DNA from: an uncultured Gammaproteobacteria bacterium
Lineage (GTDB): Bacteria; Patescibacteriota; Patescibacteriia; Patescibacteriales; WJLG01
Assembly: GCA_964547855.1 (NCBI GenBank)
Contig: CAZJPG010000004.1
Location: 1-54,050 of the forward strand
Direction of reading: 5' to 3'
DNA length: 54,050 nucleotides
Shown here: positions 1 through 54,050 of the stretch, one piece after another
How positions within the stretch are numbered: position 1 is the stretch's first letter
How the letters are laid out: every line of letters starts with the position of its first letter
Notes under the pieces: generated by a model
The model's input: the letters and a program-made list of their open reading frames with translations, nothing else
Databases searched by the model: none
What the model was told of the DNA's origin: nothing
Made by a program: the position numbers and the translations under genes

Positions 1-1
1 G

Positions 2-652
2 GTGAAGGAAAAAATTATTAGCATAAAAGAGAAGATAGCAAAATATAAAAAAAATAAAGAAATAATTTCTAAAACACAAGAAGATTTGTTGAGTGAACTT
101 ATTGTTAAGCTCGATTATTTGGAATTAAAATTTTTTAAAATAAAAGAAATTATTACTGTTTTAACTGGAGATATGAGTATTTTTAAGCTTAATCAAGATA
201 CCGGAGTGGTTTCTTTTAATGGGGTTGATATTTTAAAATTAAACAGAGCTAATCTAGACAAGCCAGTTGTTCAGGGAAATATTTCTGAAGGTTATTTTAA
301 AGACTGTGATGATTTTATGTATAGCAAGGAAAAAAGGAATAAGCAGAAAGAGCTAGAAATGCTTACAGAGGAATATTATCAAATAGCTCATAGGATTGGT
401 CATATAATTATTAAACTCCCTGGTTTAAAAAGTTTTGATTTTAAAGAAATTTCAATAATTAGAAATAACTTAATAGAGCATCCTGAAGGCAAGAATAGTA
501 TGGTGATGGTAAATTCTTTTTCGTATTCTAGATTGGACGGACCAGTTATAAAAGGGATTAGAATTAATAATCAATTAAATCATTTAGATAAGGGCTTGTA
601 TCTGAATAATGAGAGGTTTTTAAATGAAATAGAAAAAGTTTTTGTTTTATGA
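2..652 (+). CDS. Hypothetical protein, possibly HEPN-like (5' end may be truncated by the window)
   Basis: AT-rich ORF; contains RNNLIEH (R-x5-H) after a helical EEYYQIAHRIGHII segment; stop overlaps the next ATG. Confidence 0.6.
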   Translation: MKEKIISIKEKIAKYKKNKEIISKTQEDLLSELIVKLDYLELKFFKIKEIITVLTGDMSIFKLNQDTGVVSFNGVDILKLNRANLDKPVVQGNISEGYFKDCDDFMYSKEKRNKQKELEMLTEEYYQIAHRIGHIIIKLPGLKSFDFKEISIIRNNLIEHPEGKNSMVMVNSFSYSRLDGPVIKGIRINNQLNHLDKGLYLNNERFLNEIEKVFVL

Positions 653-1197
653 AAAGAGTTTATGTTATACATGGCTGGGGCGCCAACCCAAGTTGTAATT
701 GGTTCCCATGGCTTAGACAGGAGCTTGAGAATAAGGGGGCGGAAGTCTTCGTTCCAGAGATGCCGAACACTAATTATCCGCAATGCAAAGAATGGGTCGA
801 GAATCTTAGGGTGTTGATAGGTGAGCCGAATTCCGACACAATCCTAGTCGGGCATAGTTTGGGCACGGCGACGATCTTGAGGTATTTGGAGTCGTTAAAA
901 GAAGGCGAGTCCGTGGGCGAGGTATTCTTGGTGGCCGCCGCCGACGCTAACCCTGGTTTTCCGGAGGTCGAAAGTTTCGTTTCGACTCCGCCGGACTATG
1001 AAAAGATAAAGAAGGGGGCCAAATCGTTCACTGTCATTCATAGCGACGACGATCCGGTCGTGCCATTCGAGATGGGCCAGCGTTTAGCCAAAGGGTTGGG
1101 TGCGGAATTCATCCCTTTGTCAGGCTTGGGACATTTGAATGCTGGCGAGGGATACGGCGAGTTCGATTTACTACTCAATAGGATAATAAAATCTTGA
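649..1197 (+). CDS. RBBP9/YdeN-family alpha/beta serine hydrolase
   Basis: IHGW, GHSLG nucleophile elbow, HSDDDPVVP (Asp), GHLN (His). Confidence 0.9.
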   Translation: MKRVYVIHGWGANPSCNWFPWLRQELENKGAEVFVPEMPNTNYPQCKEWVENLRVLIGEPNSDTILVGHSLGTATILRYLESLKEGESVGEVFLVAAADANPGFPEVESFVSTPPDYEKIKKGAKSFTVIHSDDDPVVPFEMGQRLAKGLGAEFIPLSGLGHLNAGEGYGEFDLLLNRIIKS

Positions 1198-1263
1198 AGT
1201 GATGGAAAAAATCGCCCAAAATTTTGCATGACGAAAGAATCTTCGCCGTTTATGCCTTAAGAT

Positions 1264-1300
1264 AAAAAAAGAACGAGAGCCTGTAAAAAGCTCTCGTTTT
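1264..1300. terminator. Bidirectional intrinsic terminator
   Basis: aacgagagc/gctctcgtt stem flanked by A- and T-tracts between convergent genes. Confidence 0.8.
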
Positions 1301-1325
1301 AGTTTTGTACAAAAAGGCTGTAGCG

Positions 1326-1913
1326 TCAGAAATCGAGGTAGGCGCTCAATTCGCCGACCGGTTCTTTGGCCTGAAAGTCGTAGAACGCTATCGGTTCAAG
1401 ACTTAGCGGTGTTCCCGGTATGGTCAAATTGGCTCCGCCTCCGGCTCTCCAGGTCGGTCCAAGGCGATATGTCTTGAGTTCCGGCTTGAGCCAGTCATTG
1501 GCCTTATATGCGGCACAGAAATACAAATAATCATTGTCATCATCGCCGCTGGCGCCATATTCATACCAGCCGTAAAGCGAGAAGTCTTTGATCGTCAGCG
1601 ATCCATCCGCAGCAATACGCCACCAGCCATCGGCCGTCTCGACTCCGCCGTAAACGGTGAAGCAGAACATCGACGAGGGGTAGAAGCATATTCCACCAAC
1701 ACCTTCGGCCCAGCCTTCCAGGACATACCCGAAAGCATTGAAACCGACCAGCGAGCCGGAGTCGCGATGGGTGACGAACACCCAGGTTTGCGGGGCCACC
1801 TGGTCGCTCTTTGTCACGACATCTCTGGCCATGAACTGGATGGTGTTCTGAGAGCTGGCCGAGGCTACGACCAACAAGACGACAAGCGACAGTCCGCGAA
1901 GGGAAAGTCTCAC
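1326..1913 (-). CDS. Secreted hypothetical protein, beta-barrel-like
   Basis: GTG start with AAGGAGG SD; N-terminal signal peptide; alternating aromatic/Gly beta-strand pattern; C-terminal ELSAYLDF. Confidence 0.7.
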   Translation of the reverse strand: MRLSLRGLSLVVLLVVASASSQNTIQFMARDVVTKSDQVAPQTWVFVTHRDSGSLVGFNAFGYVLEGWAEGVGGICFYPSSMFCFTVYGGVETADGWWRIAADGSLTIKDFSLYGWYEYGASGDDDNDYLYFCAAYKANDWLKPELKTYRLGPTWRAGGGANLTIPGTPLSLEPIAFYDFQAKEPVGELSAYLDF

Positions 1914-1976
1914 AGGGTCCTCCTTGAAAAAAGGTTGATGTTTTTGTTTGGTTTACTGCACTTAAAAGAACCGTTG

Positions 1977-2005
1977 ATAATATCATAAAAATATTTTTTT
2001 GTCAA
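1977..2005 (-). promoter_or_regulatory. Sigma70-type promoter for the 1326..1913 gene
   Basis: Minus strand TTGACA-17 bp-TATTAT with TG extension; coordinates approximate. Confidence 0.65.
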
Positions 2006-2112
2006 TATTGGCAAAGATGCCTCCTTGGTCGTTCTTGAAGACATGTTTAGGTCTTCGACAGTCACTCAAAGTGTGCTAAAATATAAGAAGTTATCAATAA
2101 AATTCAAATAAA

Positions 2113-4812
2113 ATGAACAACGAAATATTCGCTCAAAGAGAGAAAAAATTAGATAAGATATTTAACCCAGGAGCAGTTGCGGTCATTGGCGCCTCTGACC
2201 GCCAAGGAGGTGTAGGCAATGCCCTGATGAAGAATCTTATCGGCAATGGTTTCCAAGGTATTATCTATCCAGTGAATCCAGTTCGCGAGAGCGTGCAGGG
2301 CATCAAGGCCTATCCGAGGATCGGCGATATTCCTGATAAAATAGATTTAGCTTTGATCGCCACTCCGGCCTCGACCGTTCCGGCGATAGTTGAGGAGTGT
2401 GGACAGGCTGGCGTATCTGGAATCATAATCATCTCTTCCGGTTTCGATGAGATCGGTGAAAAAGGGCATGAAATGACCGAGCAGATCATGGAGACGGCGA
2501 AAAATTATGGCATGCGCATCATTGGTCCTAATTGTCTTGGATTCATTCGCCCATCTATAAATCTTAATGCCAGTTTTGCTAATAAAATGGCCCTGCCTGG
2601 GCACATCGCCTTTATCTCGCAGTCTGGCGCTTTGTGCACTTCGATTCTGGACTGGTCGGTAAAGAACAATGTTGGCTTCTCTCATTTCGTCTCAATAGGT
2701 TCGGCTTGCGATATAACTTATCACGACTTGATCGATTATTTCGGCGAAGACCCTAACACTGAAAGTATCTTGGTGTATATGGAGTCATTGAAAGAGGCGC
2801 GCAAGTTCATGTCCGCCGCTCGAGCCTTTTCGCGCCATAAGCCGATCGTCATTTTGAAAGTCGGTCGCACTGCTGAAGGTTCACGCGCCGCTAAATCTCA
2901 TACTGGTGCCCTGACTGGTAATGACGCTGTCTATGATGCGGCCTTCGAGCGTGCCGGCATTATTCGCGTGGACGGCGCTTTGGAATTGTTTCATGTGGCC
3001 AAGGCTCTGGCTATGCAGAAGCGTCCGGCAGACAATCGCGTGGCCGTCATTACTAATGCTGGCGGTCCTGGTGTCATAGCCACAGATTTTTTGTCTATAC
3101 GTGGCGGGCGCCTGGCGGAGTTATCTAAAACAACGATCTCTAAATTGAAGAAAATATTACCAGCATCAGCTTCGACTAATAATCCAGTCGATATTTTGGG
3201 CGATGCCGATCCGCAGCGCTATCGTCAAGCCGTCGAGCTATGCCTTAATGATGATGGCGTGGATGCCGCTCTGGTCATTTTGACGCCGCAAGAAATGACC
3301 GATCCGACCGATGTGGCCCGTGAGATAGTCGCCATTAAAAACAAAAAAGGCAAGACCATGTTCGCTTCTTGGATGGGCGGCGATGACGTAGCTGAGGGTC
3401 GCGCCATTTTAGAGAAGGGTAACATACCGATCTACCGTACCCCGGAGGAGGCTATTAATATCTTTATGTATGTTGATAGCTACGCTAAGCGTTTAGAATT
3501 TTTGAAGGAGACTCCGGCCTCTATTCCGCATGCTTTTAAGCCTAAGACCGAAAAGAATCGTCAGATAATAGAAAGCATCGCCGAGACTGGACGCTCTGTT
3601 TTGACCGAGGACGAATCGAAGGAGCTTTTATCGAATTATGGTATACCGGTCGCCAAGAATGGACGAGCGACTTCGGCCGAAGAATCTGGTCGGATATCAG
3701 AATTGATCGGTTTCCCGGTGGTCATGAAAATTTTGTCGCCGGATATACTACATAAGACGGATGTTGGAGGGGTCAAGTTGAATATAAATAGTAAATCCGA
3801 AGCTGAAAAAGCCTATAAAGATATAACGGCTGGTGCCAAAAAACACGCACCGAAGGCTAAGATCGATGGCGTATTCATCGAAGCTATGACCCGTAAGCGC
3901 TATGAGCTTTTGATCGGTTGTAAGAAGGACGAGGTCTTTGGTCCAGCTATAGTTTTCGGCATGGGTGGTGTGGCTGTCGAAGTGTTTAAGGACACTAAGG
4001 TCGGATTACCGCCATTGAACATGTCGCTAGCACTCAAAATGCTCAAGAGTACTAAGGTGTATCGTTTGTTAGAAGGATATCGCGGTATGCCGGGCGTAGA
4101 TATCGAAGCCATCCAATTTTTGTTATACAAGTTCGCTTATTTAGTGACGGATTTTCCAGAAATAAAAGAACTCGACATCAATCCGTTTTCGGTCGATGAG
4201 AAAGGTGGTGTTGTTTTGGATGCGAAAGTCATCCTTGACGAAAGAGTTCTTGGCGTTAAACATAAACCGTATTCGCATTTAGTCATCTCTCCGTACCCCA
4301 AAGAATATGAAACGGATTTTATACTGAAAAAGAGTAAGAAGAAGGTTTCGATAAGACCGATAAAACCGGAGGATGAGCCGCAAGAAGAAGGGTTATTTAA
4401 ATATCTATCGGCCGAGACTTTGAAGCAAAGATTCTTGTCTTCGTTTAAGGGTGTGACGCGCGAGATGTTGGAAAGATTCACTCAAATAGATTATGATCGC
4501 GAGGTTGCCTTGGCTGCAGAGATGACGGATAAAGGTAAAAAGATATTCATTGGCGTAGTGCGCTTAACGTCTGATCCTTACAATGAGACCGCTCATCTTT
4601 CTTTTGTCGTCGCCGATCCTTGGCAAAAACAAGGATTAGGCGGTAAGTTTTTGGATTATATTTTGGAGCTTGCCAAGGAGCGCGGCGTTAAGAAAGTTTG
4701 GACTAGGTTGCTTCCTGGCAATAAGGTGGCAGCTAATATGTTCGAGAAGCGTAATTTCAAGATCGAGAAAAAAGGATCTTATTTGGTCGCAGAATTAGAG
4801 TTGGAGGAATAA
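2113..4812 (+). CDS. Acetate--CoA ligase (ADP-forming) alpha+beta fusion with C-terminal GNAT domain
   Basis: CoA-binding domain (AVIGAS...YPVNP), GPNCLG, SQSGA, SHTGAL catalytic His, TNAGGPG, ATP-grasp (HKTDVGGV), GNAT (VADPWQKQGLG). Confidence 0.92.
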   Translation: MNNEIFAQREKKLDKIFNPGAVAVIGASDRQGGVGNALMKNLIGNGFQGIIYPVNPVRESVQGIKAYPRIGDIPDKIDLALIATPASTVPAIVEECGQAGVSGIIIISSGFDEIGEKGHEMTEQIMETAKNYGMRIIGPNCLGFIRPSINLNASFANKMALPGHIAFISQSGALCTSILDWSVKNNVGFSHFVSIGSACDITYHDLIDYFGEDPNTESILVYMESLKEARKFMSAARAFSRHKPIVILKVGRTAEGSRAAKSHTGALTGNDAVYDAAFERAGIIRVDGALELFHVAKALAMQKRPADNRVAVITNAGGPGVIATDFLSIRGGRLAELSKTTISKLKKILPASASTNNPVDILGDADPQRYRQAVELCLNDDGVDAALVILTPQEMTDPTDVAREIVAIKNKKGKTMFASWMGGDDVAEGRAILEKGNIPIYRTPEEAINIFMYVDSYAKRLEFLKETPASIPHAFKPKTEKNRQIIESIAETGRSVLTEDESKELLSNYGIPVAKNGRATSAEESGRISELIGFPVVMKILSPDILHKTDVGGVKLNINSKSEAEKAYKDITAGAKKHAPKAKIDGVFIEAMTRKRYELLIGCKKDEVFGPAIVFGMGGVAVEVFKDTKVGLPPLNMSLALKMLKSTKVYRLLEGYRGMPGVDIEAIQFLLYKFAYLVTDFPEIKELDINPFSVDEKGGVVLDAKVILDERVLGVKHKPYSHLVISPYPKEYETDFILKKSKKKVSIRPIKPEDEPQEEGLFKYLSAETLKQRFLSSFKGVTREMLERFTQIDYDREVALAAEMTDKGKKIFIGVVRLTSDPYNETAHLSFVVADPWQKQGLGGKFLDYILELAKERGVKKVWTRLLPGNKVAANMFEKRNFKIEKKGSYLVAELELEE

Positions 4813-4818
4813 TGGAAG

Positions 4819-4844
4819 GCTGATTATTTTTAAAAATAATCAGC
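4819..4844. repeat. Perfect 26-bp palindrome
   Basis: gctgattatttttaaaaataatcagc equals its own reverse complement. Confidence 0.9.
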
Positions 4845-4848
4845 ATAG

Positions 4849-4876
4849 TATTCAATATTCACTATTCGCTATTCAA
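4849..4876 (+). repeat. Heptamer tandem repeat (TATTCNN x4)
   Basis: tattcaa tattcac tattcgc tattcaa, ending 1 nt before the ATG at 4878. Confidence 0.8.
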
Positions 4877-4877
4877 A

Positions 4878-6644
4878 ATGTTTTTGGATAAATTTAAAAA
4901 AAATCTACCAGGTTTGATTTTGGTATTATTCTTAGTGGTTGGTTTTACCGTCTACGCCAACTCTTTCAATAACGGATTTTTTTGGGACGACGATGATTTG
5001 ATAACTAATAATGTCTTTGTCCAAAGATTTGATATTGTTAAATTCTTCACTAAGAACGAGATAGCTGGTGTTGGTCAGGTCAGTAATTATTGGCGCCCTT
5101 TGCTTTTGGTGTCGTTCGCCATTGATTATAAACTGTGGGGACTTCATCCGATCGGCTTTCATCTTACTAATACTTTATTGCACGTATCGAATGCCTGGCT
5201 ATTGTTTTTAATTTTTGGATTTTTGATATCGTCGCGACTGAATAGGCGTGAGGGATGGGTCTTGTCTTTTTTGGCGGCATTATTATTTCTGATTCATCCC
5301 TTGCAAACTGAAGCCGTAACTTATGTTTCGGGGCGAGGCGATCCCTTATCGACTCTATTTTCTTTGTTGTCCATAGGTGCTTATATTGTCTTCCGGGAAA
5401 AGAATAAAGTCTGGTCGTATGTATTGGCAATAGTTTTCTTGATTGCTGGGCTGTTGATGAAAGAGCAGGTTGTTTTTTTGCCTTTACTGTTTGTCTTGCT
5501 GGAATTCGTTTTTTATCGCGAGGACAATATAAAGAAAAGTGCTTTGTCTTGGTTAAGGTCGCTTTGGCCTTTTTTCGCTGTTTCGGTCATCTATGTCATT
5601 CTGCGCCTAACTATCTTTAATTTTAATGATTTGCTTTCCGGTGTAGATGGTCAGGTGGGGGATTATTCACAAGCTAATGTTTGGCAGAGGGTACTGACAT
5701 TTTCTTCGGTCATGCTGTCATACTTTAAGCTTCTGTTTATCCCGACTGGATTGCATATGGCTCGCGAGGTCGAGACAGTAAAGTCTGTGCTTTCTTGGCC
5801 GGTGGGCATTTTTTTATTTTTAGTCATCGGATTGTCTTGCTTATCTTTTAAACTCTGGAAAAAGGAAAAGTTGATCGCCTTTGGCCTGCTATGGTTTGCG
5901 GTCATATTATTGCCACGTACTAATATTATCGCCATCAATCGCCCGATGTACGAGCACTGGCTTTATTTGCCGATGTTCGGTTTTTGGCTAGCTGTACTCT
6001 CTATTTTTTGTTTATTTCATGAGAGTCTAAGGTCAATTAAAGCTAAAAATGTTTTTAAGGTTTTTTGTATTGTTATTTTTTCTTTTTTCATTTTTCTTTT
6101 TTCATCCTTGACTGTGTTAAGGAATATTGATTGGCGCGATCCGATAACATTTTATGAAAAGAATTTGTCATATACCCCGAATAATTATATTCAGCTTAAT
6201 AATTTGGCCATGGCCTATGCCGATGTCGGACGAAATAGCGACGCGATAGAGACCTATAGGAAAAGCTTGGCCATTGCCGATATCTATCCTCAAGTACATC
6301 ATAATTTAGCCAATAGCTTGGCGGCGATTGGTTCATCGACCGAGGCGGAGGCTGAATATCGCAGAGCGATCGAAATGAGCCCTGAATTCTACCAGGCTTA
6401 TATTAACCTGATCACAATACTGGTCGGAGAGGGGAGGATAGATGATGCAAAGCAGGTTTTAGGCGAGGCAGAGGGGGTTTTTGCCGATATTGCCGATTTC
6501 TGGTATCTTAAGGGAGTGATTTATTATAGCTTCGGGGAGTTTGACGAGGCTTTATCAGCCATGAAAAGAGCAGCGTCTTTAAATCCAAAAAATGAAGAAT
6601 ATCAGGAAATCATAACTAATCTTAGCTTAAACAAAGACAAATGA
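4878..6644 (+). CDS. TMTC-like GT-C membrane glycosyltransferase with C-terminal TPRs
   Basis: FFWDD lumenal acidic motif, YWRPL, HPLQTEAVTYVSGRGD, EHWLYLP, W-D-ITFYE then TPR repeats. Confidence 0.8.
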   Translation: MFLDKFKKNLPGLILVLFLVVGFTVYANSFNNGFFWDDDDLITNNVFVQRFDIVKFFTKNEIAGVGQVSNYWRPLLLVSFAIDYKLWGLHPIGFHLTNTLLHVSNAWLLFLIFGFLISSRLNRREGWVLSFLAALLFLIHPLQTEAVTYVSGRGDPLSTLFSLLSIGAYIVFREKNKVWSYVLAIVFLIAGLLMKEQVVFLPLLFVLLEFVFYREDNIKKSALSWLRSLWPFFAVSVIYVILRLTIFNFNDLLSGVDGQVGDYSQANVWQRVLTFSSVMLSYFKLLFIPTGLHMAREVETVKSVLSWPVGIFLFLVIGLSCLSFKLWKKEKLIAFGLLWFAVILLPRTNIIAINRPMYEHWLYLPMFGFWLAVLSIFCLFHESLRSIKAKNVFKVFCIVIFSFFIFLFSSLTVLRNIDWRDPITFYEKNLSYTPNNYIQLNNLAMAYADVGRNSDAIETYRKSLAIADIYPQVHHNLANSLAAIGSSTEAEAEYRRAIEMSPEFYQAYINLITILVGEGRIDDAKQVLGEAEGVFADIADFWYLKGVIYYSFGEFDEALSAMKRAASLNPKNEEYQEIITNLSLNKDK

Positions 6645-8278
6645 TAGGTAAATTTTTTAATAAAGGGATAAACAGTGTGACCGTGGCGGCCATAATAATC
6701 GCCATGTCCTCTTTGGTTAGTCGTCTTTTGGGAATACTTCGCGACAGAATATTGGCCGGAGAATTTGGGGCCGGACAGACGCTTGATGTCTATTATGCCG
6801 CTTTCCGTTTGCCAGATTTAATTTTTAACATCGTCGTCATGGGGGCTTTGACCGCCGGTCTTGTGCCTGTGTTTACAGGACTTATCAATGATTGGAAAGA
6901 CGGTCGCCCTAATCTTTTTAGCGATGGGAACAAGAAGGCCTGGGAGCTTATAGACAATTTAATTAATTTGATGTTTTTGGTGTTGTTGGTCTTTTGTTTT
7001 TTAGGCATCGTTTTCGCCGATCAATTGATGAGCTTGATGGCTCCTGGCTTTTCTTTGGAGGCCAAACATGAGTGCGCGTCTTTGACTCGTATAATGTTCC
7101 TTTCGCCGATGTTCTTGAGTCTGTCAGGTGTTTTTAGTGGTATCTTGCAATCCTTCCGTCGTTTTTTTCTGTATTCGCTCGCACCGATACTTTATAATGT
7201 CGGCATAATCGTGGGTGCACTTTTTTTCGTTCCAACTTTTGGAATAAAGGGTTTGGCCTGGGGTGTCGTCTTGGGTGCGGCCATGCACATGGCCATACAG
7301 ATCCCGGGTGTGGCAGCTTTGGGCTATAGATATCGTCCGTTGATAAATTTTAAGGATAAAAGTCTGCGTAAGATAGTAAAGATGATGGTCCCTCGAACAT
7401 TGACATTAGTCGTGACTCAATTTAATTTTATGGCCGTCACCATAATCGCCACCGGACTTTCGGCTGGTTCTTTGGCGATCTTTAATTTGGCTAACAATCT
7501 TCAGTCTTTCCCGATAGGTATTTTCGGTATATCGTTCGCCGTGGCTGCCTTCCCAATATTGTCGGCAGCCGCTGGCAGGACAGACAAATTGATCAAGCAT
7601 TTTTCTAATACTTTTCGTCAGATATTATTTTTTATCGTGCCGTCGACTATCTTGCTGCTGATCTTAAGAGCCCAAGTCACTCGCATAATATTGGGCAGCG
7701 GTAACTTTGACTGGGAGGACACGATGCTTACTTTTGATACTTTAGGATTGTTCTCGATCAGTTTATTTGCCCAGGCGACCATTCCTTTGTTGATGAGAGT
7801 CTTTTATGCTCGTCATGACTCTAAGACTCCGTTCATTTGGGGAATGGTCTCAGTAGTGGCTAATATCGCCATGGCTTTGTATTTTGTTAGCCACAAGGGC
7901 GTGCTTGGTTTAGCTCTATCCTTCTCTTTGTCTAGTATTTTGAATTTTATACTTCTTTGGCTTTCCTTGCATAAAGTCCTTGGGTCAATGGATGAGGATC
8001 GAGTACTCGTCTCTACTGTAAAATTCTCTTTGGCTGGCGTTGCTGGCGGCTTCGTAGCTCAGTCCATGAAACATGCCATTGAGCCTTTTGTCGGCACTTC
8101 TCATTTTGTTGGGCTTTTGGCGCAAACCGCAGCCTCTGGGATATTGGGTTTGGCCGTTTACTTCTTGGTCTGTTATTTGTTGCGCAGTGAGGAGATGATG
8201 GCGTTTTGGGCATCGGTCAAGAGCCGCTTAATAAAGCTTTGGGGACGCAGCCGAATGGTGAATATGGAGAACGTCTAA
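6641..8278 (+). CDS. murJ: Lipid II flippase MurJ (MviN)
   Basis: SRLLGILRD, DVYYAAFRLPD, FYARHDSKTP, many TM helices. Confidence 0.93.
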   Translation: MIGKFFNKGINSVTVAAIIIAMSSLVSRLLGILRDRILAGEFGAGQTLDVYYAAFRLPDLIFNIVVMGALTAGLVPVFTGLINDWKDGRPNLFSDGNKKAWELIDNLINLMFLVLLVFCFLGIVFADQLMSLMAPGFSLEAKHECASLTRIMFLSPMFLSLSGVFSGILQSFRRFFLYSLAPILYNVGIIVGALFFVPTFGIKGLAWGVVLGAAMHMAIQIPGVAALGYRYRPLINFKDKSLRKIVKMMVPRTLTLVVTQFNFMAVTIIATGLSAGSLAIFNLANNLQSFPIGIFGISFAVAAFPILSAAAGRTDKLIKHFSNTFRQILFFIVPSTILLLILRAQVTRIILGSGNFDWEDTMLTFDTLGLFSISLFAQATIPLLMRVFYARHDSKTPFIWGMVSVVANIAMALYFVSHKGVLGLALSFSLSSILNFILLWLSLHKVLGSMDEDRVLVSTVKFSLAGVAGGFVAQSMKHAIEPFVGTSHFVGLLAQTAASGILGLAVYFLVCYLLRSEEMMAFWASVKSRLIKLWGRSRMVNMENV

Positions 8279-8308
8279 TGTTTTTATTTCTAAAGCAGGG
8301 TAAGTAGA

Positions 8309-8337
8309 TTGACTACTAGGAAGAAAACCTTTAATAT
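8309..8337 (+). promoter_or_regulatory. Candidate sigma70 promoter for lepA
   Basis: TTGACT-17 bp-TAATAT. Confidence 0.45.
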
Positions 8338-8367
8338 TAGAAGATAAAGGTCAAAAAGACCTTTTTA

Positions 8368-10164
8368 TTGTCTTATTTCATGAAAAATATCAGGAATTTT
8401 TGCATAATTGCCCATATCGATCACGGAAAATCGACTCTTTCCGATAGAATGTTGGAGATGACGGGAACTATAGAAAAGCGCCGCATGAAGGAGCAGTTTT
8501 TAGATATGATGGATTTGGAAAGAGAAAGAGGTATCACCATCAAACTTAAGCCGGTATCCATGAATTTCAATGGTTACGAGATGAATTTGATCGATACTCC
8601 TGGACATGTGGATTTCTCTTATGAGGTTTCTCGCTCTTTGGCGGCGGTCGAAGGAGCTATTTTGCTTATCGACGCTACTCAAGGGATACAGGCTCAGACT
8701 TTGGCTAACTTGTATTTGGCCCTAAAAGAGGATTTGACGATTATCCCAGTAATAAACAAGATCGACCTGCCAGCTGCTGACATACCTAACACAAAGGCCG
8801 AGATAGTGAATTTGATTGGTTGCGATGAAAGTGAAATATTGTCCGCTTCTGGAAAGACTGGCGAGGGCGTTGAGGCCATACTAAAGGCTGTTATAGACAG
8901 GATCCCGCCGCCTACCGGCGATGAGGCTAAACCTACTAGGGCACTTATATTTGATTCTAATTATGATGAATATAAGGGTGTTGTGGCGCATATTAGGGTC
9001 GTTGATGGATCGTTCAAGAAAGGGGATAAGATAAAATTGCTCTCCAGTAAAACAGAGAGTGAAATTTTAGATATCGGCGTATTTAAACCAGACTATCATC
9101 CAACATCCGGTCTTTCCGCTGGTGAGGTCGGATATGTTATCACTGGCTTTAGGGATGTCTCGGAGTGCGGAGTTGGTGATACTGTAACTCTTTTGTCGGA
9201 TCTGGGTAAAGTCGAGCCGCTCAAGGGTTATGAGCAGGCGAAGCCAATGGTCTTTGCCGGTATTTTTCCGCGCGAAGGCAATGATTTCAAGGACCTTAGG
9301 GAGGCTATGGATCGTCTTAAGCTCAATGATTCTTCTTTGACCTATGAACCAGAAAGATCGGAGGCCTTGGGTTTCGGGTTCCGTTGTGGTTTTCTTGGTT
9401 TGCTGCATTTAGAGATATTCCAAGAGCGCCTTCGTCGCGAATTCAATCTTGATTTGATAGTCACCGTGCCAAGTGTAGCTTATAAAGTCTATAAGCGTGG
9501 GACTTTGGAAGAGATCACGGTTAGAACCCCGCAGAAATTGCCGTCTCTCGGAGAAGTCGATCGCATCGAGGAGCCGTGGGTGACCATGGATATCGTGGTG
9601 CCGAAAGAATATATCGGCAAGGTTATGGATTTGGCTCAAGAGAAAAGAGGAATTTATAAAAATACCGAGTATATTGACGAAAAGAGAGTGATCATACATT
9701 ATCAGATGCCGATGGCCTCAATCCTGACCGATTTTTATGATAAGATAAAGAGTGTCAGTTCTGGATACGCTTCGATCAATTATGAGTTTTTGGATTATCG
9801 TCCAGCTAAAGTGGTTAGGCTTGATATTCTAGTCGCTGAGGATATGGTCGAGGCTTTATCGGTTATAACCTACGAAGACGATGCTTATCGACGTGGACGC
9901 GAGATAGTCGAGACTTTGAAAGATTCATTGCCTAAGCAGATGTTCGTGGTCAAGATTCAGGCAGCTGTCGGCGGGAAGATCATTGCCGCTGAGCAGTTGT
10001 CAGCTATGCGCAAGGACGTTACGGCCAAACTTTATGGCGGCGACGTTTCCCGTAAAATGAAACTTTTAAAGAAACAGAAAGAAGGAAAGAAGAAAATGAT
10101 GCAAGCCGGCAAAGGTTCGGTCGAGATACCGCCGGAGACATTTGTAAAGATATTGAAGAAATAG
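8368..10164 (+). CDS. lepA: Elongation factor 4 (start probably ATG 8380)
   Basis: RNFCIIAHIDHGKSTL, DTPGHVDF, NKID, GFRCGFLGLLH, KDVTAKLYGGD. Confidence 0.97.
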   Translation: MSYFMKNIRNFCIIAHIDHGKSTLSDRMLEMTGTIEKRRMKEQFLDMMDLERERGITIKLKPVSMNFNGYEMNLIDTPGHVDFSYEVSRSLAAVEGAILLIDATQGIQAQTLANLYLALKEDLTIIPVINKIDLPAADIPNTKAEIVNLIGCDESEILSASGKTGEGVEAILKAVIDRIPPPTGDEAKPTRALIFDSNYDEYKGVVAHIRVVDGSFKKGDKIKLLSSKTESEILDIGVFKPDYHPTSGLSAGEVGYVITGFRDVSECGVGDTVTLLSDLGKVEPLKGYEQAKPMVFAGIFPREGNDFKDLREAMDRLKLNDSSLTYEPERSEALGFGFRCGFLGLLHLEIFQERLRREFNLDLIVTVPSVAYKVYKRGTLEEITVRTPQKLPSLGEVDRIEEPWVTMDIVVPKEYIGKVMDLAQEKRGIYKNTEYIDEKRVIIHYQMPMASILTDFYDKIKSVSSGYASINYEFLDYRPAKVVRLDILVAEDMVEALSVITYEDDAYRRGREIVETLKDSLPKQMFVVKIQAAVGGKIIAAEQLSAMRKDVTAKLYGGDVSRKMKLLKKQKEGKKKMMQAGKGSVEIPPETFVKILKK

Positions 10165-10223
10165 TTTTTGGCGCTAATTATAAAGTTTAGCGCATGGTGC
10201 GAAATATTTCATACTTCATATTT

Positions 10224-10319
10224 ATGAAAAAGAAACTTATCGTTAAAATGACCTGGGTATTCATATCGTTGATGGTCATCTTCTCTATGGTGGCCTGGAC
10301 AGTGGCCCCATATCTTTGA
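10224..10319 (+). CDS. 31-aa single-TM peptide, absent from the ORF track
   Basis: MKKKLIVKMTWVFISLMVIFSMVAWTVAPYL; fills the gap between lepA and recJ, same strand. Confidence 0.6.
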   Translation: MKKKLIVKMTWVFISLMVIFSMVAWTVAPYL

Positions 10320-10341
10320 TTTTTGATTTTTACGCCCATCA

Positions 10342-12054
10342 ATGAATAGAATATGGCAAGCTTTGCCTAAAGCAAGAGAGGATTTTTTTAAGAGATACCC
10401 GGAGTACGACCGGGTTGTCTTGCAGTTGCTATATAATCGCGGCATCAGAGACCGCGATGACATGGAATTCTTTCTGTCTGGTCGCTATGAGGAGAATTTC
10501 GACCCTTTTATCTTTAGAAAGATGGAGGAGGCCGTGGCTTTGGTGATTGACACTATTAAGTCCAGACAGAAAATTTGCGTCTATGGCGATTATGATGCTG
10601 ACGGAGTCACTTCGACATCTTTATTGTTTGAGGTTTTAACGACGCTCAAGGCCGATTGTTTCGTTTATATACCGAATCGATCTAGCGAGGGGTATGGAAT
10701 GCATAATAGTGCGATTGATAAGATAGCCGGTAAGGGGGCTAAATTGATCATTACCGTCGATAATGGGATTCGCAATAAGGCCGAGATAATATATGCCAAG
10801 GAGAAGGGTATGGATGTTATAGTTACTGATCACCATGAACCACCAGAGTTAGTCGATGATTTGCCGCCATGTCTGATCATTGACCCGCACGTAAAAGGCG
10901 AGAGATATCCATTTAAATATTTGGCTGGAGTGGCCGTAGCCTTTAAATTGGCCAGGGCTTTAGTCGAGAGATCGACTTTGGCGGCCGAAATGAAGGAGAA
11001 ATTATTAACGAAGGTTTTGGATTTGGTGGCCATTGGCACCGTAGCCGATTGTGTGACTCTTCTTGGTGAGAATCGCTTGCTTTTAAAGAAAGGGTTGGAG
11101 GTTTTGAACTCGACCAAGAGAGTTGGCCTTAAGGAACTCATAAAGAAGGCTAAAATAGACGGTAAGCACCTAGAGTCCTGGAATATAGGTTTTCAAATAG
11201 CTCCTCGTCTCAATGCTTCCGGGCGCATGGGCAGTGCTGGTGGAGCCTTTAATTTACTCTCGACCAAAGAAAAGGAAATCGCGGAAGAGGAAGCCGAGAA
11301 GTTGGATGAGAGAAATCAGCGTCGTCAGAAAGAAACAGAGGAGATAGTGCGCGAAGTCGAAGAACAAATAAAAGAACAACTTGAAGAGAAGATAATTATC
11401 GGCGTTTGCCCAGACGAAAAAAAGCCATGGAACGAAGGTATTGTGGGCTTGGTGGCTGGTCGCATAGCTGAAAAATATTATAAGCCATGTTTGGTCATGA
11501 CCAAGGCCGAAGGGTTTTATAAAGGCTCTGGACGCAGCATTGATGAATTCAATTTATTCAAGGCCTTAGAGGAGGCAAAGGAGCATTTAGCTAAGCACGG
11601 CGGTCATCAGTTGGCTTGTGGTTTTTCTTTATCCGTTTCCAAATTATCATCGTTTTCCGCTAAGATGCGAGAGATAGCCAGAAGGGAACTCGATGGTGTC
11701 AATCTGGAGTCAAAGGTCGTAATAGACTGTGAGTTAGAAGGCGGAAAAATAAACCGAGAGTTATTGAAGGATATAAGCAAGTTAGAGCCTTTTGGCTTTC
11801 GCAATCCGCAGCCTAAATTCATGACCAAGGGTCTAATGATCAGGGATATAGTTTATCTTGGTGCGGAAAAGAAGCATATTAAATTGCGTTTCGATGGTCT
11901 CTGGGGCATCGGTTTTTCTAAGGCCGAGGAATGGAAGGATATTAAGATCGGCGATGTCGTTGACGCTGCCTATCATCTTGAGCTTAATGAATTTAACGGC
12001 AGTTCCAACTTGCAACTGAAGTTGGTTGACATTAGATTGAGCCACGGAGTGTGA
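10342..12054 (+). CDS. recJ: ssDNA-specific exonuclease RecJ
   Basis: GDYDADG, TVDNG, TDHH, GTVAD, APRLNASGR, GSGRS, GGH motifs. Confidence 0.96.
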   Translation: MNRIWQALPKAREDFFKRYPEYDRVVLQLLYNRGIRDRDDMEFFLSGRYEENFDPFIFRKMEEAVALVIDTIKSRQKICVYGDYDADGVTSTSLLFEVLTTLKADCFVYIPNRSSEGYGMHNSAIDKIAGKGAKLIITVDNGIRNKAEIIYAKEKGMDVIVTDHHEPPELVDDLPPCLIIDPHVKGERYPFKYLAGVAVAFKLARALVERSTLAAEMKEKLLTKVLDLVAIGTVADCVTLLGENRLLLKKGLEVLNSTKRVGLKELIKKAKIDGKHLESWNIGFQIAPRLNASGRMGSAGGAFNLLSTKEKEIAEEEAEKLDERNQRRQKETEEIVREVEEQIKEQLEEKIIIGVCPDEKKPWNEGIVGLVAGRIAEKYYKPCLVMTKAEGFYKGSGRSIDEFNLFKALEEAKEHLAKHGGHQLACGFSLSVSKLSSFSAKMREIARRELDGVNLESKVVIDCELEGGKINRELLKDISKLEPFGFRNPQPKFMTKGLMIRDIVYLGAEKKHIKLRFDGLWGIGFSKAEEWKDIKIGDVVDAAYHLELNEFNGSSNLQLKLVDIRLSHGV

Positions 12055-12070
12055 ATTAATATTCGTTTTG

Positions 12071-12199
12071 TTTAATCTTTTGTCGGCTACCGCTCACCGC
12101 CTCCGGCGCGGCGGTTCGCTACTGCTTCTCGCGGCCTCTTCGCGCCTTGCGCGAAACTGTGCCCGGCCGCTTCGAAGAAGCGCGCCGACAAAGATTAAA
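12071..12199. repeat. GC-rich nested-palindrome element with terminal inverted repeats (REP/MITE-like)
   Basis: Ends tttaatctt(t)tgtcggc / gccgacaaagattaaa; internal ttcgcgc-ctt-gcgcgaa, gcggcc/ggccgc and ccgcc/ggcgg stems. Confidence 0.65.
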
Positions 12200-12217
12200 A
12201 AAACATATAAGGCATAT

Positions 12218-12637
12218 ATGGAAAATTCAAAAGAACTAATAATCCATACCGACGGTGGAGCTAGGGGTAATCCTGGGCCGGCCGGCATAGGCGCGGTTTT
12301 AAAGGATAAAGATGGTAATTTGGTAGCTGAGGTCTCCGAATATATCGGTGAGACGACGAATAATCAAGCCGAGTATAGGGCGGTTTTAGCGGCATTGGAG
12401 AAGGCCAAATCATTGGGAGCCGAAGAGTTGGAGTTCGTGTTAGATAGTGAATTGGTGGTTAAACAGCTTAATCGGGAATACAAAGTCAAAGACAAAGGTT
12501 TAGCTGTAGTTTTCATGAAAGTATATAACGCTTCATTGGGATTTAAGAAAGTTTCATTTCGCCATGTTCGTCGTGAGATGAATAAGGAAGCTGATGCTTT
12601 GGTGAACAAGGCGTTGGACGCAAGGACTAGTATTTAG
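12218..12637 (+). CDS. rnhA: Ribonuclease HI (archaeal/actinobacterial-like family)
   Basis: TDGGARGNPGPAG, TNNQAEY, DSELVVKQL, HVRREMNKEAD; ATG 12218 is preferred over the ORF-track start, which runs through the repeat element. Confidence 0.9.
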   Translation: MENSKELIIHTDGGARGNPGPAGIGAVLKDKDGNLVAEVSEYIGETTNNQAEYRAVLAALEKAKSLGAEELEFVLDSELVVKQLNREYKVKDKGLAVVFMKVYNASLGFKKVSFRHVRREMNKEADALVNKALDARTSI

Positions 12638-12640
12638 TAT

Positions 12641-12668
12641 AAAGCCCCTTGTTGGGGTTTTATTTTTT
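12641..12668 (+). terminator. Intrinsic terminator after rnhA
   Basis: aaagcccc/ggggttt hairpin followed by a T-rich tract. Confidence 0.6.
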
Positions 12669-12725
12669 AACCATTTTAAAATACTCGATACTTTATACTA
12701 GATACTAAATAAACTTTTCCACAAC

Positions 12726-12757
12726 AAAAAACCCACCAATTTCTTGGCGGGTTTTTT
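12726..12757 (-). terminator. Intrinsic terminator after porB (bidirectional shape)
   Basis: aaaaaacccacca/tggcgggtttttt. Confidence 0.75.
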
Positions 12758-12783
12758 GTTTTGTCTTAGGTTTTTCTTTATTA

Positions 12784-13713
12784 TTATTCTAAATCAGCCC
12801 GTAGGCCAAACCTAGTAATGTTAGCATCTGCAATGCTTTGTATATATTTTATCTCATCTTCTCCTTTTTGTGAAGTGAATAAGTGTTTGAAGCGAGCCTG
12901 GATCTTCAAATACTCTTCGACTGGTTTGAACTCTTTCATCTTGGACGAATTGACTAACTGACCATCGATGAACTCTAATTGCGGGTAAAGACCCGTTTGA
13001 ACGGCTAGCTTGCCAGCTTTCATAGCATCAGAAGGCTTTAATCCCCAACCAGGTATGCAAGGAGCCATTATCTGTATATAGGCAGGTCCTCCCATCTCCA
13101 AGGCTTTTTTAACTTTAGCAGTTATGTCCTGCGGGTATCCGGCGGTCGATTGAGCTACGTATTTCAAACCGTGAGCCAAGGCTATCCCGATCATGTCTTT
13201 TTTTCTTTGTGTGGAGCCGATAGACTCCTTTCCGGCCGGTGCGGTGGTAGTGGAAGCTCCAGCTGGAGTCGCTCCAGAGGCTTGATAGCCGGTGTTGGAG
13301 TATATCTCTGTGTCATAACAGATATAGACGACGTCGTCGCCACGCTCCCACATTCCTGATATTAGACCTATGCCGATATCGAATGTCGCGCCATCGCCAC
13401 CTTGGGCGATCACCTTAGTCTTTATTTCCTTGCCTCCTCGCTTGATTTTAGCGTCTAAGGCAGCTCGTATCCCAGAGGCTACGGCTGACGCATTTTCAAA
13501 TAAAGAATGTATCCATGGCACTTTCCAAGATGATTCCGGATAAGGAGTGGTGGTCACCTCACTACAGCCAGTGGCATTGGCGATAATGACGTCTGGTCCC
13601 ATGGCGCGAGTGGCGGCCATAGCCGACACCAATAATCCGCAGCCAGCACAGGCTCGGTGCCCAGAAGCGATCAGTACGTCGCCTTGTTTTAACTCTGTTT
13701 TGTTATTGTTCAT
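12784..13713 (-). CDS. porB: Pyruvate:ferredoxin oxidoreductase beta subunit (TPP-binding)
   Basis: GHRACAGCG, ATGC, GGDG, YSNTGYQ.SGATP, APCIPGW. Confidence 0.93.
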   Translation of the reverse strand: MNNNKTELKQGDVLIASGHRACAGCGLLVSAMAATRAMGPDVIIANATGCSEVTTTPYPESSWKVPWIHSLFENASAVASGIRAALDAKIKRGGKEIKTKVIAQGGDGATFDIGIGLISGMWERGDDVVYICYDTEIYSNTGYQASGATPAGASTTTAPAGKESIGSTQRKKDMIGIALAHGLKYVAQSTAGYPQDITAKVKKALEMGGPAYIQIMAPCIPGWGLKPSDAMKAGKLAVQTGLYPQLEFIDGQLVNSSKMKEFKPVEEYLKIQARFKHLFTSQKGEDEIKYIQSIADANITRFGLRADLE

Positions 13714-13725
13714 ATTTATTTTTTG

Positions 13726-14955
13726 TTATTCAACATGAAAATGATTTGCACTGGCATCTTTGTTGTATTTGCAGTTAGATGCTTCAGTATAGTAGTCACA
13801 ACAAGTTGGTCCGCTTGTGCACTCATATTGAAAGTTGGTCAGGTTCGCTGCCTTTAATTTTTTAGCCATGGTGTCGACTTTTGTTGGATCTTCGCTTTTG
13901 TCTGTAAAATTTAAATCAACACATCTGCCGTCTGTATGACATGGGTCTATGTGATGGTCTGTCGGTGGCCAAGCTTCGGTTACTTGCCAACCACTATAGG
14001 TCATATATATTGTTTTTAGCTTTTCGGCCATCTCTGGGGATGCTTTGCAGCTAGAAGCATTTTTGCACATTCCTAGATATATGTCTGTGCAATTATCACA
14101 TGCCTTACAATTTATTTTGTAATCATTTGGGCAGCCAGGTGGTATGGTCGGACAGCAGCAAGTTTGATTACTTCCTACGTTGGAGCCACATAATTTTACG
14201 GCAAGCAGGTTATTAGAACTTCCTGTAAGATCGATGGCTGAATAACTGTATTTAGTTTGGTTTTCTTGACAGGTATTATTTGCTGCCCAGGAGCAGCCAG
14301 GCTGTTGTTGATATGAACAGCAGCAAGCGTAGTTGTCGCCTGGTTTTTTTGTGGCTGCACAATCAGAATCGGTGCCGCTTGGCGTGTTTGGTGGACAACC
14401 AGTATTACCGGTCCCACTGGTTGTCTCTGATCCGGTTTTTACTTTTTGCGTCTCAGTCCAGGAGCAATTTTTTTCGGAAGAATTGGTACTGCTTTTCACG
14501 TCAAATTTCAGGCTCGTTACATTACTACTTAGATTAACCAGTGCAGGATTGACCTGTGATAGCACTATATACGATGTTAGAACTAATACCATGCCAGTAA
14601 TGGCGGCGAATATCATTTCCTTGGCCTCTCCGATCGAGGATGGGTTTCCTCCGGCCAATATCCATCTAAGGCCGCCGATCATAAGCATGACCGCAGCCAA
14701 GATGCCTACAGCTCCAACGGCGTAAGTATAGACGGATTTAACGTAGGCCGCGATTGGTGCGGTAGTCTTATCAAAGACGATGTCCTGGCCGATCGGTACG
14801 TTGGCTTTGAACGTCTCTTGGGCGTTGGCTATTTCTGGCGATGAAAAACTTCCGACAGCGGCAACTGTTTGAGCTGCGGCCAAAGCAACGAATACCCAGG
14901 CCATTAGGCGGGGCATTAATCTAAGCTTGGAAGTCTTATTTTTCTTTTTAGGCAT
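13726..14955 (-). CDS. VirB2/TrbC-like pilin fused to a Cys-rich linker and a Hedgehog-like/M15 Zn-peptidase domain
   Basis: Signal peptide; pilin motif GILAAVMLMIGGLRWILAGGNP..EAKEMIFAAITG; C-terminal VTEAW..DHH..H-TDGRCV-D..YE..HFH. Confidence 0.75.
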   Translation of the reverse strand: MPKKKNKTSKLRLMPRLMAWVFVALAAAQTVAAVGSFSSPEIANAQETFKANVPIGQDIVFDKTTAPIAAYVKSVYTYAVGAVGILAAVMLMIGGLRWILAGGNPSSIGEAKEMIFAAITGMVLVLTSYIVLSQVNPALVNLSSNVTSLKFDVKSSTNSSEKNCSWTETQKVKTGSETTSGTGNTGCPPNTPSGTDSDCAATKKPGDNYACCCSYQQQPGCSWAANNTCQENQTKYSYSAIDLTGSSNNLLAVKLCGSNVGSNQTCCCPTIPPGCPNDYKINCKACDNCTDIYLGMCKNASSCKASPEMAEKLKTIYMTYSGWQVTEAWPPTDHHIDPCHTDGRCVDLNFTDKSEDPTKVDTMAKKLKAANLTNFQYECTSGPTCCDYYTEASNCKYNKDASANHFHVE

Positions 14956-15012
14956 AAGCGCGGTAGTAGTAAATATTTTTTAGGGATTTGATAAAGCGTT
15001 TTTCTGTCCATG

Positions 15013-15068
15013 CTTTATACATGATACTTAATACTTCATGCAAAAAGTATAATGTATAAAGTATAATG
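15013..15068. repeat. Inverted heptamer-periodic repeats
   Basis: ctttatacat-gatactt-aatactt ... aagtata-atgtata-aagtata; ctttatacat pairs with atgtataaag. Confidence 0.6.
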
Positions 15069-15111
15069 CCCGATGCGTGTAAAGATTTGAAAATTTATCG
15101 TTTTTGTTACT

Positions 15112-16320
15112 TTATTTACCAAGCCAAATATCTTCCTCTCCGCCAGGGATGGATTTTTCCAATATCGTTTCAAAGGTTTCAGCATTAATATCTCGTCCGC
15201 CAAGCCCGACGACAAAGCTTTTAACTGAAGAAAAACCTTTATTCAATAAGGAAGACCGAACTTCCAAGGCTAGAGGGGCAGTCGCTCCTAAAGATGCATC
15301 TTTTTCGACTACGGCTACATTTTTGGCTCCGAATTTTTTCAAGGCTTCGGCTATCTCTTCTCCTGGCCATGGGCGCATAGTTCTTATTTTTAATACTCCG
15401 ACTTTGCCTTTGCCTCCGGAGAACATTCCACTTGGCGCTTTTTTATTGGCTTTATCAGCGGCATCCTTCGCCGTTCCAGCCAAAGAACCCATGGTGATTA
15501 TGACTTTTTCAGCCTTTGCTGGTCCGTAGTATTCAAGTAGGCCAGTATCCAAAAGAACGTCTTTGCATTCTTTGCACAAAGTTTTGAAAGCCTTTTTGTA
15601 TTTTTGGTACTCTTCGTTTATGAGCTTTTTAGAGTCGATGATATTTTCATGAGCTTCTTTTCTTATCTCGAAATAATGCGCCGGAGTGGCTAAGGCACCC
15701 AAGGTTCTAGGATTCTCTGGGTCTAAGTAGCTGCCTTTTTTTGGTTTGTAGGTTGGCAAGAATTTTTGCACATCCTTTTCTTCTGGTAGTATAACCTCCT
15801 CATAAGAATGAGTAAGCACGAAGCCGTCGACATTCACGATGGCTGGGGCCATTATTTTCTCGGCGACCTTATAGGAAATGATGTGCTGCATGACCGCTTC
15901 TTGGTGATTCTCGGAGAACAATATTAAAAAGCCAGCATCGCGGATGGCCATGATGTCTTGTTGGTCGTTCCATATACTGATCGGGGAGGAAATGGCACGA
16001 TTGGCGCAAGTGATAACGGCCGGCAACCTCATACCAGCAATGTTGTATAACACTTCGGTCATCAACAATAATCCTTGTGAGCTGGTCGAGGTATATACTC
16101 TTTCGCCGGTAGCACTGGCACCTAGTATTATCGAAGCGGCTGCGAATTCGCTTTCGGCACGCAAGTATTCATAGTCGGCTTCACCATCGGCCTTAAAGCG
16201 AGCCAGATCTTCAACGATGTGCGTTTGCGGGGTTATTGGGTAGGCCGAAATGACCGTTGGCTTGATCGCTTTGATGGTCAAGGCGATGGCACGAGACCCT
16301 TCGAGTATTTGAGGTTTCAT
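15112..16320 (-). CDS. porA: Pyruvate:ferredoxin oxidoreductase alpha subunit
   Basis: AYPITPQT, ESEFAA, TSTSSQGL, NRAISSP. Confidence 0.94.
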   Translation of the reverse strand: MKPQILEGSRAIALTIKAIKPTVISAYPITPQTHIVEDLARFKADGEADYEYLRAESEFAAASIILGASATGERVYTSTSSQGLLLMTEVLYNIAGMRLPAVITCANRAISSPISIWNDQQDIMAIRDAGFLILFSENHQEAVMQHIISYKVAEKIMAPAIVNVDGFVLTHSYEEVILPEEKDVQKFLPTYKPKKGSYLDPENPRTLGALATPAHYFEIRKEAHENIIDSKKLINEEYQKYKKAFKTLCKECKDVLLDTGLLEYYGPAKAEKVIITMGSLAGTAKDAADKANKKAPSGMFSGGKGKVGVLKIRTMRPWPGEEIAEALKKFGAKNVAVVEKDASLGATAPLALEVRSSLLNKGFSSVKSFVVGLGGRDINAETFETILEKSIPGGEEDIWLGK

Positions 16321-16327
16321 AGTTTAA

Positions 16328-16400
16328 TTGAATATTGAATACTGAATTATGAATTCAGAATTTTATTTTTATATTTATGATTCACTATTCACTATTCAGT
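16328..16400. repeat. Inverted heptamer tandem arrays
   Basis: ttgaata ttgaata ctgaatt atgaatt cagaatt ... attcact attcact attcagt. Confidence 0.75.
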
Positions 16401-16418
16401 TTTTCGTAAAAACAAGAA

Positions 16419-16682
16419 TTATTTTTTCTCCAGTTCCATGGCAATGCATTTGACTGGGCACTCTTCGGCACAGAGGCCGCAGCCTTTGCAATAATCATAA
16501 TTCGTCTCTGGTCTTTGGCCCTTTTCAGTATCTTTCATTTTTATGGCATTGTCAGGACAGACCCTGGCGCAAGTGCCACAACCAATGCATTTTTCTTGAT
16601 CGGTCTTGGGGATGAAAGTTCTCCAGTCGCCGGTCTTATTGTTCATGGTCGAACCGGGGGCGACCGTTAGATCTATAGTCAT
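16419..16682 (-). CDS. porD: PFOR delta subunit (2x[4Fe-4S] ferredoxin)
   Basis: KTGDWRT, CIGCGTCARVCP and CKGCGLCAEECP. Confidence 0.93.
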   Translation of the reverse strand: MTIDLTVAPGSTMNNKTGDWRTFIPKTDQEKCIGCGTCARVCPDNAIKMKDTEKGQRPETNYDYCKGCGLCAEECPVKCIAMELEKK

Positions 16683-16694
16683 ATTTGTTTTTAA

Positions 16695-17255
16695 TTAAGA
16701 ATGATAAGCTCTTTCCAGGGCCTCTATATTCTTTTTGATTATCTCTTCGCCTTTTTCTTCGAATTTTTCCTCAATAGCTTTCTTTAACCCCTCAATGCTT
16801 AAAAGTCCGTCCAGTTTTGCCAAAGCTCCAAGAATGGTCGTGTTGGAAAGGTTTTTGCCAAAGATTTCCATAGCTATCTTGGTGGCGTCCACTGGGTAGA
16901 TGTTTCCGGCTGGAACGGATTTTTTATCTTGTCCGTAGGTTAATTTTATTTCTTCCTTAGGCTTTGAGGTGTTCACTACTACGATAACGTTCTCGTCGCA
17001 ATCGGCAGTTGGATTTAAGCCTACTAAGGTTGGGTCGAGTATTATTAAAATATCAGGACTGGATACTTGCTCTCTGGTGCGTATGAAATTTTCGTCTATG
17101 CGGGCAAAGGCCTGAATAGGCGCGCCAGTACGCTCAACGCCAAAGGAAGGAAAGGCTTGCGATTGTTTGCCGTCTTTGTAAGCGGCGATAGCTAGCAATT
17201 CGGCGGCCGTGACCACTCCCTGACCACCGCGGCCATGCAATCTGATTTGTTTCAT
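16695..17255 (-). CDS. porG: PFOR gamma subunit
   Basis: IRLHGRGGQGVVT, FPSFGVERTGAP, NTTILGA. Confidence 0.93.
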   Translation of the reverse strand: MKQIRLHGRGGQGVVTAAELLAIAAYKDGKQSQAFPSFGVERTGAPIQAFARIDENFIRTREQVSSPDILIILDPTLVGLNPTADCDENVIVVVNTSKPKEEIKLTYGQDKKSVPAGNIYPVDATKIAMEIFGKNLSNTTILGALAKLDGLLSIEGLKKAIEEKFEEKGEEIIKKNIEALERAYHS

Positions 17256-17261
17256 ATTCGA

Positions 17262-17924
17262 TTATTGTTTTTGATTTAAAATTAGATTTATGATCTTCTC
17301 CCAGTTGTCGAGCGGGATGTCGCCAGCCACCCTATATCCATTGACGAAGAAGGTTGGTGTGCCAGCTACGCCAAGAGTCTGTCCGTCAGCTGCGTCTTTT
17401 TGTATTTGAATCATTACGTCGCCACTTTCTAAGCAGTCTGAGAAATCTTTTTTGTTAGCCCCGACGCTAACGGCGATATTCGGTAGGCTGGAAAGATCGA
17501 AATTTCCTTGATTGGCGAATAATTTATCGTGCATCGCCCAAAAAAGACCTTGTTTGCCGGCACAGCGAGCGGCAATGGCAAGTTGGTCGGAGTTTTCATG
17601 TACGGGATAATCCTTAAAGACGATCTTAACGCTGTCTTTATATTTTATTCCTATTTGCCTGATTTTGGAGTGTGACTCTTTGCAGTATGGGCATTCGAAA
17701 TCAGAGAATTCGACGATAGTTATTTTAGGTTTTTCGGACCCAAACCAGAAGTCGCCCTCGATCGGGACGGTAGAAGTCTCGGTTTGTCTTTCTATCTTTT
17801 TAGAGATGTCCGATTCGTTGTCCGCACCATCTTGCGGTCCGATGAAATAAACGATAATCGCGCAAATCAATATGATCAGACCGAAAACTATCAAGGCGAT
17901 ATTTTTCTTGCTCGGTTTTTCCAT
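17262..17924 (-). CDS. Membrane-anchored DsbA-family thiol-disulfide oxidoreductase
   Basis: N-terminal TM; EFSDFECPYC; GTPTFFVNG. Confidence 0.9.
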   Translation of the reverse strand: MEKPSKKNIALIVFGLIILICAIIVYFIGPQDGADNESDISKKIERQTETSTVPIEGDFWFGSEKPKITIVEFSDFECPYCKESHSKIRQIGIKYKDSVKIVFKDYPVHENSDQLAIAARCAGKQGLFWAMHDKLFANQGNFDLSSLPNIAVSVGANKKDFSDCLESGDVMIQIQKDAADGQTLGVAGTPTFFVNGYRVAGDIPLDNWEKIINLILNQKQ

Positions 17925-17961
17925 TGCCCTTGAGTCGTTTATTGGATTATAATATATATTG

Positions 17962-17990
17962 ATTATAACATTTTTAATCTATGTCTCCAA
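17962..17990 (-). promoter_or_regulatory. Candidate promoter for the dsbA-por operon
   Basis: Minus strand TTGGAG-17 bp-TATAAT with TG extension. Confidence 0.55.
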
Positions 17991-18130
17991 ATGGCAAAAA
18001 TAAGGATTTAGAATATTGGGAGAAGAGAATAGAGGGGAGGTCCAAAAAGCGTTCGACTAAGGGTAAGCCAAGGATGAAGGTGAGTGGCGCTGGAGTTAAA
18101 GTTTTAGAAAGGATAATAAGATCTAAATAA
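17981..18130 (+). CDS. 49-aa basic small protein, absent from the ORF track
   Basis: MSPNGKNKDLEYWEKRIEGRSKKRSTKGKPRMKVSGAGVKVLERIIRSK; ends 7 nt before the tspO ATG; purine-rich coding-like composition. Confidence 0.55.
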   Translation: MSPNGKNKDLEYWEKRIEGRSKKRSTKGKPRMKVSGAGVKVLERIIRSK

Positions 18131-18137
18131 TAAAACT

Positions 18138-18599
18138 ATGAAAGATTTTTTAGCTTTGCTTGGTTTTTTGTTGGCCTCGGCCGCAACCGCCGCCATAGGT
18201 GGCTTGGCTCCGTCGGCTGCGGGATATGTCGAATTAAGGCAGCCATTCTTTGCTCCGCCGTCTTGGTTGTTTGGACCGGTTTGGACTTTGCTCTATGTTT
18301 TAATGGCCGTAGCCGCTTGGCTAGTTTGGCGGGAAAGAAAAAAGACCAAAGTCAAAGTGGCTTTATTTTTTTATTTCGCGCAATTAGCCTTGAATGCCTT
18401 GTGGACGTTGATATTCTTTTTATGGATGGCCAGATTTTGGGCCGTGGTCGAAATAATTATCCTCTTCGTGTTCATTTTTGTGACTACGTTGTTTTTCGGA
18501 CGCATCAAAAAGGCATCGGCCTATCTAATGATCCCGTACATGGCTTGGGTGATCTTTGCCACAGTTTTAGCTTCGGCAGTTTGGTATCTTAATAGATGA
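18138..18599 (+). CDS. tspO: TspO/MBR family protein
   Basis: L.QPFFAPPSWLFGPVWTLLY, QLALNALW, PYMAWV.FA. Confidence 0.92.
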   Translation: MKDFLALLGFLLASAATAAIGGLAPSAAGYVELRQPFFAPPSWLFGPVWTLLYVLMAVAAWLVWRERKKTKVKVALFFYFAQLALNALWTLIFFLWMARFWAVVEIIILFVFIFVTTLFFGRIKKASAYLMIPYMAWVIFATVLASAVWYLNR

Positions 18600-18623
18600 T
18601 CGTCAGTTAATCTTTGATAATAT

Positions 18624-19382
18624 ATGATGAGATTTTTTTCTTGGAATGTGAACGGTCTTAGGGCAGTGATAAAAAAGGGATTTAACGAATTTCTTAAAAA
18701 AGAGAAGCCAGATATTTTAGGGTTGCAGGAAATAAAAATATCGGAAGAGGCTAGAAAAAAAGAAGAATTCGATTTTGCCGGTTATCAAGAATTTTGGAAT
18801 TGCGCCAAGCGTCCAGGTTACTCGGGTACGGCCGTCTTGGTTAAGGAAGGAATTAAAGTCGTTGGTCGTGTAAAATTTCCAAATGACGACGAAGGACGAG
18901 TGTTGATTTTGGAATTCGGTAAATTTTATTTTGTTAACGTTTATTTTCCAAACGCCAATCATGAGTTGAGCCGACTTGATTTCAAAATGGAATTCAACGA
19001 TAGATTACTGAAGTTTTTAAAGAAGCTTGAGAAGAAAAAGCCTTTGGTCGTTTGTGGTGATTACAATGTCGCTTATGAGCCTATCGACTTGGCGAGGCCA
19101 AAAGAAAACGAGGGCAATCCTGGTTATACTAAGGAAGAAAGGGGTTGGTTTTCGAAGTTCATGAAGGCTGGTTTTAAAGATACTTTTCGCATTTTAAACC
19201 CGGAAAAAGTCCAATATTCTTGGTGGAGTTTTAGAGCAGGGGCCAGATCGAGAAATGTCGGGTGGAGGATTGACTATTTTTGTGTTTCGTGTAATATTAT
19301 CAATAAAGTTAGCAGTTCTTTTATAAAAGATGGAATTACCGGCAGTGATCATGCTCCGGTCGGAGTAGAGATAAAAATGTAA
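18624..19382 (+). CDS. xth: Exodeoxyribonuclease III / AP endonuclease
   Basis: SWNVNGLRA, LQEIK, GYSGTA, GDYNVA, GWRIDYF, GSDHAP. Confidence 0.95.
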   Translation: MMRFFSWNVNGLRAVIKKGFNEFLKKEKPDILGLQEIKISEEARKKEEFDFAGYQEFWNCAKRPGYSGTAVLVKEGIKVVGRVKFPNDDEGRVLILEFGKFYFVNVYFPNANHELSRLDFKMEFNDRLLKFLKKLEKKKPLVVCGDYNVAYEPIDLARPKENEGNPGYTKEERGWFSKFMKAGFKDTFRILNPEKVQYSWWSFRAGARSRNVGWRIDYFCVSCNIINKVSSSFIKDGITGSDHAPVGVEIKM

Positions 19383-19398
19383 ACAGGGAGGGATCGTT

Positions 19399-19542
19399 AT
19401 GGGTAGTGTTCCTGATTGGTTGATTTTAGTTCTATTCTTTGTGGTGATGTTGGTGTCTTGTACGGCTGGTGGATGGCTTGGAATAAAATATGTCATCAAC
19501 AAAGTAATTGGTTTTATAGCTCGTTATAGCAAAAATGGTTAA
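19399..19542 (+). CDS. 47-aa membrane peptide, absent from the ORF track
   Basis: GGGAGG SD; MGSVPDWLILVLFFVVMLVSCTAGGWLGIKYVINKVIGFIARYSKNG. Confidence 0.55.
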   Translation: MGSVPDWLILVLFFVVMLVSCTAGGWLGIKYVINKVIGFIARYSKNG

Positions 19543-19561
19543 TCTTAAAGAGGCGGTGAAC

Positions 19562-19735
19562 ATGAAAAAAAGTTTTTGGTTGGTGTCAGCGCTTGTTTCG
19601 GTCGGTGCGATATTCGTTTTGGCCGGCATGACGGCTTTGGCCTTAGTTTGGCCGAGCTACAGGAGGATCTTCGCAGCCGAATTATCCGAGGCCGTGGATC
19701 GTGGACATGAGGCTGGTGCGTATCCGGTTGATTAG
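19562..19735 (+). CDS. Small single-TM hypothetical protein
   Basis: GAGGCGGTG SD-like sequence before ATG 19562; hydrophobic N-terminus. Confidence 0.55.
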   Translation: MKKSFWLVSALVSVGAIFVLAGMTALALVWPSYRRIFAAELSEAVDRGHEAGAYPVD

Positions 19736-19759
19736 GATGCGGCTGGTTAGGGGGTTGTC

Positions 19760-20035
19760 ATGATTTTGCCAAGAGTGAAACTGAAAAAGAGAGAAGGTAG
19801 CGATAGTTATTTTATAAATGACGGCAAAAGAATATCGGCTATCAATGAATCATTTCTCAGTAATTCGGATTTATCGGTGATAGGCGTAGTCAAAGAGAAT
19901 GAGAGGACTTGGTTCATTCGTAGTGATGATGTCGAGAATGGTGATGTTATTTGGGTCGAGGCGACGTTCGATGAGGTCGCCAGATACCAAGAGACCGGCA
20001 AAAAGGATTTTTTGAAAGAAGATTTACCGCTTTAA
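19760..20035 (+). CDS. Small hypothetical protein
   Basis: AGGGGG SD-like sequence; 91 aa; followed by a terminator. Confidence 0.6.
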   Translation: MILPRVKLKKREGSDSYFINDGKRISAINESFLSNSDLSVIGVVKENERTWFIRSDDVENGDVIWVEATFDEVARYQETGKKDFLKEDLPL

Positions 20036-20044
20036 TAGCGGATG

Positions 20045-20071
20045 GGCGACTGTGATAACAGCCGCTTTTTT
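20045..20071 (+). terminator. Intrinsic terminator
   Basis: gcgactgt/acagccgc hairpin followed by T6. Confidence 0.65.
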
Positions 20072-20107
20072 ATTGGGTAAAGGCAATTTTAAATGATGTT
20101 TTTTAAT

Positions 20108-20136
20108 TTGCTTTTTTGTTTTTTTTAGGTTAAAAT
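20108..20136 (+). promoter_or_regulatory. Candidate leuS promoter
   Basis: TTGCTT-17 bp-TAAAAT. Confidence 0.55.
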
Positions 20137-20171
20137 CGGAATAAGCGAATATTAAATAAAGTCTTTGATAT

Positions 20172-23060
20172 ATGGAAAGATACGATCACAAAGCCATTGA
20201 GAAAAAATGGCAAACAAAATGGGAGGAAGATGGGGTATACAAGACCGGAGAAGACCGCTCTAAGCCGAAGTATTATGTTTTGGACATGTTTCCCTATCCA
20301 TCAGGGGCTGGTTTGCATATCGGTCATGTTAAGGGTTATTCGGCGACCGACGTTCTGGCTAGGATGAAAAGAATGCAAGGCTTCAATGTTTTGCACCCGA
20401 TCGGTTGGGACGCTTTTGGTTTGCCGGCGGAGAACTATGCTTTAAAGAATAAAGTCCACCCTAAAATTCAAACAGAGGAGAATGTATCTTATTTTAAGCA
20501 ACAGCTTAAGGGTTTGGGTTTTTCTTACGATTGGGACAGAGAGATAAATACTACGGATCCGGAGTATTATAGATGGACGCAGTGGGCCTTTATTAAGATG
20601 TGGGAGAAAGGTTTGGCCTACGAGTCGTTCGAGCCGATCATTTGGTGCCCATCTTGCCAGACTGGCTTGGCTATGGAGGATTTGGAAGACGGAAAGTGCG
20701 AGCGCTGCGGCAGTGAGATCGAGCGCAAGCCAATGCGCCAGTGGGTTATAAAAATAACTCAATATGCTGATCGTTTGCTTGCCGATTTGGATAAATTACC
20801 GGGATGGGAGGAGTCGATCAAGGAGATGCAGCGCAATTGGATAGGAAAATCAGAAGGTGCGGAGATAATATTTCAAATAAAAAATAAAAAAGAAGAAACA
20901 AAGAATGAGGGGGTAAAAGTCTTTACTACGCGTCCGGACACTTTATTTGGAGTAAGCTATGTGGTTCTCGCGCCAGAACACCCGTTGATCGGCGAATTGC
21001 GGTCAGATATCGGCAACTGGGGAGAGGTTGAGGAGTACATCGAAAAGGCTAGGGCCAAGACTGATTTACAAAGGACCGATTTGAACAAAGACAAGACTGG
21101 TATGAAGCTGGATGGTGTTATGGCAATAAATCCAGTTAACGATGAAAAGGTTCCAGTATTCGTCGCTGATTATGTTTTGGCTAATTATGGCACTGGTGCG
21201 GTAATGGCCGTTCCAGCGCACGATCAGCGTGATTATGAATTCGCCCGCAAATATAGTTTGCCAATGAAGCAAGTGATCAGGCCAAAGGATTGTTCTTGGG
21301 ATGACATAAACAAGGTCTTAAAAGGATTGAAAAATATTAAATCCATAGCCGATGAGAGCGGGGTCAAGTTTTGGCTAATGGGAGGATTGGCCTGTGCTTT
21401 CCACAATGGAGTTATATATCGTCAGCATGGAGACTTGGATCTTATAGTCGAGAATGAAGTCGATCTCTCTGGATTCGGTTTAGTTTTGGAAAAGGCGGGT
21501 TTTTTGAAAAAAGGAGAAGAAGTGGACTGTGAAGACCCGAGCCGCAATCATTGTATATATAAGAACGACGAAGGATTGGAGGTCGGAGTCAGTCTTTATA
21601 AACATTTGCCTGATTTTAAGACTCCTGGCCTATCAGAGGAAAAGAAAAAATATAGTGACGTGGAAACTCTCGTGATCAGCCGTGAATATGCCGAGATTTT
21701 TAAGCAGCATCAAATAGAGAAGCGCAACCTTCCTAAAGATATTTTGGATAAGCAATATTTTGGTGGAAAGGCCTTTGAGGACGAGGGTGCTTGTGTGAAC
21801 TCTGATTTTTTAGATGGTCTACCGACGGACGAGGCTAAGAAAAAAATGACAGAATGGCTTGAGCAAAACGAAAAAGGAAAAAAGAAGGTTAATTATAAAT
21901 TGAACGATTGGGTGTTCTCCAGACAAAGATATTGGGGTGAGCCGATTCCTTTCGTGCATTGTGAAAAGTGTGGCACTGTGCCCGTTTCTGTCGACGAGTT
22001 GCCGGTTAAATTGCCGGATGTCGAGCATTATGAGCCGACCGGAACGGGGGAGTCTCCATTGGCGAATATCACGGATTGGGTTAATACGACTTGTCCTAAA
22101 TGCGGTGGAGCGGCTAAGCGCGAGACCAACACGATGCCGCAATGGGCTGGTTCTTCTTGGTATTATTTGCGTTATATGGACCCAAAGAATGATGAAGCTT
22201 TGGTCGATTTGGCCAAGGAGAAATATTGGTCGCCAATCGATTTCTATGTCGGCGGCGCCGAGCATGCCACCCGTCATCTGATCTATGCTCGTTTTTGGCA
22301 TAAGTTCTTATTTGATATTGGCGTCGTTAATTACGAAGAACCGTTCACTAAGTTGCAGCATGTCGGGCTTGTTTTAGGTACTGACGGCAGAAAGATCAGT
22401 AAGCGCTTGAACAACGGAGCCAATCCTTTGGATGTGGCGGCGGAATTCGGCGCCGACGCTTTACGCATCTATGAGAATTTCATGGGTCCATTTGGCCAGT
22501 CTTGTGCCTGGGGCAGCAATGGCCCTGTGGGTGTGCGTCGATTTTTAGATAAAGTTTGGGCGATAGCCAATAGTGGTTTTTCTCCTGAAAGCAGTAAGGA
22601 AGTTTTGAATTTGCTTCACAAGACCATTAAAAAGGTCGGTGACGATATTGCGGAGTTTAATTTGAATACGGCCGTCTCGGCTATGATGATCATGGTCAAC
22701 GCTATCGATGAGCAGGGGATTTCTAAGGAAGATTTTTCAAAGTTCATACAAATACTTTCGCCTTTTGCCCCGCATCTTTGCGAGGAGATTTGGCATGATA
22801 AATTAGGACAGCAAGATGGTGTCTTTAAGACCGAGTGGCCGAAATATGACGAAACTTTAATGAGGGACGAAGTTATAAATTTGGTAGTTCAGGTCAATGG
22901 TAAATTACGCGCCACTCTTAAAGTGTCTCCAGAGATAAACGAAGACGAGGCCAAGAAGGTCGCGTTCGAAAACGCCGATGTTAAAAAGTGGGTCGATGGC
23001 AAAGAGATTGTTAAAGTAGTTTTTGTCCCGGGCAAACTTTTGAATTTTGTAGTAAGATAG
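20172..23060 (+). CDS. leuS: Leucine--tRNA ligase with an inserted nucleotidyltransferase-like domain
   Basis: MFPYPSGAGLHIGH, FTTRPDT, AVMAVPAHDQRD (CP1), DWVFSRQRYWG, KISKR, VVQVNGKLRA; ~160-aa insertion at ~21282-21770. Confidence 0.96.
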   Translation: MERYDHKAIEKKWQTKWEEDGVYKTGEDRSKPKYYVLDMFPYPSGAGLHIGHVKGYSATDVLARMKRMQGFNVLHPIGWDAFGLPAENYALKNKVHPKIQTEENVSYFKQQLKGLGFSYDWDREINTTDPEYYRWTQWAFIKMWEKGLAYESFEPIIWCPSCQTGLAMEDLEDGKCERCGSEIERKPMRQWVIKITQYADRLLADLDKLPGWEESIKEMQRNWIGKSEGAEIIFQIKNKKEETKNEGVKVFTTRPDTLFGVSYVVLAPEHPLIGELRSDIGNWGEVEEYIEKARAKTDLQRTDLNKDKTGMKLDGVMAINPVNDEKVPVFVADYVLANYGTGAVMAVPAHDQRDYEFARKYSLPMKQVIRPKDCSWDDINKVLKGLKNIKSIADESGVKFWLMGGLACAFHNGVIYRQHGDLDLIVENEVDLSGFGLVLEKAGFLKKGEEVDCEDPSRNHCIYKNDEGLEVGVSLYKHLPDFKTPGLSEEKKKYSDVETLVISREYAEIFKQHQIEKRNLPKDILDKQYFGGKAFEDEGACVNSDFLDGLPTDEAKKKMTEWLEQNEKGKKKVNYKLNDWVFSRQRYWGEPIPFVHCEKCGTVPVSVDELPVKLPDVEHYEPTGTGESPLANITDWVNTTCPKCGGAAKRETNTMPQWAGSSWYYLRYMDPKNDEALVDLAKEKYWSPIDFYVGGAEHATRHLIYARFWHKFLFDIGVVNYEEPFTKLQHVGLVLGTDGRKISKRLNNGANPLDVAAEFGADALRIYENFMGPFGQSCAWGSNGPVGVRRFLDKVWAIANSGFSPESSKEVLNLLHKTIKKVGDDIAEFNLNTAVSAMMIMVNAIDEQGISKEDFSKFIQILSPFAPHLCEEIWHDKLGQQDGVFKTEWPKYDETLMRDEVINLVVQVNGKLRATLKVSPEINEDEAKKVAFENADVKKWVDGKEIVKVVFVPGKLLNFVVR

Positions 23061-23121
23061 ATAATATAAAAAATTTTCGCGTAGCCCATAAAGAGTTGCG
23101 CGTCTCACATTCACGCACAAA

Positions 23122-24351
23122 ATGAAACGTCCTCATTATTTTTCCGGAAAAGTCTCCGGAGGTTTTGTTTCCATCTATTCCTCTAAAATAATTACCGGCA
23201 TCTCTTCGGCCTTAATGGGGCTGTTCTTGCCGATTTTTTTATTCGAGGCCCTAAATCTTAATCTGAGTCATGTCTTGATCTATTGCTTGATCGATTATTC
23301 TCTTTACGGATTATTGGTTTGCTTCGGGGCTAGGTTCTCTCTTAATAAATTAGGGATCAAAAAGTCTATTATCGTTAGTGTCTTTTTTGGGGCGATTTTT
23401 TATTTAGTACTGTTTTTGATGACCGAAAAAGGCGCCAGTTTCGGGCTGACCGACCATAATCTGTATTTGATGCTTGGACTTACGATCTTGTTCATAAATT
23501 TGAATCGCTGGCTCTATTGGGTGCCGATGCATACAGACCTGACAAAATTCACTGACAAGGATAACCGAGTTAGGGAGATGTCCTTTTTAGAGGCCACGTT
23601 GACATCTTTGCGCGCCATCGTTCCATTTTTTGGTGGATGGATATTGTTAGAGTATGGATATAACGTGCTTTTTCTAATGACCATTTTTATTTATTTTTCC
23701 TCGATATTTCCGTTGCTTAGATTGCCTAAGACAGAGGAGAGATTCAGCTGGACCTATGGGCGCACTTGGAAGGAATTTTTTTCCAAGAAACGCCGTAAGA
23801 CCGTTCTGGCTTTTATGGGTGATGGAGCTGAAAATGTAGTGTCAGGAACTATTTGGCCGATATTCATTTGGCAGCTTTTAAATGGTAATTATTTTACTGT
23901 CGGCGCCATTTCTTCGTTAATAGTTTTGGCTACGATAGCCTTGCAATTAGCCGTTGGAAGATTCGCTGATCTTGGTAAACGTGATAAGATCCTGCGCTGG
24001 GGCACAATTTTGTACTCCGTTGGTTGGGTAGTTAAGATATTTATCGAGACAGCTTTTCAGATATTCGTTATTTCCACTTATCATAATTTGACCCGCATTT
24101 TCACTCGTGCCCCATTTGATGCCTTGAATTATCAAAAAGCCGCCGATCAAGGGCATTATGTTGACGAATATACTGTCATTCATGAAATGGCTTTAATGTT
24201 CGGACGCATCGTGGTGATCTTGGCGATGCTGGCTTTGATCCCGATTTTTGGCATCGCTCCAACCTTTATTTTGGCAGCTTTATCGACCTTATTGATGAAT
24301 TTCTTGATCGATAGCAAGACCGTAGAGGCCATAGAAGCTAGGGTTGGCTGA
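23122..24351 (+). CDS. MFS-like transporter
   Basis: ~12 predicted TM segments in a 6+6 layout; GRFAD motif. Confidence 0.8.
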   Translation: MKRPHYFSGKVSGGFVSIYSSKIITGISSALMGLFLPIFLFEALNLNLSHVLIYCLIDYSLYGLLVCFGARFSLNKLGIKKSIIVSVFFGAIFYLVLFLMTEKGASFGLTDHNLYLMLGLTILFINLNRWLYWVPMHTDLTKFTDKDNRVREMSFLEATLTSLRAIVPFFGGWILLEYGYNVLFLMTIFIYFSSIFPLLRLPKTEERFSWTYGRTWKEFFSKKRRKTVLAFMGDGAENVVSGTIWPIFIWQLLNGNYFTVGAISSLIVLATIALQLAVGRFADLGKRDKILRWGTILYSVGWVVKIFIETAFQIFVISTYHNLTRIFTRAPFDALNYQKAADQGHYVDEYTVIHEMALMFGRIVVILAMLALIPIFGIAPTFILAALSTLLMNFLIDSKTVEAIEARVG

Positions 24352-24385
24352 TAGCTGTGATAATCGTGTTGTTTGGAATTAACCA

Positions 24386-24424
24386 AAATAAAGCCGCAGA
24401 TTTTTAAATCAGCGGCATTTTTTG
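24386..24424. terminator. Bidirectional terminator
   Basis: gccgc-agattt/aaatc-agcggc stem with flanking A/T tracts between convergent genes. Confidence 0.7.
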
Positions 24425-24437
24425 ATTGAGAAAATAT

Positions 24438-25025
24438 TCAGATCGTAAAAGACTCGTAAAAATCCATTATTCTTTTTTGTGGATGTATATAATTTTTTAT
24501 GTTTTCTGGAGTTGTGAATATTTCCGGATTTTTTTTATAGATTAGAAATAATTTCAAGAAAAAAGTATGGCTTACACAAAGGATGTTGGGGTGTTTTAAT
24601 CTTAACTCTGACAATTTTTTATCTAATTTTTTGATTCTTGCAAGTAATTCATGCCTTTTCTCATTTAGATCGTCACTTATGAAAAGTTCGATAAAATTTT
24701 TTCTAATGGCTGTGCTTAAATTTTTATTATATTCCTTCTCTGTTATGGTTGGGGAGAATTTTATTTCTTGTAATAGTGTTGAGTAAATGATTTTCGGATT
24801 TTTATTGAAAGAGATATTTTTGATCGTTTCTTTCGCTCGTTTTGCGGTGGAGCTTATTATAAAATCAGCCTCACTTCTTTGTTTGTCAATGGGGATTTTT
24901 TTTACCATATCCATATCTAGTCCGGGGTCGTTTTTTCTAGAAAGAAGGAGTTTAATATTATTGAATTTGCTTAATTTGTTTTTTACAACAGGGTTATAGG
25001 GACCTATTTTCATTAAGGTAATCAT
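24438..25025 (-). CDS. Degenerate histidine-phosphatase-fold protein
   Basis: SSTAKRAKET, LQEIKF and ILCVSH match His_Phos_1 landmarks; the RHG motif is replaced by MKIG. Confidence 0.6.
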   Translation of the reverse strand: MITLMKIGPYNPVVKNKLSKFNNIKLLLSRKNDPGLDMDMVKKIPIDKQRSEADFIISSTAKRAKETIKNISFNKNPKIIYSTLLQEIKFSPTITEKEYNKNLSTAIRKNFIELFISDDLNEKRHELLARIKKLDKKLSELRLKHPNILCVSHTFFLKLFLIYKKNPEIFTTPENIKNYIHPQKRIMDFYESFTI

Positions 25026-25030
25026 GTTTT

Positions 25031-25073
25031 TAAAAATGATCGGGGGATAATTATTTCATCTCCCCCGATTCAT
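25031..25073 (-). terminator. Intrinsic terminator after the 25076..25882 gene
   Basis: atcggggga/tcccccgat stem followed by TTTTT on the minus strand. Confidence 0.7.
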
Positions 25074-25075
25074 TG

Positions 25076-25882
25076 TCAATAAAGCTCTCCCTCTATTACC
25101 CCAACCGGGAATTTGGGGTGTGGAGCTAAATAATCTGAATTTGGCACAAGACTAAAGTCAAAAAAATTTTTAATATTCAATGTCTCATGGTTTATAACTA
25201 TGAGATTTTGATTTAAAAATATTTTTCTTAATAGTGTTCCTTGTGTCATGTAAAGGCTCATGGCGTGTGCCGCTGCTTTCTTGTTTTCCTCTTCACTTAG
25301 TTCTCGTCCTCGAAACATCATGGAGAGAAGGGCTCTTTTATTCATGAAATAAGAAAACCTTATTTTAAAATCTCTGTCCGTGCCTTGTCTATCCAATATG
25401 TTTTTTTCTACGATTTCTTGAATTTGGAGATAGTCAATTCCTTTGTCTTGGTAAAAAGATGAAAAAGTTTCCACCTTAGCCAGGCCATTAATTTTTTCTT
25501 GTATGGCCTTAGCGGAATTTTCGCAGCATTCAAGATACTTTTCCCTGTTTTCGGCTACTCGACAGTAAAACTCTTCCATTCCTGATGATATTTCTGGTAG
25601 ATCCGCGACTAGTATGATCCATTTGATGTTTATTTTTCGATGACAGAGATCGTTGATTAAGCACGGAACCGAATCAATGTGGGCTTTGGCCGACAGGCTT
25701 ATCCCGCTTCCAAGTTTACCGGAAAAAGTATATTTTTCTCCGTCATTTGGGTAATCTGGACAGACATTGGATACTAAGGTTATTTCCTTATTCATCCTTT
25801 CTATTTTTTTAACTCCTTGTTTGGAAAACAGAATTTTGTTAGCCTGACCGACAGTGAAATAGTCTTTGCGATTGAGCGACAT
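25076..25882 (-). CDS. Hypothetical protein; possible class Ic aaRS/CDPS-like Rossmann domain
   Basis: AGGAGG SD; downstream of a T-box; segments VCPDY, WIILVADLPE, AKVETFSSF, SLYMTQG. Confidence 0.7.
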   Translation of the reverse strand: MSLNRKDYFTVGQANKILFSKQGVKKIERMNKEITLVSNVCPDYPNDGEKYTFSGKLGSGISLSAKAHIDSVPCLINDLCHRKINIKWIILVADLPEISSGMEEFYCRVAENREKYLECCENSAKAIQEKINGLAKVETFSSFYQDKGIDYLQIQEIVEKNILDRQGTDRDFKIRFSYFMNKRALLSMMFRGRELSEEENKKAAAHAMSLYMTQGTLLRKIFLNQNLIVINHETLNIKNFFDFSLVPNSDYLAPHPKFPVGVIEGELY

Positions 25883-25924
25883 ACGTCCTCCTTTTTTTGT
25901 TTTAAAGAACAGTGAATAAAGAAC

Positions 25925-26239
25925 AAATAAAAAACCTCCCGTCTCTTTATTGGAATATTAAAATTCCAGTAAAAGGACGGAAGGTTGTTCCGCGGTGCCA
26001 CCTTTTTTATTTTGCTAATTCGTTTTTGGCGTTTTATTTATAAAAATAATCCGCCAGTGACGGATTAACAAAATCTCTTTCACTGACTCAGTCTCGTCTT
26101 TTGAGACGACGACATCAGCTTTCCCATGATTACGGGGGAGTCCGGGCCAACACTATGTGCATTGGCCATCTCAGCATGCCCAACCCCTTGTATTTGCACA
26201 AGGGACATGCGTCAATGATTTTTGCGTTTATTAAGTACT
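25925..26239 (-). ncRNA. T-box riboswitch leader (transcriptional attenuator)
   Basis: Minus strand AAGG-UGGCACC-GCGG...CCGUCCUU antiterminator (T-box at 25990-26005) overlapping a long terminator hairpin at 25933-25986 plus U-tract; a sigma70 promoter lies upstream. Confidence 0.85.
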
Positions 26240-26245
26240 AAAGTC

Positions 26246-26274
26246 ATAATACACCTTTTTTGTTTTTTTGTCAA
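26246..26274 (-). promoter_or_regulatory. Sigma70 promoter for the T-box leader
   Basis: Minus strand TTGACA-17 bp-TATTAT. Confidence 0.8.
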
Positions 26275-26316
26275 TCTAGCTTGTTTTTTATGGTTAATGG
26301 GTGCTATTATTCGAAT

Positions 26317-27144
26317 ATGAGTTTACTGGAAAGAACTAAAGAAATTAGCAGAACATACGACATTCACCCGTCTCGCTCTAAGGGGCAGAATTTTTTAGTG
26401 AATGAAGATGTTTATAATAGGATCGTCGAAGCGGCTTCGTTGACCAAGGCTGATTCTGTCCTTGAGATCGGGCCTGGCTTAGGGTTTCTTACGGGTAAAT
26501 TATCGGAGGCTGCCGGCAGAGTTGTGGCCGTGGAATTGGATGATAAGTTGTTCTCATATCTTAAGGAGATGTTGAGTACTAATAATATTGATAATGTCGA
26601 AGTTTTGAATCAGGACGTTTTAACTTTAGACGCTTCTGATCATGGCATGTCTGACGGCAATTATAAGGTCGTTGCCAATTTGCCATACAATATAACATCA
26701 TTTTTTCTAAGGACCGTCTTCGAGACTTGGCCTAAGCCCAAGGAAATAGTTTTGCTCCTGCAAAAAGAGGTCGTAGAAAGGATTTGCGCCAAACCTGGCG
26801 ATATGTCGCTTTTGGCTTTGTCGATACAGTATTTCGCTGAAGTAGAAAGTCTATTTTTTGTTCCGCGTTCTGACTTTTGGCCCTCGCCGGAAGTTGACAG
26901 TGCCGTCATTCGTATTAAAACTAAGCCTGGGATCAGTAAAAATAGCGAGTTATTTCGTTTAGCAAAAATTGGTTTTTCGGCCAAGCGCAAGATGCTTAAA
27001 AATAATTTGGCTGGCGGGCTAAAAATTTCACCCGCTGAAGCCGAAACGATAATAGTTTCTGTTGGTCTTTCTCCTAAGGCTAGAGCAGAAGATTTGTCTG
27101 TATCCGATTGGGTGGAATTAGCGTCGAAAATCAGCCGTATTTGA
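26317..27144 (+). CDS. rsmA: 16S rRNA m6,2A methyltransferase KsgA
   Basis: KGQNFL, LEIGPGLG.LT, VELD, VANLPYNIT, P.PEVDSAV, F.AKRKML.NNL; ATG 26317 preferred. Confidence 0.95.
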   Translation: MSLLERTKEISRTYDIHPSRSKGQNFLVNEDVYNRIVEAASLTKADSVLEIGPGLGFLTGKLSEAAGRVVAVELDDKLFSYLKEMLSTNNIDNVEVLNQDVLTLDASDHGMSDGNYKVVANLPYNITSFFLRTVFETWPKPKEIVLLLQKEVVERICAKPGDMSLLALSIQYFAEVESLFFVPRSDFWPSPEVDSAVIRIKTKPGISKNSELFRLAKIGFSAKRKMLKNNLAGGLKISPAEAETIIVSVGLSPKARAEDLSVSDWVELASKISRI

Positions 27145-27182
27145 TCGTGTTTTATTGTTATTTCAATACTTCTTTTTTTATA

Positions 27183-27220
27183 ACGCCGAACAGCCATTAT
27201 TTGTTCGGCGTTTTGTTTTG
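27183..27220 (+). terminator. Intrinsic terminator after rsmA
   Basis: aacgccgaaca/tgttcggcgtt followed by a T tract. Confidence 0.8.
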
Positions 27221-27245
27221 TTCAAGAATAAAAATGTGGTATAAT
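27218..27245 (+). promoter_or_regulatory. Extended -10 promoter upstream of the giant-protein locus
   Basis: TGTGGTATAAT; -35 weak. Confidence 0.55.
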
Positions 27246-27285
27246 TTTATAGTATTTTAAGGAAGGCATTTAACCCTTCTAGTTT

Positions 27286-27954
27286 GTGGATATTTTAAAG
27301 AAATTTCGGGCGGAGAATTCTGCCTCGGAAAGCAATCTTAGTAGTAGTCAAAAGCTGGCCGTTTTCGGGCTAGCTATTTTGGGTATAACGACGATGATCT
27401 TTTGGGCGATCGGAATGAAGAATAACATATACCGCCCATTGGAGCCGAAGAGTAATGAGGCATCGAATGCGACTTGCCCGAATGGAAATTGTTCAGGCGT
27501 TGCCGATCAAACGAAATCGCAAGACACGGACCAAGATGGATTGTCGGATTGGGATGAGACTAATGTCTATGGCACGTCTCCATATATAGAAGACACTGAT
27601 AGCGATGGCATAAAAGACGGTGACGAGATCGCTCTTGGCACCGACCCCAATTGTCCTGCTGGGCAGGATTGTTCCGGTGCATCATCTGTTATCGAATCGA
27701 ATGTTACTACTGGCAACACTTCAGAAGATTCGACTATGCCAGATTCTCTTAATTTGAGTAAAGAGCAAGTCGAGGCTAATCAAGATGCGATCAACCAAGC
27801 GTTCACAGGTCAGGCAGATGCCAAAACATTAAGAGAGTTATTGAAAAAATCAGGTATGCCACAAGATATTTTAGATCAGATGACGGATGATCAGATAATG
27901 GCAGCCTATTTATCAACTTTAGAGTCCGCTACTTCCAATCAAACTGGAAATTAA
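27286..27954 (+). CDS. Single-TM protein with bacterial TSP3-like Ca-binding repeats
   Basis: DTDQDGLSDWDE and DTDSDGIKDGDE motifs; N-terminal TM; Cys pairs. Confidence 0.75.
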   Translation: MDILKKFRAENSASESNLSSSQKLAVFGLAILGITTMIFWAIGMKNNIYRPLEPKSNEASNATCPNGNCSGVADQTKSQDTDQDGLSDWDETNVYGTSPYIEDTDSDGIKDGDEIALGTDPNCPAGQDCSGASSVIESNVTTGNTSEDSTMPDSLNLSKEQVEANQDAINQAFTGQADAKTLRELLKKSGMPQDILDQMTDDQIMAAYLSTLESATSNQTGN

Positions 27955-27970
27955 ATTTTTTAAATAAAAT

Positions 27971-30900
27971 ATGAGCCTCAACTCGCACAATCAAAAGAAA
28001 GAGCCTTCCAAAATGAAGAAGCTCTTTTTGGGCGTCTTGGTCGCGGTATTCTCTTTAACTATCGCAACCTCTGCCGCTCCTGCCAATGCTCAAATAAGCA
28101 TTGTTGGATCTATTCCTGAAGTGACGACTAATCTTTTAGACAAGCTAAAAGAAGTATTTTCGACTTTATTAAAGAAGACTGGTTCGGCTTTAATGAATAG
28201 TGCGGTAAAGAATGCGGTCAACACCTTGGCATATGAGGCTGCCAATAAGGTGGGGGCTGGAATGACCGGACAGAAGCCGATGTATGAAGAGAAGGAATGG
28301 GGAGATATTTTTGCCGACACCGGCAATGCTGCTATTGGAGGTTTTATAGATTCCATGGATGAAGTTTGGGGGGTGAATCTTTGTGAACCAGATTTGAGCG
28401 TTAAGCTTAAGATAGGTCTTGGACTCAAGGCTCAATCTGCTCCACCTAAACCAAGTTGCGATTGGCAGACTTTGAGCAAGAATTGGGACATGGAAAAGTT
28501 AAAAGGAGATTTCACCAAAAATTTCGCCGTCACCTTTGAACCGAATAATAGCGATCTTGGGGCTGCTAGATTCTTGCTTAATTCCATGTTAGAGAAGGAA
28601 GCCTCCGAAGTCGCCGATAAAAAATTGGAAACAATGTCCAATCAAGGTTGGTTAAATCCTCGTAACATAGGTGGTATAGCCAAAACCTTTCCTGATAATG
28701 CCAAAATTCAGCTAGAAGGATCCAACCAGGCTTATTGGAATAGTATGGGAAAGGTCACTGGAGATATTTTTACTGACGCCGCTAATGTTTTTTTGAATCA
28801 ATTAGCCATAACGACTTATCAAGGAATAATGGCCAATTTAACGGAAAAGAGTAAGGATAACTCAAACGGATTAGCTGATGCTTCGGCTGATCCTTCGGCT
28901 GGCGGCGGAGCCGCTGGTGTACGTAGTGGTTTGGCTAAGATCGTTGAATCGCGATTCGATAGCCGAGGTGATTATGATATTTTAGGAGAATTGTCGTCTT
29001 GCGCTTCGACTCCAGGTGGTGTCGGGCCGACGAATTGTGTTATCGATGAGCGCATGCGCCAAGCTATAGAGCAAAAAAAGACCGTTGGCCAGGCCTTGAA
29101 AGAAGGTTTGTTAAGGTCTGATGCTCCATTTGGTTTCGTTTCTACTGGCAACGGCTTGGAACCTAACTATCTTGAGGGAATACCGTATCGTTCGATGTTG
29201 ATATTACGTAAATTTAGAATAATACCAGTTGGGTGGGAGTTGGCCGCTCAAAAAATATATAGCAGCAATGATGCTAAAAAGAACGCTTATTTGGGGAAAA
29301 TGGTTGAGTGCTATTCAAAAGATGATGCTTATGAAGGGTACTGGTCCGACTGGTGTAATGGGCTAGTCGACCCGGATTGGGTTTTGAAAGCGCCGCAGAA
29401 TTATTGCGCCAAGGAAGGTTATGGCCCGCAAGTTATCTTTAGCCAAGCCGTAGAGCAGGGATCGGAGAACGTTGTGACAGAGAAAGAAGATGTCGATGGA
29501 GATGGCATTCTTGATACCGAAGATGCTAATGGTAATAAAGTCCTTGATTCAGGAGAGGATATTAATGGTAATGGCGTCTTAGACACGGAGGATGTTAATG
29601 GTAATGGCGTCTTAGATGAAAAAAACGAAATAATTAAGTTGCCGCCAAAATTGATCGTTAATCGCTTGGATGGATATTGTGCCGATGAACAGTCATGTAT
29701 TAAAGAAAAGGCTGATGGTTCTTGTGAATATTATGGTTACTGCACGGAGGAGCGCAGAAAATGGAGTTTTGGTGGTGATTCTTGTGAGCCAGTCTTTAAT
29801 ACCTGCCAGACATTCAAAGGTGAGAAAGGGGAGTCGATCTCTTACTTGAAGAATACCTTGGATTTTTGTGATGCTAGCGACTATGGTTGTGAAAGATATG
29901 CCAAAGCCTCTGTTTTGAGTTATAGCACGACCGCCAAAGCTAATAATTGGTCTAATAACGATGGTTATAGTTATTTCAATAAAAATGCCCAGGAGTGCGA
30001 CGCCGATAATGAGGGCTGCCATGAATTTTTGAGAATAGCTAAGGGTGTTGGTACTAATTTGATCCGTAATTCTGGTTTCGAACAGAACCAGAATAGTGAT
30101 TATTGTACGACGATGTTCTCTGTGGATTGTAGTATATTTTCTCCGGAAGAATCTTCGGCCAGTAATCCTGGAGCTGAGCCAGAGAGATTTTGGCGCATCA
30201 AAAGCCAAGGAGGAGGTGGAGCTATAGCCGACGATGCTCCAGATCGCGGCGGTAATGTTCTTAGAATTAATTCTTCTGTCTCACCGGCCGGTTGGTATTC
30301 TCCAGATAGATCTGCTGGCTCCGATTACTCGGTCTTGCCACAAGGTTTTGTTATGGAGCCAGAGGTCTCTTATACCTTGAGTGCCGACATATACAATATA
30401 GATGCCGATAGAGTTGTTTTGGCCATAGGACGAGAGGGGCAATATTGGGAGGCTAAAGAAATAACGTCTCAAGGTAGCTGGGTTAGGGAGTCGGTCACTA
30501 TAAGAAACAATCAAGATATTTTAGCCAATGAAATAAGGATTTTCGGTTACGGTTCTTCGGGTGTAGCTTTTTATATAGACAATATTAAGTTTGAAATAGG
30601 GAACAAGGCTACGGCTTATAATGATTATCGTCAGAGCAATCTTGTCTACGAAAGACTCTTGCCGATCTATCTTGAGCCGATTTGCTATGTCGATGCCGCC
30701 AATGGCGACTATCGTCTAAAATCAGACGCTCCGACCGAATGCCGTCAATATGCTCGTAAGTGTAATCGTGATGAGGCTAACTGCGAAATGTTCACCTCGA
30801 CGAAGGATGGAGCTAAATTGCCAGCCGCCGTTGGTGATAAGGACTATTGTAGTGCTGAATGCAATGGTTTTGATTCCTATGTTCAGAGCCAAAATAATTT

Positions 30901-33900
30901 TAATTCACGTCAGGCTTTCTACTTTATTCCTAAGACGGCCGCGGTTTGTTCGGCCGCAGATGTGGGTTGCGAAGAATTTACAAACTTGGACAAAAGCGAG
31001 CAGGGTGGCGAGTCGCGTGAGTATTACAGTTATTTAAGGCAGTGCGTTAAACCAAACACTTCTGGCAATACTTGTGCTAGTTTCTATACTTGGGAAGGTA
31101 ATAATGAACAGGGTGAGCAGTTATCTTTGCATAATTTGAAGTCGGACCCCTCTGGAGATGTGTCGTTGACTAGCAGTGATCTCGGACTTTGTAGTGAGAC
31201 CATCTTTAATCTTGCTCCGACCGATCTTGGATATAATCCGGATTGCCGCAAATTCTATAATCAATCCGGTGGGGTCTCGTATCATCTTTATTCCAGAACG
31301 ATTTCTTGTACCGAGGATTGCCACCCTTATAGGATGAGCAATAAGAACGTCGACCCAGCCATAACTTCTTCGGCTGCTTGTACTGGCGCTTCGCGCAGTT
31401 GGGATAGTTCGATCAATGCTTGCCGCTATTGTGAGAACGGTGGGACTTGGAGCAGTGAACATCAGGCTTGTATATATAACGCCACTCCAGGTGAGAGTAC
31501 TGCCTGTTCCGCTTCGGCTAATGGTTGCTCTGAATTCAATGGCAATCAGGGAAATAACGTCAGACAGCTATTGCTGGATACTTTTGAGGCTGGGTCTAAT
31601 TCATGGAATGGTGGAACGGTCATGTCTTCTGCTGTTAGCGGTCTGAAGTCTTATCAAATAACTTCGACCGTCAGCCGTCAAGTCGGGAGGTCTGTTAAAC
31701 AAGGGGGCTCTTATGCCTTGAGTTTTATCGCAAAGCCGACAGGTTCTTCCGATGTCCAAGTAAGTGTTAGTATTGGTAATGGTATGTTGATCGATTCTTT
31801 TAGTGCTAACGCCGAAACAGAGTCATCGGTCACTGCTAAAGCTGACGAGTGGAATCTGTATCAACTCAATCTTCCTGTTTTAAATCACGAAGTCACCGAT
31901 TCAGAGATGTTGATAATAAGCATTTCCGGCGGCGGTGTCTATCTCGACAATATTAAATTGACCGCTATCACCGAACGTTATTATTTAGTCAGAAATTCAT
32001 GGAAGACGCCGGATTCTTGTAATCAGGATGAAAATGGCAAGCCTTATCCTTTGTATATGCTGGGTTGCTCGGAATATAAAGATCGTCTTGGCAATATACA
32101 TTATTTGCATCGTTTCTCTAGACTCTGCCAGGAGTCGGCCGTTGGTTGCGAGGCGATGATCGACACTCAGAATTCCACTAAGCAGTCCAGTGAATATTTC
32201 TCCGCTGGAACTGGTACCTTGGTCCCTTCCGATAGGGTGTCGTATGCTGTCTATGATCCGGATAAGAAATGCAAGAGCACTAGCAAAGGTTGTGAACGCT
32301 TTGGTTTGGCCAAAGAATATCAGAACTCATATACTTATTCCGACGTTTTTATAAAGAATGACCCTGATAAATATTCAAGTACGCTTTGCTCTCAGGAAGG
32401 CGTTGGTTGTAACAAGTGGGCGGCTGCCGATGGTGATTATTATTTCAAGGATCCTGGTGATATGGTCTGTGAGTGGCGCATAGGTAAATTACCAAGCAAG
32501 AGCGCGCCTGATTGGGGCTGGTTCAAGAAGAAGGTCAAGCGTTGCAATGGTACGGATGCAGTTTGTTCGTCTAATCTAGATTGTGCTATCGGGACTTGTC
32601 AGCTTGAGACCACTCCAGATGAGGATTTAGCTTGTCCAGTGTCTAGTCTTAAGACTTTTGGCCAGGGCGGCATGGGTAACGAAGTGTTCCAGCCAGTTGA
32701 GGAGTCTGGGTTTAATTGGGTTGGACTATGTTCTACCGATCAATCTGGCTGTACCGAATATATAGAGCCGGTCAGCGAGTTTTCTTCCAACTTGATATAT
32801 AATGCCGATTTTAGGCAGGATATAGATGGCAATGGTGTCGCCGATGGCTGGACAAGTCCGGCCAATGGTCAGAGCCTGTTCTTGGAGGGAGGAAGTCTCT
32901 ATGCGTTGACGGTCGAGGGGGCGAATATGGCCACTGTCAACGTTTCCTCTCCGACCTTTATGCCATTCCATTTGTTAAGTAGTGATAATTCACTTCTTGA
33001 TCCTATTGGCAGCTTCGTCGTTCATGGCAGTTCAAGCGTGATATTTTATCTTAATAGCAACGCCGAACCAGCGGTGACGGTTTCTAGTAATGACGCCAAT
33101 AATTCTTCTAAGATAATATTAAGAAAAGTCATAACTGACTATCAGCTAACGTCTGATGTGGACAAGAAATCTTGCAATGGAGTCGCCAATGTCGGCAATG
33201 GCTGCGTTTACTTTAATGAGAGATCGGTCGTAGGAGCTTCTGGTCTGTCATCGCTGACCAAGAACGCGTGGTTGGAGTATGGCAAAGAGATAAATGTTGG
33301 CAACCCAGTCAATAATGTCAACCAGCTTATAAAAGTATCGCCTGACCGCGTTTGTAATACTTGGTTGTCATGCAAAACTTACACGAAGGGCGATGACAAT
33401 AAACCAGTCTGTTTCGATATCGCCGAATGCGATCGTTTGGACGCTGGTGGAAATTGCGCCAACTTCAAAGTTATCGAGCCTAATCGGAAGCAAGATCGTG
33501 TCTACGATCCGACCGATCCTACGGCCGAAAATTCCGAGACCGTAAAGAACGCCTCTGGCTATGTTAAGATCGCCTACGCCGGAGTTCCTACTAGTATCTC
33601 GGTTAAGAATTGGCTTCCGAGCGATTACAAGCTTTTTGGCTTGATGGAGCAGGACGGAGAGAAAGTCAATGTCTCCAATGGTAATTTTGAGGACAATATC
33701 AAAGAATTGAATTCTAATAAAAACGGGTTTGTCTATAAGCCAATGGGTTGGTCTCCGGCCAATGCCAATTGGGATTCGTCTTCAATCGGAGGTAGTGGTA
33801 TGTTCCAGGTGATAACCGATCCGTTGTCAGCTCAAAATTTCGGCATAGATTATCCAGCCGAAGGCAGAGCCTTCTTGCAGTATAGTCCGGCCAATTCCGA

Positions 33901-36244
33901 TAACTATCCTTATTCGGATGCGATCAGGATTTCGACTAATAAAGAGTATTATTTAAGTTTTAAGATAAATACTACTAAGCTTTTAGGTGGAAGTTCTAAA
34001 GCTGTCGTTCAGGTCCTTAAACAGAACGGAGACGTGATAGGCGGCTGGGAATTTGGCAGTTCTCTTGATTGGTACGCTACGACCACGGTCTTTACCTCGG
34101 TCGATTCAAATATCGTCCATCTGCGTCTCGGTGCTTCCGGCTCAGCTTTGGGCGGTTACATCTATATCGATGACATAAAGATATCTCCGGTACTGAAGAC
34201 CAAGGAAGATGGAAGCCAATGGCTAGCCAGCCAGTCGTGTAAGCTATATCCGAAAGAGGATTCCTTGTCATGTGATTACTATGATGATGCCGGCATACGC
34301 CTAAAAGGCGATCTTGGCTATTGTCTTGAGTATGATCGCGCCCCTGGAGATCCGAACACTTGTCTCTTGTGGTGGCCGATCGATAAGGTCAGTGGACAGG
34401 GGGAGGGTAAAAAATCGTCTAGCGGGGATGTTAAGGGGTATACTGGTTCAGCACCATTGTTCTATTGTGTGGCAGCTGAAGACAGGAGGCCATATATAGA
34501 TGCCACTCAAGTTTTTTGGTCGGTTGATGAAACTATATCGTTAACTGTTAATGGTGTAAATGTTCTTGGTGGAGAGGTTGGCTACAATAGAGAGGGTGGT
34601 AGAGATGGGCAGTCGGCTATTTATGACGCTGACCCAACAAGATCTGGCATGGTGCCGTTTATGGACAACACAACAATATCTAGTGTGGCAGAAAGAAGAG
34701 TTTATCTTAATCCTGGTGTTAATAATATTTCAGTTACTTTGGACTCTGATGGCGGTGGCGGGGCTACTGTCATGTTGTTTGGCGGTCGATTTGTCTATTG
34801 GAGTTATGGCGGTATTCAGCAAACTGGAGTCTTTAATATTACAAATCAAACCACAGCAAGAACTTCGGAAGTCTCTAATTCTAATTATGGTGGAAACGCT
34901 AGGATTTATAATTGCGAAATTGACAATGGTTCCGGAGACAATGTTGCGATAGATGCGTTTTTCACTGCTGGTAATTTTGACGATGGCAGAAGAAGGCTTG
35001 TGTTTGCTCCTGAAAATGGTGGTAATGAAGATGGTGAGTGTGATTACGGAGGAAGTATAGGCGGTAGAACCGTTACCTTCACCATAACATTGCCAGAGTA
35101 CGGATGCAGAAGCGTAGCCCAGGTTGTTGATCGCAATGGAACGAATAAGGCTTGGGTTGAAAGATTGAAAGAGTCTAGCAAGTATGAAGCTCTGTGCAAT
35201 ACTCAGGCTGGTATGCCATCGTGGGCGAGTAGTTTGAGAATGTATGACAATGCCGAAGGGCGCAATGTGACAATCGCCGCGGCCAATGGTACATGTTCTT
35301 ATAGTGCCAACAATACTCCTTATGGATCGATAACACCTCCGGCCGGAACCGAATTCGAAATGATGTCACCATCGGAATGGGGTAGGATTAATTTAGGTAT
35401 TCCGTTATTGTATAGGTCATCAGGCGCTAATATGGGACAGCTTTATTCGCCGTCGACTTTGAGTTATTTATTCGCTGAGAGCTATGGTGTTTGGGATTGG
35501 GACGATGGTCTTAAAACATATAAAATAAATTATAGCTCAGCCTTGAATTGGTCATCTCCAGCTGATATTTGTACGAATAACGTTCGCCCAACGTCTAATA
35601 ATAATTGTGCTGTTAGACCATCTCTTAGTAATGATAGCGGCGATAGCAATAGCTTGAGACTTAATGGCGGCGCTAATGCTGTGGTTTTGGGTCGTGGTTT
35701 CGTCAACTTAACATTCAACAGTCAAGTGGATTCACAGCAGGCCCCGTTGGTGATGTATGAGGTCGATTGGGGTGATGGTGAGAAGCTGACCGTTTCCGGG
35801 TCAGAGATGAAGGATATGCCTAGCAAGGACTATCCTCACTCTGCTTACCATGCTTATGACTATTGGGATATTTTGGCCAAGAGTAATGCGGCTTTAGTTA
35901 AAGAAAAAATGCCAACAGTTATCTGTAATCCAAAAGACGGCACGCATCCTTGGGATTATTGCACGCTTAAGCCGAAGGTTAAGGTCAAGGATAATTGGGG
36001 TTGGTGCAGCGAGGGTCGTGATGGCGTACCTTGTCCATCGCCTTCGTCGGCTAAATGCATCCTTTCCGGTAATGCTGGTTTGAATGATCCGGCTGCCATT
36101 ACGATGTCTAATTGCAGAAACTATTCAGTGAGCGCTTATGCTAGTAATCCATCAAGGACTTGTCCTTCATCAAGGCCGGTCTGCAGTGATGGTTATTATG
36201 AGACTTCGGGGGAGGTAGTAGTCTATAATTACATAGGAGAATAG
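27971..36244 (+). CDS. Giant (2757 aa) Cys-rich exported protein with CBM-like and Ca-binding modules
   Basis: Signal peptide MKKLFLGVLVAVFSL...ANAQ; DxNGNGVLD repeats; N[LI]..N.[GN]FE CBM4/9-like starts; very high Cys content. Confidence 0.85.
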   Translation: MSLNSHNQKKEPSKMKKLFLGVLVAVFSLTIATSAAPANAQISIVGSIPEVTTNLLDKLKEVFSTLLKKTGSALMNSAVKNAVNTLAYEAANKVGAGMTGQKPMYEEKEWGDIFADTGNAAIGGFIDSMDEVWGVNLCEPDLSVKLKIGLGLKAQSAPPKPSCDWQTLSKNWDMEKLKGDFTKNFAVTFEPNNSDLGAARFLLNSMLEKEASEVADKKLETMSNQGWLNPRNIGGIAKTFPDNAKIQLEGSNQAYWNSMGKVTGDIFTDAANVFLNQLAITTYQGIMANLTEKSKDNSNGLADASADPSAGGGAAGVRSGLAKIVESRFDSRGDYDILGELSSCASTPGGVGPTNCVIDERMRQAIEQKKTVGQALKEGLLRSDAPFGFVSTGNGLEPNYLEGIPYRSMLILRKFRIIPVGWELAAQKIYSSNDAKKNAYLGKMVECYSKDDAYEGYWSDWCNGLVDPDWVLKAPQNYCAKEGYGPQVIFSQAVEQGSENVVTEKEDVDGDGILDTEDANGNKVLDSGEDINGNGVLDTEDVNGNGVLDEKNEIIKLPPKLIVNRLDGYCADEQSCIKEKADGSCEYYGYCTEERRKWSFGGDSCEPVFNTCQTFKGEKGESISYLKNTLDFCDASDYGCERYAKASVLSYSTTAKANNWSNNDGYSYFNKNAQECDADNEGCHEFLRIAKGVGTNLIRNSGFEQNQNSDYCTTMFSVDCSIFSPEESSASNPGAEPERFWRIKSQGGGGAIADDAPDRGGNVLRINSSVSPAGWYSPDRSAGSDYSVLPQGFVMEPEVSYTLSADIYNIDADRVVLAIGREGQYWEAKEITSQGSWVRESVTIRNNQDILANEIRIFGYGSSGVAFYIDNIKFEIGNKATAYNDYRQSNLVYERLLPIYLEPICYVDAANGDYRLKSDAPTECRQYARKCNRDEANCEMFTSTKDGAKLPAAVGDKDYCSAECNGFDSYVQSQNNFNSRQAFYFIPKTAAVCSAADVGCEEFTNLDKSEQGGESREYYSYLRQCVKPNTSGNTCASFYTWEGNNEQGEQLSLHNLKSDPSGDVSLTSSDLGLCSETIFNLAPTDLGYNPDCRKFYNQSGGVSYHLYSRTISCTEDCHPYRMSNKNVDPAITSSAACTGASRSWDSSINACRYCENGGTWSSEHQACIYNATPGESTACSASANGCSEFNGNQGNNVRQLLLDTFEAGSNSWNGGTVMSSAVSGLKSYQITSTVSRQVGRSVKQGGSYALSFIAKPTGSSDVQVSVSIGNGMLIDSFSANAETESSVTAKADEWNLYQLNLPVLNHEVTDSEMLIISISGGGVYLDNIKLTAITERYYLVRNSWKTPDSCNQDENGKPYPLYMLGCSEYKDRLGNIHYLHRFSRLCQESAVGCEAMIDTQNSTKQSSEYFSAGTGTLVPSDRVSYAVYDPDKKCKSTSKGCERFGLAKEYQNSYTYSDVFIKNDPDKYSSTLCSQEGVGCNKWAAADGDYYFKDPGDMVCEWRIGKLPSKSAPDWGWFKKKVKRCNGTDAVCSSNLDCAIGTCQLETTPDEDLACPVSSLKTFGQGGMGNEVFQPVEESGFNWVGLCSTDQSGCTEYIEPVSEFSSNLIYNADFRQDIDGNGVADGWTSPANGQSLFLEGGSLYALTVEGANMATVNVSSPTFMPFHLLSSDNSLLDPIGSFVVHGSSSVIFYLNSNAEPAVTVSSNDANNSSKIILRKVITDYQLTSDVDKKSCNGVANVGNGCVYFNERSVVGASGLSSLTKNAWLEYGKEINVGNPVNNVNQLIKVSPDRVCNTWLSCKTYTKGDDNKPVCFDIAECDRLDAGGNCANFKVIEPNRKQDRVYDPTDPTAENSETVKNASGYVKIAYAGVPTSISVKNWLPSDYKLFGLMEQDGEKVNVSNGNFEDNIKELNSNKNGFVYKPMGWSPANANWDSSSIGGSGMFQVITDPLSAQNFGIDYPAEGRAFLQYSPANSDNYPYSDAIRISTNKEYYLSFKINTTKLLGGSSKAVVQVLKQNGDVIGGWEFGSSLDWYATTTVFTSVDSNIVHLRLGASGSALGGYIYIDDIKISPVLKTKEDGSQWLASQSCKLYPKEDSLSCDYYDDAGIRLKGDLGYCLEYDRAPGDPNTCLLWWPIDKVSGQGEGKKSSSGDVKGYTGSAPLFYCVAAEDRRPYIDATQVFWSVDETISLTVNGVNVLGGEVGYNREGGRDGQSAIYDADPTRSGMVPFMDNTTISSVAERRVYLNPGVNNISVTLDSDGGGGATVMLFGGRFVYWSYGGIQQTGVFNITNQTTARTSEVSNSNYGGNARIYNCEIDNGSGDNVAIDAFFTAGNFDDGRRRLVFAPENGGNEDGECDYGGSIGGRTVTFTITLPEYGCRSVAQVVDRNGTNKAWVERLKESSKYEALCNTQAGMPSWASSLRMYDNAEGRNVTIAAANGTCSYSANNTPYGSITPPAGTEFEMMSPSEWGRINLGIPLLYRSSGANMGQLYSPSTLSYLFAESYGVWDWDDGLKTYKINYSSALNWSSPADICTNNVRPTSNNNCAVRPSLSNDSGDSNSLRLNGGANAVVLGRGFVNLTFNSQVDSQQAPLVMYEVDWGDGEKLTVSGSEMKDMPSKDYPHSAYHAYDYWDILAKSNAALVKEKMPTVICNPKDGTHPWDYCTLKPKVKVKDNWGWCSEGRDGVPCPSPSSAKCILSGNAGLNDPAAITMSNCRNYSVSAYASNPSRTCPSSRPVCSDGYYETSGEVVVYNYIGE
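29555..29620 (+). repeat. 33-bp tandem duplication encoding Ca-binding loops
   Basis: gaggat(a/g)ttaatggtaatggcgtcttaga x2, encoding ED[IV]NGNGVLD. Confidence 0.85.
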
Positions 36245-36275
36245 AATTTTATAGTCAGTATATTTTCAAGAATAG

Positions 36276-36312
36276 AATCCCCTTGGTCGATCAAAAGACT
36301 GAGGGGATTTAT
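36276..36312 (+). terminator. Terminator after the giant gene
   Basis: aatcccct/aggggatt followed by a T-rich tract. Confidence 0.7.
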
Positions 36313-36410
36313 TTTAATAAAAATAAATTTCTATAGTCTTAGCACTATTTATTTTAAATAGTATAAATTGTTTATTTTTAGCCATAAAATTAATCAAACT
36401 TGACTTTTCT

Positions 36411-36439
36411 TTGACTTTATGGTCGACGTGTGCTATAAT
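36411..36439 (+). promoter_or_regulatory. Sigma70 promoter for the beta-propeller gene
   Basis: TTGACT-17 bp-TATAAT with TG extension. Confidence 0.8.
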
Positions 36440-36543
36440 TTCCAATAGATTTTCGCGTCCCCGCAAGGGGGCTCTCGCGAACGTACTTTAAAAAGGATTG
36501 GCATCCTCGTATTTATTGTCAACTTCAAAAAAGGAGATTCAAG

Positions 36544-37860
36544 ATGCGTAACGTATTATTGACCCTGTTGTCGTTGGCCTTGGTAGCCAACGTTATGTCA
36601 GCGGAGAATGTTAATGTTGATTTTTTCACTTCTTCGAACTGGATAAAGTCTGCTGGTGTTAACATGAACAATGAATATAATTATCCGAAAAGCTCGCACC
36701 CTTTTCGCAATGAGGAGTGGATTTCTGCGACTACCAATATTTATTCAGTGTCTTCTTCCAGCAACTTTGAGGTTTTGGATCATTTCCTTCTTCCCTCTGA
36801 CATGCCATCTAATTATCAAGCGGTGTTCGAATTCGCTTTCGACAATTTTGGTAATATTTGGATGGCTCATCACGAGGGCGTTACTCGGTATAATGAAAAG
36901 ACCAAGACCTGGAAGCATTATACTGACCTTGGTTTGGGAAGTCAGGCTCGGGCTCGTCGCATTCAGTACGACAGCAAGCACAAAAAGCTTATGGTCGGAA
37001 CGATCGACGGTTTCGTCTCAGCAACGATCAATCCTGACGGCTCCGTGGCTAGTTGGAATAAGATGCTTCCTGACAGCACCGATAAGACGGTCCACTGCAT
37101 CGGTTATTATAACGATGAAATGTGGGCCCAGAATACCAAGAATATTTACCATTATGTCGATGGCAAATGGACTGGATATTCAGCTGAGGACCTTGGTGCT
37201 GTGACATTCGTTCGGCCGGCCACTGCCTTTGTGGATAAGAATGGTGATTGCTGGACAGCTGTCATGGATACTGAGATCGTATTCAATTCGAAGTATCGAT
37301 TGGCTAAATTTGAACATTCTTCCGGTTCTTGGAAGAGCGTTCAGGTCGAGGGTGTCGATGAGTGGGATCCGCATAGTGCTGAAACGCATCGTATGGCTAA
37401 CGGAATATATTCGATCGCCATCGATAGAAATGGTGTTATGTGGTTGTCTGGCGTCTGGAGCTTGATGAAGGTAAACGACCTTGCAGCTTCGAAATTGACC
37501 GTAAAGTACATGACCAAGTGGGATAATGGTGACTTGCTGAACACCGATTATGTCATTCTCGGCCTTAATCCGGCCAGTGGATTGAAGGTATCGGCTCGCA
37601 AGCAGATAGAAGATACCACCGGTCTTGGAGCGTATTACGCTTCAGTATCGTCGGTTCGCCAGCCATTCATTCGAAACTTGACCATTGCTCGCAACAAAGG
37701 TCAGCAGTACATCGGCACTTTTTCGCTCGATGGTCGTCGAATCGCCAAGTCCAATCCAGCACTTTCGGCCGGAAATTATCTTCAGATGTTCCGGACGGCA
37801 GAGGGGCAAAATAGTATTGTCAAAGTTATGAGTTTGACCGCCAATCCTTCTCATAATTAA
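36544..37860 (+). CDS. Secreted beta-propeller (Reg_prop-like repeats) with a T9SS/Fibrobacter-like C-terminal tail
   Basis: AAGGAG SD; signal peptide; repeats FDNFGNIW, VDKNGDCW, IDRNGVMW; tail TFSLDGRRI...LSAGNYL. Confidence 0.7.
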   Translation: MRNVLLTLLSLALVANVMSAENVNVDFFTSSNWIKSAGVNMNNEYNYPKSSHPFRNEEWISATTNIYSVSSSSNFEVLDHFLLPSDMPSNYQAVFEFAFDNFGNIWMAHHEGVTRYNEKTKTWKHYTDLGLGSQARARRIQYDSKHKKLMVGTIDGFVSATINPDGSVASWNKMLPDSTDKTVHCIGYYNDEMWAQNTKNIYHYVDGKWTGYSAEDLGAVTFVRPATAFVDKNGDCWTAVMDTEIVFNSKYRLAKFEHSSGSWKSVQVEGVDEWDPHSAETHRMANGIYSIAIDRNGVMWLSGVWSLMKVNDLAASKLTVKYMTKWDNGDLLNTDYVILGLNPASGLKVSARKQIEDTTGLGAYYASVSSVRQPFIRNLTIARNKGQQYIGTFSLDGRRIAKSNPALSAGNYLQMFRTAEGQNSIVKVMSLTANPSHN

Positions 37861-37882
37861 AATAATATTGTTTAGTCTTGTT

Positions 37883-37916
37883 AAGACCCGTTGAGTTAAC
37901 ACTCGGCGGGTCTTTT
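37883..37916 (+). terminator. Intrinsic terminator
   Basis: aagacccgttgag/ctcggcgggtctt followed by TT. Confidence 0.8.
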
Positions 37917-38079
37917 CTGTTGATCAAAAAACGACTCACCATCAACGTGGTATTTTTTTGTGTGACCAACCTGTTAGTATTTTTTTGAATGGGGTGGTGC
38001 TTGCCTGTGTAAAACTCAATAAAACTAGTTAAAAATTAGAGCCAATTATCTAATGTTCGTAGTTTTTTATTCTACAGGG

Positions 38080-38113
38080 CAATATTCAACAAAAACTCCA
38101 ATTATGGTATAAT
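38080..38113 (+). promoter_or_regulatory. Candidate promoter for the T4SS-like operon
   Basis: TTCAAC-17 bp-TATAAT with TG extension; coordinates approximate. Confidence 0.55.
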
Positions 38114-38164
38114 TAACAATGTAGCGACAGCTGTTTTTATGTTAGCTTTAGCAATCTCGAAATT

Positions 38165-38800
38165 ATGCCCCAGACCGGCAGTGTAGACATCGATCTGATG
38201 CAGAAAAAGCGGCTTAGTTCCTTAGAGGAACAGAACCGGGCGGCCAATGAATTAAGGGATGCTCGGCGTTCTTCTGTTGCCGGATCAGTGAATGAGGAAA
38301 AAGGAATGACTCTGCGCCAGCAGGTCATAGCTGCGCGTAAACAACTTGCCGGTGCGGCTAAGAATGCTCGAAAAACATCCAGTGGTATGGGGGCCGTTAA
38401 AGGCCCTAATAAAGCCAAGATGGGGACAGCCCAGCTTCTTAAAGCGGCCTGGATAAACGTCATAGATAGTTTTGGCGCTACTTTGCTCTATATCAATTTT
38501 CATGCCTTTGCTCGCCTGATTCCTGGGTTGCGTAACGTATTCTGTCGTTTGGGCGAAGAGTGGTTGCCTAAAGGAACTTCGGCATCGATGCCGGGTCTTG
38601 AGGACAAGATAGCTAAGGTCGGTTTATTAGAGAAGATGTTGCTTGCCGTCGTTGATGCCATACTTTTAGCTGCGCTTTTGGTCGTTGTCGCGCTTTTCAT
38701 TATAATCGTCAATATGTTTTTTGCTAGTTGGAAAGAGAGAGTTGAGACTATATTTGAAAATTGGGAGCTTTTCAAAGAGCTAGTTAAATTGCTCGGATAA
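38165..38800 (+). CDS. Hypothetical membrane protein
   Basis: Basic N-terminal half with hydrophobic C-terminal segments; 2 nt from the next gene. Confidence 0.7.
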   Translation: MPQTGSVDIDLMQKKRLSSLEEQNRAANELRDARRSSVAGSVNEEKGMTLRQQVIAARKQLAGAAKNARKTSSGMGAVKGPNKAKMGTAQLLKAAWINVIDSFGATLLYINFHAFARLIPGLRNVFCRLGEEWLPKGTSASMPGLEDKIAKVGLLEKMLLAVVDAILLAALLVVVALFIIIVNMFFASWKERVETIFENWELFKELVKLLG

Positions 38801-38802
38801 AA

Positions 38803-41325
38803 ATGCTCGATTTTATAAAAAACAAATTTCAATCGTTAACGAAGAACAAGAAGACTGTCGTGTCTTTTTGTTTGGTTTTTGTTTTATTCGCTTTATTGGT
38901 ATGGTTTGGGACCGATGTTGTTTGGGCGGCATCAAATGATAATAACATTGCCGCTGGTGAGAAGACGGCTGGGATCATAGCTATAATCATAAGTACGATC
39001 GCCGGGTGGTTGATAAATATTTTTGGTGCTATTTTTTCGTCTATTTTGAACGTGGTCGTGGCCGTTGCTAATTACAATGATTTCTCCAATGCCCAGGCAA
39101 TAGTTCTTGGCTGGGTGGTCGTACGCGATATTTGCAACATGTTCTTTATACTGATCTTGTTGGTCATAGCCTTCGCCGTGATATTGCGTATCGATGGATA
39201 TGATGTCAAAAAAATGATCCCGAAGTTGCTGATCATGGCTGTGTTGATAAATTTTTCCAGAACGATCTGTGGTTTGATAATCGATGCGGCTCAAGTAGTG
39301 ATGTTGACCTTTATTCATAGTATAAAGGGGATGGGCGGTCATTTGGTGGACATGTTTGGAATTAAGGATTATCAGACGTTCAGTAAGGACAGTAAGGGAA
39401 ACCCGAATTCCGGACAGATAGTCGTTGCCTCTGTTTTGGCTATAATTTTCATGTTGATAGCTACGGTTGTCGTTATTGCTTTGTTGGGAGTATTGGTCAT
39501 GAGAATAATCATGCTTTGGATATATGTCACTTTGTCGCCGTTGGCGTTTTTCTTAGCCTCGTTTCCGCAGGGAAAGAAATATTCTCAAAAATGGTGGAGT
39601 GAATTTTCCGAGAACGTTATCGTCGGCCCAGTTTTGGCATTTTTCCTTTGGCTTTCTTTTGCCACTTTGGGAAGCGTCACCGATGGCAGCAAATTGTTAG
39701 GACCAGATGTAGATCTTTCCAGCGGTTCGCCAAGTGGTTTAACAGGCATACTTTCCGGCTCTAATGTCATGAAATTCGCTATATCCATCGGCATGCTTTT
39801 AGGTGGCTTAATGATATCGTCTAGCATGGCCGGAGCGGCTGGAGGGTTTGCTGGTAAAGCCATGGGCAAGATACAGGCCGGCGCTGCTTGGACTAAACGC
39901 AAAACTTTGGGTGCGGCAAAAACAGCCGCAGTGGCTACTGGTGGGGCGGCTTTGGGTGTGGCAGCTGTCACTGGTAAGTCACTCGATCGTTTTGGTGGGG
40001 GGATGGTAAATGCTGGCTTGAAAAAAGCAGGTTTGTCCAAGGGGAATAATAGCATATTGGCCGACCGTGGATTGATTGGTGGGAGTTTTTCTGCAGTTAG
40101 GGGTGGAACTTCCAATCTCATGGCTAAAGTGAAAGAGACTATCTCTAAAAACAGGACATTGAATGATGATATATACCAATCTCAATTTAATAAGGACGGC
40201 ATAGTTGAGCATAGAGGAGAAAAATATAAAGTTAATAGCTCTGGAGAGTATCAACGCATAGATGATAAAGGAAATCATGTTTCACCAACCGAAGCCAATG
40301 CTTTCTTGACCAATGCTGACGGTAAGAGAGTGAAGAAAGGCGCCATGAATAGCTTTGCCATCCAAGCCTTTAAGAGGTCGATGAGAGAGGCTACTTCTGG
40401 TTCAAGGGCAGCCTCCAACGCTCTTGAGGAAAAAAATATTGAAGAGGCCAAAAATAAGATCAAAACATCTGGCATGTCTAATGAAGAGGCGCGTCGTCGT
40501 ATGGAAAGCTCCGGGACCACTGCTATCGAGAAAAAGGCTTTGGTTATGCATTTGGCTGAAGAGAAAGGCTTTGAGAGCATAGACCAAAGAGAAAGAGCTC
40601 AAAAAATCCTTGGCGGCAACGAGTCATTGGTTAAAAAATTCGGTGATACGGTGGTCAAAAATCAGGTTCATTTGGCATATAATTTGAACGCCGTGGACAA
40701 AAAAGGTAATCCTGACACTGATAAGCGCGCGCTGGAGCGAAATAGAATGATGAAAGATTTGTCCAAGAATAATATTGATGTGCGTAATTTGTCGAAAGAG
40801 GCTATTGGGGACACGGCCTTCATGGATGCGGTTCATGACTGGGCCGGTGATTCCAAATTCTCCAATATTATGAAGGCCAACGCTGAGGCGGGTGGCAAAA
40901 AGAATCAGGAGAATGTCGTCAATGCTTTGTCTAGAAAAGTTGACAGAACAAAACTAAAGACAGATAAATTCGCAAAGATTCAAGCTGATATAAGCGGCGA
41001 TCTTTCTCTGGCATTCAATTTGCAAAACGATGGAAAAGGTGGAGTTGATACTGCTGCCGTAGCTCAATATTTGGCGACCGCGAAACCAAAGCAGCTCGAA
41101 TCAATTGACAATGATGCTATGGATAAATTAATGAATGTTTTATCTGGTTCACAGAGAACCGGAATACAGAATGCTATAGGAAAGAGTGTGTCGTATGCTC
41201 AAATAAAAAGCATATATAAATCTGGTAATCAAGAATTAGCCAAACGTCTCAAAGATGATATTCTTAATATTGGAGGCAACGCAGCCGTTGATATTCGTGG
41301 AGATGCTGAATTGATGTCGCTTTAA
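38803..41325 (+). CDS. TrbL/VirB6-like T4SS membrane protein with a long soluble C-terminal extension
   Basis: GWVVVRDICNMFFILILL.IAFAVIL, LLIMAVLINFSRTI...IIDAAQ, R.IMLW...LSPLAF; Gly/Ala-rich linker. Confidence 0.75.
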   Translation: MLDFIKNKFQSLTKNKKTVVSFCLVFVLFALLVWFGTDVVWAASNDNNIAAGEKTAGIIAIIISTIAGWLINIFGAIFSSILNVVVAVANYNDFSNAQAIVLGWVVVRDICNMFFILILLVIAFAVILRIDGYDVKKMIPKLLIMAVLINFSRTICGLIIDAAQVVMLTFIHSIKGMGGHLVDMFGIKDYQTFSKDSKGNPNSGQIVVASVLAIIFMLIATVVVIALLGVLVMRIIMLWIYVTLSPLAFFLASFPQGKKYSQKWWSEFSENVIVGPVLAFFLWLSFATLGSVTDGSKLLGPDVDLSSGSPSGLTGILSGSNVMKFAISIGMLLGGLMISSSMAGAAGGFAGKAMGKIQAGAAWTKRKTLGAAKTAAVATGGAALGVAAVTGKSLDRFGGGMVNAGLKKAGLSKGNNSILADRGLIGGSFSAVRGGTSNLMAKVKETISKNRTLNDDIYQSQFNKDGIVEHRGEKYKVNSSGEYQRIDDKGNHVSPTEANAFLTNADGKRVKKGAMNSFAIQAFKRSMREATSGSRAASNALEEKNIEEAKNKIKTSGMSNEEARRRMESSGTTAIEKKALVMHLAEEKGFESIDQRERAQKILGGNESLVKKFGDTVVKNQVHLAYNLNAVDKKGNPDTDKRALERNRMMKDLSKNNIDVRNLSKEAIGDTAFMDAVHDWAGDSKFSNIMKANAEAGGKKNQENVVNALSRKVDRTKLKTDKFAKIQADISGDLSLAFNLQNDGKGGVDTAAVAQYLATAKPKQLESIDNDAMDKLMNVLSGSQRTGIQNAIGKSVSYAQIKSIYKSGNQELAKRLKDDILNIGGNAAVDIRGDAELMSL

Positions 41326-41337
41326 TTTTGTTTTTAA

Positions 41338-42441
41338 ATGAATATTTTTCAACAAAAATTGAATAAATTACCAAAAGAAGTGGCGTCGTTTTTGGTATCA
41401 ATGGAGGCTGTTAAGCTGAATAAGGAGGTTTGTGGTAAATATGGATTAAAAGGCGACCAGGTGGACAAATATGTTAATTTAGTCAGTTCTCTATTTTTTA
41501 AAGAGGTTTCTTTAGATGAGCTCGTGAAGACTGTGTCTTCTTTGTTTGGTTTTGATAATTTCAAGGCTAATGAGATGTCGAAGGACATTGCTGGTATTAG
41601 GCTTTTGGTTGTAAAAGATTGGGTTGCCGGAGTTAAGGAGTATATTGAATCACTGAATGGAAAAATTGAAGATTATGCGCCTTACGTTGAGAGACAAAAA
41701 AAGGCTCTAGAAGATGAGGACAAGTTCTTCAAAGAGGCAATGGCTGAAGAGTCTCTGGATGATCAAAAAGACTCTGATAAAGAAAAAGATTCTGCGGTTA
41801 ATCGCAGTGTTGTCGAATTTGATATTACAAAGGAAAAAAATGACAGTGTTAATAATTTTAAAGAATCTGTTTTAGAGTTGCTGGATTCAGACAACGAGCC
41901 TTTAGCTGATGAGTATAATGGTATTTTGCTGCAAGTTCTTATCGATGGCGGTGTTTCCGCTAAGGTCGATTTGGAAAAAGCTTTGTATGAGAATCAAGAA
42001 CGTTTGACCTCGGCCCCATTCATGCTTGATGGCAAAGTGTCTTCTGGTACTGTTGCTAATTGGATAAAATATTTTATCTCTATAAAAGGCACAGGGATTT
42101 TTGATAATATAGTTTTGTCTTCGTTCTTAGTCCAGTCACCTAACGCCAAGGCTTTGAGCGAAGTAGAAAAATCTCGTTTGCGCAAATTGCTGCTCTTGTA
42201 TCGTAATTTGAAATTTTTTCCGGAAAGCATGCCGAATAATACCGGCGAAGGTTGGGAGATAATACCTACACAGGTCACCGAAGAAGTCCAAAGAGAGGTT
42301 AAGGTCGTTCAAGAGAAGAAGGATTCTGAAAATGAAAAAAAGATCCAAGAGTTGCGAGCGACTCTAGCTAAATATCCAGAAGGAAGTTTGGCCAGAAGGG
42401 CCGTGGAAGAGGAGATCAAGAGAGTAAAAAGTCAAAAGTAG
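41338..42441 (+). CDS. Hypothetical protein
   Basis: 367-aa ORF within the operon; N-terminus KLNKLPKEV..FLVS.E. Confidence 0.75.
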   Translation: MNIFQQKLNKLPKEVASFLVSMEAVKLNKEVCGKYGLKGDQVDKYVNLVSSLFFKEVSLDELVKTVSSLFGFDNFKANEMSKDIAGIRLLVVKDWVAGVKEYIESLNGKIEDYAPYVERQKKALEDEDKFFKEAMAEESLDDQKDSDKEKDSAVNRSVVEFDITKEKNDSVNNFKESVLELLDSDNEPLADEYNGILLQVLIDGGVSAKVDLEKALYENQERLTSAPFMLDGKVSSGTVANWIKYFISIKGTGIFDNIVLSSFLVQSPNAKALSEVEKSRLRKLLLLYRNLKFFPESMPNNTGEGWEIIPTQVTEEVQREVKVVQEKKDSENEKKIQELRATLAKYPEGSLARRAVEEEIKRVKSQK

Positions 42442-42525
42442 AAGTAGAGAATTTGTTTTTTGATATTAATAAGAGAACTTTTGATTTCACGATAAGTCTA
42501 TTCATTTTTAACTTTTAACTTTTTA
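42425..42525. repeat. Inverted heptamer-like repeats
   Basis: aaaagtc-aaaagta-gaagta ... tttaact-tttaact-tttt. Confidence 0.5.
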
Positions 42526-42534
42526 TTTAATACT

Positions 42535-43917
42535 GTGCTTGAATACCTTGATAAATTCACTAAGTTGCCGGCAGATATTCAACAGAAGGCTTCCAGCCAG
42601 GAGGTCCTTTTAGCGTTAGATGAGTTATCTTCTCGCTATAATGTCGATCTAGCATCCTTTGTCATGAGGGTGATGGTCGGCGATTTGATGTATCGCAATA
42701 TGCTGGCTAGCTTGATCAAGGAATTCGACATGGAGCTCGATCAAGCCGAATTGCTGGAGGCCGAGCTTCGTGATCGTGTCTTTAAGAAGGTACAGGATTA
42801 TTTGCTTGGCACAGCCAAGCCAGAGCCAGCCACTGAAGAAGAAATTAAGGAAGTCGAAACTGTCGTCGAAAAGGCCGAGAAAGAGGAAATAAATATTAAA
42901 AAGTTGCCAGAAGGTGAGGAAGAGAAGCTTTTAATGGCCCCTAAAAATGATCTAGATGAAAAGAAAGTAAAAAGTGTTCCGGTTGAAAAACCGTTAGTCG
43001 CCGAAGAAGAGAAAGAGATAACTGAAATTAAGAAAAAAATGCCAGTTGGCCAAGAAACCGAGGCCGACAGGTATTCCCGCGTAGCGGCTGATGTCCTTGA
43101 GGAGTCTGGCCTTAATATGCCAAGCGAAGGATTGAATTTGCGTTTCAAGCAGATAATGATCACATATCTTAAGGGTATACGTACGAAGATCGAGACCAGA
43201 GAGACGATGACTAAACCAGTTATAAGTGGTGGTCTTAATCTTGATAATCCGGAAGTAGAGAGAATTATCGCTATTGCCAATAAAAAATTAGCTGAAGAGA
43301 ATAAGAGGGCTCCTTTGGGAAAAGTTAAAATAGAGGAAGGCCCATCAGGATTCGTCTTTAAGAAAGAAGAAATAGCCGAAGCCTTGGGTAAAGTTCCTCC
43401 AAAACCTAAGGATGAAAAAGGAATGACCATGACTGGCGAGGAATATGATTTGGCAGCAGAGATAAAGAAGGGTAATGTTTCCGCTTCAGCGTCAGCTTCC
43501 GCGTCGACCCCAAAACAACAACCAGAGACCACACAAAGGAAGGCGAAGGTAGTCGGTGGAAAAAAGGCCATGGACGATATCAAGACGCCGCAGATAATGA
43601 GTCCGATAGACGAACTGGCCTATATGGATCTTGTCACCTTCCGTCGATTAGATAGTGACCCAGTGCGACGTTGTAAAAAGATAGAGGATAAAATCGGTCT
43701 TTTGGCCAAGGAGGGCATCGATCGCCAGCTTGAAGGTATCAAAGCCTGGCGCTTGAATCCGGTAAATAAAACTTACATATCAATGGGTCAGGATAGTATA
43801 ACGCAAGGCAAGGGGATTGATGATATAATAGTTGACCTTAAGAACAAAGGCTTTAATTATCTGACTAGGGTCGAATTCGAGGCGATAATGGATCTTAATA
43901 ATAGATTGCGATTTTAA
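42535..43917 (+). CDS. Hypothetical protein
   Basis: GTG start; N-terminus KFTKLPADI..KASS.E; low-complexity linker; stop overlaps the prgI ATG. Confidence 0.75.
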   Translation: MLEYLDKFTKLPADIQQKASSQEVLLALDELSSRYNVDLASFVMRVMVGDLMYRNMLASLIKEFDMELDQAELLEAELRDRVFKKVQDYLLGTAKPEPATEEEIKEVETVVEKAEKEEINIKKLPEGEEEKLLMAPKNDLDEKKVKSVPVEKPLVAEEEKEITEIKKKMPVGQETEADRYSRVAADVLEESGLNMPSEGLNLRFKQIMITYLKGIRTKIETRETMTKPVISGGLNLDNPEVERIIAIANKKLAEENKRAPLGKVKIEEGPSGFVFKKEEIAEALGKVPPKPKDEKGMTMTGEEYDLAAEIKKGNVSASASASASTPKQQPETTQRKAKVVGGKKAMDDIKTPQIMSPIDELAYMDLVTFRRLDSDPVRRCKKIEDKIGLLAKEGIDRQLEGIKAWRLNPVNKTYISMGQDSITQGKGIDDIIVDLKNKGFNYLTRVEFEAIMDLNNRLRF

Positions 43918-44372
43918 TGCAAATGTTCACTGTTCCGCAGTTCATAGACGCGGAAGACAAAATAATAGGAGCGATGACGGTTAGGCAATTCGTTATTTGC
44001 CTAGCTGGTGTGGCCGTGATCGGAATTGGTTGGAAAATATTCGATTTTTCTTTGTTTGTCGTTTGGGGTATTGGTAATTTAGCGGTGTTTGGAGCTTTTG
44101 CTTTTGTTAAAGTCAATGGTCGCCCTTTTCATTATTTTGTGTTGAATGTGGTCCAGACATCAAAAAAACCACGCTTAAGAGTTTGGAATCATAGAAATCC
44201 TTTGAAGGACGTGGTGTCTTCGGAGGACGACAAGGGAGAGGCCGTTCACACTGCAGCCAAGGTCGTTCCAGTGAAGCCTCATCCAGCGGGGTCGCGTTTG
44301 AGAGAACTTTCTTTGATCGCCGACACCAAGGGTGCCTATAAGGGTGGAGAGGGCGAAGAGATAGTCGAATAA
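43917..44372 (+). CDS. PrgI-family (VirB3-like) protein
   Basis: F.VPQFIDAEDKIIG.MTVRQF, two TMs, K.NGRPF. Confidence 0.85.
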   Translation: MQMFTVPQFIDAEDKIIGAMTVRQFVICLAGVAVIGIGWKIFDFSLFVVWGIGNLAVFGAFAFVKVNGRPFHYFVLNVVQTSKKPRLRVWNHRNPLKDVVSSEDDKGEAVHTAAKVVPVKPHPAGSRLRELSLIADTKGAYKGGEGEEIVE

Positions 44373-44405
44373 TTTAAAAAAGGAAAGTCAAATTATATTG
44401 TTTCT

Positions 44406-45092
44406 ATGGCAGAAAGGAAAAATGAACTAGCAAAGGGGAGAATAAGCGTTTCGACGCAGCAGTTTTTGGATATCGCTGAGATTAAGGACGATACAGTGGT
44501 TATGCGCGACGGTACGGTGCGTGCCGTTCTTTTGGTCTCTAGTATTAATTTTGCCTTGAAGAGCGAAGAAGAACAGGATGCTATTGTCGGATCGTATGTT
44601 GGTTTTTTGAATAATATAAATTTTCCCGTGCAAATAGTCATTCAGTCGCGTCGTTTGAATATAGATAACTACATAAACGAACTAAAGAAGAAAGAAAAGG
44701 AACAGACTAACGAACTCCTCAAGATGCAGACGACTGAGTATATAAATTACATACAAGAGATCGTTCAGCTCGGCGACATCATGAGCAAGAGTTTCTATAT
44801 CGTCATTCCGTACAATCCATTGTCTGATAAGCACAAAGGATTTTTTGCCTCCATGCAAGAAGTCTTCAAGCCAGCTTCGGTCGTAAGGATGAAAGGCAAG
44901 CGTTTCGAGCGTTATAAGTCAGAGCTACAGCGCCGTCTTGAGAGTATCCAATCTGGCATGCAGTCCGCAGGATTAAAGACGGTTCGCTTGGATACCCAGG
45001 GTTTAATAGAGCTTTATTATACGACCTATAATCCCGATACGGCTGAAAACCAAAAGCTGACCGATATAAAGAATTTAAGGGTAGTAGGTTAA
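44406..45092 (+). CDS. T4SS-associated protein (TraC/VirB4 N-terminal-like)
   Basis: STQQFLDIAEIKD, VSSINF.LKSEEEQ, FLN..NFP.QIVIQSR; lies between prgI and the ATPase. Confidence 0.65.
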   Translation: MAERKNELAKGRISVSTQQFLDIAEIKDDTVVMRDGTVRAVLLVSSINFALKSEEEQDAIVGSYVGFLNNINFPVQIVIQSRRLNIDNYINELKKKEKEQTNELLKMQTTEYINYIQEIVQLGDIMSKSFYIVIPYNPLSDKHKGFFASMQEVFKPASVVRMKGKRFERYKSELQRRLESIQSGMQSAGLKTVRLDTQGLIELYYTTYNPDTAENQKLTDIKNLRVVG

Positions 45093-45126
45093 ATATAGGC
45101 GTTACGCTTTTTGCGTTACGTGTTAT

Positions 45127-47037
45127 GTGATTATGATAGATTTAAAAAAGGCCAATTTAGAACAGAAAAAACCGGTCAAAGATGAAGACGACGTAGAACT
45201 ACCTGAAAAGGAGAATGTGATGTATGTCGAGGAGTTAATCGAAGAGGAGCGGGCTTTTAGGCGTGGAGTTTTATCGATCATCGATCTGATCTCTCCGGCG
45301 GCCATGGAAGTCACCCCGGATCATATTCGCCTGGGCGGCAAATTCGTACGCACGCTTTTTATTATTGGTTATCCGAGATATATCAGTGTCGGGTGGTTCG
45401 CGCCAATAATAAATATGAATGAAGTCTTTGATGTATCTATGTTCTTCTACCCGGTCAAGACCTCTATAATATTGAAACAGCTTAAGAAAAAAGTCGGCGC
45501 CTTGGAAGCGCAGATCATCGGTGACGCCGAAAAAGGAGCTGCTCGCGATCCATTGGCCGAGACCGCTTTGAAAGATATTGAATATTTGCGCGATGCCTTG
45601 ACTCAGGGCATAGAGAAATTTTTTCAATTTTCTCTATACGTGAGCCTTTACGCCGATACCAAGGAAGACCTCGATAAATTTTCCGATCGAGTCGAGGATA
45701 TATTCGGTTCAAGATTGGTGTACTCGAAAAAAGTTTTCTTTCAATCGGAGCAAGGATTTAATTCTACAGTCCCATTGTGCAACGATGAATTGTACATAAC
45801 TTTCAACATGAATTCCTCTCCGGCAGCCTCGTCCTTTCCATTCATTTCGTCCGACCTAACCTCTGATCATGGTATTCTTTACGGAATAAATCGCCACAAT
45901 AATAGCTTGATATTGTTTGATCGCTTCTCTTTGCAGAATGCCAATACACTTGTCTTCGCTACTTCTGGTGCTGGTAAAAGTTACTGTATAAAATTAGAGA
46001 TATTACGTTCCCTTATGATGGGTGCTGACGTTATAGTCATTGATCCGGAATATGAGTATAAACATTTATGCGAATCCGTCGGTGGAACGTATATCAACAT
46101 TTCGCTATCCAGTGAAGAGAAGATAAATCCTTTCGATCTGCCTCGCTCCATGGGTGGCAAATCGAAACCGGGAGATATTATCCGCGGTGCCGTTATTACT
46201 GTTAAAGGTTTGGTGAAGTTGATGCTTGGCAGTCTTGATCATACCGAAGATTCGATCGTTGATCGCGCTTTATTGGAGACATATGCCAAGAAAGACATTA
46301 CTCCAGACGCCGATCTGTCCAATGTCGAGCCGCCGATAATGTCGGACTTTCAAGAGGTCTTAGAGGGTATCGAAGGCGGGTCTGATTTGGCGCAGAGATT
46401 AAAGAAATACACCGAAGGAACTTTCGCTGGTATTCTGAACTATCCGACTAATGTCAAAATGAACAATCAGCTCGTCTGTTTCTCGGTTCGCGACTTGGAG
46501 GACGAATTAAGACCTTTGGCTATTTATACTATAGTCAATTATATTTGGAATATAGTTCGTTCTGAGCTCAAGAAGAGGATATTGGTTATCGATGAGGCTT
46601 GGTGGTTGATGCAGAGCGAGGATAGTGCCAAGTTCATTTATGCGCTAGTCAAGCGTTGTCGTAAATATTATCTCGGTGTCACTACGATCACTCAAGACGT
46701 CAACGACTTTTTGTGTTCGCCTTATGGTCAAGCCATAGTCACCAACTCATCCTTGCAAATGTTGCTGAAGCAGTCTCCGGCCGCCATAGATCTGATTCAA
46801 AAGACCTTTGCTTTGACCGAGGGTGAGAAATATTTATTACTAGAATCCGGAGTCGGCGAAGGAATAATGTTTGCTGGCAATAAGCACGCTGCTATTAAAA
46901 TCGTCGCTTCTTATACGGAAGACCAGCTCATAACTACCGACCCCAGGCAGTTATTGGAGATCGAGGAAGCTAAGAAGGAGTTCGCCGCTTCACAGGACCA
47001 AGGAGAGGGTACACCGGTTTTGGATATGCCTATTTAA
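45127..47037 (+). CDS. VirB4-like T4SS ATPase
   Basis: Walker A ATSGAGKS, IDPEYEY, INPFD, Walker B LVIDEAW, RKY..G..TITQD.NDF. Confidence 0.9.
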   Translation: MIMIDLKKANLEQKKPVKDEDDVELPEKENVMYVEELIEEERAFRRGVLSIIDLISPAAMEVTPDHIRLGGKFVRTLFIIGYPRYISVGWFAPIINMNEVFDVSMFFYPVKTSIILKQLKKKVGALEAQIIGDAEKGAARDPLAETALKDIEYLRDALTQGIEKFFQFSLYVSLYADTKEDLDKFSDRVEDIFGSRLVYSKKVFFQSEQGFNSTVPLCNDELYITFNMNSSPAASSFPFISSDLTSDHGILYGINRHNNSLILFDRFSLQNANTLVFATSGAGKSYCIKLEILRSLMMGADVIVIDPEYEYKHLCESVGGTYINISLSSEEKINPFDLPRSMGGKSKPGDIIRGAVITVKGLVKLMLGSLDHTEDSIVDRALLETYAKKDITPDADLSNVEPPIMSDFQEVLEGIEGGSDLAQRLKKYTEGTFAGILNYPTNVKMNNQLVCFSVRDLEDELRPLAIYTIVNYIWNIVRSELKKRILVIDEAWWLMQSEDSAKFIYALVKRCRKYYLGVTTITQDVNDFLCSPYGQAIVTNSSLQMLLKQSPAAIDLIQKTFALTEGEKYLLLESGVGEGIMFAGNKHAAIKIVASYTEDQLITTDPRQLLEIEEAKKEFAASQDQGEGTPVLDMPI

Positions 47038-47072
47038 TTCGATAAAAGAATTAGAAATTAAAAGTTAAAAAT

Positions 47073-47717
47073 ATGGAAGAAAAAGAGAAGGATAGTAAAA
47101 AAGTCCTTATAGCGCTAATAATAATCGTCTTATTGTTGTTAGCCGCATTAGTTTGGTTCCTGTTCTTCTTTAAGTGGCCGAAGAAAGCCGAGACGACCCA
47201 GCAACCAAGCACCGAACAAACGACCCAACAAATCGATGTGGTCAATGATACGGTCGCCACTTCGGTAAAACAGCTTGAGATAGTTGTAGATAAAGACGCT
47301 CAAGCTCCTGATCAGAAAGACGTAGAGGAGACTAATCTGGAAAAGCTCGCTTCTTTGTTCGCTGAACGTCTCGGGAGTTATTCCAATCAGTCGGAATACG
47401 GGAATCTCGTTGACCTTAAAGTCTTCATGACCGAAAGCATGAGTGGTTGGGCCGATAGCTACATAGCCAAGGCTAAGGCTGAATCTAATTATGACGGCGT
47501 GTATCGCGGCGTCATGACTCGCGCCATATCGGCAGAGATATCCGATTTAAATGATTCCAGCGGCACGGCTAAAGCGGTGGTCCATACTCAAAAAGTAGAA
47601 TCTTCAGATGTGTCCGATAATGTAGTTTATTATGAGGACTTGTCGATCGGTTTTAAGAAAGAAGGACCGGTTTGGTTGGTGGACGATGCTAGATGGCTAG
47701 GCAAGAAGAGCAATTGA
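47073..47717 (+). CDS. Single-TM protein, possibly VirB8/TcpC-like (NTF2 fold)
   Basis: N-terminal TM, Thr/Gln linker, FAERLGSYSNQ helix followed by beta strands ending WLVDDARW. Confidence 0.55.
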   Translation: MEEKEKDSKKVLIALIIIVLLLLAALVWFLFFFKWPKKAETTQQPSTEQTTQQIDVVNDTVATSVKQLEIVVDKDAQAPDQKDVEETNLEKLASLFAERLGSYSNQSEYGNLVDLKVFMTESMSGWADSYIAKAKAESNYDGVYRGVMTRAISAEISDLNDSSGTAKAVVHTQKVESSDVSDNVVYYEDLSIGFKKEGPVWLVDDARWLGKKSN

Positions 47718-47720
47718 TAG

Positions 47721-48464
47721 ATGTTTTTTATGAGTAAGGCCTCTAAACCAAAAAATAAATTTTTCAATAATTTGTTTGTGGTCGTGTCTATAGCGGCCTT
47801 GCTTGTTGTCATGGCTACGTTTTCTTTTTTGTTGAGACAGTTGCGATATCCTGTTGCCAAGGAACTGATCTCAGAATCATATTATTCGCCTAGCGTTCCA
47901 GTGAGAACGGAGACCGACGATCCGTTTATAACCAAGGGCGAGGCGGCTAAGGAATTATTACTTAGTCCAGTGGTAGATGGGCGCGATCCGCAGATCGGTC
48001 CGGACGATGCTAAGATCACAATAGTCGAATTCTCTGATTTTTCTTGTGATGTCTGTGCTCAACAAGAAGAGGTGATAAAGGAGGTCATGGAAAAATATAA
48101 GGACCAAATAAAGCTGGTTTGGAAGGATTTACCGGATGTCGATACTTTGTCATATGAGGCGGCCGTAGCCGCTCGTTGTGCTGGAGAACAAGGAAAATTT
48201 TGGCAAGTTCATGATTTTTTATTTTCTGATCCAGGAGCATTCTCCGCTTCTTTGTCTGACGTATCGGACAAGACCGGTTTGAACTCTTCTGATTTCTCGT
48301 CATGTTTTTCGTCTGGAAGGCATGATAGTGATATAAAAAGGAATATGGAAGAGGCTAGTGCCTTGCGCATTCCTGGTGTACCTTTCTTTTTTGTCGGCGA
48401 TCAGGAATATTTAGGCTCCATAGATAAGGAGGATTTAGAAAGAATTATAGAAAAGGGCCTTTAG
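47721..48464 (+). CDS. Membrane-anchored DsbA-family oxidoreductase
   Basis: EFSDFSCDVC, GKFWQVHD.LF, GVPFFF. Confidence 0.88.
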   Translation: MFFMSKASKPKNKFFNNLFVVVSIAALLVVMATFSFLLRQLRYPVAKELISESYYSPSVPVRTETDDPFITKGEAAKELLLSPVVDGRDPQIGPDDAKITIVEFSDFSCDVCAQQEEVIKEVMEKYKDQIKLVWKDLPDVDTLSYEAAVAARCAGEQGKFWQVHDFLFSDPGAFSASLSDVSDKTGLNSSDFSSCFSSGRHDSDIKRNMEEASALRIPGVPFFFVGDQEYLGSIDKEDLERIIEKGL

Positions 48465-48483
48465 GGAGGAGGCCGCCATTATT

Positions 48484-49830
48484 ATGAGCGGTAAGATAAA
48501 AACAATATATACTTGCGGCAAATGCGGCGCCCAAACTCCAAAATGGAGCGGGCGCTGTTTGGAATGCGGCGCCTGGGGATCATTGACCGAAGAAATGGTC
48601 AGTGGGGATGATTTGAAAAAGGCACAGGACTCTAAGATCCCAGCCGCTTCGCTTATCGATTTGTCTAAAACTGAAAATTCCCATCTTTCCAGGCATAAAA
48701 CTGGTATCGGAGAGCTTGATCGTGTTTTGGGCGGTGGATTGGTCGCTGGCTCTTTAATCCTTTTGGGTGGTGAGCCGGGAATCGGTAAATCCACCATAGT
48801 CGCTCAAATCGCCGATCGTCTTTCTGGTGGGAAAGATAAGATAGTCTATGTTTCTGGCGAGGAATCGGCTGGACAAGTTAAGGGCAGACTTGAGCGTTTG
48901 AAGTGTGATTTGGGGCATATAGCTTTTATCTCTGAGACAAGTACGGAAAAGATTTGTTCTGCAGTCAGACAGGAGAGGCCTCTTTTGGCTATCATCGACT
49001 CTATACAGACGGTTTCCACTGCCGAAGTCGAGTCCGAGGCTGGTTCATTAGCGCAGATCAGGGCTTCGGCCGCAAAATTTTTGGAAGTGGCAAAAAAAGA
49101 CGGAATAGCAGTTTTAATGATCGGTCACATCACCAAGGATGGTCAGATCGCCGGACCAAAATCACTAGAGCACATCGTTGATGTCGTCATATATCTCGAA
49201 GCCGATACAGGCGGTGATTATCGCGTCTTGCGCGCGGCCAAGAATCGTTTTGGGTCGGTCAACGAGCTTGGCGTTTTTGAGATGACCGGCGAAGGATTGA
49301 AAGAAATAAAGAATCCATCCTTGATATTTTTAGATAAGGAATCGGAGAACATATCTGGCTCGGCTATAAGCTCGATAATGGAGGGGACTAGGCCGTTTTT
49401 GGTCAACATTCAGGCCCTGGTCACTAAAACGGTCTTCGGTTATCCGCAACGCAGATCTTCTGGCTTTGATTTGAATCGTTTGCAGGTTTTATCGGCCGTG
49501 TTAACCAAAAAGACGAAGTTTAATTTGACCAATCAAGATGTGATAATAAACGTGGTCGGTGGGCTTAAAGCTGCTGACCCGGCCATGGATTTGGCGGTTT
49601 GCCAGGCGATCATAACTTCCATTCTTAATCAAGCATCGAATAAGAAAACTTTAGTTTTGGGCGAGGTCGGTTTAGGGGGTGAAGTTAGAAACGTCGCGAA
49701 GCTCGAGGCCAGATTAAAAGAAGCTGCGTCCTTGGGGTTTGAACGAGCATTGATTCCTAATGTCGATGTTAAAGTCGATGGGTTGGAATTAAAGAAAATA
49801 AAGAACGTTTCGGAATTATTGGAAATTTGA
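48484..49830 (+). CDS. radA: DNA repair protein RadA/Sms
   Basis: C4 Zn finger, GGEPGIGKST, IDSIQT, KNRFG, EGTRP, GEVGLGGE. Confidence 0.96.
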   Translation: MSGKIKTIYTCGKCGAQTPKWSGRCLECGAWGSLTEEMVSGDDLKKAQDSKIPAASLIDLSKTENSHLSRHKTGIGELDRVLGGGLVAGSLILLGGEPGIGKSTIVAQIADRLSGGKDKIVYVSGEESAGQVKGRLERLKCDLGHIAFISETSTEKICSAVRQERPLLAIIDSIQTVSTAEVESEAGSLAQIRASAAKFLEVAKKDGIAVLMIGHITKDGQIAGPKSLEHIVDVVIYLEADTGGDYRVLRAAKNRFGSVNELGVFEMTGEGLKEIKNPSLIFLDKESENISGSAISSIMEGTRPFLVNIQALVTKTVFGYPQRRSSGFDLNRLQVLSAVLTKKTKFNLTNQDVIINVVGGLKAADPAMDLAVCQAIITSILNQASNKKTLVLGEVGLGGEVRNVAKLEARLKEAASLGFERALIPNVDVKVDGLELKKIKNVSELLEI

Positions 49831-49901
49831 CAATAATATAAAATATTGGTATTAGTATAATATCCATTAATGCTGTGCACCAACTTTGAAGGAGGTAAGT
49901 T

Positions 49902-50186
49902 TTGGACGTAAGGATACTTATTCCAAGAAACAGCGATGTGGCTAAAGCCGGTTTTCGCGGCCTATATTTTTTAAAGAAGGCCATGGTTCGCTGCCATTTT
50001 AATTTTCAGGAGCGCACATTGGAAGACGACCAGTTTCAAACCGAACTATTAGTCAGTCAGGGGACTGATAAAAAGTCGTGGCCGCCGCAGTTGTTCTTTG
50101 ACTTTCCAAATTGCAGCATGCTAGCTGATATGTTCGGTGTGGTGGTGAAAGTTGATGATATACAATTTTTGCCAACAATAGCCTAG
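49902..50186 (+). CDS. Small hypothetical protein
   Basis: AAGGAGG SD before the TTG start; followed by a terminator. Confidence 0.6.
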   Translation: MDVRILIPRNSDVAKAGFRGLYFLKKAMVRCHFNFQERTLEDDQFQTELLVSQGTDKKSWPPQLFFDFPNCSMLADMFGVVVKVDDIQFLPTIA

Positions 50187-50206
50187 TATTGGCTTATTTT
50201 ATGGTT

Positions 50207-50235
50207 CGGCTTTCTTTCTCTGGAAAGCCGTTTTT
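50207..50235 (+). terminator. Intrinsic terminator
   Basis: cggctttc/gaaagccg followed by T5. Confidence 0.75.
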
Positions 50236-50237
50236 AT

Positions 50238-50266
50238 TTGACATAGACCTATATTTATGATATAAT
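50238..50266 (+). promoter_or_regulatory. Consensus sigma70 promoter
   Basis: TTGACA-17 bp-TATAAT with TG extension. Confidence 0.85.
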
Positions 50267-50323
50267 ATAAATATAGAGAATAATGACAAAATAGAACCTT
50301 AAATAACCCTTAGGAGGTATTAC

Positions 50324-50569
50324 ATGTATGCTGTTGCGAATGCAGTACCAAGCCCAATGATGGGAAGAATGAAGAGACCTGCCATGGTGAAACGTGTGTT
50401 TGCTTTTTTTAAAAAAGCACTTAATAATTTCGCCAGAATCGTTGTCGGCATCGTCGCTTGTTGCGGCTTCTTCTATCTTCTCGGCATTGCTGTTCTTTCC
50501 CTTCCCAACACTGCCCCCGGCCTTCTTAATGGCTGGATCCATTTCCCGCTCCACATACTCGGCTTCTAA
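50324..50569 (+). CDS. Small membrane protein
   Basis: Consensus promoter plus AGGAGG SD; basic amphipathic N-terminus then a TM segment. Confidence 0.7.
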   Translation: MYAVANAVPSPMMGRMKRPAMVKRVFAFFKKALNNFARIVVGIVACCGFFYLLGIAVLSLPNTAPGLLNGWIHFPLHILGF

Positions 50570-50590
50570 GAAGCCATTAGCTCCCAAGCT

Positions 50591-50635
50591 AAAAATCAAA
50601 GCCCCGCCTTCCATTATGGACGGCGGGGATTTTTT
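50591..50635. terminator. Bidirectional terminator
   Basis: ccccgcc/ggcgggg stem between the convergent small gene and recG. Confidence 0.75.
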
Positions 50636-50645
50636 AAAATCATCT

Positions 50646-52748
50646 TTATTCTAAATGTATCTCATTGCCAAGGCCTTCGATCTTTTCTTTTAGTAGTAAA
50701 TGTTTTTCTAGTTTTGGGTCTTGGTCTAATAATTTACTGGCTTCTTCTTGGGCTTGTTGCATTAGCTCGTAATCAAAAAGAGTGGCGACCTTGAATTCTG
50801 GGAAGCCTGATTGAGCCGTGCCGTAGATCTCTCCGGAGCCGCGGAATTTGAGGTCCATTTCCGACAAAGAAAAACCATCCGCATATTTTTCCATGACTGA
50901 CAATCTTCTTTTTTGTCCTTGGTCGTCGTCGCTGGTAAATAGAAAACAATATGATTGTTCGGCACCGCGTCCGACGCGGCCGCGAAATTGGTGGAGTTGG
51001 GCCAAGCCAAACCTCTCCGCCCCTTCTATCATCATGATCGTGGCATTGGGAACGTCTACGCCGACCTCGATGACGGAAGTTGAGATAAGTATTTTTGTCT
51101 TTCCTTCTAAAAATTCAGTCATTATCTTTTCTTTTTCGGCAGGTTTTAATTTGCCGTGCAACATGGCCGTCGGTATCTCTGGGAATATTTGTTTGTCTAG
51201 TTTTTCGTATTCGCTTTTGACCGCTTTAGCTCCAAAGAAGTCTGATTCTTCTATGAGGGGGCAAACGACAAAGGCTTGTCTTCCTTTTTTTATTTCTTGG
51301 CGAATAAAATCATAGGCAGCTTGGCGCTTGTCTTCGGCGACTAGTTTGGTCAAAATCGGTTTTCTGCCGCTTGGCATTTGTCTGATCAACGATACGTCGA
51401 GATCTCCGAATAGTATCAAAGCCAATGAGCGAGGTATTGGAGTTGCGGTCATGGATAAAAGATGAGGTTCTTTTTTGCTGCCGGATTTTGATAATAAGGT
51501 TTTTCTTTGCTCGACTCCGAAGCGGTGTTGTTCATCGATGACGGCTAGGGCTAATTTTTTGAATTTAACATCTTTTTGCACTAAGGCATGCGTACCGATG
51601 ATGATGTCTATTTCCCCGTTTTTTATAGTTTTGATAAGTTCTGCCCGCGACAATGATTTTTCCTCTTCTTTTAATTGATTGGAAAAATTGGAGTTAGTCA
51701 TTCGATAGCTATTGGTCAAAATAGCGATTTTGAGCGGAAAGTCTTTGAATAGACGGCAAATAGAATTGAAATGTTGTCGTGCTAATATTTCCGTTGGAGC
51801 CATCAATACGCCTTGAAAGCCGTTTAAAGCGACATTTAATAAAGCGAGTGCGGCCACCAATGTTTTGCCTGAACCTACGTCACCATTAAGGAGTCGTGAC
51901 ATTGGCATTCCTGTTTCCATTTCCTGTAGCATACGCCAAGCGGCCTTTTTTTGGTCGTCGGTAAGTTGAAATGGAAGAGAGGATACGAAGTCTTTGGTCT
52001 CTTTTTCTTTAAAGATGATCTTTTCCGCATTTGATTTGGCTCGTTGTCGTTTGAAAGATTGCGATCTTAGTTGAGCTAGAAAAATTTCGTCAAAGGCTAA
52101 ACGGCGGCGCGCTTGTGATGATTCGTCGAAATTCTTTGGGAAGTGTATTTTTTCTAGAGCCTCGTCTATTGGCAAGAGTCCTAATGCGCTAAGAGTGCCT
52201 GCCGGCAGAGTTTCTTTTAATTCTTTAGTAGCTGGCAGTATTTGCTTAATGAAAAAACGAAGCTGCTTTTGAGTCAGGTTTTCCGTAGTATGGTATATCG
52301 GTACTAAGCCTTGAGTGTGAGTAGGGGATAAGGTGCTTATTTTTTCATAAGCCGGTGAGACCATGGTCATAATCCCTCCCTCATCCTTAACTTCCCCAGC
52401 CAAAGACACTCTGTCTCCTGGCTTAAGATTTTTAGCGATAAACGGTTGATTGAACCAGATCACTTTAACTCCTTCCGTGTCATCTCTTACTAAGGCCTCG
52501 GTGATATACATTCGACGGCGATGGGCGCGGCGGTTGTTTATTAGTTCGAGTTCGCCGATGATGTTGGCTTTTTTGCCTGGCACTAAATCTTTTATTTTTA
52601 AGCTTTGAGAGAAGTCGTCATAACGAAAAGGCAAATGCCAAAGCAAGTCTTGGATGGTCTCAAGACCCAGAGTTTTAAGTGATTTGGCTATTTTAGGGCC
52701 GATCTTCGGCAACCCTGATAGTTTGGCGGAAAGTTCCATAATATCCAA
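50646..52748 (-). CDS. recG: ATP-dependent DNA helicase RecG
   Basis: RLLNGDVGSGKT, IDEQHRFG, MTATPIPR, QLHQFRGRVGRG, D..FRGSGE. Confidence 0.96.
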   Translation of the reverse strand: MDIMELSAKLSGLPKIGPKIAKSLKTLGLETIQDLLWHLPFRYDDFSQSLKIKDLVPGKKANIIGELELINNRRAHRRRMYITEALVRDDTEGVKVIWFNQPFIAKNLKPGDRVSLAGEVKDEGGIMTMVSPAYEKISTLSPTHTQGLVPIYHTTENLTQKQLRFFIKQILPATKELKETLPAGTLSALGLLPIDEALEKIHFPKNFDESSQARRRLAFDEIFLAQLRSQSFKRQRAKSNAEKIIFKEKETKDFVSSLPFQLTDDQKKAAWRMLQEMETGMPMSRLLNGDVGSGKTLVAALALLNVALNGFQGVLMAPTEILARQHFNSICRLFKDFPLKIAILTNSYRMTNSNFSNQLKEEEKSLSRAELIKTIKNGEIDIIIGTHALVQKDVKFKKLALAVIDEQHRFGVEQRKTLLSKSGSKKEPHLLSMTATPIPRSLALILFGDLDVSLIRQMPSGRKPILTKLVAEDKRQAAYDFIRQEIKKGRQAFVVCPLIEESDFFGAKAVKSEYEKLDKQIFPEIPTAMLHGKLKPAEKEKIMTEFLEGKTKILISTSVIEVGVDVPNATIMMIEGAERFGLAQLHQFRGRVGRGAEQSYCFLFTSDDDQGQKRRLSVMEKYADGFSLSEMDLKFRGSGEIYGTAQSGFPEFKVATLFDYELMQQAQEEASKLLDQDPKLEKHLLLKEKIEGLGNEIHLE

Positions 52749-52776
52749 TTCTACCTTATTTTTTAAGGTTTTTCAA

Positions 52777-52818
52777 TAAAAAAATCCGCCCACAGAAGAT
52801 TCGACTTCTTGGCGGATT
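52777..52818 (-). terminator. Terminator after the pyrF-like gene
   Basis: aatccgcc/ggcggatt stem with a minus-strand T-tract. Confidence 0.7.
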
Positions 52819-52830
52819 CATGAGACTTAT

Positions 52831-53700
52831 TCAATGTACGGGTGCATGCTTGGTGTTTTTACTGGCTGGGCTTATTTGATTCGATTCAGCATCGACTCTT
52901 TTTAGTCTGTCTTTTACTTGCAGGGCATGAGCTATCTCGACCATTATTCTGAAGACGTCTTTTTCGGTCGCATAGAGACCATTTTGGTTTACGATTGGTT
53001 TGTCGATCAGTAAATAGTCAGCCCCGTCTTTAATAGCATTGAACGGGGTTATTGTCCTTTGATGAACGCTAGGGGTTGCTTCGTCAGGAACTACATTGGT
53101 AGCGATCTTTAATATGCCATCAAAGGAGCTACTGTCATAGCTTTTTAATAAATAAGGCTTGCAGATTACGCCATCCAAGTTCGCTCTTTGAACGTAGCCG
53201 TTGAACGTGATCATTCTGCGATCGACGTCGCCGAAATTCGATGTCGCCAAAGAATGCTCCATGTGGGGCGGTATCGTCACTCCGAAAACGAGTGGTCGTG
53301 GCGAGCTGAAAATAGAATCTTCCGTGACATTGTGGTCGTCAGAAAATTTCTTTTCATTCTTGCTTATGGTTTCCATAAAAGCTTTCATCGAATTGTAGCC
53401 TGCGGAGCACTGTATGTTTACCATGGCTACCCCCGATGTCCTTAATTTTTCCGCGCAGGATATCATTTGTTGCGGCGGTAAGTTAAGGTTAAAATCCAAG
53501 AAAGCTTTGACGTTCTTATTCCTGAAGGTCATTAATATTAACTCCAAGGAATGGGATATTAGCATTGATGGGTTAATGCAGAAATATCCGGCCATATTAG
53601 AGATGGCTTCCAGTGTATTGTTTATCTCTTTAAGGGTGTTTAAGTGACGTATGTCTACTATTATTCTGTTTTTGACTCGCGCCCTTAAGGCTTCTTCCAT
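52831..53700 (-). CDS. OMP-decarboxylase (PyrF)-fold protein lacking catalytic residues
   Basis: GGAGG SD; collinear PyrF landmarks (MVNIQCSAG, LDGVIC, QRTITP.NAI.DGADYLLI), but DxKxxD is replaced by DFNLNL. Confidence 0.7.
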   Translation of the reverse strand: MEEALRARVKNRIIVDIRHLNTLKEINNTLEAISNMAGYFCINPSMLISHSLELILMTFRNKNVKAFLDFNLNLPPQQMISCAEKLRTSGVAMVNIQCSAGYNSMKAFMETISKNEKKFSDDHNVTEDSIFSSPRPLVFGVTIPPHMEHSLATSNFGDVDRRMITFNGYVQRANLDGVICKPYLLKSYDSSSFDGILKIATNVVPDEATPSVHQRTITPFNAIKDGADYLLIDKPIVNQNGLYATEKDVFRIMVEIAHALQVKDRLKRVDAESNQISPASKNTKHAPVH

Positions 53701-53757
53701 AGTACCTCCAGTTACACAATTGATTGTTTTTTAATGATCATTTTTGATTTTCGTTTT

Positions 53758-53786
53758 AATTTAACATAAAACATTATTTTTAGCAA
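53758..53786 (-). promoter_or_regulatory. Candidate promoter for the pyrF-like gene
   Basis: Minus strand TTGCTA-17 bp-TAAATT with TG extension. Confidence 0.5.
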
Positions 53787-53810
53787 GTTCTAGTGTTATT
53801 TTCGTAGCCT

Positions 53811-54050
53811 CTCGACCAAACTGGACGCCCAAAACAAAAACAGCCTTGCGGCCGTTTTGTTTGTGCGCCCAGTAGGAATCGAAGGGCGTAAAGCCCGTCT
53901 CCCCTGGAAGGACTTATTACCTATTTTTATTTTTTTGCATCTATTTTTGGTTTACGACTTTGCCTATTAGTAGTCTTCCTTTTAGTAGATTCTCAACCAA
54001 ACTGGACGCCCAAAACAAAAACAGCCTTGCGGCCGTTTTGTTTGTGCGCC
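53811..54050. repeat. 59-bp direct repeat (53811-53869 and 53992-54050)
   Basis: ctc(g/a)accaaactggacgcccaaaacaaaaacagccttgcggccgttttgtttgtgcgcc; one mismatch; second copy cut off by the window end. Confidence 0.92.
53864..53883 (-). pseudogene. tRNA 3'-end fragment (T-loop to discriminator)
   Basis: Minus strand TTCGATTCCTACTGGGCGCA; no matching 5' half upstream; acceptor stem resembles tRNA-Arg. Confidence 0.7.

Follow-up and report, generated by a model that had tools for sequence, protein, structure and literature searches.

The gene described here (13726..14955, minus strand) comes from an ultra-small bacterium of the Patescibacteria (CPR); it lies in a window comprising the whole stretch of DNA that was analysed, 54,050 nucleotides, and encodes a fusion between a pilin-like membrane anchor and a domain with a predicted Hedgehog/DD-peptidase fold. 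It is an ORF of 409 aa with an ATG start and a stop codon at 13726-13728, in which the parts follow in the order: signal peptide, VirB2-like two-helix hairpin, Cys-rich middle module and 130-aa C-terminal domain. Both halves of the title claim of the preliminary description, a VirB2-like pilin fused to a Hedgehog-like zinc peptidase domain, hold: the first by a Pfam match of the N-terminus to T4SS_pilin, and the second, as regards the fold, by profiles, Foldseek and hhalign. Its coordinates, strand and protein length agree exactly with the ORF listing, and a position check located the strings that it had quoted at W323-QVTEAWPPTDHHIDPCHTDGRCVD-347, Y377-E378 and H405-F406-H407.

From sequence and structure model, we consider that the protein is probably a membrane-tethered, disulfide-stabilised zinc peptidase, which would cut peptidoglycan peptides outside the membrane for a T4SS or pilus; in effect it would most likely be a VirB2-like anchor with a VirB1-type job.

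The C-terminal domain and its predicted zinc site

The C-terminal domain (residues 280-409; 13729..14118, minus strand) belongs to what we call the TEAWPP family, and AF2, Foldseek, profiles and hhalign together identify it as a putative, M15A-like zinc peptidase domain of the Hedgehog/DD-peptidase fold. The AF2 model of this domain has a pLDDT of 93.3 and a pTM of 0.88. The preliminary description had named Foldseek and a profile comparison with the Hedgehog N-domain as ways to check its reading, and both bear it out. The top 17 Foldseek matches are Hedgehog N-domains (probability 0.98-1.00), ranked ahead of the M15 peptidases, with query-normalised TM scores of 0.46-0.60 (0.54-0.60 for the vertebrate Hedgehogs); behind them come LdcB and VanXY (M15B) and phage proteins annotated as ‘Peptidase M15A C-terminal’, the latter with probabilities of up to 1.0.

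Searched against PDB sequences, a family profile built from 19 sequences found 24 sequences at E<=10, all of them Hedgehogs (best 1.9e-7), and a second profile of 35 members, some common to the first, also found Hedgehogs only (best 3.9e-7); no M15 entry was among the PDB sequences at E<=10 with either profile. By hhalign, the match to human ShhN has a probability of 94.4% and an E-value of 9e-8 over 69 columns. As a single sequence, the protein matched HH_signal (PF01085) below the cut-off (14.8 vs 22.1 bits, E 0.025), and it found Shh chains in the PDB at an E of about 0.06; taken alone, these single-sequence matches are marginal. A chance or compositional resemblance to Hedgehog, or an unreal ORF, is refuted by the two profiles, the hhalign comparison, the model, the roughly 1,000 clusters of the family and the conserved synteny, and we give this reading practically no credence.

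Searches of the M15 models gave no such signal: neither the query nor a 157-sequence consensus matched Pfam Peptidase_M15_3 (PF08291) or the other M15 models. In Pfam as a whole the family consensus was assigned to no family (best DUF5715, E 0.027), and an NCBIfam search of the protein gave nothing meaningful. The claim of the preliminary description that the VTE-x-W element and the His upstream are specifically Hedgehog-like also holds: the family profiles find only Hedgehog chains in the PDB, whereas P0005, a family member with an M15_3-like motif, finds no match when searched alone against PDB sequences. The same search with P0012, which carries a sister domain of the form ‘ISSISDS..CHYG..AVD..HIH’, also found no match.

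The residues expected of a zinc site can be placed on Shh. In the TE/His/Asp segment (residues 324-347; 13915..13986, minus strand), placed by HMM and hhalign registers, T326-E327 correspond to Shh T126-E127, H335 to H135, H340 to the zinc ligand H141 and D347 to the zinc ligand D148. E378 (13822..13824, minus strand), which aligns with the Shh ‘YYE’, is the counterpart of the general base, Shh E177 or the M15 Glu. The H-x-H of H405-F406-H407 (13735..13743, minus strand), on the last beta-strand (E126-129 of the domain model), would correspond to Shh H181/H183, and this strand is predicted to supply the third zinc ligand; the match to Shh H183 is one of topology only, because the HMM alignments end before a Cys-rich insertion. 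Thus the H-x6-D and HxH ligands claimed at the outset were recovered, as H340-x6-D347 and H-x-H, together with E378, in the Shh order of H141, D148, E177 and H181-H183.

Among 157 representative domains (50% non-redundancy) D347 is conserved in 100%, E378 in 99%, P330 in 98%, H340 in 97%, H335 in 96%, T326 in 94% and E327 in 92%. H405 and H407 are found in 81% and 51% of the same representatives; the last strand reads HFH, HFS or SFH in the family, so that hardly any member lacks both His. The first zinc ligand is lost in some orthologues, which read CQYDG (L008/P0007) or AQYDG (L019) or have a Tyr (P0014), and catalysis is therefore not universally required.

In the classical M15 sequence, ‘SG[YF]R ... 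S-x-H-x-x-G-x-A-x-D’, the SG[YF]R is a substrate-binding motif. The protein studied here instead has TEAWPP...CHTDGRCVD. Replacement of the M15 Arg by TE-A-W-PP, as in Hedgehog, suggests, by analogy with M15 enzymes in general, that the specificity is that of an endopeptidase and not of a carboxypeptidase. The classical ‘TSGxR...SNHxxGNAVD’ is present on the same scaffold in two other members of the family (P0005 and P0020), both of which match PF08291 at 1e-7; the TEAWPP family therefore borders on PF08291. The Ca2+ site of Shh (E90, E91, D96, E127, D130 and D132; numbering from PMC6027127 and general knowledge) is absent as such: of its ligands only E127 has a counterpart (E327), the positions of D130 and D132 are occupied by P330 and T332, and the N-terminal lobe with E90/E91/D96 has no counterpart, as the alignment begins at about Shh residue 100.

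Pilin-like anchor, Cys-rich module and module swapping

Hydropathy gives hydrophobic segments at residues 16-37, 74-103 and 113-140, and the AF2 model has helices at 13-37, 66-100 and 105-135; such a set of three hydrophobic helices is what a signal peptide followed by a two-helix hairpin would give. The probable Sec signal peptide (residues 1-45; 14821..14955, minus strand) has a Lys-rich n-region and a hydrophobic helix, and cleavage would probably occur at A-N-A (residues 43-45). The VirB2/TrbC-like membrane hairpin follows (residues 63-140; 14536..14769, minus strand), recognised by Pfam T4SS_pilin (PF18895) and AF2, with AGGNPSSIGEAKE as its short loop. The Pfam match covers residues 73-131 and model positions 10-67 of 71, with an E-value of 7.2e-7 and a score of 29.6 bits (cut-off 26.6); together with the two hydrophobic helices and the short loop after the signal peptide, this upholds the earlier reading of the N-terminus as a CPR-type pilin. 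Foldseek with the full-length model returned generic helical hairpins only and no pilin structure. The hairpin is the most conserved portion of the protein, with nearly invariant columns in its alignment and 48-76% identity among syntenic orthologues, about equal to that of porA.

Behind the hairpin there is a Ser/Thr/Asn-rich spacer (residues 141-163; 14467..14535, minus strand), which is predicted to be disordered (pLDDT <50 at 142-160) and cannot be aligned among orthologues. The Cys-rich middle module (residues 164-275; 14131..14466, minus strand), with CCC triplets at C211-213 and C266-268, has a beta-rich AF2 model of moderate confidence (pLDDT 57-77) and was assigned to no Pfam family; in four proteins (P0026, P0027, P0029 and P0033) such a module occurs alone behind the pilin hairpin. 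The Cys-rich linker of the preliminary description is real: all 24 cysteines of the protein fall within residues 164-395.

TEAWPP is a large, CPR-wide family without a Pfam model. An exhaustive HMMER search with the C-terminal domain gave 998 representative clusters (E<=1e-3, 50% identity), and the profile of alignment A1 added one new protein only from a 5.8-billion-protein index; scanning GTDB with the domain as a single sequence gave no matches. The whole protein has 48 homologues, every one from Patescibacteria or metagenomes; the query's own homologue cluster is on a 79-kb contig. A pilin hairpin stands N-terminal of the domain in 145 of 156 representatives (93%) and at 24 of 25 loci (related loci were gathered with the 8-sequence alignment A2 and the pattern [IV]TEAWPPT, so that 23 loci are biased towards canonical TEAWPP members).

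The same C-terminal slot of the pilin scaffold can be filled by other domains, namely SLT (P0045), SLT_3 (P0011, P0034), 3D (P0037) and a VanY-like domain (P0048), and at one locus (L001) an SLT_3 pilin directly adjoins the Hedgehog-like pilin. In the closest relative the peptidase domain is 36% identical, compared with 76% for the anchor and 81% for porA. A conserved anchor with a fast-evolving peptidase domain is a pattern that suits modules of surface recognition or conflict better than it suits a fixed assembly factor.

Genomic neighbourhood and proposed function

The gene is wedged in a 2-oxoacid:ferredoxin oxidoreductase operon, porG-porD-porA-[pilin-peptidase]-porB (12784..17255, minus strand; POR, Fer4, POR_N/PFOR_II and TPP_enzyme_C matches), 156 nt from porA and 12 nt from porB, and this porA-porB wedge was seen again at five related loci and on another two contigs from JGI. 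In seven relatives the gene is in or beside the DsbA-por operon, and the neighbourhood (RNase H, RecJ, LepA, MurJ) is syntenic. The first gene of the same-strand string (17262..17924, minus strand; Thioredoxin_4 and DSBA matches) encodes a DsbA-like thiol:disulfide oxidoreductase, likely the oxidative-folding partner of the exported 24-Cys part of the fusion, and it is co-conserved with the pilin gene at L001, L002, L004, L008, L010, L014 and L019. The sole good minus-strand promoter-like site lies just upstream of the DsbA gene (17989..17962); a promoter scan of the 156-nt gap upstream of the studied gene gave none on the minus strand, where only weak candidates were seen by eye. GC and skew at the gene are unremarkable, with no composition anomaly, and because of this and of the conserved synteny an origin from a mobile element or by recent transfer is rejected; tblastn of the C-terminal domain against 50,697 phage records gave zero matches.

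The T4SS gene cluster of the window (38803..47037, plus strand), identified by Pfam matches, includes a VirB6/TrbL-like gene (38803-41325), a PrgI/VirB3-like gene (43917-44372) and a split VirB4, with a TraC-N ORF at 44406-45092 and a P-loop ORF at 45127-47037, all on the plus strand. When all ORFs of the window were scanned with a pilin-hairpin HMM, no pilin was found in this cluster and the studied gene alone was pilin-like. The gene is thus 24 kb away from the T4SS genes, inside a central-metabolism operon, a location which would also suit a housekeeping autolysin (considered below). At eight of 25 related loci, the fusion gene is instead in the PrgI-TraC-VirB4 operon, 1.2-1.6 kb downstream of virB4. 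Here it is followed by porB, and in the T4SS operons a 414-422-aa membrane protein comes next; a polymorphic toxin/immunity pair was rejected, there being no immunity candidate 3' of the gene either here or in the T4SS operons.

We propose that the protein would be exported by Sec via its N-terminal signal helix, and that the VirB2-like hairpin would be inserted with its short loop towards the cytoplasm and the C-terminal 270 residues outside, by analogy with VirB2/TraA topology. The placing of all 24 cysteines after residue 164 fits a C-terminal part outside the membrane and, together with the co-conservation of the DsbA gene, suggests an extracytoplasmic location; disulfides could be formed by the DsbA-like protein from the head of the gene string, as its context suggests. 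By analogy with ShhN and M15, Zn2+ may be held by H340, D347 and the H405/H407 strand, with E378 activating water and H335 assisting. The catalytic residues are present and conserved, from which we infer catalysis itself; to our knowledge, Hedgehog has no accepted peptidase substrate, and this counts against a catalytic reading. From architecture and neighbourhood, the stems or cross-links of the cell's own wall, possibly of the host's, might be cut locally to let the T4SS or pilus through. A cell-wall role is suggested because SLT, SLT_3, 3D and VanY-like domains can take the place of this domain on the pilin scaffold; a link to the T4SS is suggested because the hairpin precedes the domain, because of the loci in virB4 operons and because the T4SS cluster of the window has no other pilin gene.

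This wall-opening role for the secretion system has to be weighed against a host-directed one, in which the fusion would be polymerised into, or displayed on, the T4SS pilus and would cut host or prey peptidoglycan at contact; this is the reading which the preliminary description favoured, and we regard it as possible though doubtful. F-pilus structures have the pilin C-terminus facing the filament exterior, so that display is topologically possible, and modules that face a host or are polymorphic typically show such swapping or fast divergence of the C-terminal part on a conserved anchor. Patescibacteria also live mostly as epibionts. Their T4SS lacks relaxase and coupling protein (PMC10633639, PMC12102498), and the epibiotic growth of one tested strain, Ca. 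S. epibionticum ML1, depends on it (PMC10633639). However, polymerisation of the pilin-like proteins is itself putative, an appendage of 270 residues per subunit may not allow filament packing, and no immunity-type gene lies 3' of the gene. The hairpin might, alternatively, be a mere anchor for a housekeeping autolysin that remodels the cell's own wall in growth and division, independently of the T4SS. Such a protein could well be encoded from a position in or beside the DsbA-por operon, which is kept, syntenically, in seven loci and two JGI contigs, with no composition anomaly and a single promoter-like site at the operon head; but other CPR classes have the orthologous architecture within the virB4 operon, the anchor is a true T4SS_pilin member as conserved as porA, and the fast turnover of the catalytic domain, with a zinc ligand lost in the nearest relative, is unlike an essential housekeeping enzyme. 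We regard the autolysin reading as rather unlikely.

A third suggestion, that the domain does not catalyse at all but binds glycan, peptidoglycan or a host protein as the tip of an adhesin, draws on its nearest solved relatives being Hedgehog ligands: Hedgehog signals via partner binding at its zinc groove. The minority of members without the first zinc-ligand His and the variation of the third-ligand strand (HFH/HFS/SFH) would agree with this. We nevertheless hold it to be highly improbable, as the catalytic positions are all intact, both here and across 96-100% of the representatives, as they include a general-base Glu and H335 that pure binding would not require, and as the slot is otherwise filled by enzymes (SLT, SLT_3, 3D). 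A bolder combination, which we think distinctly unlikely, is that there is an ‘armed’ T4SS pilus with swappable heads (Hedgehog-like, SLT, 3D) that bores through host peptidoglycan at the epibiont-host junction, and also that the TEAWPP family is the deep bacterial stock from which came the zinc groove of Hedgehog and bacHh (TE-x-W, H135). If true, animal Hedgehog would be tied to a bacterial cell-wall tool that works on contact.

Relation to Hedgehog, M15 peptidases and T4SS-associated hydrolases

Among solved structures, the Hedgehog N-domain (HhN, PF01085) comes closest to the C-terminal domain, whether they are compared with sequence profiles or with Foldseek. The two share an alpha/beta sandwich core which runs from a helix through the VTE-x-W strand, H-x6-D, a helix and the Y-E strand to the H-x-H strand, with counterparts of T126/E127, H135, H141, D148, E177 and H181/H183. 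They differ in that the query is only about 29% identical over 69 aligned columns, below the Pfam cut-off, lacks the N-terminal lobe of about 75 residues that carries the HhN Ca2+ ligands E90/E91/D96, has 20-25 extra, Cys-rich residues inserted after the Glu strand and before that of H-x-H, and lacks a Hint/autoprocessing domain. In addition, it forms the C-terminal part of a membrane protein from a bacterium. The proposal that this domain is a bacterial relative of Hedgehog thus stands at the level of the superfamily; a closer kinship does not, given the 29% identity over 69 columns, the absence of the Ca2+ ligands D130/D132 and the missing N-terminal lobe.

Bacterial relatives of Hedgehog were already known before the TEAWPP family (PMC6027127). 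Within M15A, the bacHh proteins of Rhizobium, Bradyrhizobium and others form a subgroup that binds Ca2+ (Roelink 2018, PMC6027127; PMC8052667); over about 145 residues they are >50% identical to ShhN, with all zinc and calcium ligands identical (PMC6027127). Like the protein studied here, they end in a Hedgehog/DD-peptidase domain that is part of a larger protein and follows TM segments, which place it outside the cytoplasm. In contrast, the TEAWPP family is far more divergent and without a Ca site, its anchor is a T4SS pilin hairpin rather than three TM segments, and it comprises some 1,000 clusters across Patescibacteria, whereas bacHh is found in about a dozen species. The M15 peptidases of clan MD (M15A/PF08291, VanY, LdcB of M15B and phage endolysins) share the fold and the H-x6-D...E...H-x-H zinc site but have the substrate-binding ‘SG[YF]R’ where TEAWPP stands here. 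The TEAWPP family thus broadens the bacterial side of the Hedgehog/DD-peptidase superfamily, and its natural variants (TE-x-W versus SG-x-R on one scaffold; HFH/HFS/SFH) could help to settle whether the Hedgehog zinc groove is a peptidase site. As the putative enzyme is small, disulfide-rich and expressible, assays should be straightforward.

The job proposed here, to open the wall locally for a T4SS, is that of the VirB1-type hydrolases (the SLT domain of VirB1, and PrgK, TraG/pIP501 and TcpG from Gram-positive systems); these are lytic transglycosylase or CHAP enzymes, whereas here we have a putative zinc peptidase on a VirB2-like pilin anchor, a combination of which there is no mention in the literature that we cite. 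Monoderm T4SSs as a rule have membrane-anchored muralytic proteins of several domains (PMC12102498). In most Patescibacteria the T4SS clusters contain VirB2-like pilins and VirB1 is mostly missing (PMC12102498); such pilins set the patescibacterial T4SS apart from its Gram-positive relatives (PMC12102498, PMC10633639). A wall-cutting domain on a pilin-like anchor would be a concrete and testable answer to the missing VirB1 hydrolase, and the TEAWPP fusions also raise the question of whether the patescibacterial ‘pilins’ are filament subunits at all.

A Hedgehog/DD-peptidase domain has already been listed for a cultivated Saccharibacterium, Ca. Southlakia epibionticum ML1, whose T4SS cluster SEML1_0006-0019 has been described as essential (Wang et al. 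2023, PMC10633639). On the template of Shh (6N7G chain C), residues 951-1105 of SEML1_0007 are assigned with a probability of 0.993 to the ECOD group ‘Hedgehog/DD-peptidase’ (PMC10633639, Table S2). Compared by this published assignment alone, SEML1_0007 is like the protein studied here in having a C-terminal Hedgehog/DD-peptidase domain, and its gene adjoins a VirB4-like gene; it differs in its length of >1,100 residues and in having no pilin-fusion annotation. The TEAWPP family also has giant representatives (P0054, 1622 aa; P0125, 1464 aa), so that architectures like that of SEML1_0007 exist within it.

Architecture and fold of the pilin-peptidase

The reading frame proposed in the preliminary description (13726..14955) was borne out: it lies on the minus strand, starts with ATG and encodes 409 aa. 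We established that its product, the pilin-peptidase, is made up of five parts. The first 45 residues, in which a Lys-rich n-region is joined to a hydrophobic helix (hydropathy 16-37; AlphaFold2 (AF2) helix 13-37), fit a signal peptide. Next comes a two-helix hairpin (63-140; AF2 helices 66-100 and 105-135), which matches Pfam T4SS_pilin (PF18895) at 29.6 bits against a curated cut-off of 26.6 (E 7.2e-7), confirming the pilin N-terminus that had been read from the sequence. A disordered, Ser/Thr-rich spacer (141-163) leads to a Cys-rich module in which the triplet CCC occurs twice (164-275) and then to the C-terminal domain with Hedgehog-like motifs (280-409); all 24 cysteines lie C-terminal of residue 164.

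From the single sequence alone the Hedgehog resemblance is marginal: the Pfam HH_signal match (E 0.025) lies under its cut-off, and a search against the PDB reached Sonic hedgehog (Shh) chains at E ~0.06, although all 22 PDB sequences listed were Hedgehogs. The homologues that we collected (n=48) are every one from Patescibacteria or metagenomes. A profile of 19 C-terminal domains (alignment A1) picked up 24 distinct sequences from the PDB (E<=10), and each was a Hedgehog N-domain (best 1.9e-7), with no M15 enzyme among the matches; a second profile (A4; 35 members from an exhaustive HMMER search, overlapping A1 in part only) agreed, with a best E of 3.9e-7. Aligned by hhalign with the human Shh N-domain (ShhN), A1 gave 94.4% probability (E 9e-8, 69 columns aligned). 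The AF2 model of the domain built from A1 is confident (pLDDT 93.3, pTM 0.88), and Foldseek against the PDB, a check named in the preliminary description, establishes the Hedgehog/DD-peptidase fold: the top 17 matches are Hedgehog structures (probability 0.98-1.00; query-normalised TM 0.46-0.60, vertebrate Hedgehogs 0.54-0.60), followed at lower probability by the M15B enzymes VanY-like LdcB and VanXY. In the viral library, phage 'Peptidase M15A C-terminal' proteins were matched. The order of elements (helix, strand QVTEA, short helix CHTD, strand CVDLN, helix, strand FQYEC, Cys-rich insertion, strand HFHV) corresponds one-to-one to the ShhN core, ~100-190.

The motif residues quoted from the sequence were all found when positions were verified programmatically (T326, E327, W329, H334, H335, H340, D347, E378, H405, H407). 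In the alignments T326-E327 correspond to Shh T126-E127, H335 to H135, H340 and D347 to the Shh Zn ligands H141 and D148, and E378 to the general base E177, while the H405-F-H407 strand takes the topological position of Shh H181-I-H183. Across 157 representative domains (50% non-redundancy) these counterparts are conserved: T326 94%, E327 92%, H335 96%, H340 97%, D347 100% and E378 99%, along with P330 (98%), H405 (81%) and H407 (51%). The final strand is HFH, HFS or SFH (HFH in the window, 13735-13743), with Ser where a His is missing, so that a His is nearly always present there; given this either-or pattern, the metal-binding His may differ among subfamilies. In contrast to Hedgehog, the Ca2+ ligands D130 and D132 of Shh are replaced by Pro and Thr, and nothing corresponds to the N-terminal lobe of the Hedgehog N-domain, the part bearing E90, E91 and D96.

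The TEAWPP family and other heads on the pilin scaffold

An exhaustive HMMER search over 1.84 billion representatives established the size of the CPR-wide family of this domain, here called TEAWPP, at 998 proteins (E<=1e-3), or 622 at E<=1e-10; no Pfam model matched its consensus. Its signature is [IV]TE[AGS][WYF]PPT-x2-H-x3-CH-x2-G-x-C-x-D ... [YF]E ... H/S-F-H/S. In two members, P0005 and P0020, the same scaffold bears the ordinary M15_3 motif 'TSGxR...SNHxxGNAVD', and both match PF08291 (Peptidase_M15_3) at 1e-7. Searched alone against PDB sequences, P0005 matched no Hedgehog chain; the Hedgehog similarity is thus seated in the TE-x-W/H-H half, as the preliminary description had supposed. 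The family lies at the border of M15A.

The architecture varies remarkably little: the pilin hairpin lies N-terminal of the domain in 145 of 156 domain-bearing representatives and in 24 of 25 fetched loci, and the linker between them, with a median of 53 residues in the representatives, reaches 145 in the window's protein because of its extra Cys-rich module. The 23 loci with GTDB labels are from Saccharibacteria, Paceibacterota, Wolfebacteria, Moraniibacteriota, Falkowbacteria and others, including a few MAGs with other labels. In three loci (L013 8474-9010, L020 8275-8796, L022 7851-8375) a short protein of 173-178 aa is encoded immediately 3′ of the pilin-peptidase gene; it has one TM segment and a TEAYPP domain as well, so that two Hedgehog-like peptidases stand in tandem.

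Modular swapping with known wall hydrolases is established, the conserved scaffold elsewhere bearing SLT (P0045), SLT_3 (P0011, P0034), 3D (P0037) or VanY-like (P0048) heads where the Hedgehog-like domain sits. SLT is also the catalytic domain of VirB1, and in locus L001 an SLT_3 pilin immediately adjoins the Hedgehog-like one. It is mainly this swapping that leads us to read the Hedgehog-like domain as a muralytic enzyme. A further head type, with no family match, is an H-x-D/H-x-H domain ('ISSISDS..CHYG..AVD..HIH'); the motif 'ISSISDS ... CHYG ... AVD ... E-x-NHIH-[IV]-S' ends P0009, P0012, P0013, P0021, P0028, P0030 and P0031. This domain, which found no match in Pfam or among PDB sequences, looks like another LAS-type zinc peptidase.

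Two conserved genomic contexts

The gene has two conserved contexts, por and T4SS. The por order, DsbA-porG-porD-porA-[pilin-peptidase]-porB-RNase H-RecJ, is present in the window (12784-17924, minus strand) and in L001, L002, L004, L008 and L010; the porA/porB wedge recurs in two further JGI contigs, and in L014 and L019 the gene is downstream of porB. In the window only 12 nt separate it from porB, and the sole good promoter-like site found by a promoter scan of the minus strand is upstream of dsbA. The unusual wedging of a surface pilin-peptidase gene into a DsbA-headed 2-oxoacid:ferredoxin oxidoreductase operon is conserved though the relatives' porA is only 49-81% identical.

A T4SS-operon context is established in other CPR classes (L005, L011, L015, L016, L017, L021, L023, L024), in the order PrgI-TraC(N)-VirB4, small TM protein, secreted protein of ~330 aa, pilin-peptidase; the cluster adjoins yidC/rnpA in two of these eight loci, and dnaA additionally in L016. 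The window has a VirB6/PrgI/split-VirB4 cluster at 38.8-47.0 kb, accompanied by a second DsbA paralogue and containing no pilin gene; nor does any other pilin-like gene occur in the window besides the one under study. Its VirB4 is split into a TraC-like N-part (44406-45092) and a P-loop part (45127-47037); all eight T4SS-context loci gave tblastn matches to both parts, ~100-180 nt apart, and in the ORF listings of L005 and L016 the P-loop ORF begins past the N-part match. The two membrane-anchored DsbA-like paralogues (17262-17924, minus strand, heading the pilin/por operon; 47721-48464, plus strand, two genes past VirB4) agree with heavy disulfide use in the organism's surface proteins.

Proposed function and alternatives

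In the best-supported reading, the protein would be exported and anchored by its VirB2-like hairpin, with a disulfide-rich outer part ending in a Hedgehog/M15A-fold Zn peptidase whose local cutting of peptidoglycan peptides would serve the T4SS or pilus, a VirB1-type function joined to a VirB2-type anchor. Both its topology in the membrane and its oxidative folding by DsbA are inferred. Patescibacterial T4SSs have been described as MPF-FATA-like, with VirB2-like pilins that frequently form arrays, and with VirB1 mostly missing (PMC12102498). The T4SS cluster of Southlakia epibionticum, SEML1_0006-0019, was reported essential, and for SEML1_0007, adjoining the VirB4-like gene, Table S2 of that study lists the ECOD domain 'Hedgehog/DD-peptidase' with Shh 6N7G as template (PMC10633639).

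Zinc binding, the substrate and the target, own wall or host wall, are likewise what we infer, and here a host-directed enzyme displayed on the pilus is a rival. Another is a T4SS-independent autolysin, for which the gene's place in the por operon speaks and against which the T4SS-context loci speak. The third is a non-catalytic binding module; the conserved catalytic residues speak against it, and in its favour is the closest relative, L008 (7269-8423), whose head, of a different subtype, no longer has the first Zn-ligand His (it reads CQYDG). Identity between L008 and the window is 81% for porA and 76% for the hairpin, but only 36% for the peptidase domain; among syntenic orthologues of window 13729-14118 the head is 34-46% identical, while hairpin conservation equals that of porA. 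The anchor is kept at the level of a housekeeping protein, and the head is exchanged or fast-diverging; because the head is so much less conserved than the hairpin, and its subtype changes in L008, head swapping or diversifying selection is suggested.

The proposed local wall cutting by a pilin-anchored peptidase adds no new category, as Hedgehog/DD-peptidases, T4SS wall hydrolases and CPR pilins are kinds already known. Shh has been put in a Ca-binding M15A subgroup (PMC8052667), and bacterial Hedgehog relatives with >50% identity to ShhN have all the Zn and Ca ligands and lie C-terminal to TM segments (Roelink 2018, PMC6027127). Since these and SEML1_0007 are on record, the interest accorded in the preliminary description seems somewhat high; our literature search found no mention of a pilin-peptidase fusion or of the TEAWPP family.

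Elsewhere in the window, a giant ORF (27971-36244, 2,757 aa) has no match in Pfam, and related contigs carry equivalents of 2,683-2,742 aa in the corresponding position; it is preceded by a small protein (27286-27954) that bears a bacterial TSP3 repeat. At 2113-4812 an 899-aa protein fuses an ADP-forming acetyl-CoA synthetase-like part to a C-terminal GNAT acetyltransferase, and its domain set (CoA-binding, succinyl-CoA-ligase-like, ATP-grasp, GNAT) resembles that of Pat-type protein acetyltransferases.

Follow-up and report, generated by a model that had tools for sequence, protein, structure and literature searches.

The window, i.e. the whole stretch of DNA of 54,050 nucleotides that was analysed, contains a leuS gene of an ultra-small bacterium (Patescibacteria), within the reading frame of which lies a second enzyme domain, a predicted nucleotidyltransferase (NTase) nested in the CP1 editing domain of the leucyl-tRNA synthetase (LeuRS). 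The features of the gene and of the nested domain, together with the evidence for each of them, are summarised in Table 1.

Table 1. Features of the leuS gene and of the NTase domain nested in its product (nucleotide positions refer to the window, residue numbers to the LeuRS)
Feature	Position	Strand	Basis
leuS, bacterial-type leucyl-tRNA synthetase, host of the insert, 962 aa	20172..23060	+	TIGR00396, AF2, overlay with E. coli LeuRS
HIGH motif of the synthetic site, H49-I-G-H52	20316..20327	+	Read from translation; H49, G51, H52 invariant in 60 relatives
CP1 editing domain before the insert, aa 221-370	20832..21281	+	PF13603 stretch 221-381 = model positions 1-151
T-rich region of CP1, T252-T-R-P-D-T257	20925-20942	+	T252, T253, R254, D256, T257 invariant in 60 relatives
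Editing aspartates D351 and D354 of CP1	21222-21233	+	Both invariant in 60 relatives
Nested ANT(2'')/Lnu(A)-type nucleotidyltransferase domain (predicted), aa 371-533, in the I4b loop of CP1	21282..21770	+	PF10706, PDB profile, AF2/Foldseek; loop from PMC3747510 and slot alignment
hG[GS] motif of the NTase fold, G404-G405	21381..21386	+	G or S at both positions in 28/28 copies; aligns with G27-G28 of ANT(2'')-Ia
R417-Q-H419-G-D421-L-D423, predicted phosphate-binding Arg/His and metal-binding DxD	21420..21440	+	Align with R40, H42, D44, D46 of ANT(2'')-Ia
Catalytic-strand segment, E470-V-G472-V-S474	21579..21593	+	28-copy motif table; alignment with free-standing outgroup NTases
C-terminal helical lobe with R518, K522, D523, D526	21723..21749	+	Invariant in 28 copies, in any host protein
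CP1 editing domain, remainder after the insert, aa 534-564	21771..21863	+	PF13603 unbroken once the insert is removed
KMSKS-type loop, K741-I-S-K-R745	22392..22406	+	Read from translation; K741, S743, K744, R745 invariant in 60 relatives

As far as its sequence can tell, the leuS of the window encodes a normal bacterial-type LeuRS with both the synthetic and the editing motifs intact. The protein scores 1030 bits against the model TIGR00396 (leuS_bact; cut-off 548), and the HIGH motif, the KMSKS-type loop, the T-rich region and the editing aspartates have all been found in it. Its full-length AF2 model (pLDDT 83, pTM 0.74) overlays the E. coli LeuRS-tRNA complexes 4aq7 and 5on2 with a TM of 0.84 (normalised by target). 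With the canonical LeuRS, represented here by those from E. coli (4aq7/4arc) and T. thermophilus (2bte) and by the CP1 domain from S. pneumoniae (PMC3747510), the enzyme of the window shares all the domains and motifs; the difference resides in a loop of about 18 residues, in place of which it carries the whole additional enzyme domain.

An earlier note on this DNA, made from the letters alone, had described some 160 extra in-frame residues in the LeuRS, following LPMKQVI, preceding AFEDEG and holding FWLMGGLA...RQHGDLDL. Both flanks and the content are as described, and the in-frame translation gives, after LPMKQVIR, 163 residues (PKDCSW...QYFGGK). In the native protein, the match to PF13603 (LeuRS editing domain) is interrupted at model position 151, whereas after the removal of the residues 371-533 it is continuous over positions 1-185 of 185; moreover, the syntenic ortholog L022 has at the insert site only a loop of 18 residues. 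The location given for the insert, the end of CP1, has to be corrected, however, since the insert lies within the domain, approximately 31 residues upstream of its end. In bacterial LeuRS this place belongs to I4b, a variable loop between the CP1 helices alpha2 and alpha3 that borders the editing pocket (PMC3747510), and the insert stands beside that pocket. With regard to base composition, the insert has a GC3 of 0.41, the remainder of the gene one of 0.49, a shallow dip common to the neighbouring part of CP1.

Judged by sequence profiles and by its modelled fold, the insert is a genuine Pol-beta nucleotidyltransferase domain of the ANT(2'')-Ia/Lnu(A) type, complete and two-lobed. Taken alone, it passes the gathering score of PF10706 (Aminoglyc_resit) with 22.6 bits versus 21 (E=1.3e-4), the whole protein remaining under the cut-off with 18.6 bits and the relatives reaching 25-30 bits. 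A profile built from 13 sequences retrieves from the PDB ANT(2'')-Ia (4xje) with E=1.7e-11 and Lnu(A) with E=6e-7. The AF2 model of the insert alone has a pLDDT of 90.4 and a pTM of 0.87, and inside the full-length model the domain retains 72-97 pLDDT per block of 10 residues. The Foldseek search with the insert model gave TM values of 0.66/0.68 to 4fo1 and of 0.70-0.72 to 4wqk, 4xje and 5cfu, covering 158-164 columns, i.e. the full length; remoter likenesses concern the toxin MenT1 (TM 0.52-0.58) and, more distantly, the CCA-adding enzymes. The Pol-beta NTase of the ANT(2'')/Lnu kind proposed in the earlier note is thus well supported by the Pfam family, the PDB profile and the predicted fold, the likeness to LicD, proposed along with it, being weaker (FKRP, TM 0.40-0.49). 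The two points on which that proposal had been made to depend are the fold, which is that of an NTase, and the DxD pair, which is invariant.

The closest known counterparts, ANT(2'')-Ia (AadB; 4wqk, 4xje, 5cfu) and Lnu(A)/LinA (4fo1, 4wh5), are similar to the insert in size (161-177 residues) and share its predicted two-lobed fold (TM 0.66-0.72), ANT(2'')-Ia sharing also the hGG and R-x-H-x-D-x-D motifs, although the sequence identity reaches only 16-22%. They are, on the other hand, free-standing enzymes, whereas the insert is nested in another one, and one catalytic-strand acid is replaced by glycine in the window's copy; the insert also has no known connection with antibiotics. The arrangement of hG[GS] followed on the next strand by [DE]h[DE]h is present in the insert as G404-G405 and D421-L-D423-L, with D421 and D423 invariant in 28 copies of the family, G404, G405 and R417 nearly so and H419 likewise at or close to invariance. 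The corresponding residues of ANT(2'')-Ia are the phosphate-binding R40 and H42 and the metal-binding D44 and D46, and the mutation D86A of its third carboxylate, located on a later strand, abolished the activity (PMC4313920); K522 of the insert may possibly be the counterpart of K147 of that enzyme.

Concerning the LeuRS relatives, the earlier note had proposed to look among them for alternative domains at the same site, and the outcome is strongly positive: 36 of about 120 closest relatives have an insert of at least 90 residues at the same loop, between the same two landmarks, and another 29 have 25-89 residues there. The contents of the loop in close relatives comprise the NTase, a NUDIX domain, a serine hydrolase (Ser_hydrolase) and two families without a Pfam match. 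At the syntenic loci, all with the gene order POR-DsbA-xth-leuS-RrnaAD, the leuS loop is occupied by the NTase (the window and L024), by NUDIX (L025), by a palindromic repeat (L021) or by nothing (L022), the editing motifs being unchanged in close orthologs with other enzymes or with the empty loop. The palindromic repeat of L021 is absent from the window. On the host tree of 133 rows, the presence of the NTase requires 9 changes, at least 7 of them being forced by well-supported branches. The I4b loop of LeuRS is permissive for insertions, and what it holds differs from one close ortholog in synteny to the next.

The NTase family itself is small, its members having about 161 residues, and it occupies the same LeuRS loop in many Patescibacteria and in some genomes labelled as DPANN. 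LeuRS is by far its commonest host; the nested copies found outside LeuRS are three—two in the B5 domain of PheRS-beta (L005, L018) and one in the RNase-H domain of UvrC (P0021/L027)—and the family also occurs as a separate gene that has a start and a stop codon of its own (P0007/L026). It should be noted that a word-indexed search returned no free-standing homologues of the window's insert, for which an exhaustive profile search is needed, and that no relatives were found in the viral contigs searched with regard to a phage origin. The trees of domain and host disagree in both directions: for clades chosen post hoc from the trees, AU tests rejected the domain-tree clades on the host data (p=3e-79 and 7e-10) and the host clades on the domain data (p=5e-6 and 1.5e-6). 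The identity of the LeuRS body and that of the domain are correlated with only r=0.39. Transfer from one leuS to another, separate from the history of the host gene, has taken place for at least some of the cassettes. With regard to selection, dN/dS amounts to 0.09 for the PheT pair, 0.19 for L009/L020 and 0.09 for L010/L017; the NTase family is under purifying selection.

As to the way in which the cassettes are moved, a DNA-level mobile element (IS, MITE or homing element) has been rejected, there being no endonuclease domain and no direct or inverted repeats bracketing positions 21282 and 21770, where target duplications and other DNA-level marks of mobility are absent as well. A recombination tract of cassette size was considered for the pair L012/L013, in which the dS of the cassette is 0.045 versus 0.31 for the body; in a sliding window, however, the tract of low divergence extends about 800 nt beyond the 3' edge of the cassette, and since this mosaic is wider than the cassette, the pair has not been counted as a cassette transfer.

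Based on the above results, the insert is best read, with a probability of roughly 0.6, as a swappable passenger NTase lodged in the permissive I4b loop of the LeuRS CP1 domain and belonging to an autonomous cassette family. Of the options named in the earlier note, LeuRS serving as a scaffold for a passenger enzyme is the better supported one, the family being found also in PheRS-beta, in UvrC and alone. The NTase domain would bind Mg-NTP via R417, H419, D421 and D423 and pass the NMP on to an acceptor hydroxyl; LeuRS would provide expression and a stable scaffold. The acceptor would be independent of the host protein, because the conserved surface of the NTase is the same in every host. The analysis has shown the fold, the motifs, the changing content of the slot, the several hosts and the purifying selection on the family; catalysis, the acceptor and the independence from the LeuRS function are the parts of this reading that we infer.

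A doubtful, though still plausible, alternative concerns the window's own copy, which might be a catalytically dead remnant: having lost its third carboxylate, it would have no function of its own, at most binding a nucleotide, and would be kept only since the essential LeuRS needs its folding and a precise deletion is rare. Most copies of the family read E-x-[DE]-I-G on the catalytic strand, two acids (E-x-[DE]) being present in 21 of the 28. The position 472, occupied by D or E in 24 of the 28 copies, is glycine in the window's copy, encoded by GGA (21585-21587) also in the independent assemblies X2, X4 and X5. In the alignment with the free-standing relatives no other position downstream of the DxD is marked as an acid conserved throughout, and this alignment, together with a D-x-x-P anchor, would place the third carboxylate at 472, E470 being the other candidate for the counterpart of D86 of ANT(2'')-Ia; hhalign stops short of this strand with ANT(2'')-Ia and runs further with Lnu(A), but with low confidence and offset by one strand. 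The copy has diverged elsewhere, too. It mismatches 8 of 37 conserved family positions (including D116G, F117L, G104S and T9I), most copies having 0-5 mismatches; its terminal branch, 1.04 versus 0.38-0.48 for the sisters, is the longest non-outlier one in the domain tree; and its domain dN is 3.3 times the body dN, the highest ratio among nine pairs. In keeping with a remnant, close orthologs lack any insert.

Against the remnant speak the 29 of 37 conserved positions that have been retained, including GG, R-x-H-x-D-x-D and R518/K522/D523/D526, as well as the domain dN of 0.5, which is far under the saturated dS. The first acid, E470, is still present on the same face of the strand, and the PheRS-beta copies likewise have only the first acid, yet they are strongly constrained, matching the family consensus at 36 of 36 conserved positions with the low dN/dS given above. 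The activity of the window's copy is nevertheless uncertain because, besides missing one strand acid, it shows an evolutionary rate about three times that of the sisters, and the chances that it still transfers nucleotides are about even. If inactive, it would persist as a folding domain, perhaps still binding a nucleotide.

Less probable, and in our opinion unlikely, is a device coupled to the editing site or to tRNA, in which the NTase would nucleotidylate the 3'-terminal ribose of tRNA-Leu at the moment when the CCA end enters the editing site, or a ligand of the editing pocket, and thereby mark, repair or block the tRNA. NTases such as MenT and the CCA-adding enzymes act on tRNA ends, and the fold of the insert resembles that of MenT1 and, more distantly, that of the CCA-adding enzymes. 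Of the three host proteins, LeuRS (the dominant one) and PheRS-beta belong to tRNA synthetases, and the position of the slot next to the editing pocket lends some plausibility to a role connected with the 3' end of the tRNA; in the S. pneumoniae LeuRS, Thr373 of I4b is only ~4 A from the ligand of the editing pocket (PMC3747510). In the eukaryal and archaeal LeuRS the equivalent place of CP1 is taken by I4ae, which covers the editing pocket (PMC3747510); I4ae is, however, a helix and not an enzyme, whereas the loop of the window's LeuRS holds a whole enzyme that is exchanged for others among close relatives.

Against a coupling to tRNA speak the copies in PheRS-beta (B5 domain), in UvrC and on their own, in which the domain keeps its set of invariant residues, the NUDIX, the serine hydrolase or the empty loop that close orthologs have in its place with their editing motifs unaltered, and the nearest structures, which are small-molecule and not RNA NTases. 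The toxins MenT/AbiEii extend or block tRNA 3' ends. MenT1 (8an4/8an5) and the insert have in common the minimal Pol-beta NTase fold, a likeness weaker than that to ANT/Lnu, and both are linked to tRNA acceptor ends, MenT via its substrate and the nested NTase via its host. These toxins have an antitoxin partner, whereas the nested NTase has none; being nested, it is without a partner gene, and a toxin is not expected within an essential enzyme. PADLOC, consulted with regard to defence systems, gave no match for the window's copy or for the free-standing P0007, and AbiEii for the relative L017 (E=0.0015). Membership of the insert among the MenT/AbiEii toxins has been rejected, given the lack of both a PADLOC match and an antitoxin gene.

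Even less probable is an antibiotic-modifying resistance enzyme, which would adenylylate aminoglycosides, lincosamides or an inhibitor directed at LeuRS, with LeuRS as its carrier. It is true that ANT(2'')-Ia and Lnu(A) are the nearest solved structures and define the Pfam assignment, that the only NTase matches in NCBIfam are the models of Lnu(P), Lnu(D) and ANT(2'')-Ia, and that an IleRS with an N-acetyltransferase (GNAT) domain (NCBIfam NF040702, by name) offers a precedent of a class Ia synthetase carrying an added small-molecule-modifying module, as here. The scores against the named resistance models are, however, only 16.3 (ANT(2'')-Ia), 20.2 (Lnu(P)), 18.7 (Lnu(D)) and 13.1 bits (Lnu(C)), the cut-offs being 300-350, which places the insert outside these families. 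The hhalign comparison with ANT(2'')-Ia ends at residue ~69, so that the likeness in sequence is limited to the nucleotide-binding half, the acceptor-binding half being unlike that of ANT(2'')-Ia, and the NUDIX, Ham1 and serine-hydrolase cassettes of the same slot have no link to such drugs. Finally, an artefact or a removal before maturation (misassembly, intein or intron) is scarcely conceivable, as the contigs assembled independently in three other studies are identical over the stretch and both junctions with zero differences, the architecture recurs at more than 25 independent loci, the frame is open with the domain under purifying selection in relatives, and the insert has no Hint/intein Pfam match, begins with Pro and ends ...GGK before Ala534 instead of C, S or T; no RNA runs holding the stretch were found.

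A wider and, taken as a whole, rather improbable proposal combines two of the above elements: Patescibacteria and DPANN would trade small enzymes as in-frame cassettes among permissive loops of essential proteins, and the NTase of LeuRS would at the same time have the 3' end of the tRNA, or a ligand in the editing site, as its substrate. The enzymes traded may be the NTase, NUDIX, Ham1, the serine hydrolase and families without a Pfam match, and the loops may be I4b and the CP1 entry of LeuRS, the B5 domain of PheRS-beta and the RNase-H domain of UvrC, the trade proceeding, possibly, by an integration at the protein level for which no mechanism has been described. If it were true, the LeuRS NTase, sitting where the editing pocket opens, would represent a new layer of control or defence on aminoacylation.

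Bacterial aminoacyl-tRNA synthetases are regarded as conservative in their architecture, and whole enzymes nested in the proofreading-domain loop of LeuRS and swapped among near relatives are, to our knowledge, absent from textbooks; no description of such a LeuRS architecture was found in the literature searched. The window's copy is a natural variant without one strand acid, the comparison of which with its two-acid sisters could reveal the catalytic residue. Should the tRNA end next to the editing pocket be the substrate of the NTase, this would constitute a new kind of control of tRNA charging. If the cassettes are active, the I4b loop would offer protein engineering an insertion site for domains already proven in nature, and symbionts with tiny genomes use their essential proteins as carriers of accessory enzymes, which would bear on the retention and exchange of functions in minimal genomes.

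The leuS gene of the window codes for a bacterial-type leucyl-tRNA synthetase (LeuRS), scoring 1030 bits with TIGR00396 against a cut-off of 548. All its motifs were found, i.e. the HIGH motif (H49-I-G-H52), the KMSKS-type loop (K741-I-S-K-R745), the T-rich stretch of the CP1 editing domain (T252-T-R-P-D-T257) and the editing aspartates D351 and D354, and these are invariant across 60 relatives. Translation bears out the earlier note in that an additional stretch containing FWLMGGLA...RQHGDLDL interrupts this protein in frame. The stretch had been placed at the end of CP1; the editing-domain model PF13603 is, however, broken at position 151 of 185 in the native protein and becomes one unbroken match (1-185) once residues 371-533 are deleted, and the insert therefore lies within CP1, ~31 residues short of its end. 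In the structure of CP1 from S. pneumoniae, the catalytic Asp347 is followed by a variable long loop of bacterial LeuRS, termed I4b (helices α2-α3), whose Thr373 (Asp+26) approaches the ligand bound in the editing pocket to ~4 Å (PMC3747510). Since the insertion site—the slot—starts at D354+17 in the window and the plain loop of the relative L022 covers D+17 to D+34, the slot would, by its position in the alignment, correspond to I4b. In the full-length model (pLDDT 83, pTM 0.74), the insert is still predicted with high confidence, and the host part superimposes on the E. coli LeuRS-tRNA complexes with a TM-score of 0.84.

Taken alone, the insert matches PF10706 (Aminoglyc_resit) with 22.6 bits, the gathering score being 21, and a single-sequence search of the PDB yielded ANT(2'')-Ia at E = 0.07, which is suggestive only. 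With a profile of 13 family sequences, the E-value fell to 1.7e-11 for ANT(2'')-Ia and was 6e-7 for Lnu(A). The AlphaFold2 model of the insert, built with 20 copies as input, is confident (pLDDT 90.4, pTM 0.87); over its full length, Foldseek gave TM-scores of 0.70-0.72 with ANT(2'')-Ia and 0.66/0.68 with Lnu(A), followed by weaker matches to the tRNA-modifying toxin MenT1 (0.52-0.58), FKRP/LicD-type transferases (0.40-0.49), TM1012, terminal uridylyl enzymes and CCA-adding enzymes. The nucleotidyltransferase (NTase) fold and the conservation of the DxD residues, on which the earlier note had made its assignment depend, thus both hold, the former in the model and the latter in 28 copies.

The slot was surveyed in the 120 closest LeuRS relatives (body identity 56-81%) using the spacing between PAHDxRD and SRQRYWG, which is 77-89 residues in plain LeuRS. 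It is enlarged by at least 90 residues in 36 proteins and by 25-89 in 29 others. The large inserts comprise NTases from two or more lineages (one PF10706-like, one PF14907-like), NUDIX domains of several kinds, a Ser_hydrolase and two families without a Pfam match, the latter being ~127 aa with GFWNEF...FYFIFKH and ~115 aa with GGPWYIHSEG. The entry of CP1 forms a second hot spot, filled by Ham1, PDDEXK_3 or hydrolases.

Within the tight clade of eight sequences that includes the window, the slot holds an NTase, a NUDIX domain, a short repeat-derived segment or nothing. The gene order POR-DsbA-xth-small ORFs-leuS-RrnaAD is common to the window and the loci L021, L022, L024 and L025, and their leuS genes are orthologs, not paralogs; in the last three, RrnaAD directly follows leuS. 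Here the cassettes take the place of one ~18-residue loop, bounded by ...K-x-V-V on one side and A-F-x-[D/E]-E-G on the other. The segment in L021 is encoded by an in-frame pair of 19-nt inverted repeats, TTTTTGTCATTCCGAGCGA / TCGCTCAGGATGACAAAAA, so that this loop also receives selfish palindromes; the L021 repeat was sought in the window and is absent there. Peptides resembling CHSER...SFA.AQDD occupy the slot in the proteins P0045, P0047 and P0055.

Coordinates of the window features and of the cassettes in related loci (L) and proteins (P)
Feature	Location or protein	Remarks
Window leuS	20172-23060 (+)	single long ORF, 962 residues
Window NTase insert	21282-21770	in frame, 163 residues (aa 371-533); flanks LPMKQVIR / AFEDEG
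Window G472 codon	21585-21587	GGA
Window gene just 3' of leuS	23122-24351	409-aa membrane protein; counterpart in L021 called MFS_1
Slot filler of L021	L021:2593-2730	56-aa low-complexity segment; LeuRS P0035, closest relative of the window's, body 81% identical
Cassette family unkA	P0075, P0080, P0089, P0094, P0121	LeuRS loop; no Pfam match
Cassette family unkB	P0062, P0100, P0120	LeuRS loop; no Pfam match
Hybrid LeuRS, NTase in same loop	L009:4912-7992; L014:174-3866; L020	one from Woesearchaeota-labelled record
LeuRS with two nested enzymes	L010:4294-7755	Ham1 + NTase
LeuRS with two nested enzymes	L016:420-3899	PDDEXK_3 + NTase
LeuRS with two nested enzymes	L014:174-3866	NTase + Ser_hydrolase
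NTase in B5 domain of PheRS-beta	L005:5971-6453; L018:4008-4490	161 aa; B5 Pfam match split in two
UvrC with NTase	L027:1001-3322	P0021, 773 aa; diverged NTase within UvrC_RNaseH_dom (RNase-H-like endonuclease domain)
Free-standing NTase	L026:303-785	P0007, 160 aa; own start and stop
leuS called as two ORFs	L002:5-2959	close relative; 841 aa + 125 aa (Anticodon_1 domain); either frameshift or sequencing error

The NTase family is small: when 1.84 billion representative proteins were searched exhaustively with a profile, only 29 matches reached E ≤ 1e-3, and scans of one genome per species together with JGI metagenomes gave 18 loci. The majority are LeuRS with the domain at one and the same loop, in records labelled Parcubacteria or Patescibacteria; two records are labelled Proteobacteria, and we suspect these contigs to be mis-binned. 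One is labelled Woesearchaeota, and its LeuRS is a hybrid with a bacterial-type catalytic body and an archaeal-type C-terminal third. In the three hybrids, the bacterial-type first two thirds score 888-916 bits with TIGR00396, and the final ~370 residues align with the archaeal model TIGR00395 at its positions 566-937. Nearly all nested copies have exactly 161 residues. In PheRS-beta, a repeat-like peptide, TDADLTLTNAE, stands ahead of the cassette. The free-standing copy is placed by the domain tree inside the clade of nested copies; its contig, only 1 kb long, is AT-rich upstream of the gene, the neighbours being a divergent partial ORF without a Pfam match and an AP_endonuc_2-like gene. The family is under purifying selection, dN/dS of the domain being 0.09 in both the PheRS-beta pair and L010/L017, and 0.19 in L009/L020.

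The cassette and its host seem to have had different histories. On a host tree of 133 rows, with the insert columns left out, the distribution of the NTase requires 9 changes, of which well-supported branches enforce at least 7; for all insert types together the number is 47. By the AU test, the host data rejected the domain clades (L003, P0041, P0044) and (L010, L017, L012, L013) with p = 3e-79 and 7e-10, and the domain data rejected the host clades (L003, L012, L013) and a ten-row clade of P proteins with p = 5e-6 and 1.5e-6, these values being indicative only because the clades were picked after the trees had been seen. The grouping of the window with P0034 was not rejected by the domain data (p = 0.19), with which vertical descent of the window cassette inside the eight-row clade would be compatible. 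The search for repeats bracketing the window insert revealed none, nor were relatives of the insert found in viral contigs; GC3 shows a mild dip (0.41 vs 0.49 in the remainder of leuS). For L012 and L013, nucleotide divergence over 8 kb around leuS is a mosaic of 1% to 20% per 240-nt stretch, and the low-divergence tract, which begins close to where the cassette starts on its 5' side, extends ~800 nt beyond its 3' edge; this pattern resembles recombination at the population level rather than an exchange specific to the cassette.

Concerning the active site, Asp44, Asp46 and Asp86 of ANT(2'')-Ia serve two Mg ions, Asp86 being the catalytic base, Arg40 and His42 stabilise the phosphates, and the mutants D44A and D86A are dead (PMC4313920, Cox et al.). 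The insert aligns R417-x-H419-x-D421-x-D423 with R40, H42, D44 and D46, and G404-G405 with the hGG motif. D421, D423, R518, K522, D523 and D526 are invariant in all 28 copies, G404, G405 and R417 nearly so. The strand on which the third carboxylate is expected has the sequence E-x-[D/E]-I-G in 21 of the 28, and E470-V-G472-V-S in the window, whose copy lacks one of the two acids; independent assemblies uphold the glycine codon. Position 472 as the equivalent of Asp86 is favoured by the alignment with single-acid free-standing relatives (RLEL, KLDI, KLEF), by the D-x-x-P anchor common to LDCEP of ANT(2'')-Ia and LDIHP of Lnu(A), and by the spacing from the hairpin glycine. Position 470 is favoured by the PheRS-beta copies, which likewise retain the first acid only, with the family consensus at 36/36 conserved positions and strong purifying selection. 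Profile-profile alignment to ANT(2'')-Ia and Lnu(A) did not reach this strand reliably.

G472 and the rapid divergence of the window copy both speak for a dead remnant in this genome, a less probable reading which overlaps with that of a passenger enzyme. The nearest domain relatives, P0003 and P0004 (clade support 99/96), have terminal branches of 0.38-0.48 changes per site vs 1.04 for the window; the window and P0003 share 78% identity in the body and 44% in the domain, and the domain/body ratio of dN, 3.3, is the highest among nine pairs. Deviations from family-conserved positions number 8/37 (0-5 in most copies) and concentrate on the catalytic strand and the D-x-D-F motif. With 29/37 such positions retained and dN far under the saturated dS, the window copy is nevertheless not free of constraint.

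An NTase acting on tRNA ends or coupled to editing, to which the slot position and the preponderance of synthetases among the hosts would point, is unlikely, the editing motifs being unchanged where the slot holds unrelated enzymes or is empty. An antibiotic-modifying enzyme is more doubtful still, as the insert falls below the curated cut-offs. An artefact, intein or intron is hardly credible: contigs assembled in three further studies, of a bioreactor, of wastewater and of a digester, show zero differences over the insert, and an intein is ruled out by the absence of a Hint match and by the termini (Pro first, ...GGK last, then Ala).

Literature searches aimed at this architecture found no published description of an enzyme nested in the LeuRS loop. 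The best-supported reading, to which we assign a probability of roughly 60%, is that of a passenger enzyme, carried as a cassette in a permissive LeuRS loop whose content can be swapped. The identical invariant surface in LeuRS, PheRS-beta, UvrC and the free-standing copy argues for an acceptor that is independent of the host protein.

Follow-up and report, generated by a model that had tools for sequence, protein, structure and literature searches.

A reduced T-box leader with a putative tryptophan specifier precedes a synthetase-core-like protein and its phosphatase-fold partner in a Patescibacteria-type bacterium

The DNA analyzed in this study (the window; 54,050 nucleotides) carries on its minus strand two neighboring genes, which encode a 268-aa enzyme-like protein (X; 25076..25882) and a 195-aa protein of the His_Phos_1 fold (HP; 24438..25025), and which are preceded by a T-box leader RNA. 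We propose that they constitute a tryptophan-starvation operon, whose products raise the supply of tryptophan, or of chargeable tryptophan, in this CPR/Patescibacteria-type bacterium; we consider the chances that this proposal is right or wrong to be evenly balanced. Members of the CPR/Patescibacteria are considered auxotrophic, with hardly any amino-acid metabolism of their own, and the operon probably represents a new means of obtaining tryptophan.

The T-box leader

The leader (25929..26224, minus strand), located upstream of the X gene, comprises a reduced Stem I, Stem II/IIA-B with CCGUAA, Stem III, the T-box sequence and a terminator, as delineated with the Rfam model RF00230. Upstream of it lies a sigma-70-type promoter (TTGACA-17 nt-TATTAT; 26246..26274, minus strand), which matches 11 of the 12 consensus positions and is the best-scoring site of the region. 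The Rfam scan of the window gave no RF00230 match at the gathering score of 93 bits; in a permissive scan, the leader was matched at 25970..26224 (minus strand) with 50.8 bits (E 3.9e-10) and with model positions 1-219 fully covered. The leaders of two orthologous loci, L028 and L036, are also below the gathering score (60.8 and 75.2 bits, respectively). The window leader can be aligned with the orthologous leaders, and its fold is far more stable than those of shuffled sequences (z = -8.7).

Stem I (26174..26210, minus strand), defined by covariation and MFE folds, is a hairpin with an invariant 5-nt bulge, (G)UUGG(G), on its 3′ side. Comparison of 7 leaders revealed compensatory changes in 11 of its 15 consensus pairs. 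The distal platform, which in T-boxes stacks on the tRNA elbow, is missing, 29 nt standing in place of 76 model positions; the platform region (AGAGA and the distal loop) is kept in the L028 and L036 leaders. The sub-threshold match, the covariation in Stem I and the full-length orthologous leaders bear out the T-box control of X claimed in the preliminary description. The T-box is real, though sub-threshold in Rfam.

The T-box sequence GGUGGCACCGCG (25991..26002, minus strand) contains UGGC at 26000-25997, which would pair with the GCCA 3′ end of a tRNA. Of the 9 distinct leaders retaining the T-box sequence, 8 have this tetranucleotide, and L015 has UGGU. The window contains a single copy of the 12-mer GGTGGCACCGCG, which is not significant by itself, as at least one match with at most one mismatch was found in 36 of 100 shuffles. 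The segment AAAGGUGGCACCGCG (26005-25991) belongs to an antiterminator with a UGGN bulge, which competes with an intrinsic terminator, CCUUCCGUC...GACGGGAGG followed by U6 (25929..25984, minus strand; identified from sequence and MFE structure). The 5′ arm of the terminator overlaps the antiterminator, and the strand CCGUCC is common to both structures.

The specifier bulge, Stem II/IIA-B, the T-box sequence with its UGGN bulge and the terminator/antiterminator switch are shared with the tryptophan T-boxes of Firmicute trpS and trp operon leaders. In contrast to known T-boxes, the window leader has a sub-gathering Rfam score, lacks the distal platform yet keeps a transcription terminator, occurs in CPR bacteria and precedes a gene pair that the literature searched does not mention as a T-box target. 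Reduced Stem I versions have been described, e.g. for actinobacterial ileS (reviewed in PMC7583486). The leaders compared here form a series, from a full to a minimal Stem I, within one orthologous context and with transcription termination retained.

The specifier codon was assigned as UGG (Trp; 26180..26182, minus strand) on the basis of the specifier columns of orthologous full-length leaders. Several lines of evidence point to tryptophan as the signal sensed by the leader, a conclusion drawn from sequence comparison: (i) in the full-Stem-I leaders L028 (GAA-UGG-A) and L036 (GAAAu-UGG-G), UGG is aligned to the specifier columns of RF00230, (ii) the UUGGG bulge is invariant among all reduced Stem I versions, (iii) the UGGC bulge would fit the discriminator G73, and (iv) trpS or TrpR accompanies many of the orthologues (see below). 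G73 is typical of bacterial tRNA-Trp, whereas tRNA-Leu has A73. For the reduced Stem I, the bulge can be read in two registers, GUUGG or UUGGG. No tRNA genes were found in the window, and no tRNA-Trp gene among the five orthologous loci scanned.

Protein X

The X gene starts with ATG, and AAGGAGG is present ahead of it (25893-25887). The four motifs from which the protein had originally been recognized are all present in the order given: ITLVSNVCPDY (residues 34-44), WIILVADLPE (88-97), AKVETFSSF (135-143) and SLYMTQG (209-215). A regular-expression search of X for HIGH (H[ILVM]G[HN]) and KMSKS (K[MFIL]S[KS]S) found neither, and a single-domain protein of 268 aa has no space for an anticodon-binding domain. 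The loss of HIGH and KMSKS, as described earlier, was confirmed.

Searches of Pfam, NCBIfam and PDB sequences, including profile searches, gave no match to X, and its remote relatives likewise showed no family match and no informative domain fusions. In particular, the Pfam families CDPS, PF00579 and DIT1_PvcA were matched neither by X nor by members of its family, and the CDPS profile was matched by none of 40 family members even at E values up to 10. We know of no characterized homologue of X.

X is an enzyme-like protein with CPDY and NHxTxN motifs, and its AlphaFold model (pLDDT 94.1) has a Rossmann fold like those of class Ic aminoacyl-tRNA synthetases (aaRS), cyclodipeptide synthases (CDPSs) and the isonitrile synthase IsnA. 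The best PDB matches in Foldseek were TyrRS, CDPSs, the isonitrile synthase PIsnA and TrpRS, which is exactly the set (TyrRS/TrpRS/CDPS/PvcA-IsnA) that had been guessed from the sequence. The top match was TyrRS 6hb6_B (E 5.5e-5); CDPS structures matched as well as TyrRS (target-normalized TM-scores 0.50-0.59), and PIsnA (PDB 9dhm) was matched with E 6.3e-4 and TMq 0.44. A CDPS of CPR bacteria (PDB 7qaw) was among the matches, so that such enzymes are present in these organisms.

The collinearity of X with synthetase segments, also put forward in the preliminary description, fits an hhalign comparison of the X superfamily with six TrpRS but is not proved by it, the probability of 5.6% being a weak hint. 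In this alignment, ILVADLPE falls on the IADxHAL segment of TrpRS, and the His that opens the HIGH motif faces H68. From the same weak alignment and from known structures, rather than from superposition, D94 and Y211 would lie in the segments that bind the alpha-amine of the amino acid in TyrRS/TrpRS. C41 is located where the first strand ends, presumably close to the position of the active serine of CDPSs (S37 in AlbC), which forms the aminoacyl-enzyme.

About 50 positions are invariant within the X orthologue group, and C41, P42, Y44, D94, E97, R183, Y211 and N236 are conserved in relatives at approx. 20% identity. C41, the candidate Cys nucleophile, is nearly invariant over the whole superfamily, while S38 is invariant among close orthologues only (S/A/G/P in the superfamily). 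Judged from the alignments, the conservation looks like that of an enzyme and resembles an active site. Clustered at 50% identity, the remote relatives of X number at least 236.

X is a new family inside a known fold class and, according to the structural model, a hitherto undescribed putative enzyme with the shape of a TyrRS or TrpRS core. As far as synthetase evolution is concerned, its relatives represent a new and widespread branch of truncated class Ic cores (at least 236 clusters, as above) beside the CDPSs and isonitrile synthases.

The partner protein HP

HP matches the Pfam family PF00300 with 32.5 bits (cut-off 21.7). Pfam and alignment data show that it lacks the RHG nucleophile, the corresponding residues being K6-I7-G8, and that R63, E87 and H153 are kept. 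At the RHG site, 6 of 7 aligned orthologues have K-[I/T/V]-G and one (L016) has K-I-L; in a distant HP subfamily the site reads ITSAP. The structural model of HP is poor (pLDDT 55.7, from 4 sequences), and its Foldseek matches are all His_Phos_1 enzymes. The protein is almost free of Trp.

At all 18 loci whose downstream DNA is long enough, X is followed by a His_Phos_1-like protein of approx. 200 aa in which the RHG histidine is replaced; subfamilies only approx. 23% identical to X are among them. X had been called an orphan; this strictly adjacent partner and the numerous remote relatives contradict that description.

A hairpin is located between the two genes (AUCGGGGGA-N13-UCCCCCGAU followed by CAUUUUU; 25039..25069, minus strand; read from the sequence). 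A promoter-like site (25079-25050) overlaps it.

Genomic context of the orthologues

The preliminary description had raised the question whether homologues of X carry T-boxes. Several orthologous leaders are T-boxes, whereas in other orthologues a TrpR gene and a TACTAGTA operator stand in place of the T-box, or X is part of a trpS cluster. The order trpS-trpR-TACTAGTA operator-X-HP was found in five loci (L016, L018, L022, L023 and L034), and TrpR is also present at L014 and L038. X-HP-trpS operons occur in L004 and L030, with translational coupling of X and trpS in L004. Both T-box and TrpR are absent at some orthologous loci, among them L005, with another leader, and L004 and L013, each with a small HTH-like ORF. 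TrpR and trpS contexts recur at 12 or more loci, X lies next to a gene for a normal TrpRS at 9 or more, and the tryptophan-related context is retained down to approx. 23% identity.

The leader behind the TrpR operator had no Rfam match, and would constitute a second leader RNA type. One protein (P0204) is a TrpR::X fusion; its TrpR part corresponds to profile positions 14-58 of 88, and the fusion may be a decayed rearrangement. The neighbors of X are HP, TrpR and trpS, and no IsnB/PvcB-type oxygenase was found among them. An origin in a mobile element or phage was rejected, tblastn having given no match in plasmids or phages, although the AT content of the operon exceeds that of the window. 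The literature searched contained nothing relevant on T-boxes or TrpR in CPR/Saccharibacteria, on CDPSs in CPR bacteria or on PIsnA.

Three independent tryptophan-sensing arrangements (T-box, TrpR operator and trpS operon) on a conserved operon point to a dedicated response to tryptophan shortage in CPR bacteria, by way of an enzyme pair not known from earlier work.

Proposed mechanism

Genes controlled by TrpR or by a tryptophan T-box serve biosynthesis, salvage or uptake of this amino acid, or encode TrpRS (e.g. Chlamydia trpRBA). In the operon described here, transcription of the leader would be driven from the sigma-70 promoter, and the UGG specifier in the shortened Stem I would read the anticodon of tRNA-Trp. 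The UGGC bulge of the antiterminator would pair with the 3′ end of the tRNA solely in its free, uncharged state; this pairing would block the terminator at 25984-25929, so that RNA polymerase continues into the X and HP genes. Sequence and covariation bear out these steps, with the binding of the tRNA itself as a prediction.

The strict adjacency of the two genes suggests that X and HP work jointly as a two-protein enzyme. X would be its catalytic core, derived from a class Ic aaRS, in which a conserved polar cluster (C41-P-D-Y44, H68, C120, R183 and N231-H232-x-T-x-N236) replaces the ATP motifs. Because of this replacement, and of the segments containing D94 and Y211, X probably accepts tryptophan (or a Trp-like moiety) as a ligand without adenylating it. 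HP would offer a phosphate-binding pocket (R63, E87 and H153) without phosphohistidine chemistry. The likeliest task of the pair in an amino-acid auxotroph would be to obtain tryptophan or chargeable tryptophan from a scavenged, probably phosphorylated or esterified, precursor or conjugate.

A more specific version of this proposal, which we put forward tentatively and hold to be somewhat less probable than the general one, is that X-HP is a previously unknown enzyme system providing tryptophan, chargeable tryptophan or Trp-tRNA-Trp by a route other than the classical trp pathway. A Cys/His-centered (possibly metal) active site and a nucleophile-less phosphatase-fold subunit would act on the scavenged phosphorylated or esterified tryptophan precursor, and X would represent a fourth class-Ic-derived lineage, after aaRS, CDPSs and IsnA. 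To our knowledge, a PLP- and ATP-independent route to tryptophan has no precedent. If the proposal is true, X-HP is a hallmark of auxotrophic CPR bacteria coping with tryptophan scarcity.

Paralogues of aaRS are known in amino-acid synthesis (AsnA and HisZ). The logic is the same, in that a protein of synthetase descent is put to use in supplying the corresponding amino acid, and in Chlamydia trpRBA TrpR guards a small salvage operon of an auxotroph, as in some X-HP loci; however, there is no homology between X-HP and any of these systems. IsnA/PvcA enzymes use a sugar phosphate, but no ATP, in reactions at the amino group of Trp or Tyr. X resembles the IsnA/PvcA/Dit1 proteins (represented by PIsnA) in fold class and differs from them in the missing DIT1_PvcA match and oxygenase neighbor. 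IsnA consumes tryptophan, which is at odds with induction by starvation. These enzymes do set an example of this fold working on an aromatic amino acid plus a phosphorylated co-substrate, and such chemistry would suit a phosphate-binding partner.

Alternative explanations

X had been described as an aminoacyl-tRNA-utilizing enzyme. This seems questionable: the UGG T-box, TrpR operator and trpS clusters are the regulatory signature of tryptophan-supply genes, and switching on under tryptophan scarcity favors a supply or salvage enzyme pair over a consumer of Trp-tRNA. In its most explicit form, X would be CDPS-like and transfer the aminoacyl group from Trp-tRNA-Trp to Cys41 or Ser38, yielding a cyclodipeptide or another conjugate, with HP tailoring or binding the acceptor. 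CDPSs have a class-Ic-like Rossmann fold without HIGH and KMSKS, and their alpha4 tRNA-binding helix contains nine basic residues (PMC3105412). X shares with AlbC, Rv2275 and YvmC the single domain, the size (approx. 230-270 aa), the class Ic core and the lack of HIGH, KMSKS and an anticodon domain, and the TM-scores, the nearly invariant C41 at the end of the first strand and the occurrence of CDPSs in CPR bacteria agree with such an enzyme. Its helix 170-191 is moderately basic (mean net charge +3.7, with R183 and R191 invariant).

In contrast to CDPSs, X appears to have no strongly basic alpha4-type helix, the presumed counterpart, judged by topology alone, being the helices after strand 3 (residues 100-131) with a net charge of approx. 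0. The pI values of X and HP are spread from 4.8 to 9.9, no member has a match to Pfam CDPS, the candidate nucleophile is Cys41 instead of serine, S38 is variable in the superfamily, and the His_Phos_1-like partner is obligate. Induction by uncharged tRNA-Trp, TrpR control and trpS linkage all point to expression when Trp-tRNA is scarce. We regard a CDPS-like function as unlikely.

Less likely still is an alternative route to Trp-tRNA-Trp, in which X is a minimal, highly divergent Trp-activating or -transferring enzyme for the charging of tRNA-Trp, the donor perhaps being pre-activated, and HP replaces the tRNA- or nucleotide-binding part. The class Ic fold with TyrRS as its best match, the tryptophan link, the coupling with trpS in L004 and a regulation identical to that expected for trpS are in line with this, as are H68 and ADLPE in the weak hhalign alignment (on HIGH and IADxHAL) and the putative collinearity of ADLPE and (S)LY(x)T(H/Q)G with IADxHA and Y-P-x-x-Q/M of aaRS. 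X differs from TyrRS/TrpRS, however, in having no tRNA-binding domain, no PF00579 match and an hhalign probability of 5.6%; it lacks HIGH and KMSKS, which all class I aaRS need for adenylation, X and HP are not consistently basic, and a normal TrpRS is encoded next to X at the 9 or more loci mentioned above.

We consider it equally improbable that X is a non-catalytic sensor of tryptophan or tRNA-Trp, or an accessory protein (cf. HisZ for HisG), modulating TrpRS, TrpR or another partner, with HP as a pseudo-enzyme scaffold. The TrpR::X fusion, the lost nucleophile of HP and the HisZ precedent are consistent with this, but the fusion has a partial TrpR domain and may be decayed, and the invariant positions, together with approx. 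8 polar/Cys residues kept to 20% identity, resemble an active site.

Finally, a UUG (Leu) or GGG (Gly) specifier, which would make the operon unrelated to tryptophan, is very improbable: the ambiguous bulge register structurally allows UUG followed by G, and a LeuRS gene (20172-23060) lies 2 kb away, but the full-length orthologous leaders have UGG in the specifier columns, UGGC implies G73 and not the A73 of tRNA-Leu, TrpR/trpS contexts recur, and the LeuRS gene is on the opposite strand, beyond an MFS gene; on these grounds the Leu specifier was rejected.

The X-HP transcription unit

The gene for X (268 aa; 25882-25076) and that for its His_Phos_1-like partner HP (195 aa; 25025-24438) form one compact transcription unit of the minus strand (26274 to 24438), which at the sequence level is bicistronic, with HP as the last gene. 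A promoter-site search located a near-consensus promoter (TTGACA-17-TATTAT; 26274-26246 (-)), separated from X by a leader of approx. 300 nt, and reading of the sequence revealed a strong Shine-Dalgarno sequence (AAGGAGG) ahead of X on the same strand. The two genes are separated by a 50-nt minus-strand spacer with a hairpin. The flanking genes lie outside the unit: those for LeuRS and an MFS transporter are on the opposite strand at one side, and that for KsgA/RsmA is divergent at the other.

At 25039-25079 (-), between X and HP, a GC-rich 9-bp hairpin followed by CAUUUUU occurs together with a promoter-like site (TTGACA-18-AATAAT); the X:HP expression ratio could be set here.

The G+C contents of HP (0.291) and X (0.372) are well below the mean of the window (0.428) and the values of neighbouring genes (0.41-0.45), and the operon may therefore have been acquired horizontally, perhaps recently. 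Elsewhere, the gene content of the window resembles that of a CPR/Patescibacteria genome, with genes for 2-oxoacid:ferredoxin oxidoreductase subunits, an ACS-GNAT fusion, MurJ, LepA, RecJ, type-IV-secretion-like proteins and a surface protein of 2757 aa.

The LeuRS (20172-23060, +) carries an insertion of approx. 150 aa beside its editing domain (residues ~386-530), part of which (386-444) resembles an aminoglycoside-2''-adenylyltransferase-type nucleotidyltransferase (PF10706, 18.6 bits, below cut-off; motif GDLDLIV). A TspO/MBR ("tryptophan-rich sensory protein") gene (18138-18599, +) lies 6.5 kb from the X-HP operon, which is probably a coincidence.

The T-box leader and its specificity

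A scan of the window against Rfam gave no match at the gathering threshold. In a permissive scan of 701 nt, the complete T-box model RF00230 aligned to 25970-26224 (-), scoring 50.8 bits (E 3.9e-10), a value below Rfam's threshold mainly because Stem I is reduced to a 37-nt hairpin. The leader contains the canonical T-box sequence AAAGGUGGCACCGCG, part of which also belongs to the 5' arm of a long terminator (CCUUCCGUC...GACGGGAGG-U6), and its fold is far more stable than those of shuffled sequences (z = -8.7). This arrangement is that of a predicted tRNA-Trp-type T-box with a terminator/antiterminator switch.

The same leader precedes X in approx. 10 distinct loci among those gathered from public assemblies. 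Compensatory changes occur in 11 of the 15 consensus pairs of the shortened Stem I, whose 3' strand carries the invariant bulge (G)UUGG(G); from the register of this reduced stem alone, UGG and UUG are indistinguishable as specifiers. The question was settled by two orthologous leaders, L028 (60.8 bits) and L036 (75.2 bits), both below Rfam's threshold, in which Stem I is still full-length and contains the AGUA, AGAGA and GAA elements. In a covariance-model alignment their specifier columns read UGG (GAA-UGG-A in L028 and GAAAu-UGG-G in L036). Of nine distinct leaders keeping the T-box sequence, eight have UGGC as the bulge that binds the tRNA 3' end and L015 has UGGU; UGGC would match the G73 discriminator typical of bacterial tRNA-Trp. 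Scans for tRNA genes found none in the window and no tRNA-Trp in five X loci. We conclude that the leader upstream of X is, as judged from these elements, a T-box specific for tRNA-Trp.

The leader of L001 (3380-3640; protein P0005; identical in L011 and L027) has lost AAAGGUGGCACCGCG but retains Stem I with UGG, Stems II and III and the terminator; this riboswitch has either decayed or works in a different way. A GUUCUUU box follows the terminator U-tract just 5' of the ribosome-binding site of X (25921-25927 (-)), and it recurs at L001, L007, L008, L016, L022 and L023, in T-box-type and TrpR-type leaders alike.

Other tryptophan-linked arrangements

In other genomes of the orthologous group (44-52% identity to X), different Trp-linked arrangements have taken the place of the T-box. 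In L016/L031, L018 and L034, trpS (TrpRS gene) and a TrpR-family repressor gene come first, then a promoter, X and HP; this promoter is overlapped by the perfect palindrome (A)TGTACTAGTACA(T) or CATACTAGTATG. In L014, trpR lies immediately 5' of X; in L004 and L030 the order is X-HP-trpS, with genes that overlap or are closely spaced; and in L015, trpS is located 3 kb upstream of the T-box. In a single ORF of L020 (5001-5987; P0204), a complete X domain is joined to the first half of a TrpR domain (PF01371, profile positions 14-58 of 88). Even the remote subfamily (23-25% identity to X) shows the order (trpS-)trpR-operator-X'-HP' (L022, L023, L038).

Among approx. 23 distinct loci, a T-box occurs in approx. 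10, TrpR in at least seven and trpS within the cluster in nine; at such frequencies, in genomes of approx. 1,000 genes, the association cannot be due to chance. Trp T-boxes and TrpR alike turn gene expression on when tryptophan or charged tRNA-Trp is low, and the upstream elements point to regulation by Trp starvation across the family. Upstream elements of other types precede X in L005, where it is another leader, and in L004 and L013.

In L004 (4535-4849; ~104 aa) and L013 (not delimited) a small ORF takes the place of T-box and TrpR; both versions share a STIKY motif and lack a Pfam match, and the product, perhaps helix-turn-helix-like, might represent a third kind of regulator. In L020, HP is shortened to 163 aa and a rearrangement has shifted trpS 2.7 kb away.

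A second conserved leader, of approx. 120 nt, lies between the TrpR operator and X in L016 (2990-3175), L018, L022 (4830-4985), L023 and L034, and partly in L037. It reads UUGGUGG(G/A)GCG-hairpin-CGUCU..UGUUGAUUUCUU...AAGGAAUCCACnAAG-UGGCGC-loop-GCGUCA-U6-GUUCUUU. RNAalifold predicted one long-range helix, two internal helices and a terminator, with compensatory changes in 6 of 31 pairs, and hairpin P2 and the terminator could exchange strands. A search against Rfam gave no match; the element could represent a novel RNA responding to Trp or tRNA, or else a T-box descendant that has been greatly reduced.

The X family

Only approx. 20 close relatives of X were found in 5.8 billion proteins, together with at least 236 clusters of remote ones. 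Most homologues detected in GTDB genomes belong to MAGs of Patescibacteria, Falkowbacteria and Saccharibacteria or to unclassified "bacterium" MAGs, two records being labelled Gammaproteobacteria and Nanoarchaeota. Searches of X and its relatives against Pfam and NCBIfam revealed no domain and no named member, and the family matched no PDB sequence.

All four peptide motifs quoted in the preliminary description are present (residues 34-44, 88-97, 135-143 and 209-215), and a regular-expression search confirmed that X contains no HIGH-like or KMSKS-like string. The description had also proposed a stripped class Ic synthetase or cyclodipeptide synthase (CDPS) domain, a structural guess that proved right: Foldseek matched the AlphaFold model (pLDDT 94.1, pTM 0.91) best to E. 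coli TyrRS (E 5.5e-5), several CDPSs (TM 0.50-0.59 on target), the isonitrile synthase PIsnA and TrpRS, with class I LysRS and CysRS scoring lower. The predicted fold is class-Ic-like and lacks the ATP motifs. X is roughly equidistant from all of these matches (rmsd 5-7 Å, 10-16% identity) and by sequence a member of none of the groups.

Residues C41, P42, Y44, D94, E97, R183, Y211 and N236 are kept down to approx. 20% identity, and C120, S123, H68, N231, H232 and T234 over the two Trp-linked subfamilies. In a weak hhalign match, LGSGISLSAKAH aligned with TGxxPSGxxH(IGN) of TrpRS and ILVADLPE with IADxHAL. In TyrRS and TrpRS two residues bind the substrate alpha-amine, an Asp that follows strand 3 and a Tyr in the Y-x-x-x-Q/M helix; D94 and Y211 lie in what we take to be the corresponding segments and would be the equivalent residues.

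Four remote relatives (P0094, P0144, P0155 and P0159; 463-587 aa) carry an ADFEA/ADHDAM motif variant and are extended at the N-terminus by a long segment whose start resembles a signal peptide or TM segment, which indicates that the superfamily reaches beyond Trp-linked CPR proteins.

The HP partner

Wherever the downstream DNA was long enough (18 loci, including L024, L025, L037 and L038 of the remote subfamily), the next same-strand gene after X encodes an HP homologue (195-216 aa). HP matched Pfam His_Phos_1 above the cut-off, and Foldseek with a poor HP model gave PspA-type phosphoserine phosphatases, CobC and PhoE as weak neighbours. The N-terminal RHG motif of His_Phos_1 proteins carries the phosphohistidine nucleophile. 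At this position HP has K-[I/T/V]-G in six of seven aligned orthologues, K-I-L in L016 and ITSAP in the remote subfamily; R63 (the second arginine), the glutamate E87 and H153 (the second histidine) do not vary. HP is therefore predicted to be a phosphatase-fold protein without the nucleophile, which probably retains phosphate or carboxylate binding and, judging by these replacements, cannot be a classical histidine phosphatase or mutase. Tryptophan accounts for only 4 of 2263 residues in 11 HP orthologues.

Possible role of the X-HP pair

X and HP together would constitute one enzyme, in which X would bind tryptophan or a Trp-like moiety in a synthetase-type pocket, and the pair would make more Trp available by drawing on a precursor or conjugate that is scavenged and bears a phosphate or ester. 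We give this supply or salvage role about an even chance. The CDPS-like activity proposed in the preliminary description would account for the fold similarity, the size and the conserved Cys, but it is at odds with the regulatory logic, and X lacks the family signature of CDPSs and, as far as topology shows, their basic alpha4 helix (PMC3105412); we consider it unlikely. An alternative charging route, or a function of X as a sensor or accessory factor, appears very improbable in either case.

The T-box riboswitch, the class-Ic-like Rossmann core and the His_Phos_1 fold are each known in kind; the protein family and the combination of these parts are new. Our literature search, which was incomplete in coverage, found no account of the X family or X-HP pairs, nor of such genes being controlled by a T-box or TrpR. 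Should the chemistry prove to be a new route to tryptophan, the novelty of X-HP would rank higher.

At one locus only, an M29 aminopeptidase gene follows HP, which fits the theme of scavenging.

Follow-up and report, generated by a model that had tools for sequence, protein, structure and literature searches.

A predicted tRNA-Trp T-box leader with a short Stem I and an intrinsic terminator upstream of a synthetase-like gene in Patescibacteria

A long Stem I bearing an elbow-binding double T-loop is generally needed by transcriptional T-boxes, and shortened forms of Stem I characterise T-boxes that act on translation, most of them actinobacterial (PMC7583486). The leader described here lies in a 54,050-nucleotide stretch of Patescibacteria DNA, the whole of which is referred to as the window. 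It has several features in common with the transcriptional Trp T-boxes of Firmicutes, such as S. suis trpXYZ (PMC9382623): the same UGG specifier, UGGC bulge and Stem II, the same IIA/B pseudoknot and Stem III, and competition between an antiterminator and an intrinsic terminator followed by a U-run. It differs from them in its 37-nt Stem I, where the specifier lies in a simple bulge of 5 nt and the S-turn, AG bulge and distal double T-loop are all missing, in an extra helix after IIA/B, in a hairpin and U-run inside Stem III, and in a covariance-model score below the gathering cut-off. The host also differs, belonging to the Patescibacteria (CPR), and the gene downstream corresponds to no known trp gene or transporter, nor to trpS. 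The actinobacterial ileS T-boxes whose Stem I is of intermediate or ultrashort length (Sherwood et al. 2015, in PMC7583486) lack the same elbow platform and likewise have Stem II and the IIA/B pseudoknot, which presumably compensate; a specifier in the apical loop of one related leader, L028, is a further likeness to the ultrashort members. Those T-boxes, however, act on translation by sequestering the Shine-Dalgarno sequence and carry an Ile specifier, whereas here there is a terminator with a U-run, the Shine-Dalgarno sequence lies outside the switch and the specifier is that for Trp. A short Stem I combined with a clear intrinsic terminator is unusual for T-boxes, and a full-text literature search of one collection found no paper linking T-boxes with CPR or Patescibacteria.

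Two further systems bear on the gene rather than on the RNA. The E. coli trp operon is controlled by attenuation and TrpR, and loci of Saccharibacteria type that carry orthologues of the regulated gene share with it a TrpR-like gene, a GTACTAGTAC-type palindrome and a Trp-Trp leader ORF; these elements are not in the window, which has a T-box instead. The cyclodipeptide synthases (CDPSs) and the cores of class-Ic aminoacyl-tRNA synthetases (aaRSs) have the same Rossmann-type fold as that predicted for the gene product, and CDPSs are likewise without HIGH and KMSKS. Unlike these enzymes, the protein studied here is always paired with an RHG-less protein of histidine-phosphatase fold.

A sequence-only reading had proposed a T-box motif at 25925-26010, and the motif was borne out there, on the minus strand. 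The elements of the leader are as follows.

26224-25925, minus strand: whole T-box leader, from the start of the Rfam match to the end of the terminator U-run.
26274-26246, minus strand: sigma-70-type promoter TTGACA-17-TATTAT, 11 of 12 consensus matches.
26219-26211 (5′ half, AUCAUUGAC) and 26173-26168 (3′ half, UGAGAU), minus strand: putative K-turn-like junction at the base of Stem I, from the RF00230 alignment.
26210-26174, minus strand: short Stem I, with lower helix GCAUG/CAUGC, upper helix UCCCUUGU/ACAAGGGG and apical loop GCAAAU.
26183-26179, minus strand: specifier bulge UUGGG, with UGG (Trp codon) at 26182-26180 and then the purine G at 26179.
26167-26145, minus strand: Stem II, GGCCAA/UUGGCC, with the conserved loop UGC..UAGUG; six of six pairs compensatory in eight leaders.
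26144-26122, minus strand: Stem IIA (CGG/CCG) and the IIB pseudoknot, including CCGUAA; 100% of cells paired.
26118-26083, minus strand: extra helix CUGAU.../...GUCAG, particular to this lineage, which separates IIA/B from Stem III and is an insertion in RF00230.
26074-26009, minus strand: Stem III, AUUUUGUUAAU/AUUAGCAAAAU, with purine flanks AAGAG and AA, from the Rfam alignment and the minimum-free-energy (MFE) fold.
26067-26040, minus strand: terminator- or pause-like hairpin UAAUCCGUC-ACU-GGCGGAUUA followed by UUUUUAU, within Stem III.
26004-25973, minus strand: antiterminator, with A1 AAGG/CCUU, bulge UGGCACC and A2 GCGGAA/UUCCGU.
25986-25925, minus strand: intrinsic terminator, a 24-position helix followed by the U-run.

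The Rfam T-box model RF00230 matched 26224-25970 on the minus strand with 50.8 bits, and model positions 1-219 were all covered. The E-value was 5e-10 in a 901-nt search and 3e-8 over both strands of the whole 54-kb window, where this was the only Rfam match of any family at E-value thresholds. The covariance-model check that had been proposed for this motif did therefore return a match, but one under the RF00230 gathering cut-off of 93 bits, which by the rule of Rfam leaves the leader outside the family, and a scan of the window at gathering thresholds reported nothing. The score is low because Stem I is short, with 29 nt aligned to 76 model positions, and because about 85 nt of insertions fall between IIA/B and Stem III and within Stem III. 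The leader had an MFE of -117.4 kcal/mol (z = -8.97 relative to shuffles). For comparative analysis, 12 distinct T-box-like leaders were used, each upstream of an orthologue of the same 268-aa gene. The leaders of the relatives scored 28.5-75.2 bits, all again under the gathering cut-off. Since scores in this family fall under the Rfam threshold, standard annotation misses it. The leader was identical in DNA contigs of three metagenomes, so that no natural variation was gained, and a search for RNA runs covering the locus found none. The window's sequence was also found in bioreactor, digester and wastewater metagenomes.

The antiterminator reads, 5′ to 3′ on the minus strand, AAGG / UGGCACC / GCGGAA-CAACC-UUCCGU / CCUU. 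Its bulge is 7 nt long (26000-25994); UGGC occupies 26000-25997, and the variable base N is the C at 25997. The segment AAAAAGGUGGCACCGCGG at 26007-25990 (minus strand) corresponds to the T-box sequence with the 7-nt UGGNACC bulge between A1 and A2, and AGGTGGNACCGCG occurs once in the window against an expected 0.09 copies. Across 10 related leaders, 91.8% of cells in the antiterminator were paired, compared with at most 63% for slid partners, and compensatory (double) changes were found at three of the six A2 pairs. The opening pair of A2 is G.U in the window; among the 10 leaders it was G.U in six and A-U in four. Solved T-box discriminators likewise have G.U as the A2 opening pair and purines beside Stem III (PMC7583486), as are found here. 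The antiterminator had been described as canonical. This description holds for the element itself, in motif, coordinates and covariation, but not for the leader overall, with its short Stem I and its insertions.

The terminator is formed by a 5′ arm at 25986-25963 and a 3′ arm at 25956-25933, with 20 Watson-Crick pairs, two G.U pairs and two mismatches over its 24 positions. The U-run, UUUUUUAUUU, follows the helix directly and reaches 25925. In the 10 related leaders, 84.5% of terminator cells were paired (at most 50% when slid), 12 of 20 pairs were compensatory and none of 500 shuffles was as good. Since residues 25986-25973 are used by the terminator and also by the antiterminator, in its 3′ half, only one of these folds can form at a time, as had been suggested from the letters of the window, and covariation was found in both. 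The computed energies were -6.7 kcal/mol for the antiterminator and -27.0 kcal/mol for the terminator. This is the usual T-box layout, in which the antiterminator needs tRNA to win.

Stem I is 37 nt long, and apically it consists of a simple hairpin of 8 bp closed by a loop of 6 nt. It has no S-turn, AG bulge or distal T-loop platform for the tRNA elbow. Nine related leaders share this arrangement, with a lower helix of 4-7 bp and an upper helix of 7-9 bp, zero mismatches, and covariation at every position of the lower helix. The sole unpaired 3′ segment of the short Stem I in these nine leaders is a 5-nt bulge, UUGGG in eight and CUGGG in one, so that UGGG is invariant. Under the T-box database (TBDB) frame rule, nucleotides 2-4 of the bulge, counted from its 3′ end, form the specifier (PMC7778990); applied to the UUGGG register, this rule gives UGG followed by a purine. 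The three remaining leaders place the triplet differently. L018 has a long canonical Stem I with a GAA-UGG-A specifier loop beside the helix CCAAG/CUUGG, L025 has a long Stem I carrying GAAAU-UGG-G, and L028 has its specifier in the apical loop AGAAUGGG. UGG is the only triplet common to the specifier sites of all 12 leaders. At the base of Stem I, AUCAUUGAC and UGAGAU align with the GA/K-turn columns of RF00230, and in relatives an extra hairpin lies between Stem I and the 3′ half of this junction.

The region between Stem I and Stem III was compared in eight aligned leaders: Stem II, IIA, the IIB pseudoknot and the extra helix together were 99.3% paired, with 12 of 18 pairs compensatory. Stem IIA was invariant. 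The IIB pseudoknot is formed between the loop UCCC (26139-26136) and GGGA (26125-26122), and three of its four pairs were compensatory (UCCC/GGGA, UCCU/AGGA, GCCC/GGGC and GUCC/GGAC). In the extra helix, the five closing pairs were 100% paired and three of them were compensatory. The MFE fold offered a different, long-range helix, UCAUUGAC/GUCAGUGA, which was rejected: by eye the counterpart flanks in L006 are not complementary, and across the eight aligned leaders the downstream GUCAG closes the extra helix instead.

Stem III is flanked by purines in the manner of the RRRxG-stem III-AA motif of T-boxes (PMC7583486). Within it lies a 9-bp hairpin with a U-run, 46 nt upstream of UGGC. A hairpin and U-run were found at the equivalent place in seven of the 12 leaders, 19-50 nt before UGGN, and their sequences are unrelated. 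This recurrence suggests a putative pause that would give a slowly binding tRNA time to dock; alternatively, the hairpin may act as a partial early terminator.

Covariation was found in the antiterminator, terminator, Stem I, Stem II, IIB and the extra helix, and the entire leader, beyond the antiterminator, is therefore a conserved structured RNA. We regard it as a probable T-box by mechanism, with all the features of the discriminator domain, and as a structural variant without the long Stem I. These data bear on a different possibility, namely that the leader is decaying or independent of tRNA, with a vestigial T-box and a terminator that is constitutive or otherwise controlled. The sub-threshold score, the missing elbow platform and the second terminator-like hairpin upstream would all fit such a history, as would one relative, L001/L007, in which the 5′ half of the T-box has been lost; judging by this relative, such leaders can decay. 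However, helices, pseudoknot, specifier and UGGC are retained with compensatory changes between loci whose proteins are only about 45-50% identical, and neither the G.U sensor pair nor the purine strings have been lost. A vestigial leader is, on this evidence, improbable, and the reading of the window's leader as a T-box is followed below.

The genes downstream of the leader are as follows.

25894-25887, minus strand: Shine-Dalgarno sequence AAAGGAGG, about 30 nt past the terminator U-run.
25882-25076, minus strand, ATG at 25882: regulated 268-aa gene, with a fold like that of class-Ic aaRSs and cyclodipeptide synthases.
25025-24438, minus strand: 195-aa partner gene, with a histidine-phosphatase fold and no RHG motif.

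The 268-aa protein had no sequence match in Pfam, NCBIfam or the PDB, and among 5.8 billion clusters searched it had only 17 relatives, with 44-51% identity. AlphaFold, run on the 18-sequence alignment, gave a model with pLDDT 94 and pTM 0.91. A Foldseek search of this model against the PDB returned a tyrosyl-tRNA synthetase (TyrRS; 6hb6, E 6e-5), many cyclodipeptide synthases (TM about 0.5), the isonitrile synthase PIsnA and an archaeal tryptophanyl-tRNA synthetase (TrpRS). At the level of the predicted fold, the protein thus resembles TyrRS/TrpRS cores and cyclodipeptide synthases. HIGH and KMSKS were absent from all 18 family members, and no match to the CDPS sequence family was found in Pfam, NCBIfam or PDB sequences. 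The family has invariant motifs of its own, VCPDY and HGMSLY.THGTLLR, and no anticodon-binding domain. A profile search returned 236 remote relatives, and no Pfam domain was found in the ten of these that were examined. The 195-aa partner gene lies downstream of the 268-aa gene in every locus with enough 3′ sequence. In all nine orthologues of the partner, K[TI]G or a comparable non-RHG sequence stands in the place of RHG, and SHTFF is kept (SHSF in L031). A promoter-like sequence, TTGACA-18-AATAAT, occurs at 25079-25050, immediately before the 195-aa gene.

Relatives of the 268-aa protein come from Patescibacteria (Falkowbacteria, Saccharibacteria and ‘Patescibacteria group’), and their gene contexts are linked to Trp. 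The orthologue in L003 forms overlapping genes with the phosphatase-fold partner and a TrpRS, which matched NCBIfam PRK12285.1-4 with 529.6 bits, above the cut-off. In L030, L014, L012/L021 and L024 there is no T-box ahead of the orthologue. The order of elements there is trpS, a TrpR-like gene, a palindrome, a leader ORF, CCACCAA, a terminator and the orthologue. The trpS genes of L014 and L030 matched TIGR00233 with about 290 bits. The TrpR-like gene scored 44-52 bits with TIGR01321, under its cut-off of 67, and in L030 it is recorded as Pfam Trp_repressor. The palindrome resembles a trp operator and contains GTACTAGTAC or ATACTAGTAT. The short leader ORF has tandem UGG UGG codons (for example MLATQAWWRREYFAFALVC and MSKTWWAGELIAFASLR, each followed by a stop), and the CCACCAA segment, complementary to these Trp codons, precedes the terminator. 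L031, a short contig that begins inside the leader, also has the tandem UGG UGG leader ORF, CCACCAA and the terminator. It appears from these arrangements that the same gene family has been placed under Trp control by different mechanisms in different lineages. A further, divergent T-box precedes aspS in two loci, L008 and L015, with UGGC and UGGU; these bacteria evidently employ T-boxes more widely. A second GGGTTGGG in L016 was considered as a tandem T-box and rejected, as it lies within the coding region.

Specifier, bulge and gene contexts together make it very probable that the element is a transcription-attenuating T-box riboswitch specific for tRNA-Trp. The codons in or near the window's bulge are GUU, UUG, UGG and GGG. 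Of these, the Trp codon is the only one whose bacterial tRNA is known to carry G73; A73 is found in the tRNAs for Val and Leu, and U73 in that for Gly. Pairing of the first four T-box bulge bases with the NCCA end of the tRNA is established (PMC7583486, PMC7778990), and C at the variable position pairs only with G73, so the earlier deduction of a G73 ligand stands. The bulge was intact in 11 leaders, with UGGC in 10 (the window, L006, L008, L013, L015, L016, L018, L025, L028 and L029) and UGGU in one (L011). Trp tRNAs have discriminator G73, and 46% of Trp T-boxes use U, which forms a G.U wobble (PMC7778990). The mixture of C and U found here is the pattern that TBDB gives for Trp T-boxes (PMC7778990), and the combination of UGG with UGGC occurs in the experimentally validated S. 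suis trpX T-box (PMC9382623). The list of G73 tRNAs drawn up from the bulge had included Trp, and it is narrowed to Trp by the shared UGG and the Trp-linked orthologues. Because the same gene family is under Trp control by different mechanisms across lineages, the gene contexts make the assignment much stronger than the RNA evidence alone. A point against Trp comes from L003, where TrpRS belongs to the archaeal-like PRK12285 type; archaeal and eukaryotic tRNA-Trp have A73. A search of the window and of 21 loci turned up no tRNA-Trp gene, and the window has no tRNA of any kind; we infer that the host tRNA-Trp has G73 and that the leader does bind it.

A Leu-specific T-box was weighed against this assignment, whose one genuine ambiguity is the register of the specifier bulge. 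The U that opens the upper helix of Stem I can pair with either flanking G; sliding the U.G pair by one gives a GUUGG bulge, from which the standard frame reads UUG, and RNAfold prefers this register for several leaders. Moved one position upstream, the triplet becomes a Leu codon in all nine bulge-type leaders, CUG in L029 and UUG in the other eight, and leuS is nearby at 20172-23060. Bacterial tRNA-Leu, however, has A73, with which UGGC cannot pair. Moreover, L018 (frames AUG, UGG and GGA) and L028 (AUG, UGG and GGG) have no Leu codon in any frame, and the contexts of the orthologues point to Trp (trpS, TrpR-like genes, Trp-Trp leaders), with no Leu gene among them. The leuS gene itself is on the plus strand, in a separate unit past an MFS gene, and is without a T-box; RF00230 found no second T-box upstream of it or elsewhere in the window on either strand. 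On these grounds the Leu reading is highly improbable and Leu is effectively excluded as the ligand, in agreement with the argument made from the sequence alone. The chance of a T-box for another G73 tRNA, in which the apical loop GCAAAU would specify Gln or Asn, is negligible: short-Stem I T-boxes can bear a specifier there, as in the ultrashort actinobacterial ones (PMC7583486), CAA and AAU are both present and Gln and Asn tRNAs are on the G73 list, but a specifier at this site was rejected since the loops are not conserved, those of the nine bulge-type leaders (GCAAAU, UUUAUC, UACUAU, CUAG, UUAU, AAAUUG, UUCGG, AUU and AAUUC) having no triplet in common while the bulge UGGG is invariant.

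With tRNA-Trp as the ligand, the switch would operate as follows. Transcription would start at about 26240 from the TTGACA-17-TATTAT promoter. The anticodon CCA of tRNA-Trp would pair with the UGG specifier in the 5-nt bulge of the short Stem I, and this contact would be buttressed by Stem II and the IIA/B pseudoknot in place of an elbow-binding platform. With uncharged tRNA, pairing of the 3′-terminal GCCA with UGGC would stabilise the weak antiterminator; the strong terminator would then be blocked, and RNA polymerase would enter the 268-aa synthetase-like gene. Readthrough would probably extend to the phosphatase-fold partner gene, since conserved adjacency points to co-transcription of the two. 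Charged tRNA-Trp would be unable to stabilise the antiterminator, and transcription would end at about 25925.

The ligand of a switch tells which amino-acid shortage induces the enzyme and not what the enzyme's substrate is. The earlier expectation that the T-box narrows the substrate of the enzyme was accordingly sound for the ligand of the switch, but the substrate is not given by the ligand alone. As the T-box induces on uncharged tRNA, the products of the operon are expected to help secure Trp or charged tRNA-Trp, and not to consume Trp-tRNA as a classical CDPS does. A bolder proposal, which we consider unlikely, is that this is a class of transcriptional T-box free of the elbow platform, relying on Stem II/IIAB and a pause in Stem III, which controls a stripped enzyme acting on tRNA-Trp or Trp-tRNA. 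If so, the enzyme could provide, for example, a route to charged tRNA-Trp from a scavenged Trp donor without the ATP motifs, and the ligand of the riboswitch and the substrate of the enzyme would be the same tRNA.

The leader would represent a natural terminating T-box without the elbow platform that is thought necessary for kinetically controlled T-boxes, and it may manage without one through the pause-like hairpin that recurs in Stem III. For Patescibacteria, ultra-small bacteria which have a minimal metabolism and must scavenge amino acids, the analysis assigns a probable ligand, tRNA-Trp, and a probable signal, tryptophan shortage, to an operon lacking a described function. Three unrelated Trp-sensing devices, the T-box, the TrpR-like repressor and the Trp-Trp attenuator, appear to converge on one gene family, and a Trp-related role of the synthetase-like enzyme is therefore directly testable.

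Analysis of the loci carrying orthologues of P0001, the regulated 268-aa protein encoded at window 25076-25882, showed that several were arranged with trp-style elements (L-numbers denote loci; coordinates are positions within each):

L030 962-2460, trp-style elements
L014 752-2290, trp-style elements
L012/L021 2266-3001, trp-style elements
L024 356-1870, trp-style elements
L031 1-188, trp-style elements

No T-box was present before the orthologues in L030, L014 and L024. Upstream of each lay trpS and a TrpR-like gene, then a GTACTAGTAC-type palindrome, a leader ORF in which Trp codons stand in tandem, and a terminator. This is the classical trp-style repressor-plus-attenuator layout, in Patescibacteria. 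The same order was seen in L012/L021, starting at the TrpR-like gene; in L031, a short contig, only the leader ORF and terminator were present.

Both the T-box and the TrpR-like gene were absent from two further loci:

L003 4535-7359, ~100-aa ORF locus
L009 2380-2697, ~100-aa ORF locus

In both, an ORF of ~100 aa (...STIKY..K.L...) was found immediately 5′ of the orthologue, and we suspect that its product is a DNA-binding protein. The L003 operon runs on into an archaeal-type TrpRS (PRK12285).

Variation was also found among the 12 Trp leaders, the T-box-like leaders with predicted ligand tRNA-Trp:

Window 26040-26067 (-), hairpin and U-run in the Stem III region; also in the L001, L008, L015, L016, L025 and L029 leaders
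L001 3360-3620, Trp leader with the T-box half missing; L007 identical

The Stem III hairpin, followed by 5-7 U, occurred in 7/12 leaders, 19-50 nt 5′ of the UGGN bulge, with no sequence relation from lineage to lineage; it may act as an RNA-polymerase pause or early terminator. The L001/L007 leader is a switch that has decayed or been rearranged: Stem I and its UUGGG were retained, together with Stem II, IIA/B and the terminator, and the T-box had no AAGGUGGCACCGCG half.

Leaders or upstream regions of other synthetase genes, in these loci and in the window:

L008 2364-2537 (-), second T-box leader, directed at aspS
L015 2404-2598 (-), second T-box leader, directed at aspS
Window 19383-20171, ~790-nt gap without long ORFs, 5′ of the 962-aa leuS

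The second leaders diverge from the Trp leader and head into aspS (AspRS in L008, 817 bits). Their bulges, UGGC (L008) and UGGU (L015), are both compatible with tRNA-Asp G73. The leuS gap matched no Rfam family at E ≤ 0.05, and leuS thus has no recognisable T-box.

The gene following the 268-aa gene in the window encodes a histidine-phosphatase-fold partner:

Window 24438-25025 (-), partner, with counterparts in 8 loci
Window 25050-25079 (-), promoter-like TTGACA-18-AATAAT with TG extension, overlapping the 268-aa gene stop codon

The catalytic RHG was missing in 9/9 partner orthologues, usually replaced by K[TI]G, and a later SHTFF motif was retained (SHSF in L031). The absence of RHG is a trait of the whole family and not a defect of the window copy. 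As the promoter-like site sits immediately 5′ of the phosphatase-fold gene, this gene may also have a separate promoter of its own.

A profile search for the P0001 family returned 236 remote relatives of 240-410 aa, 7 of them at E ≤ 1e-30. No Pfam domain was found in any of the 10 relatives checked, which points to a superfamily not described before, whose fold resembles that of class-Ic synthetases and CDPSs.
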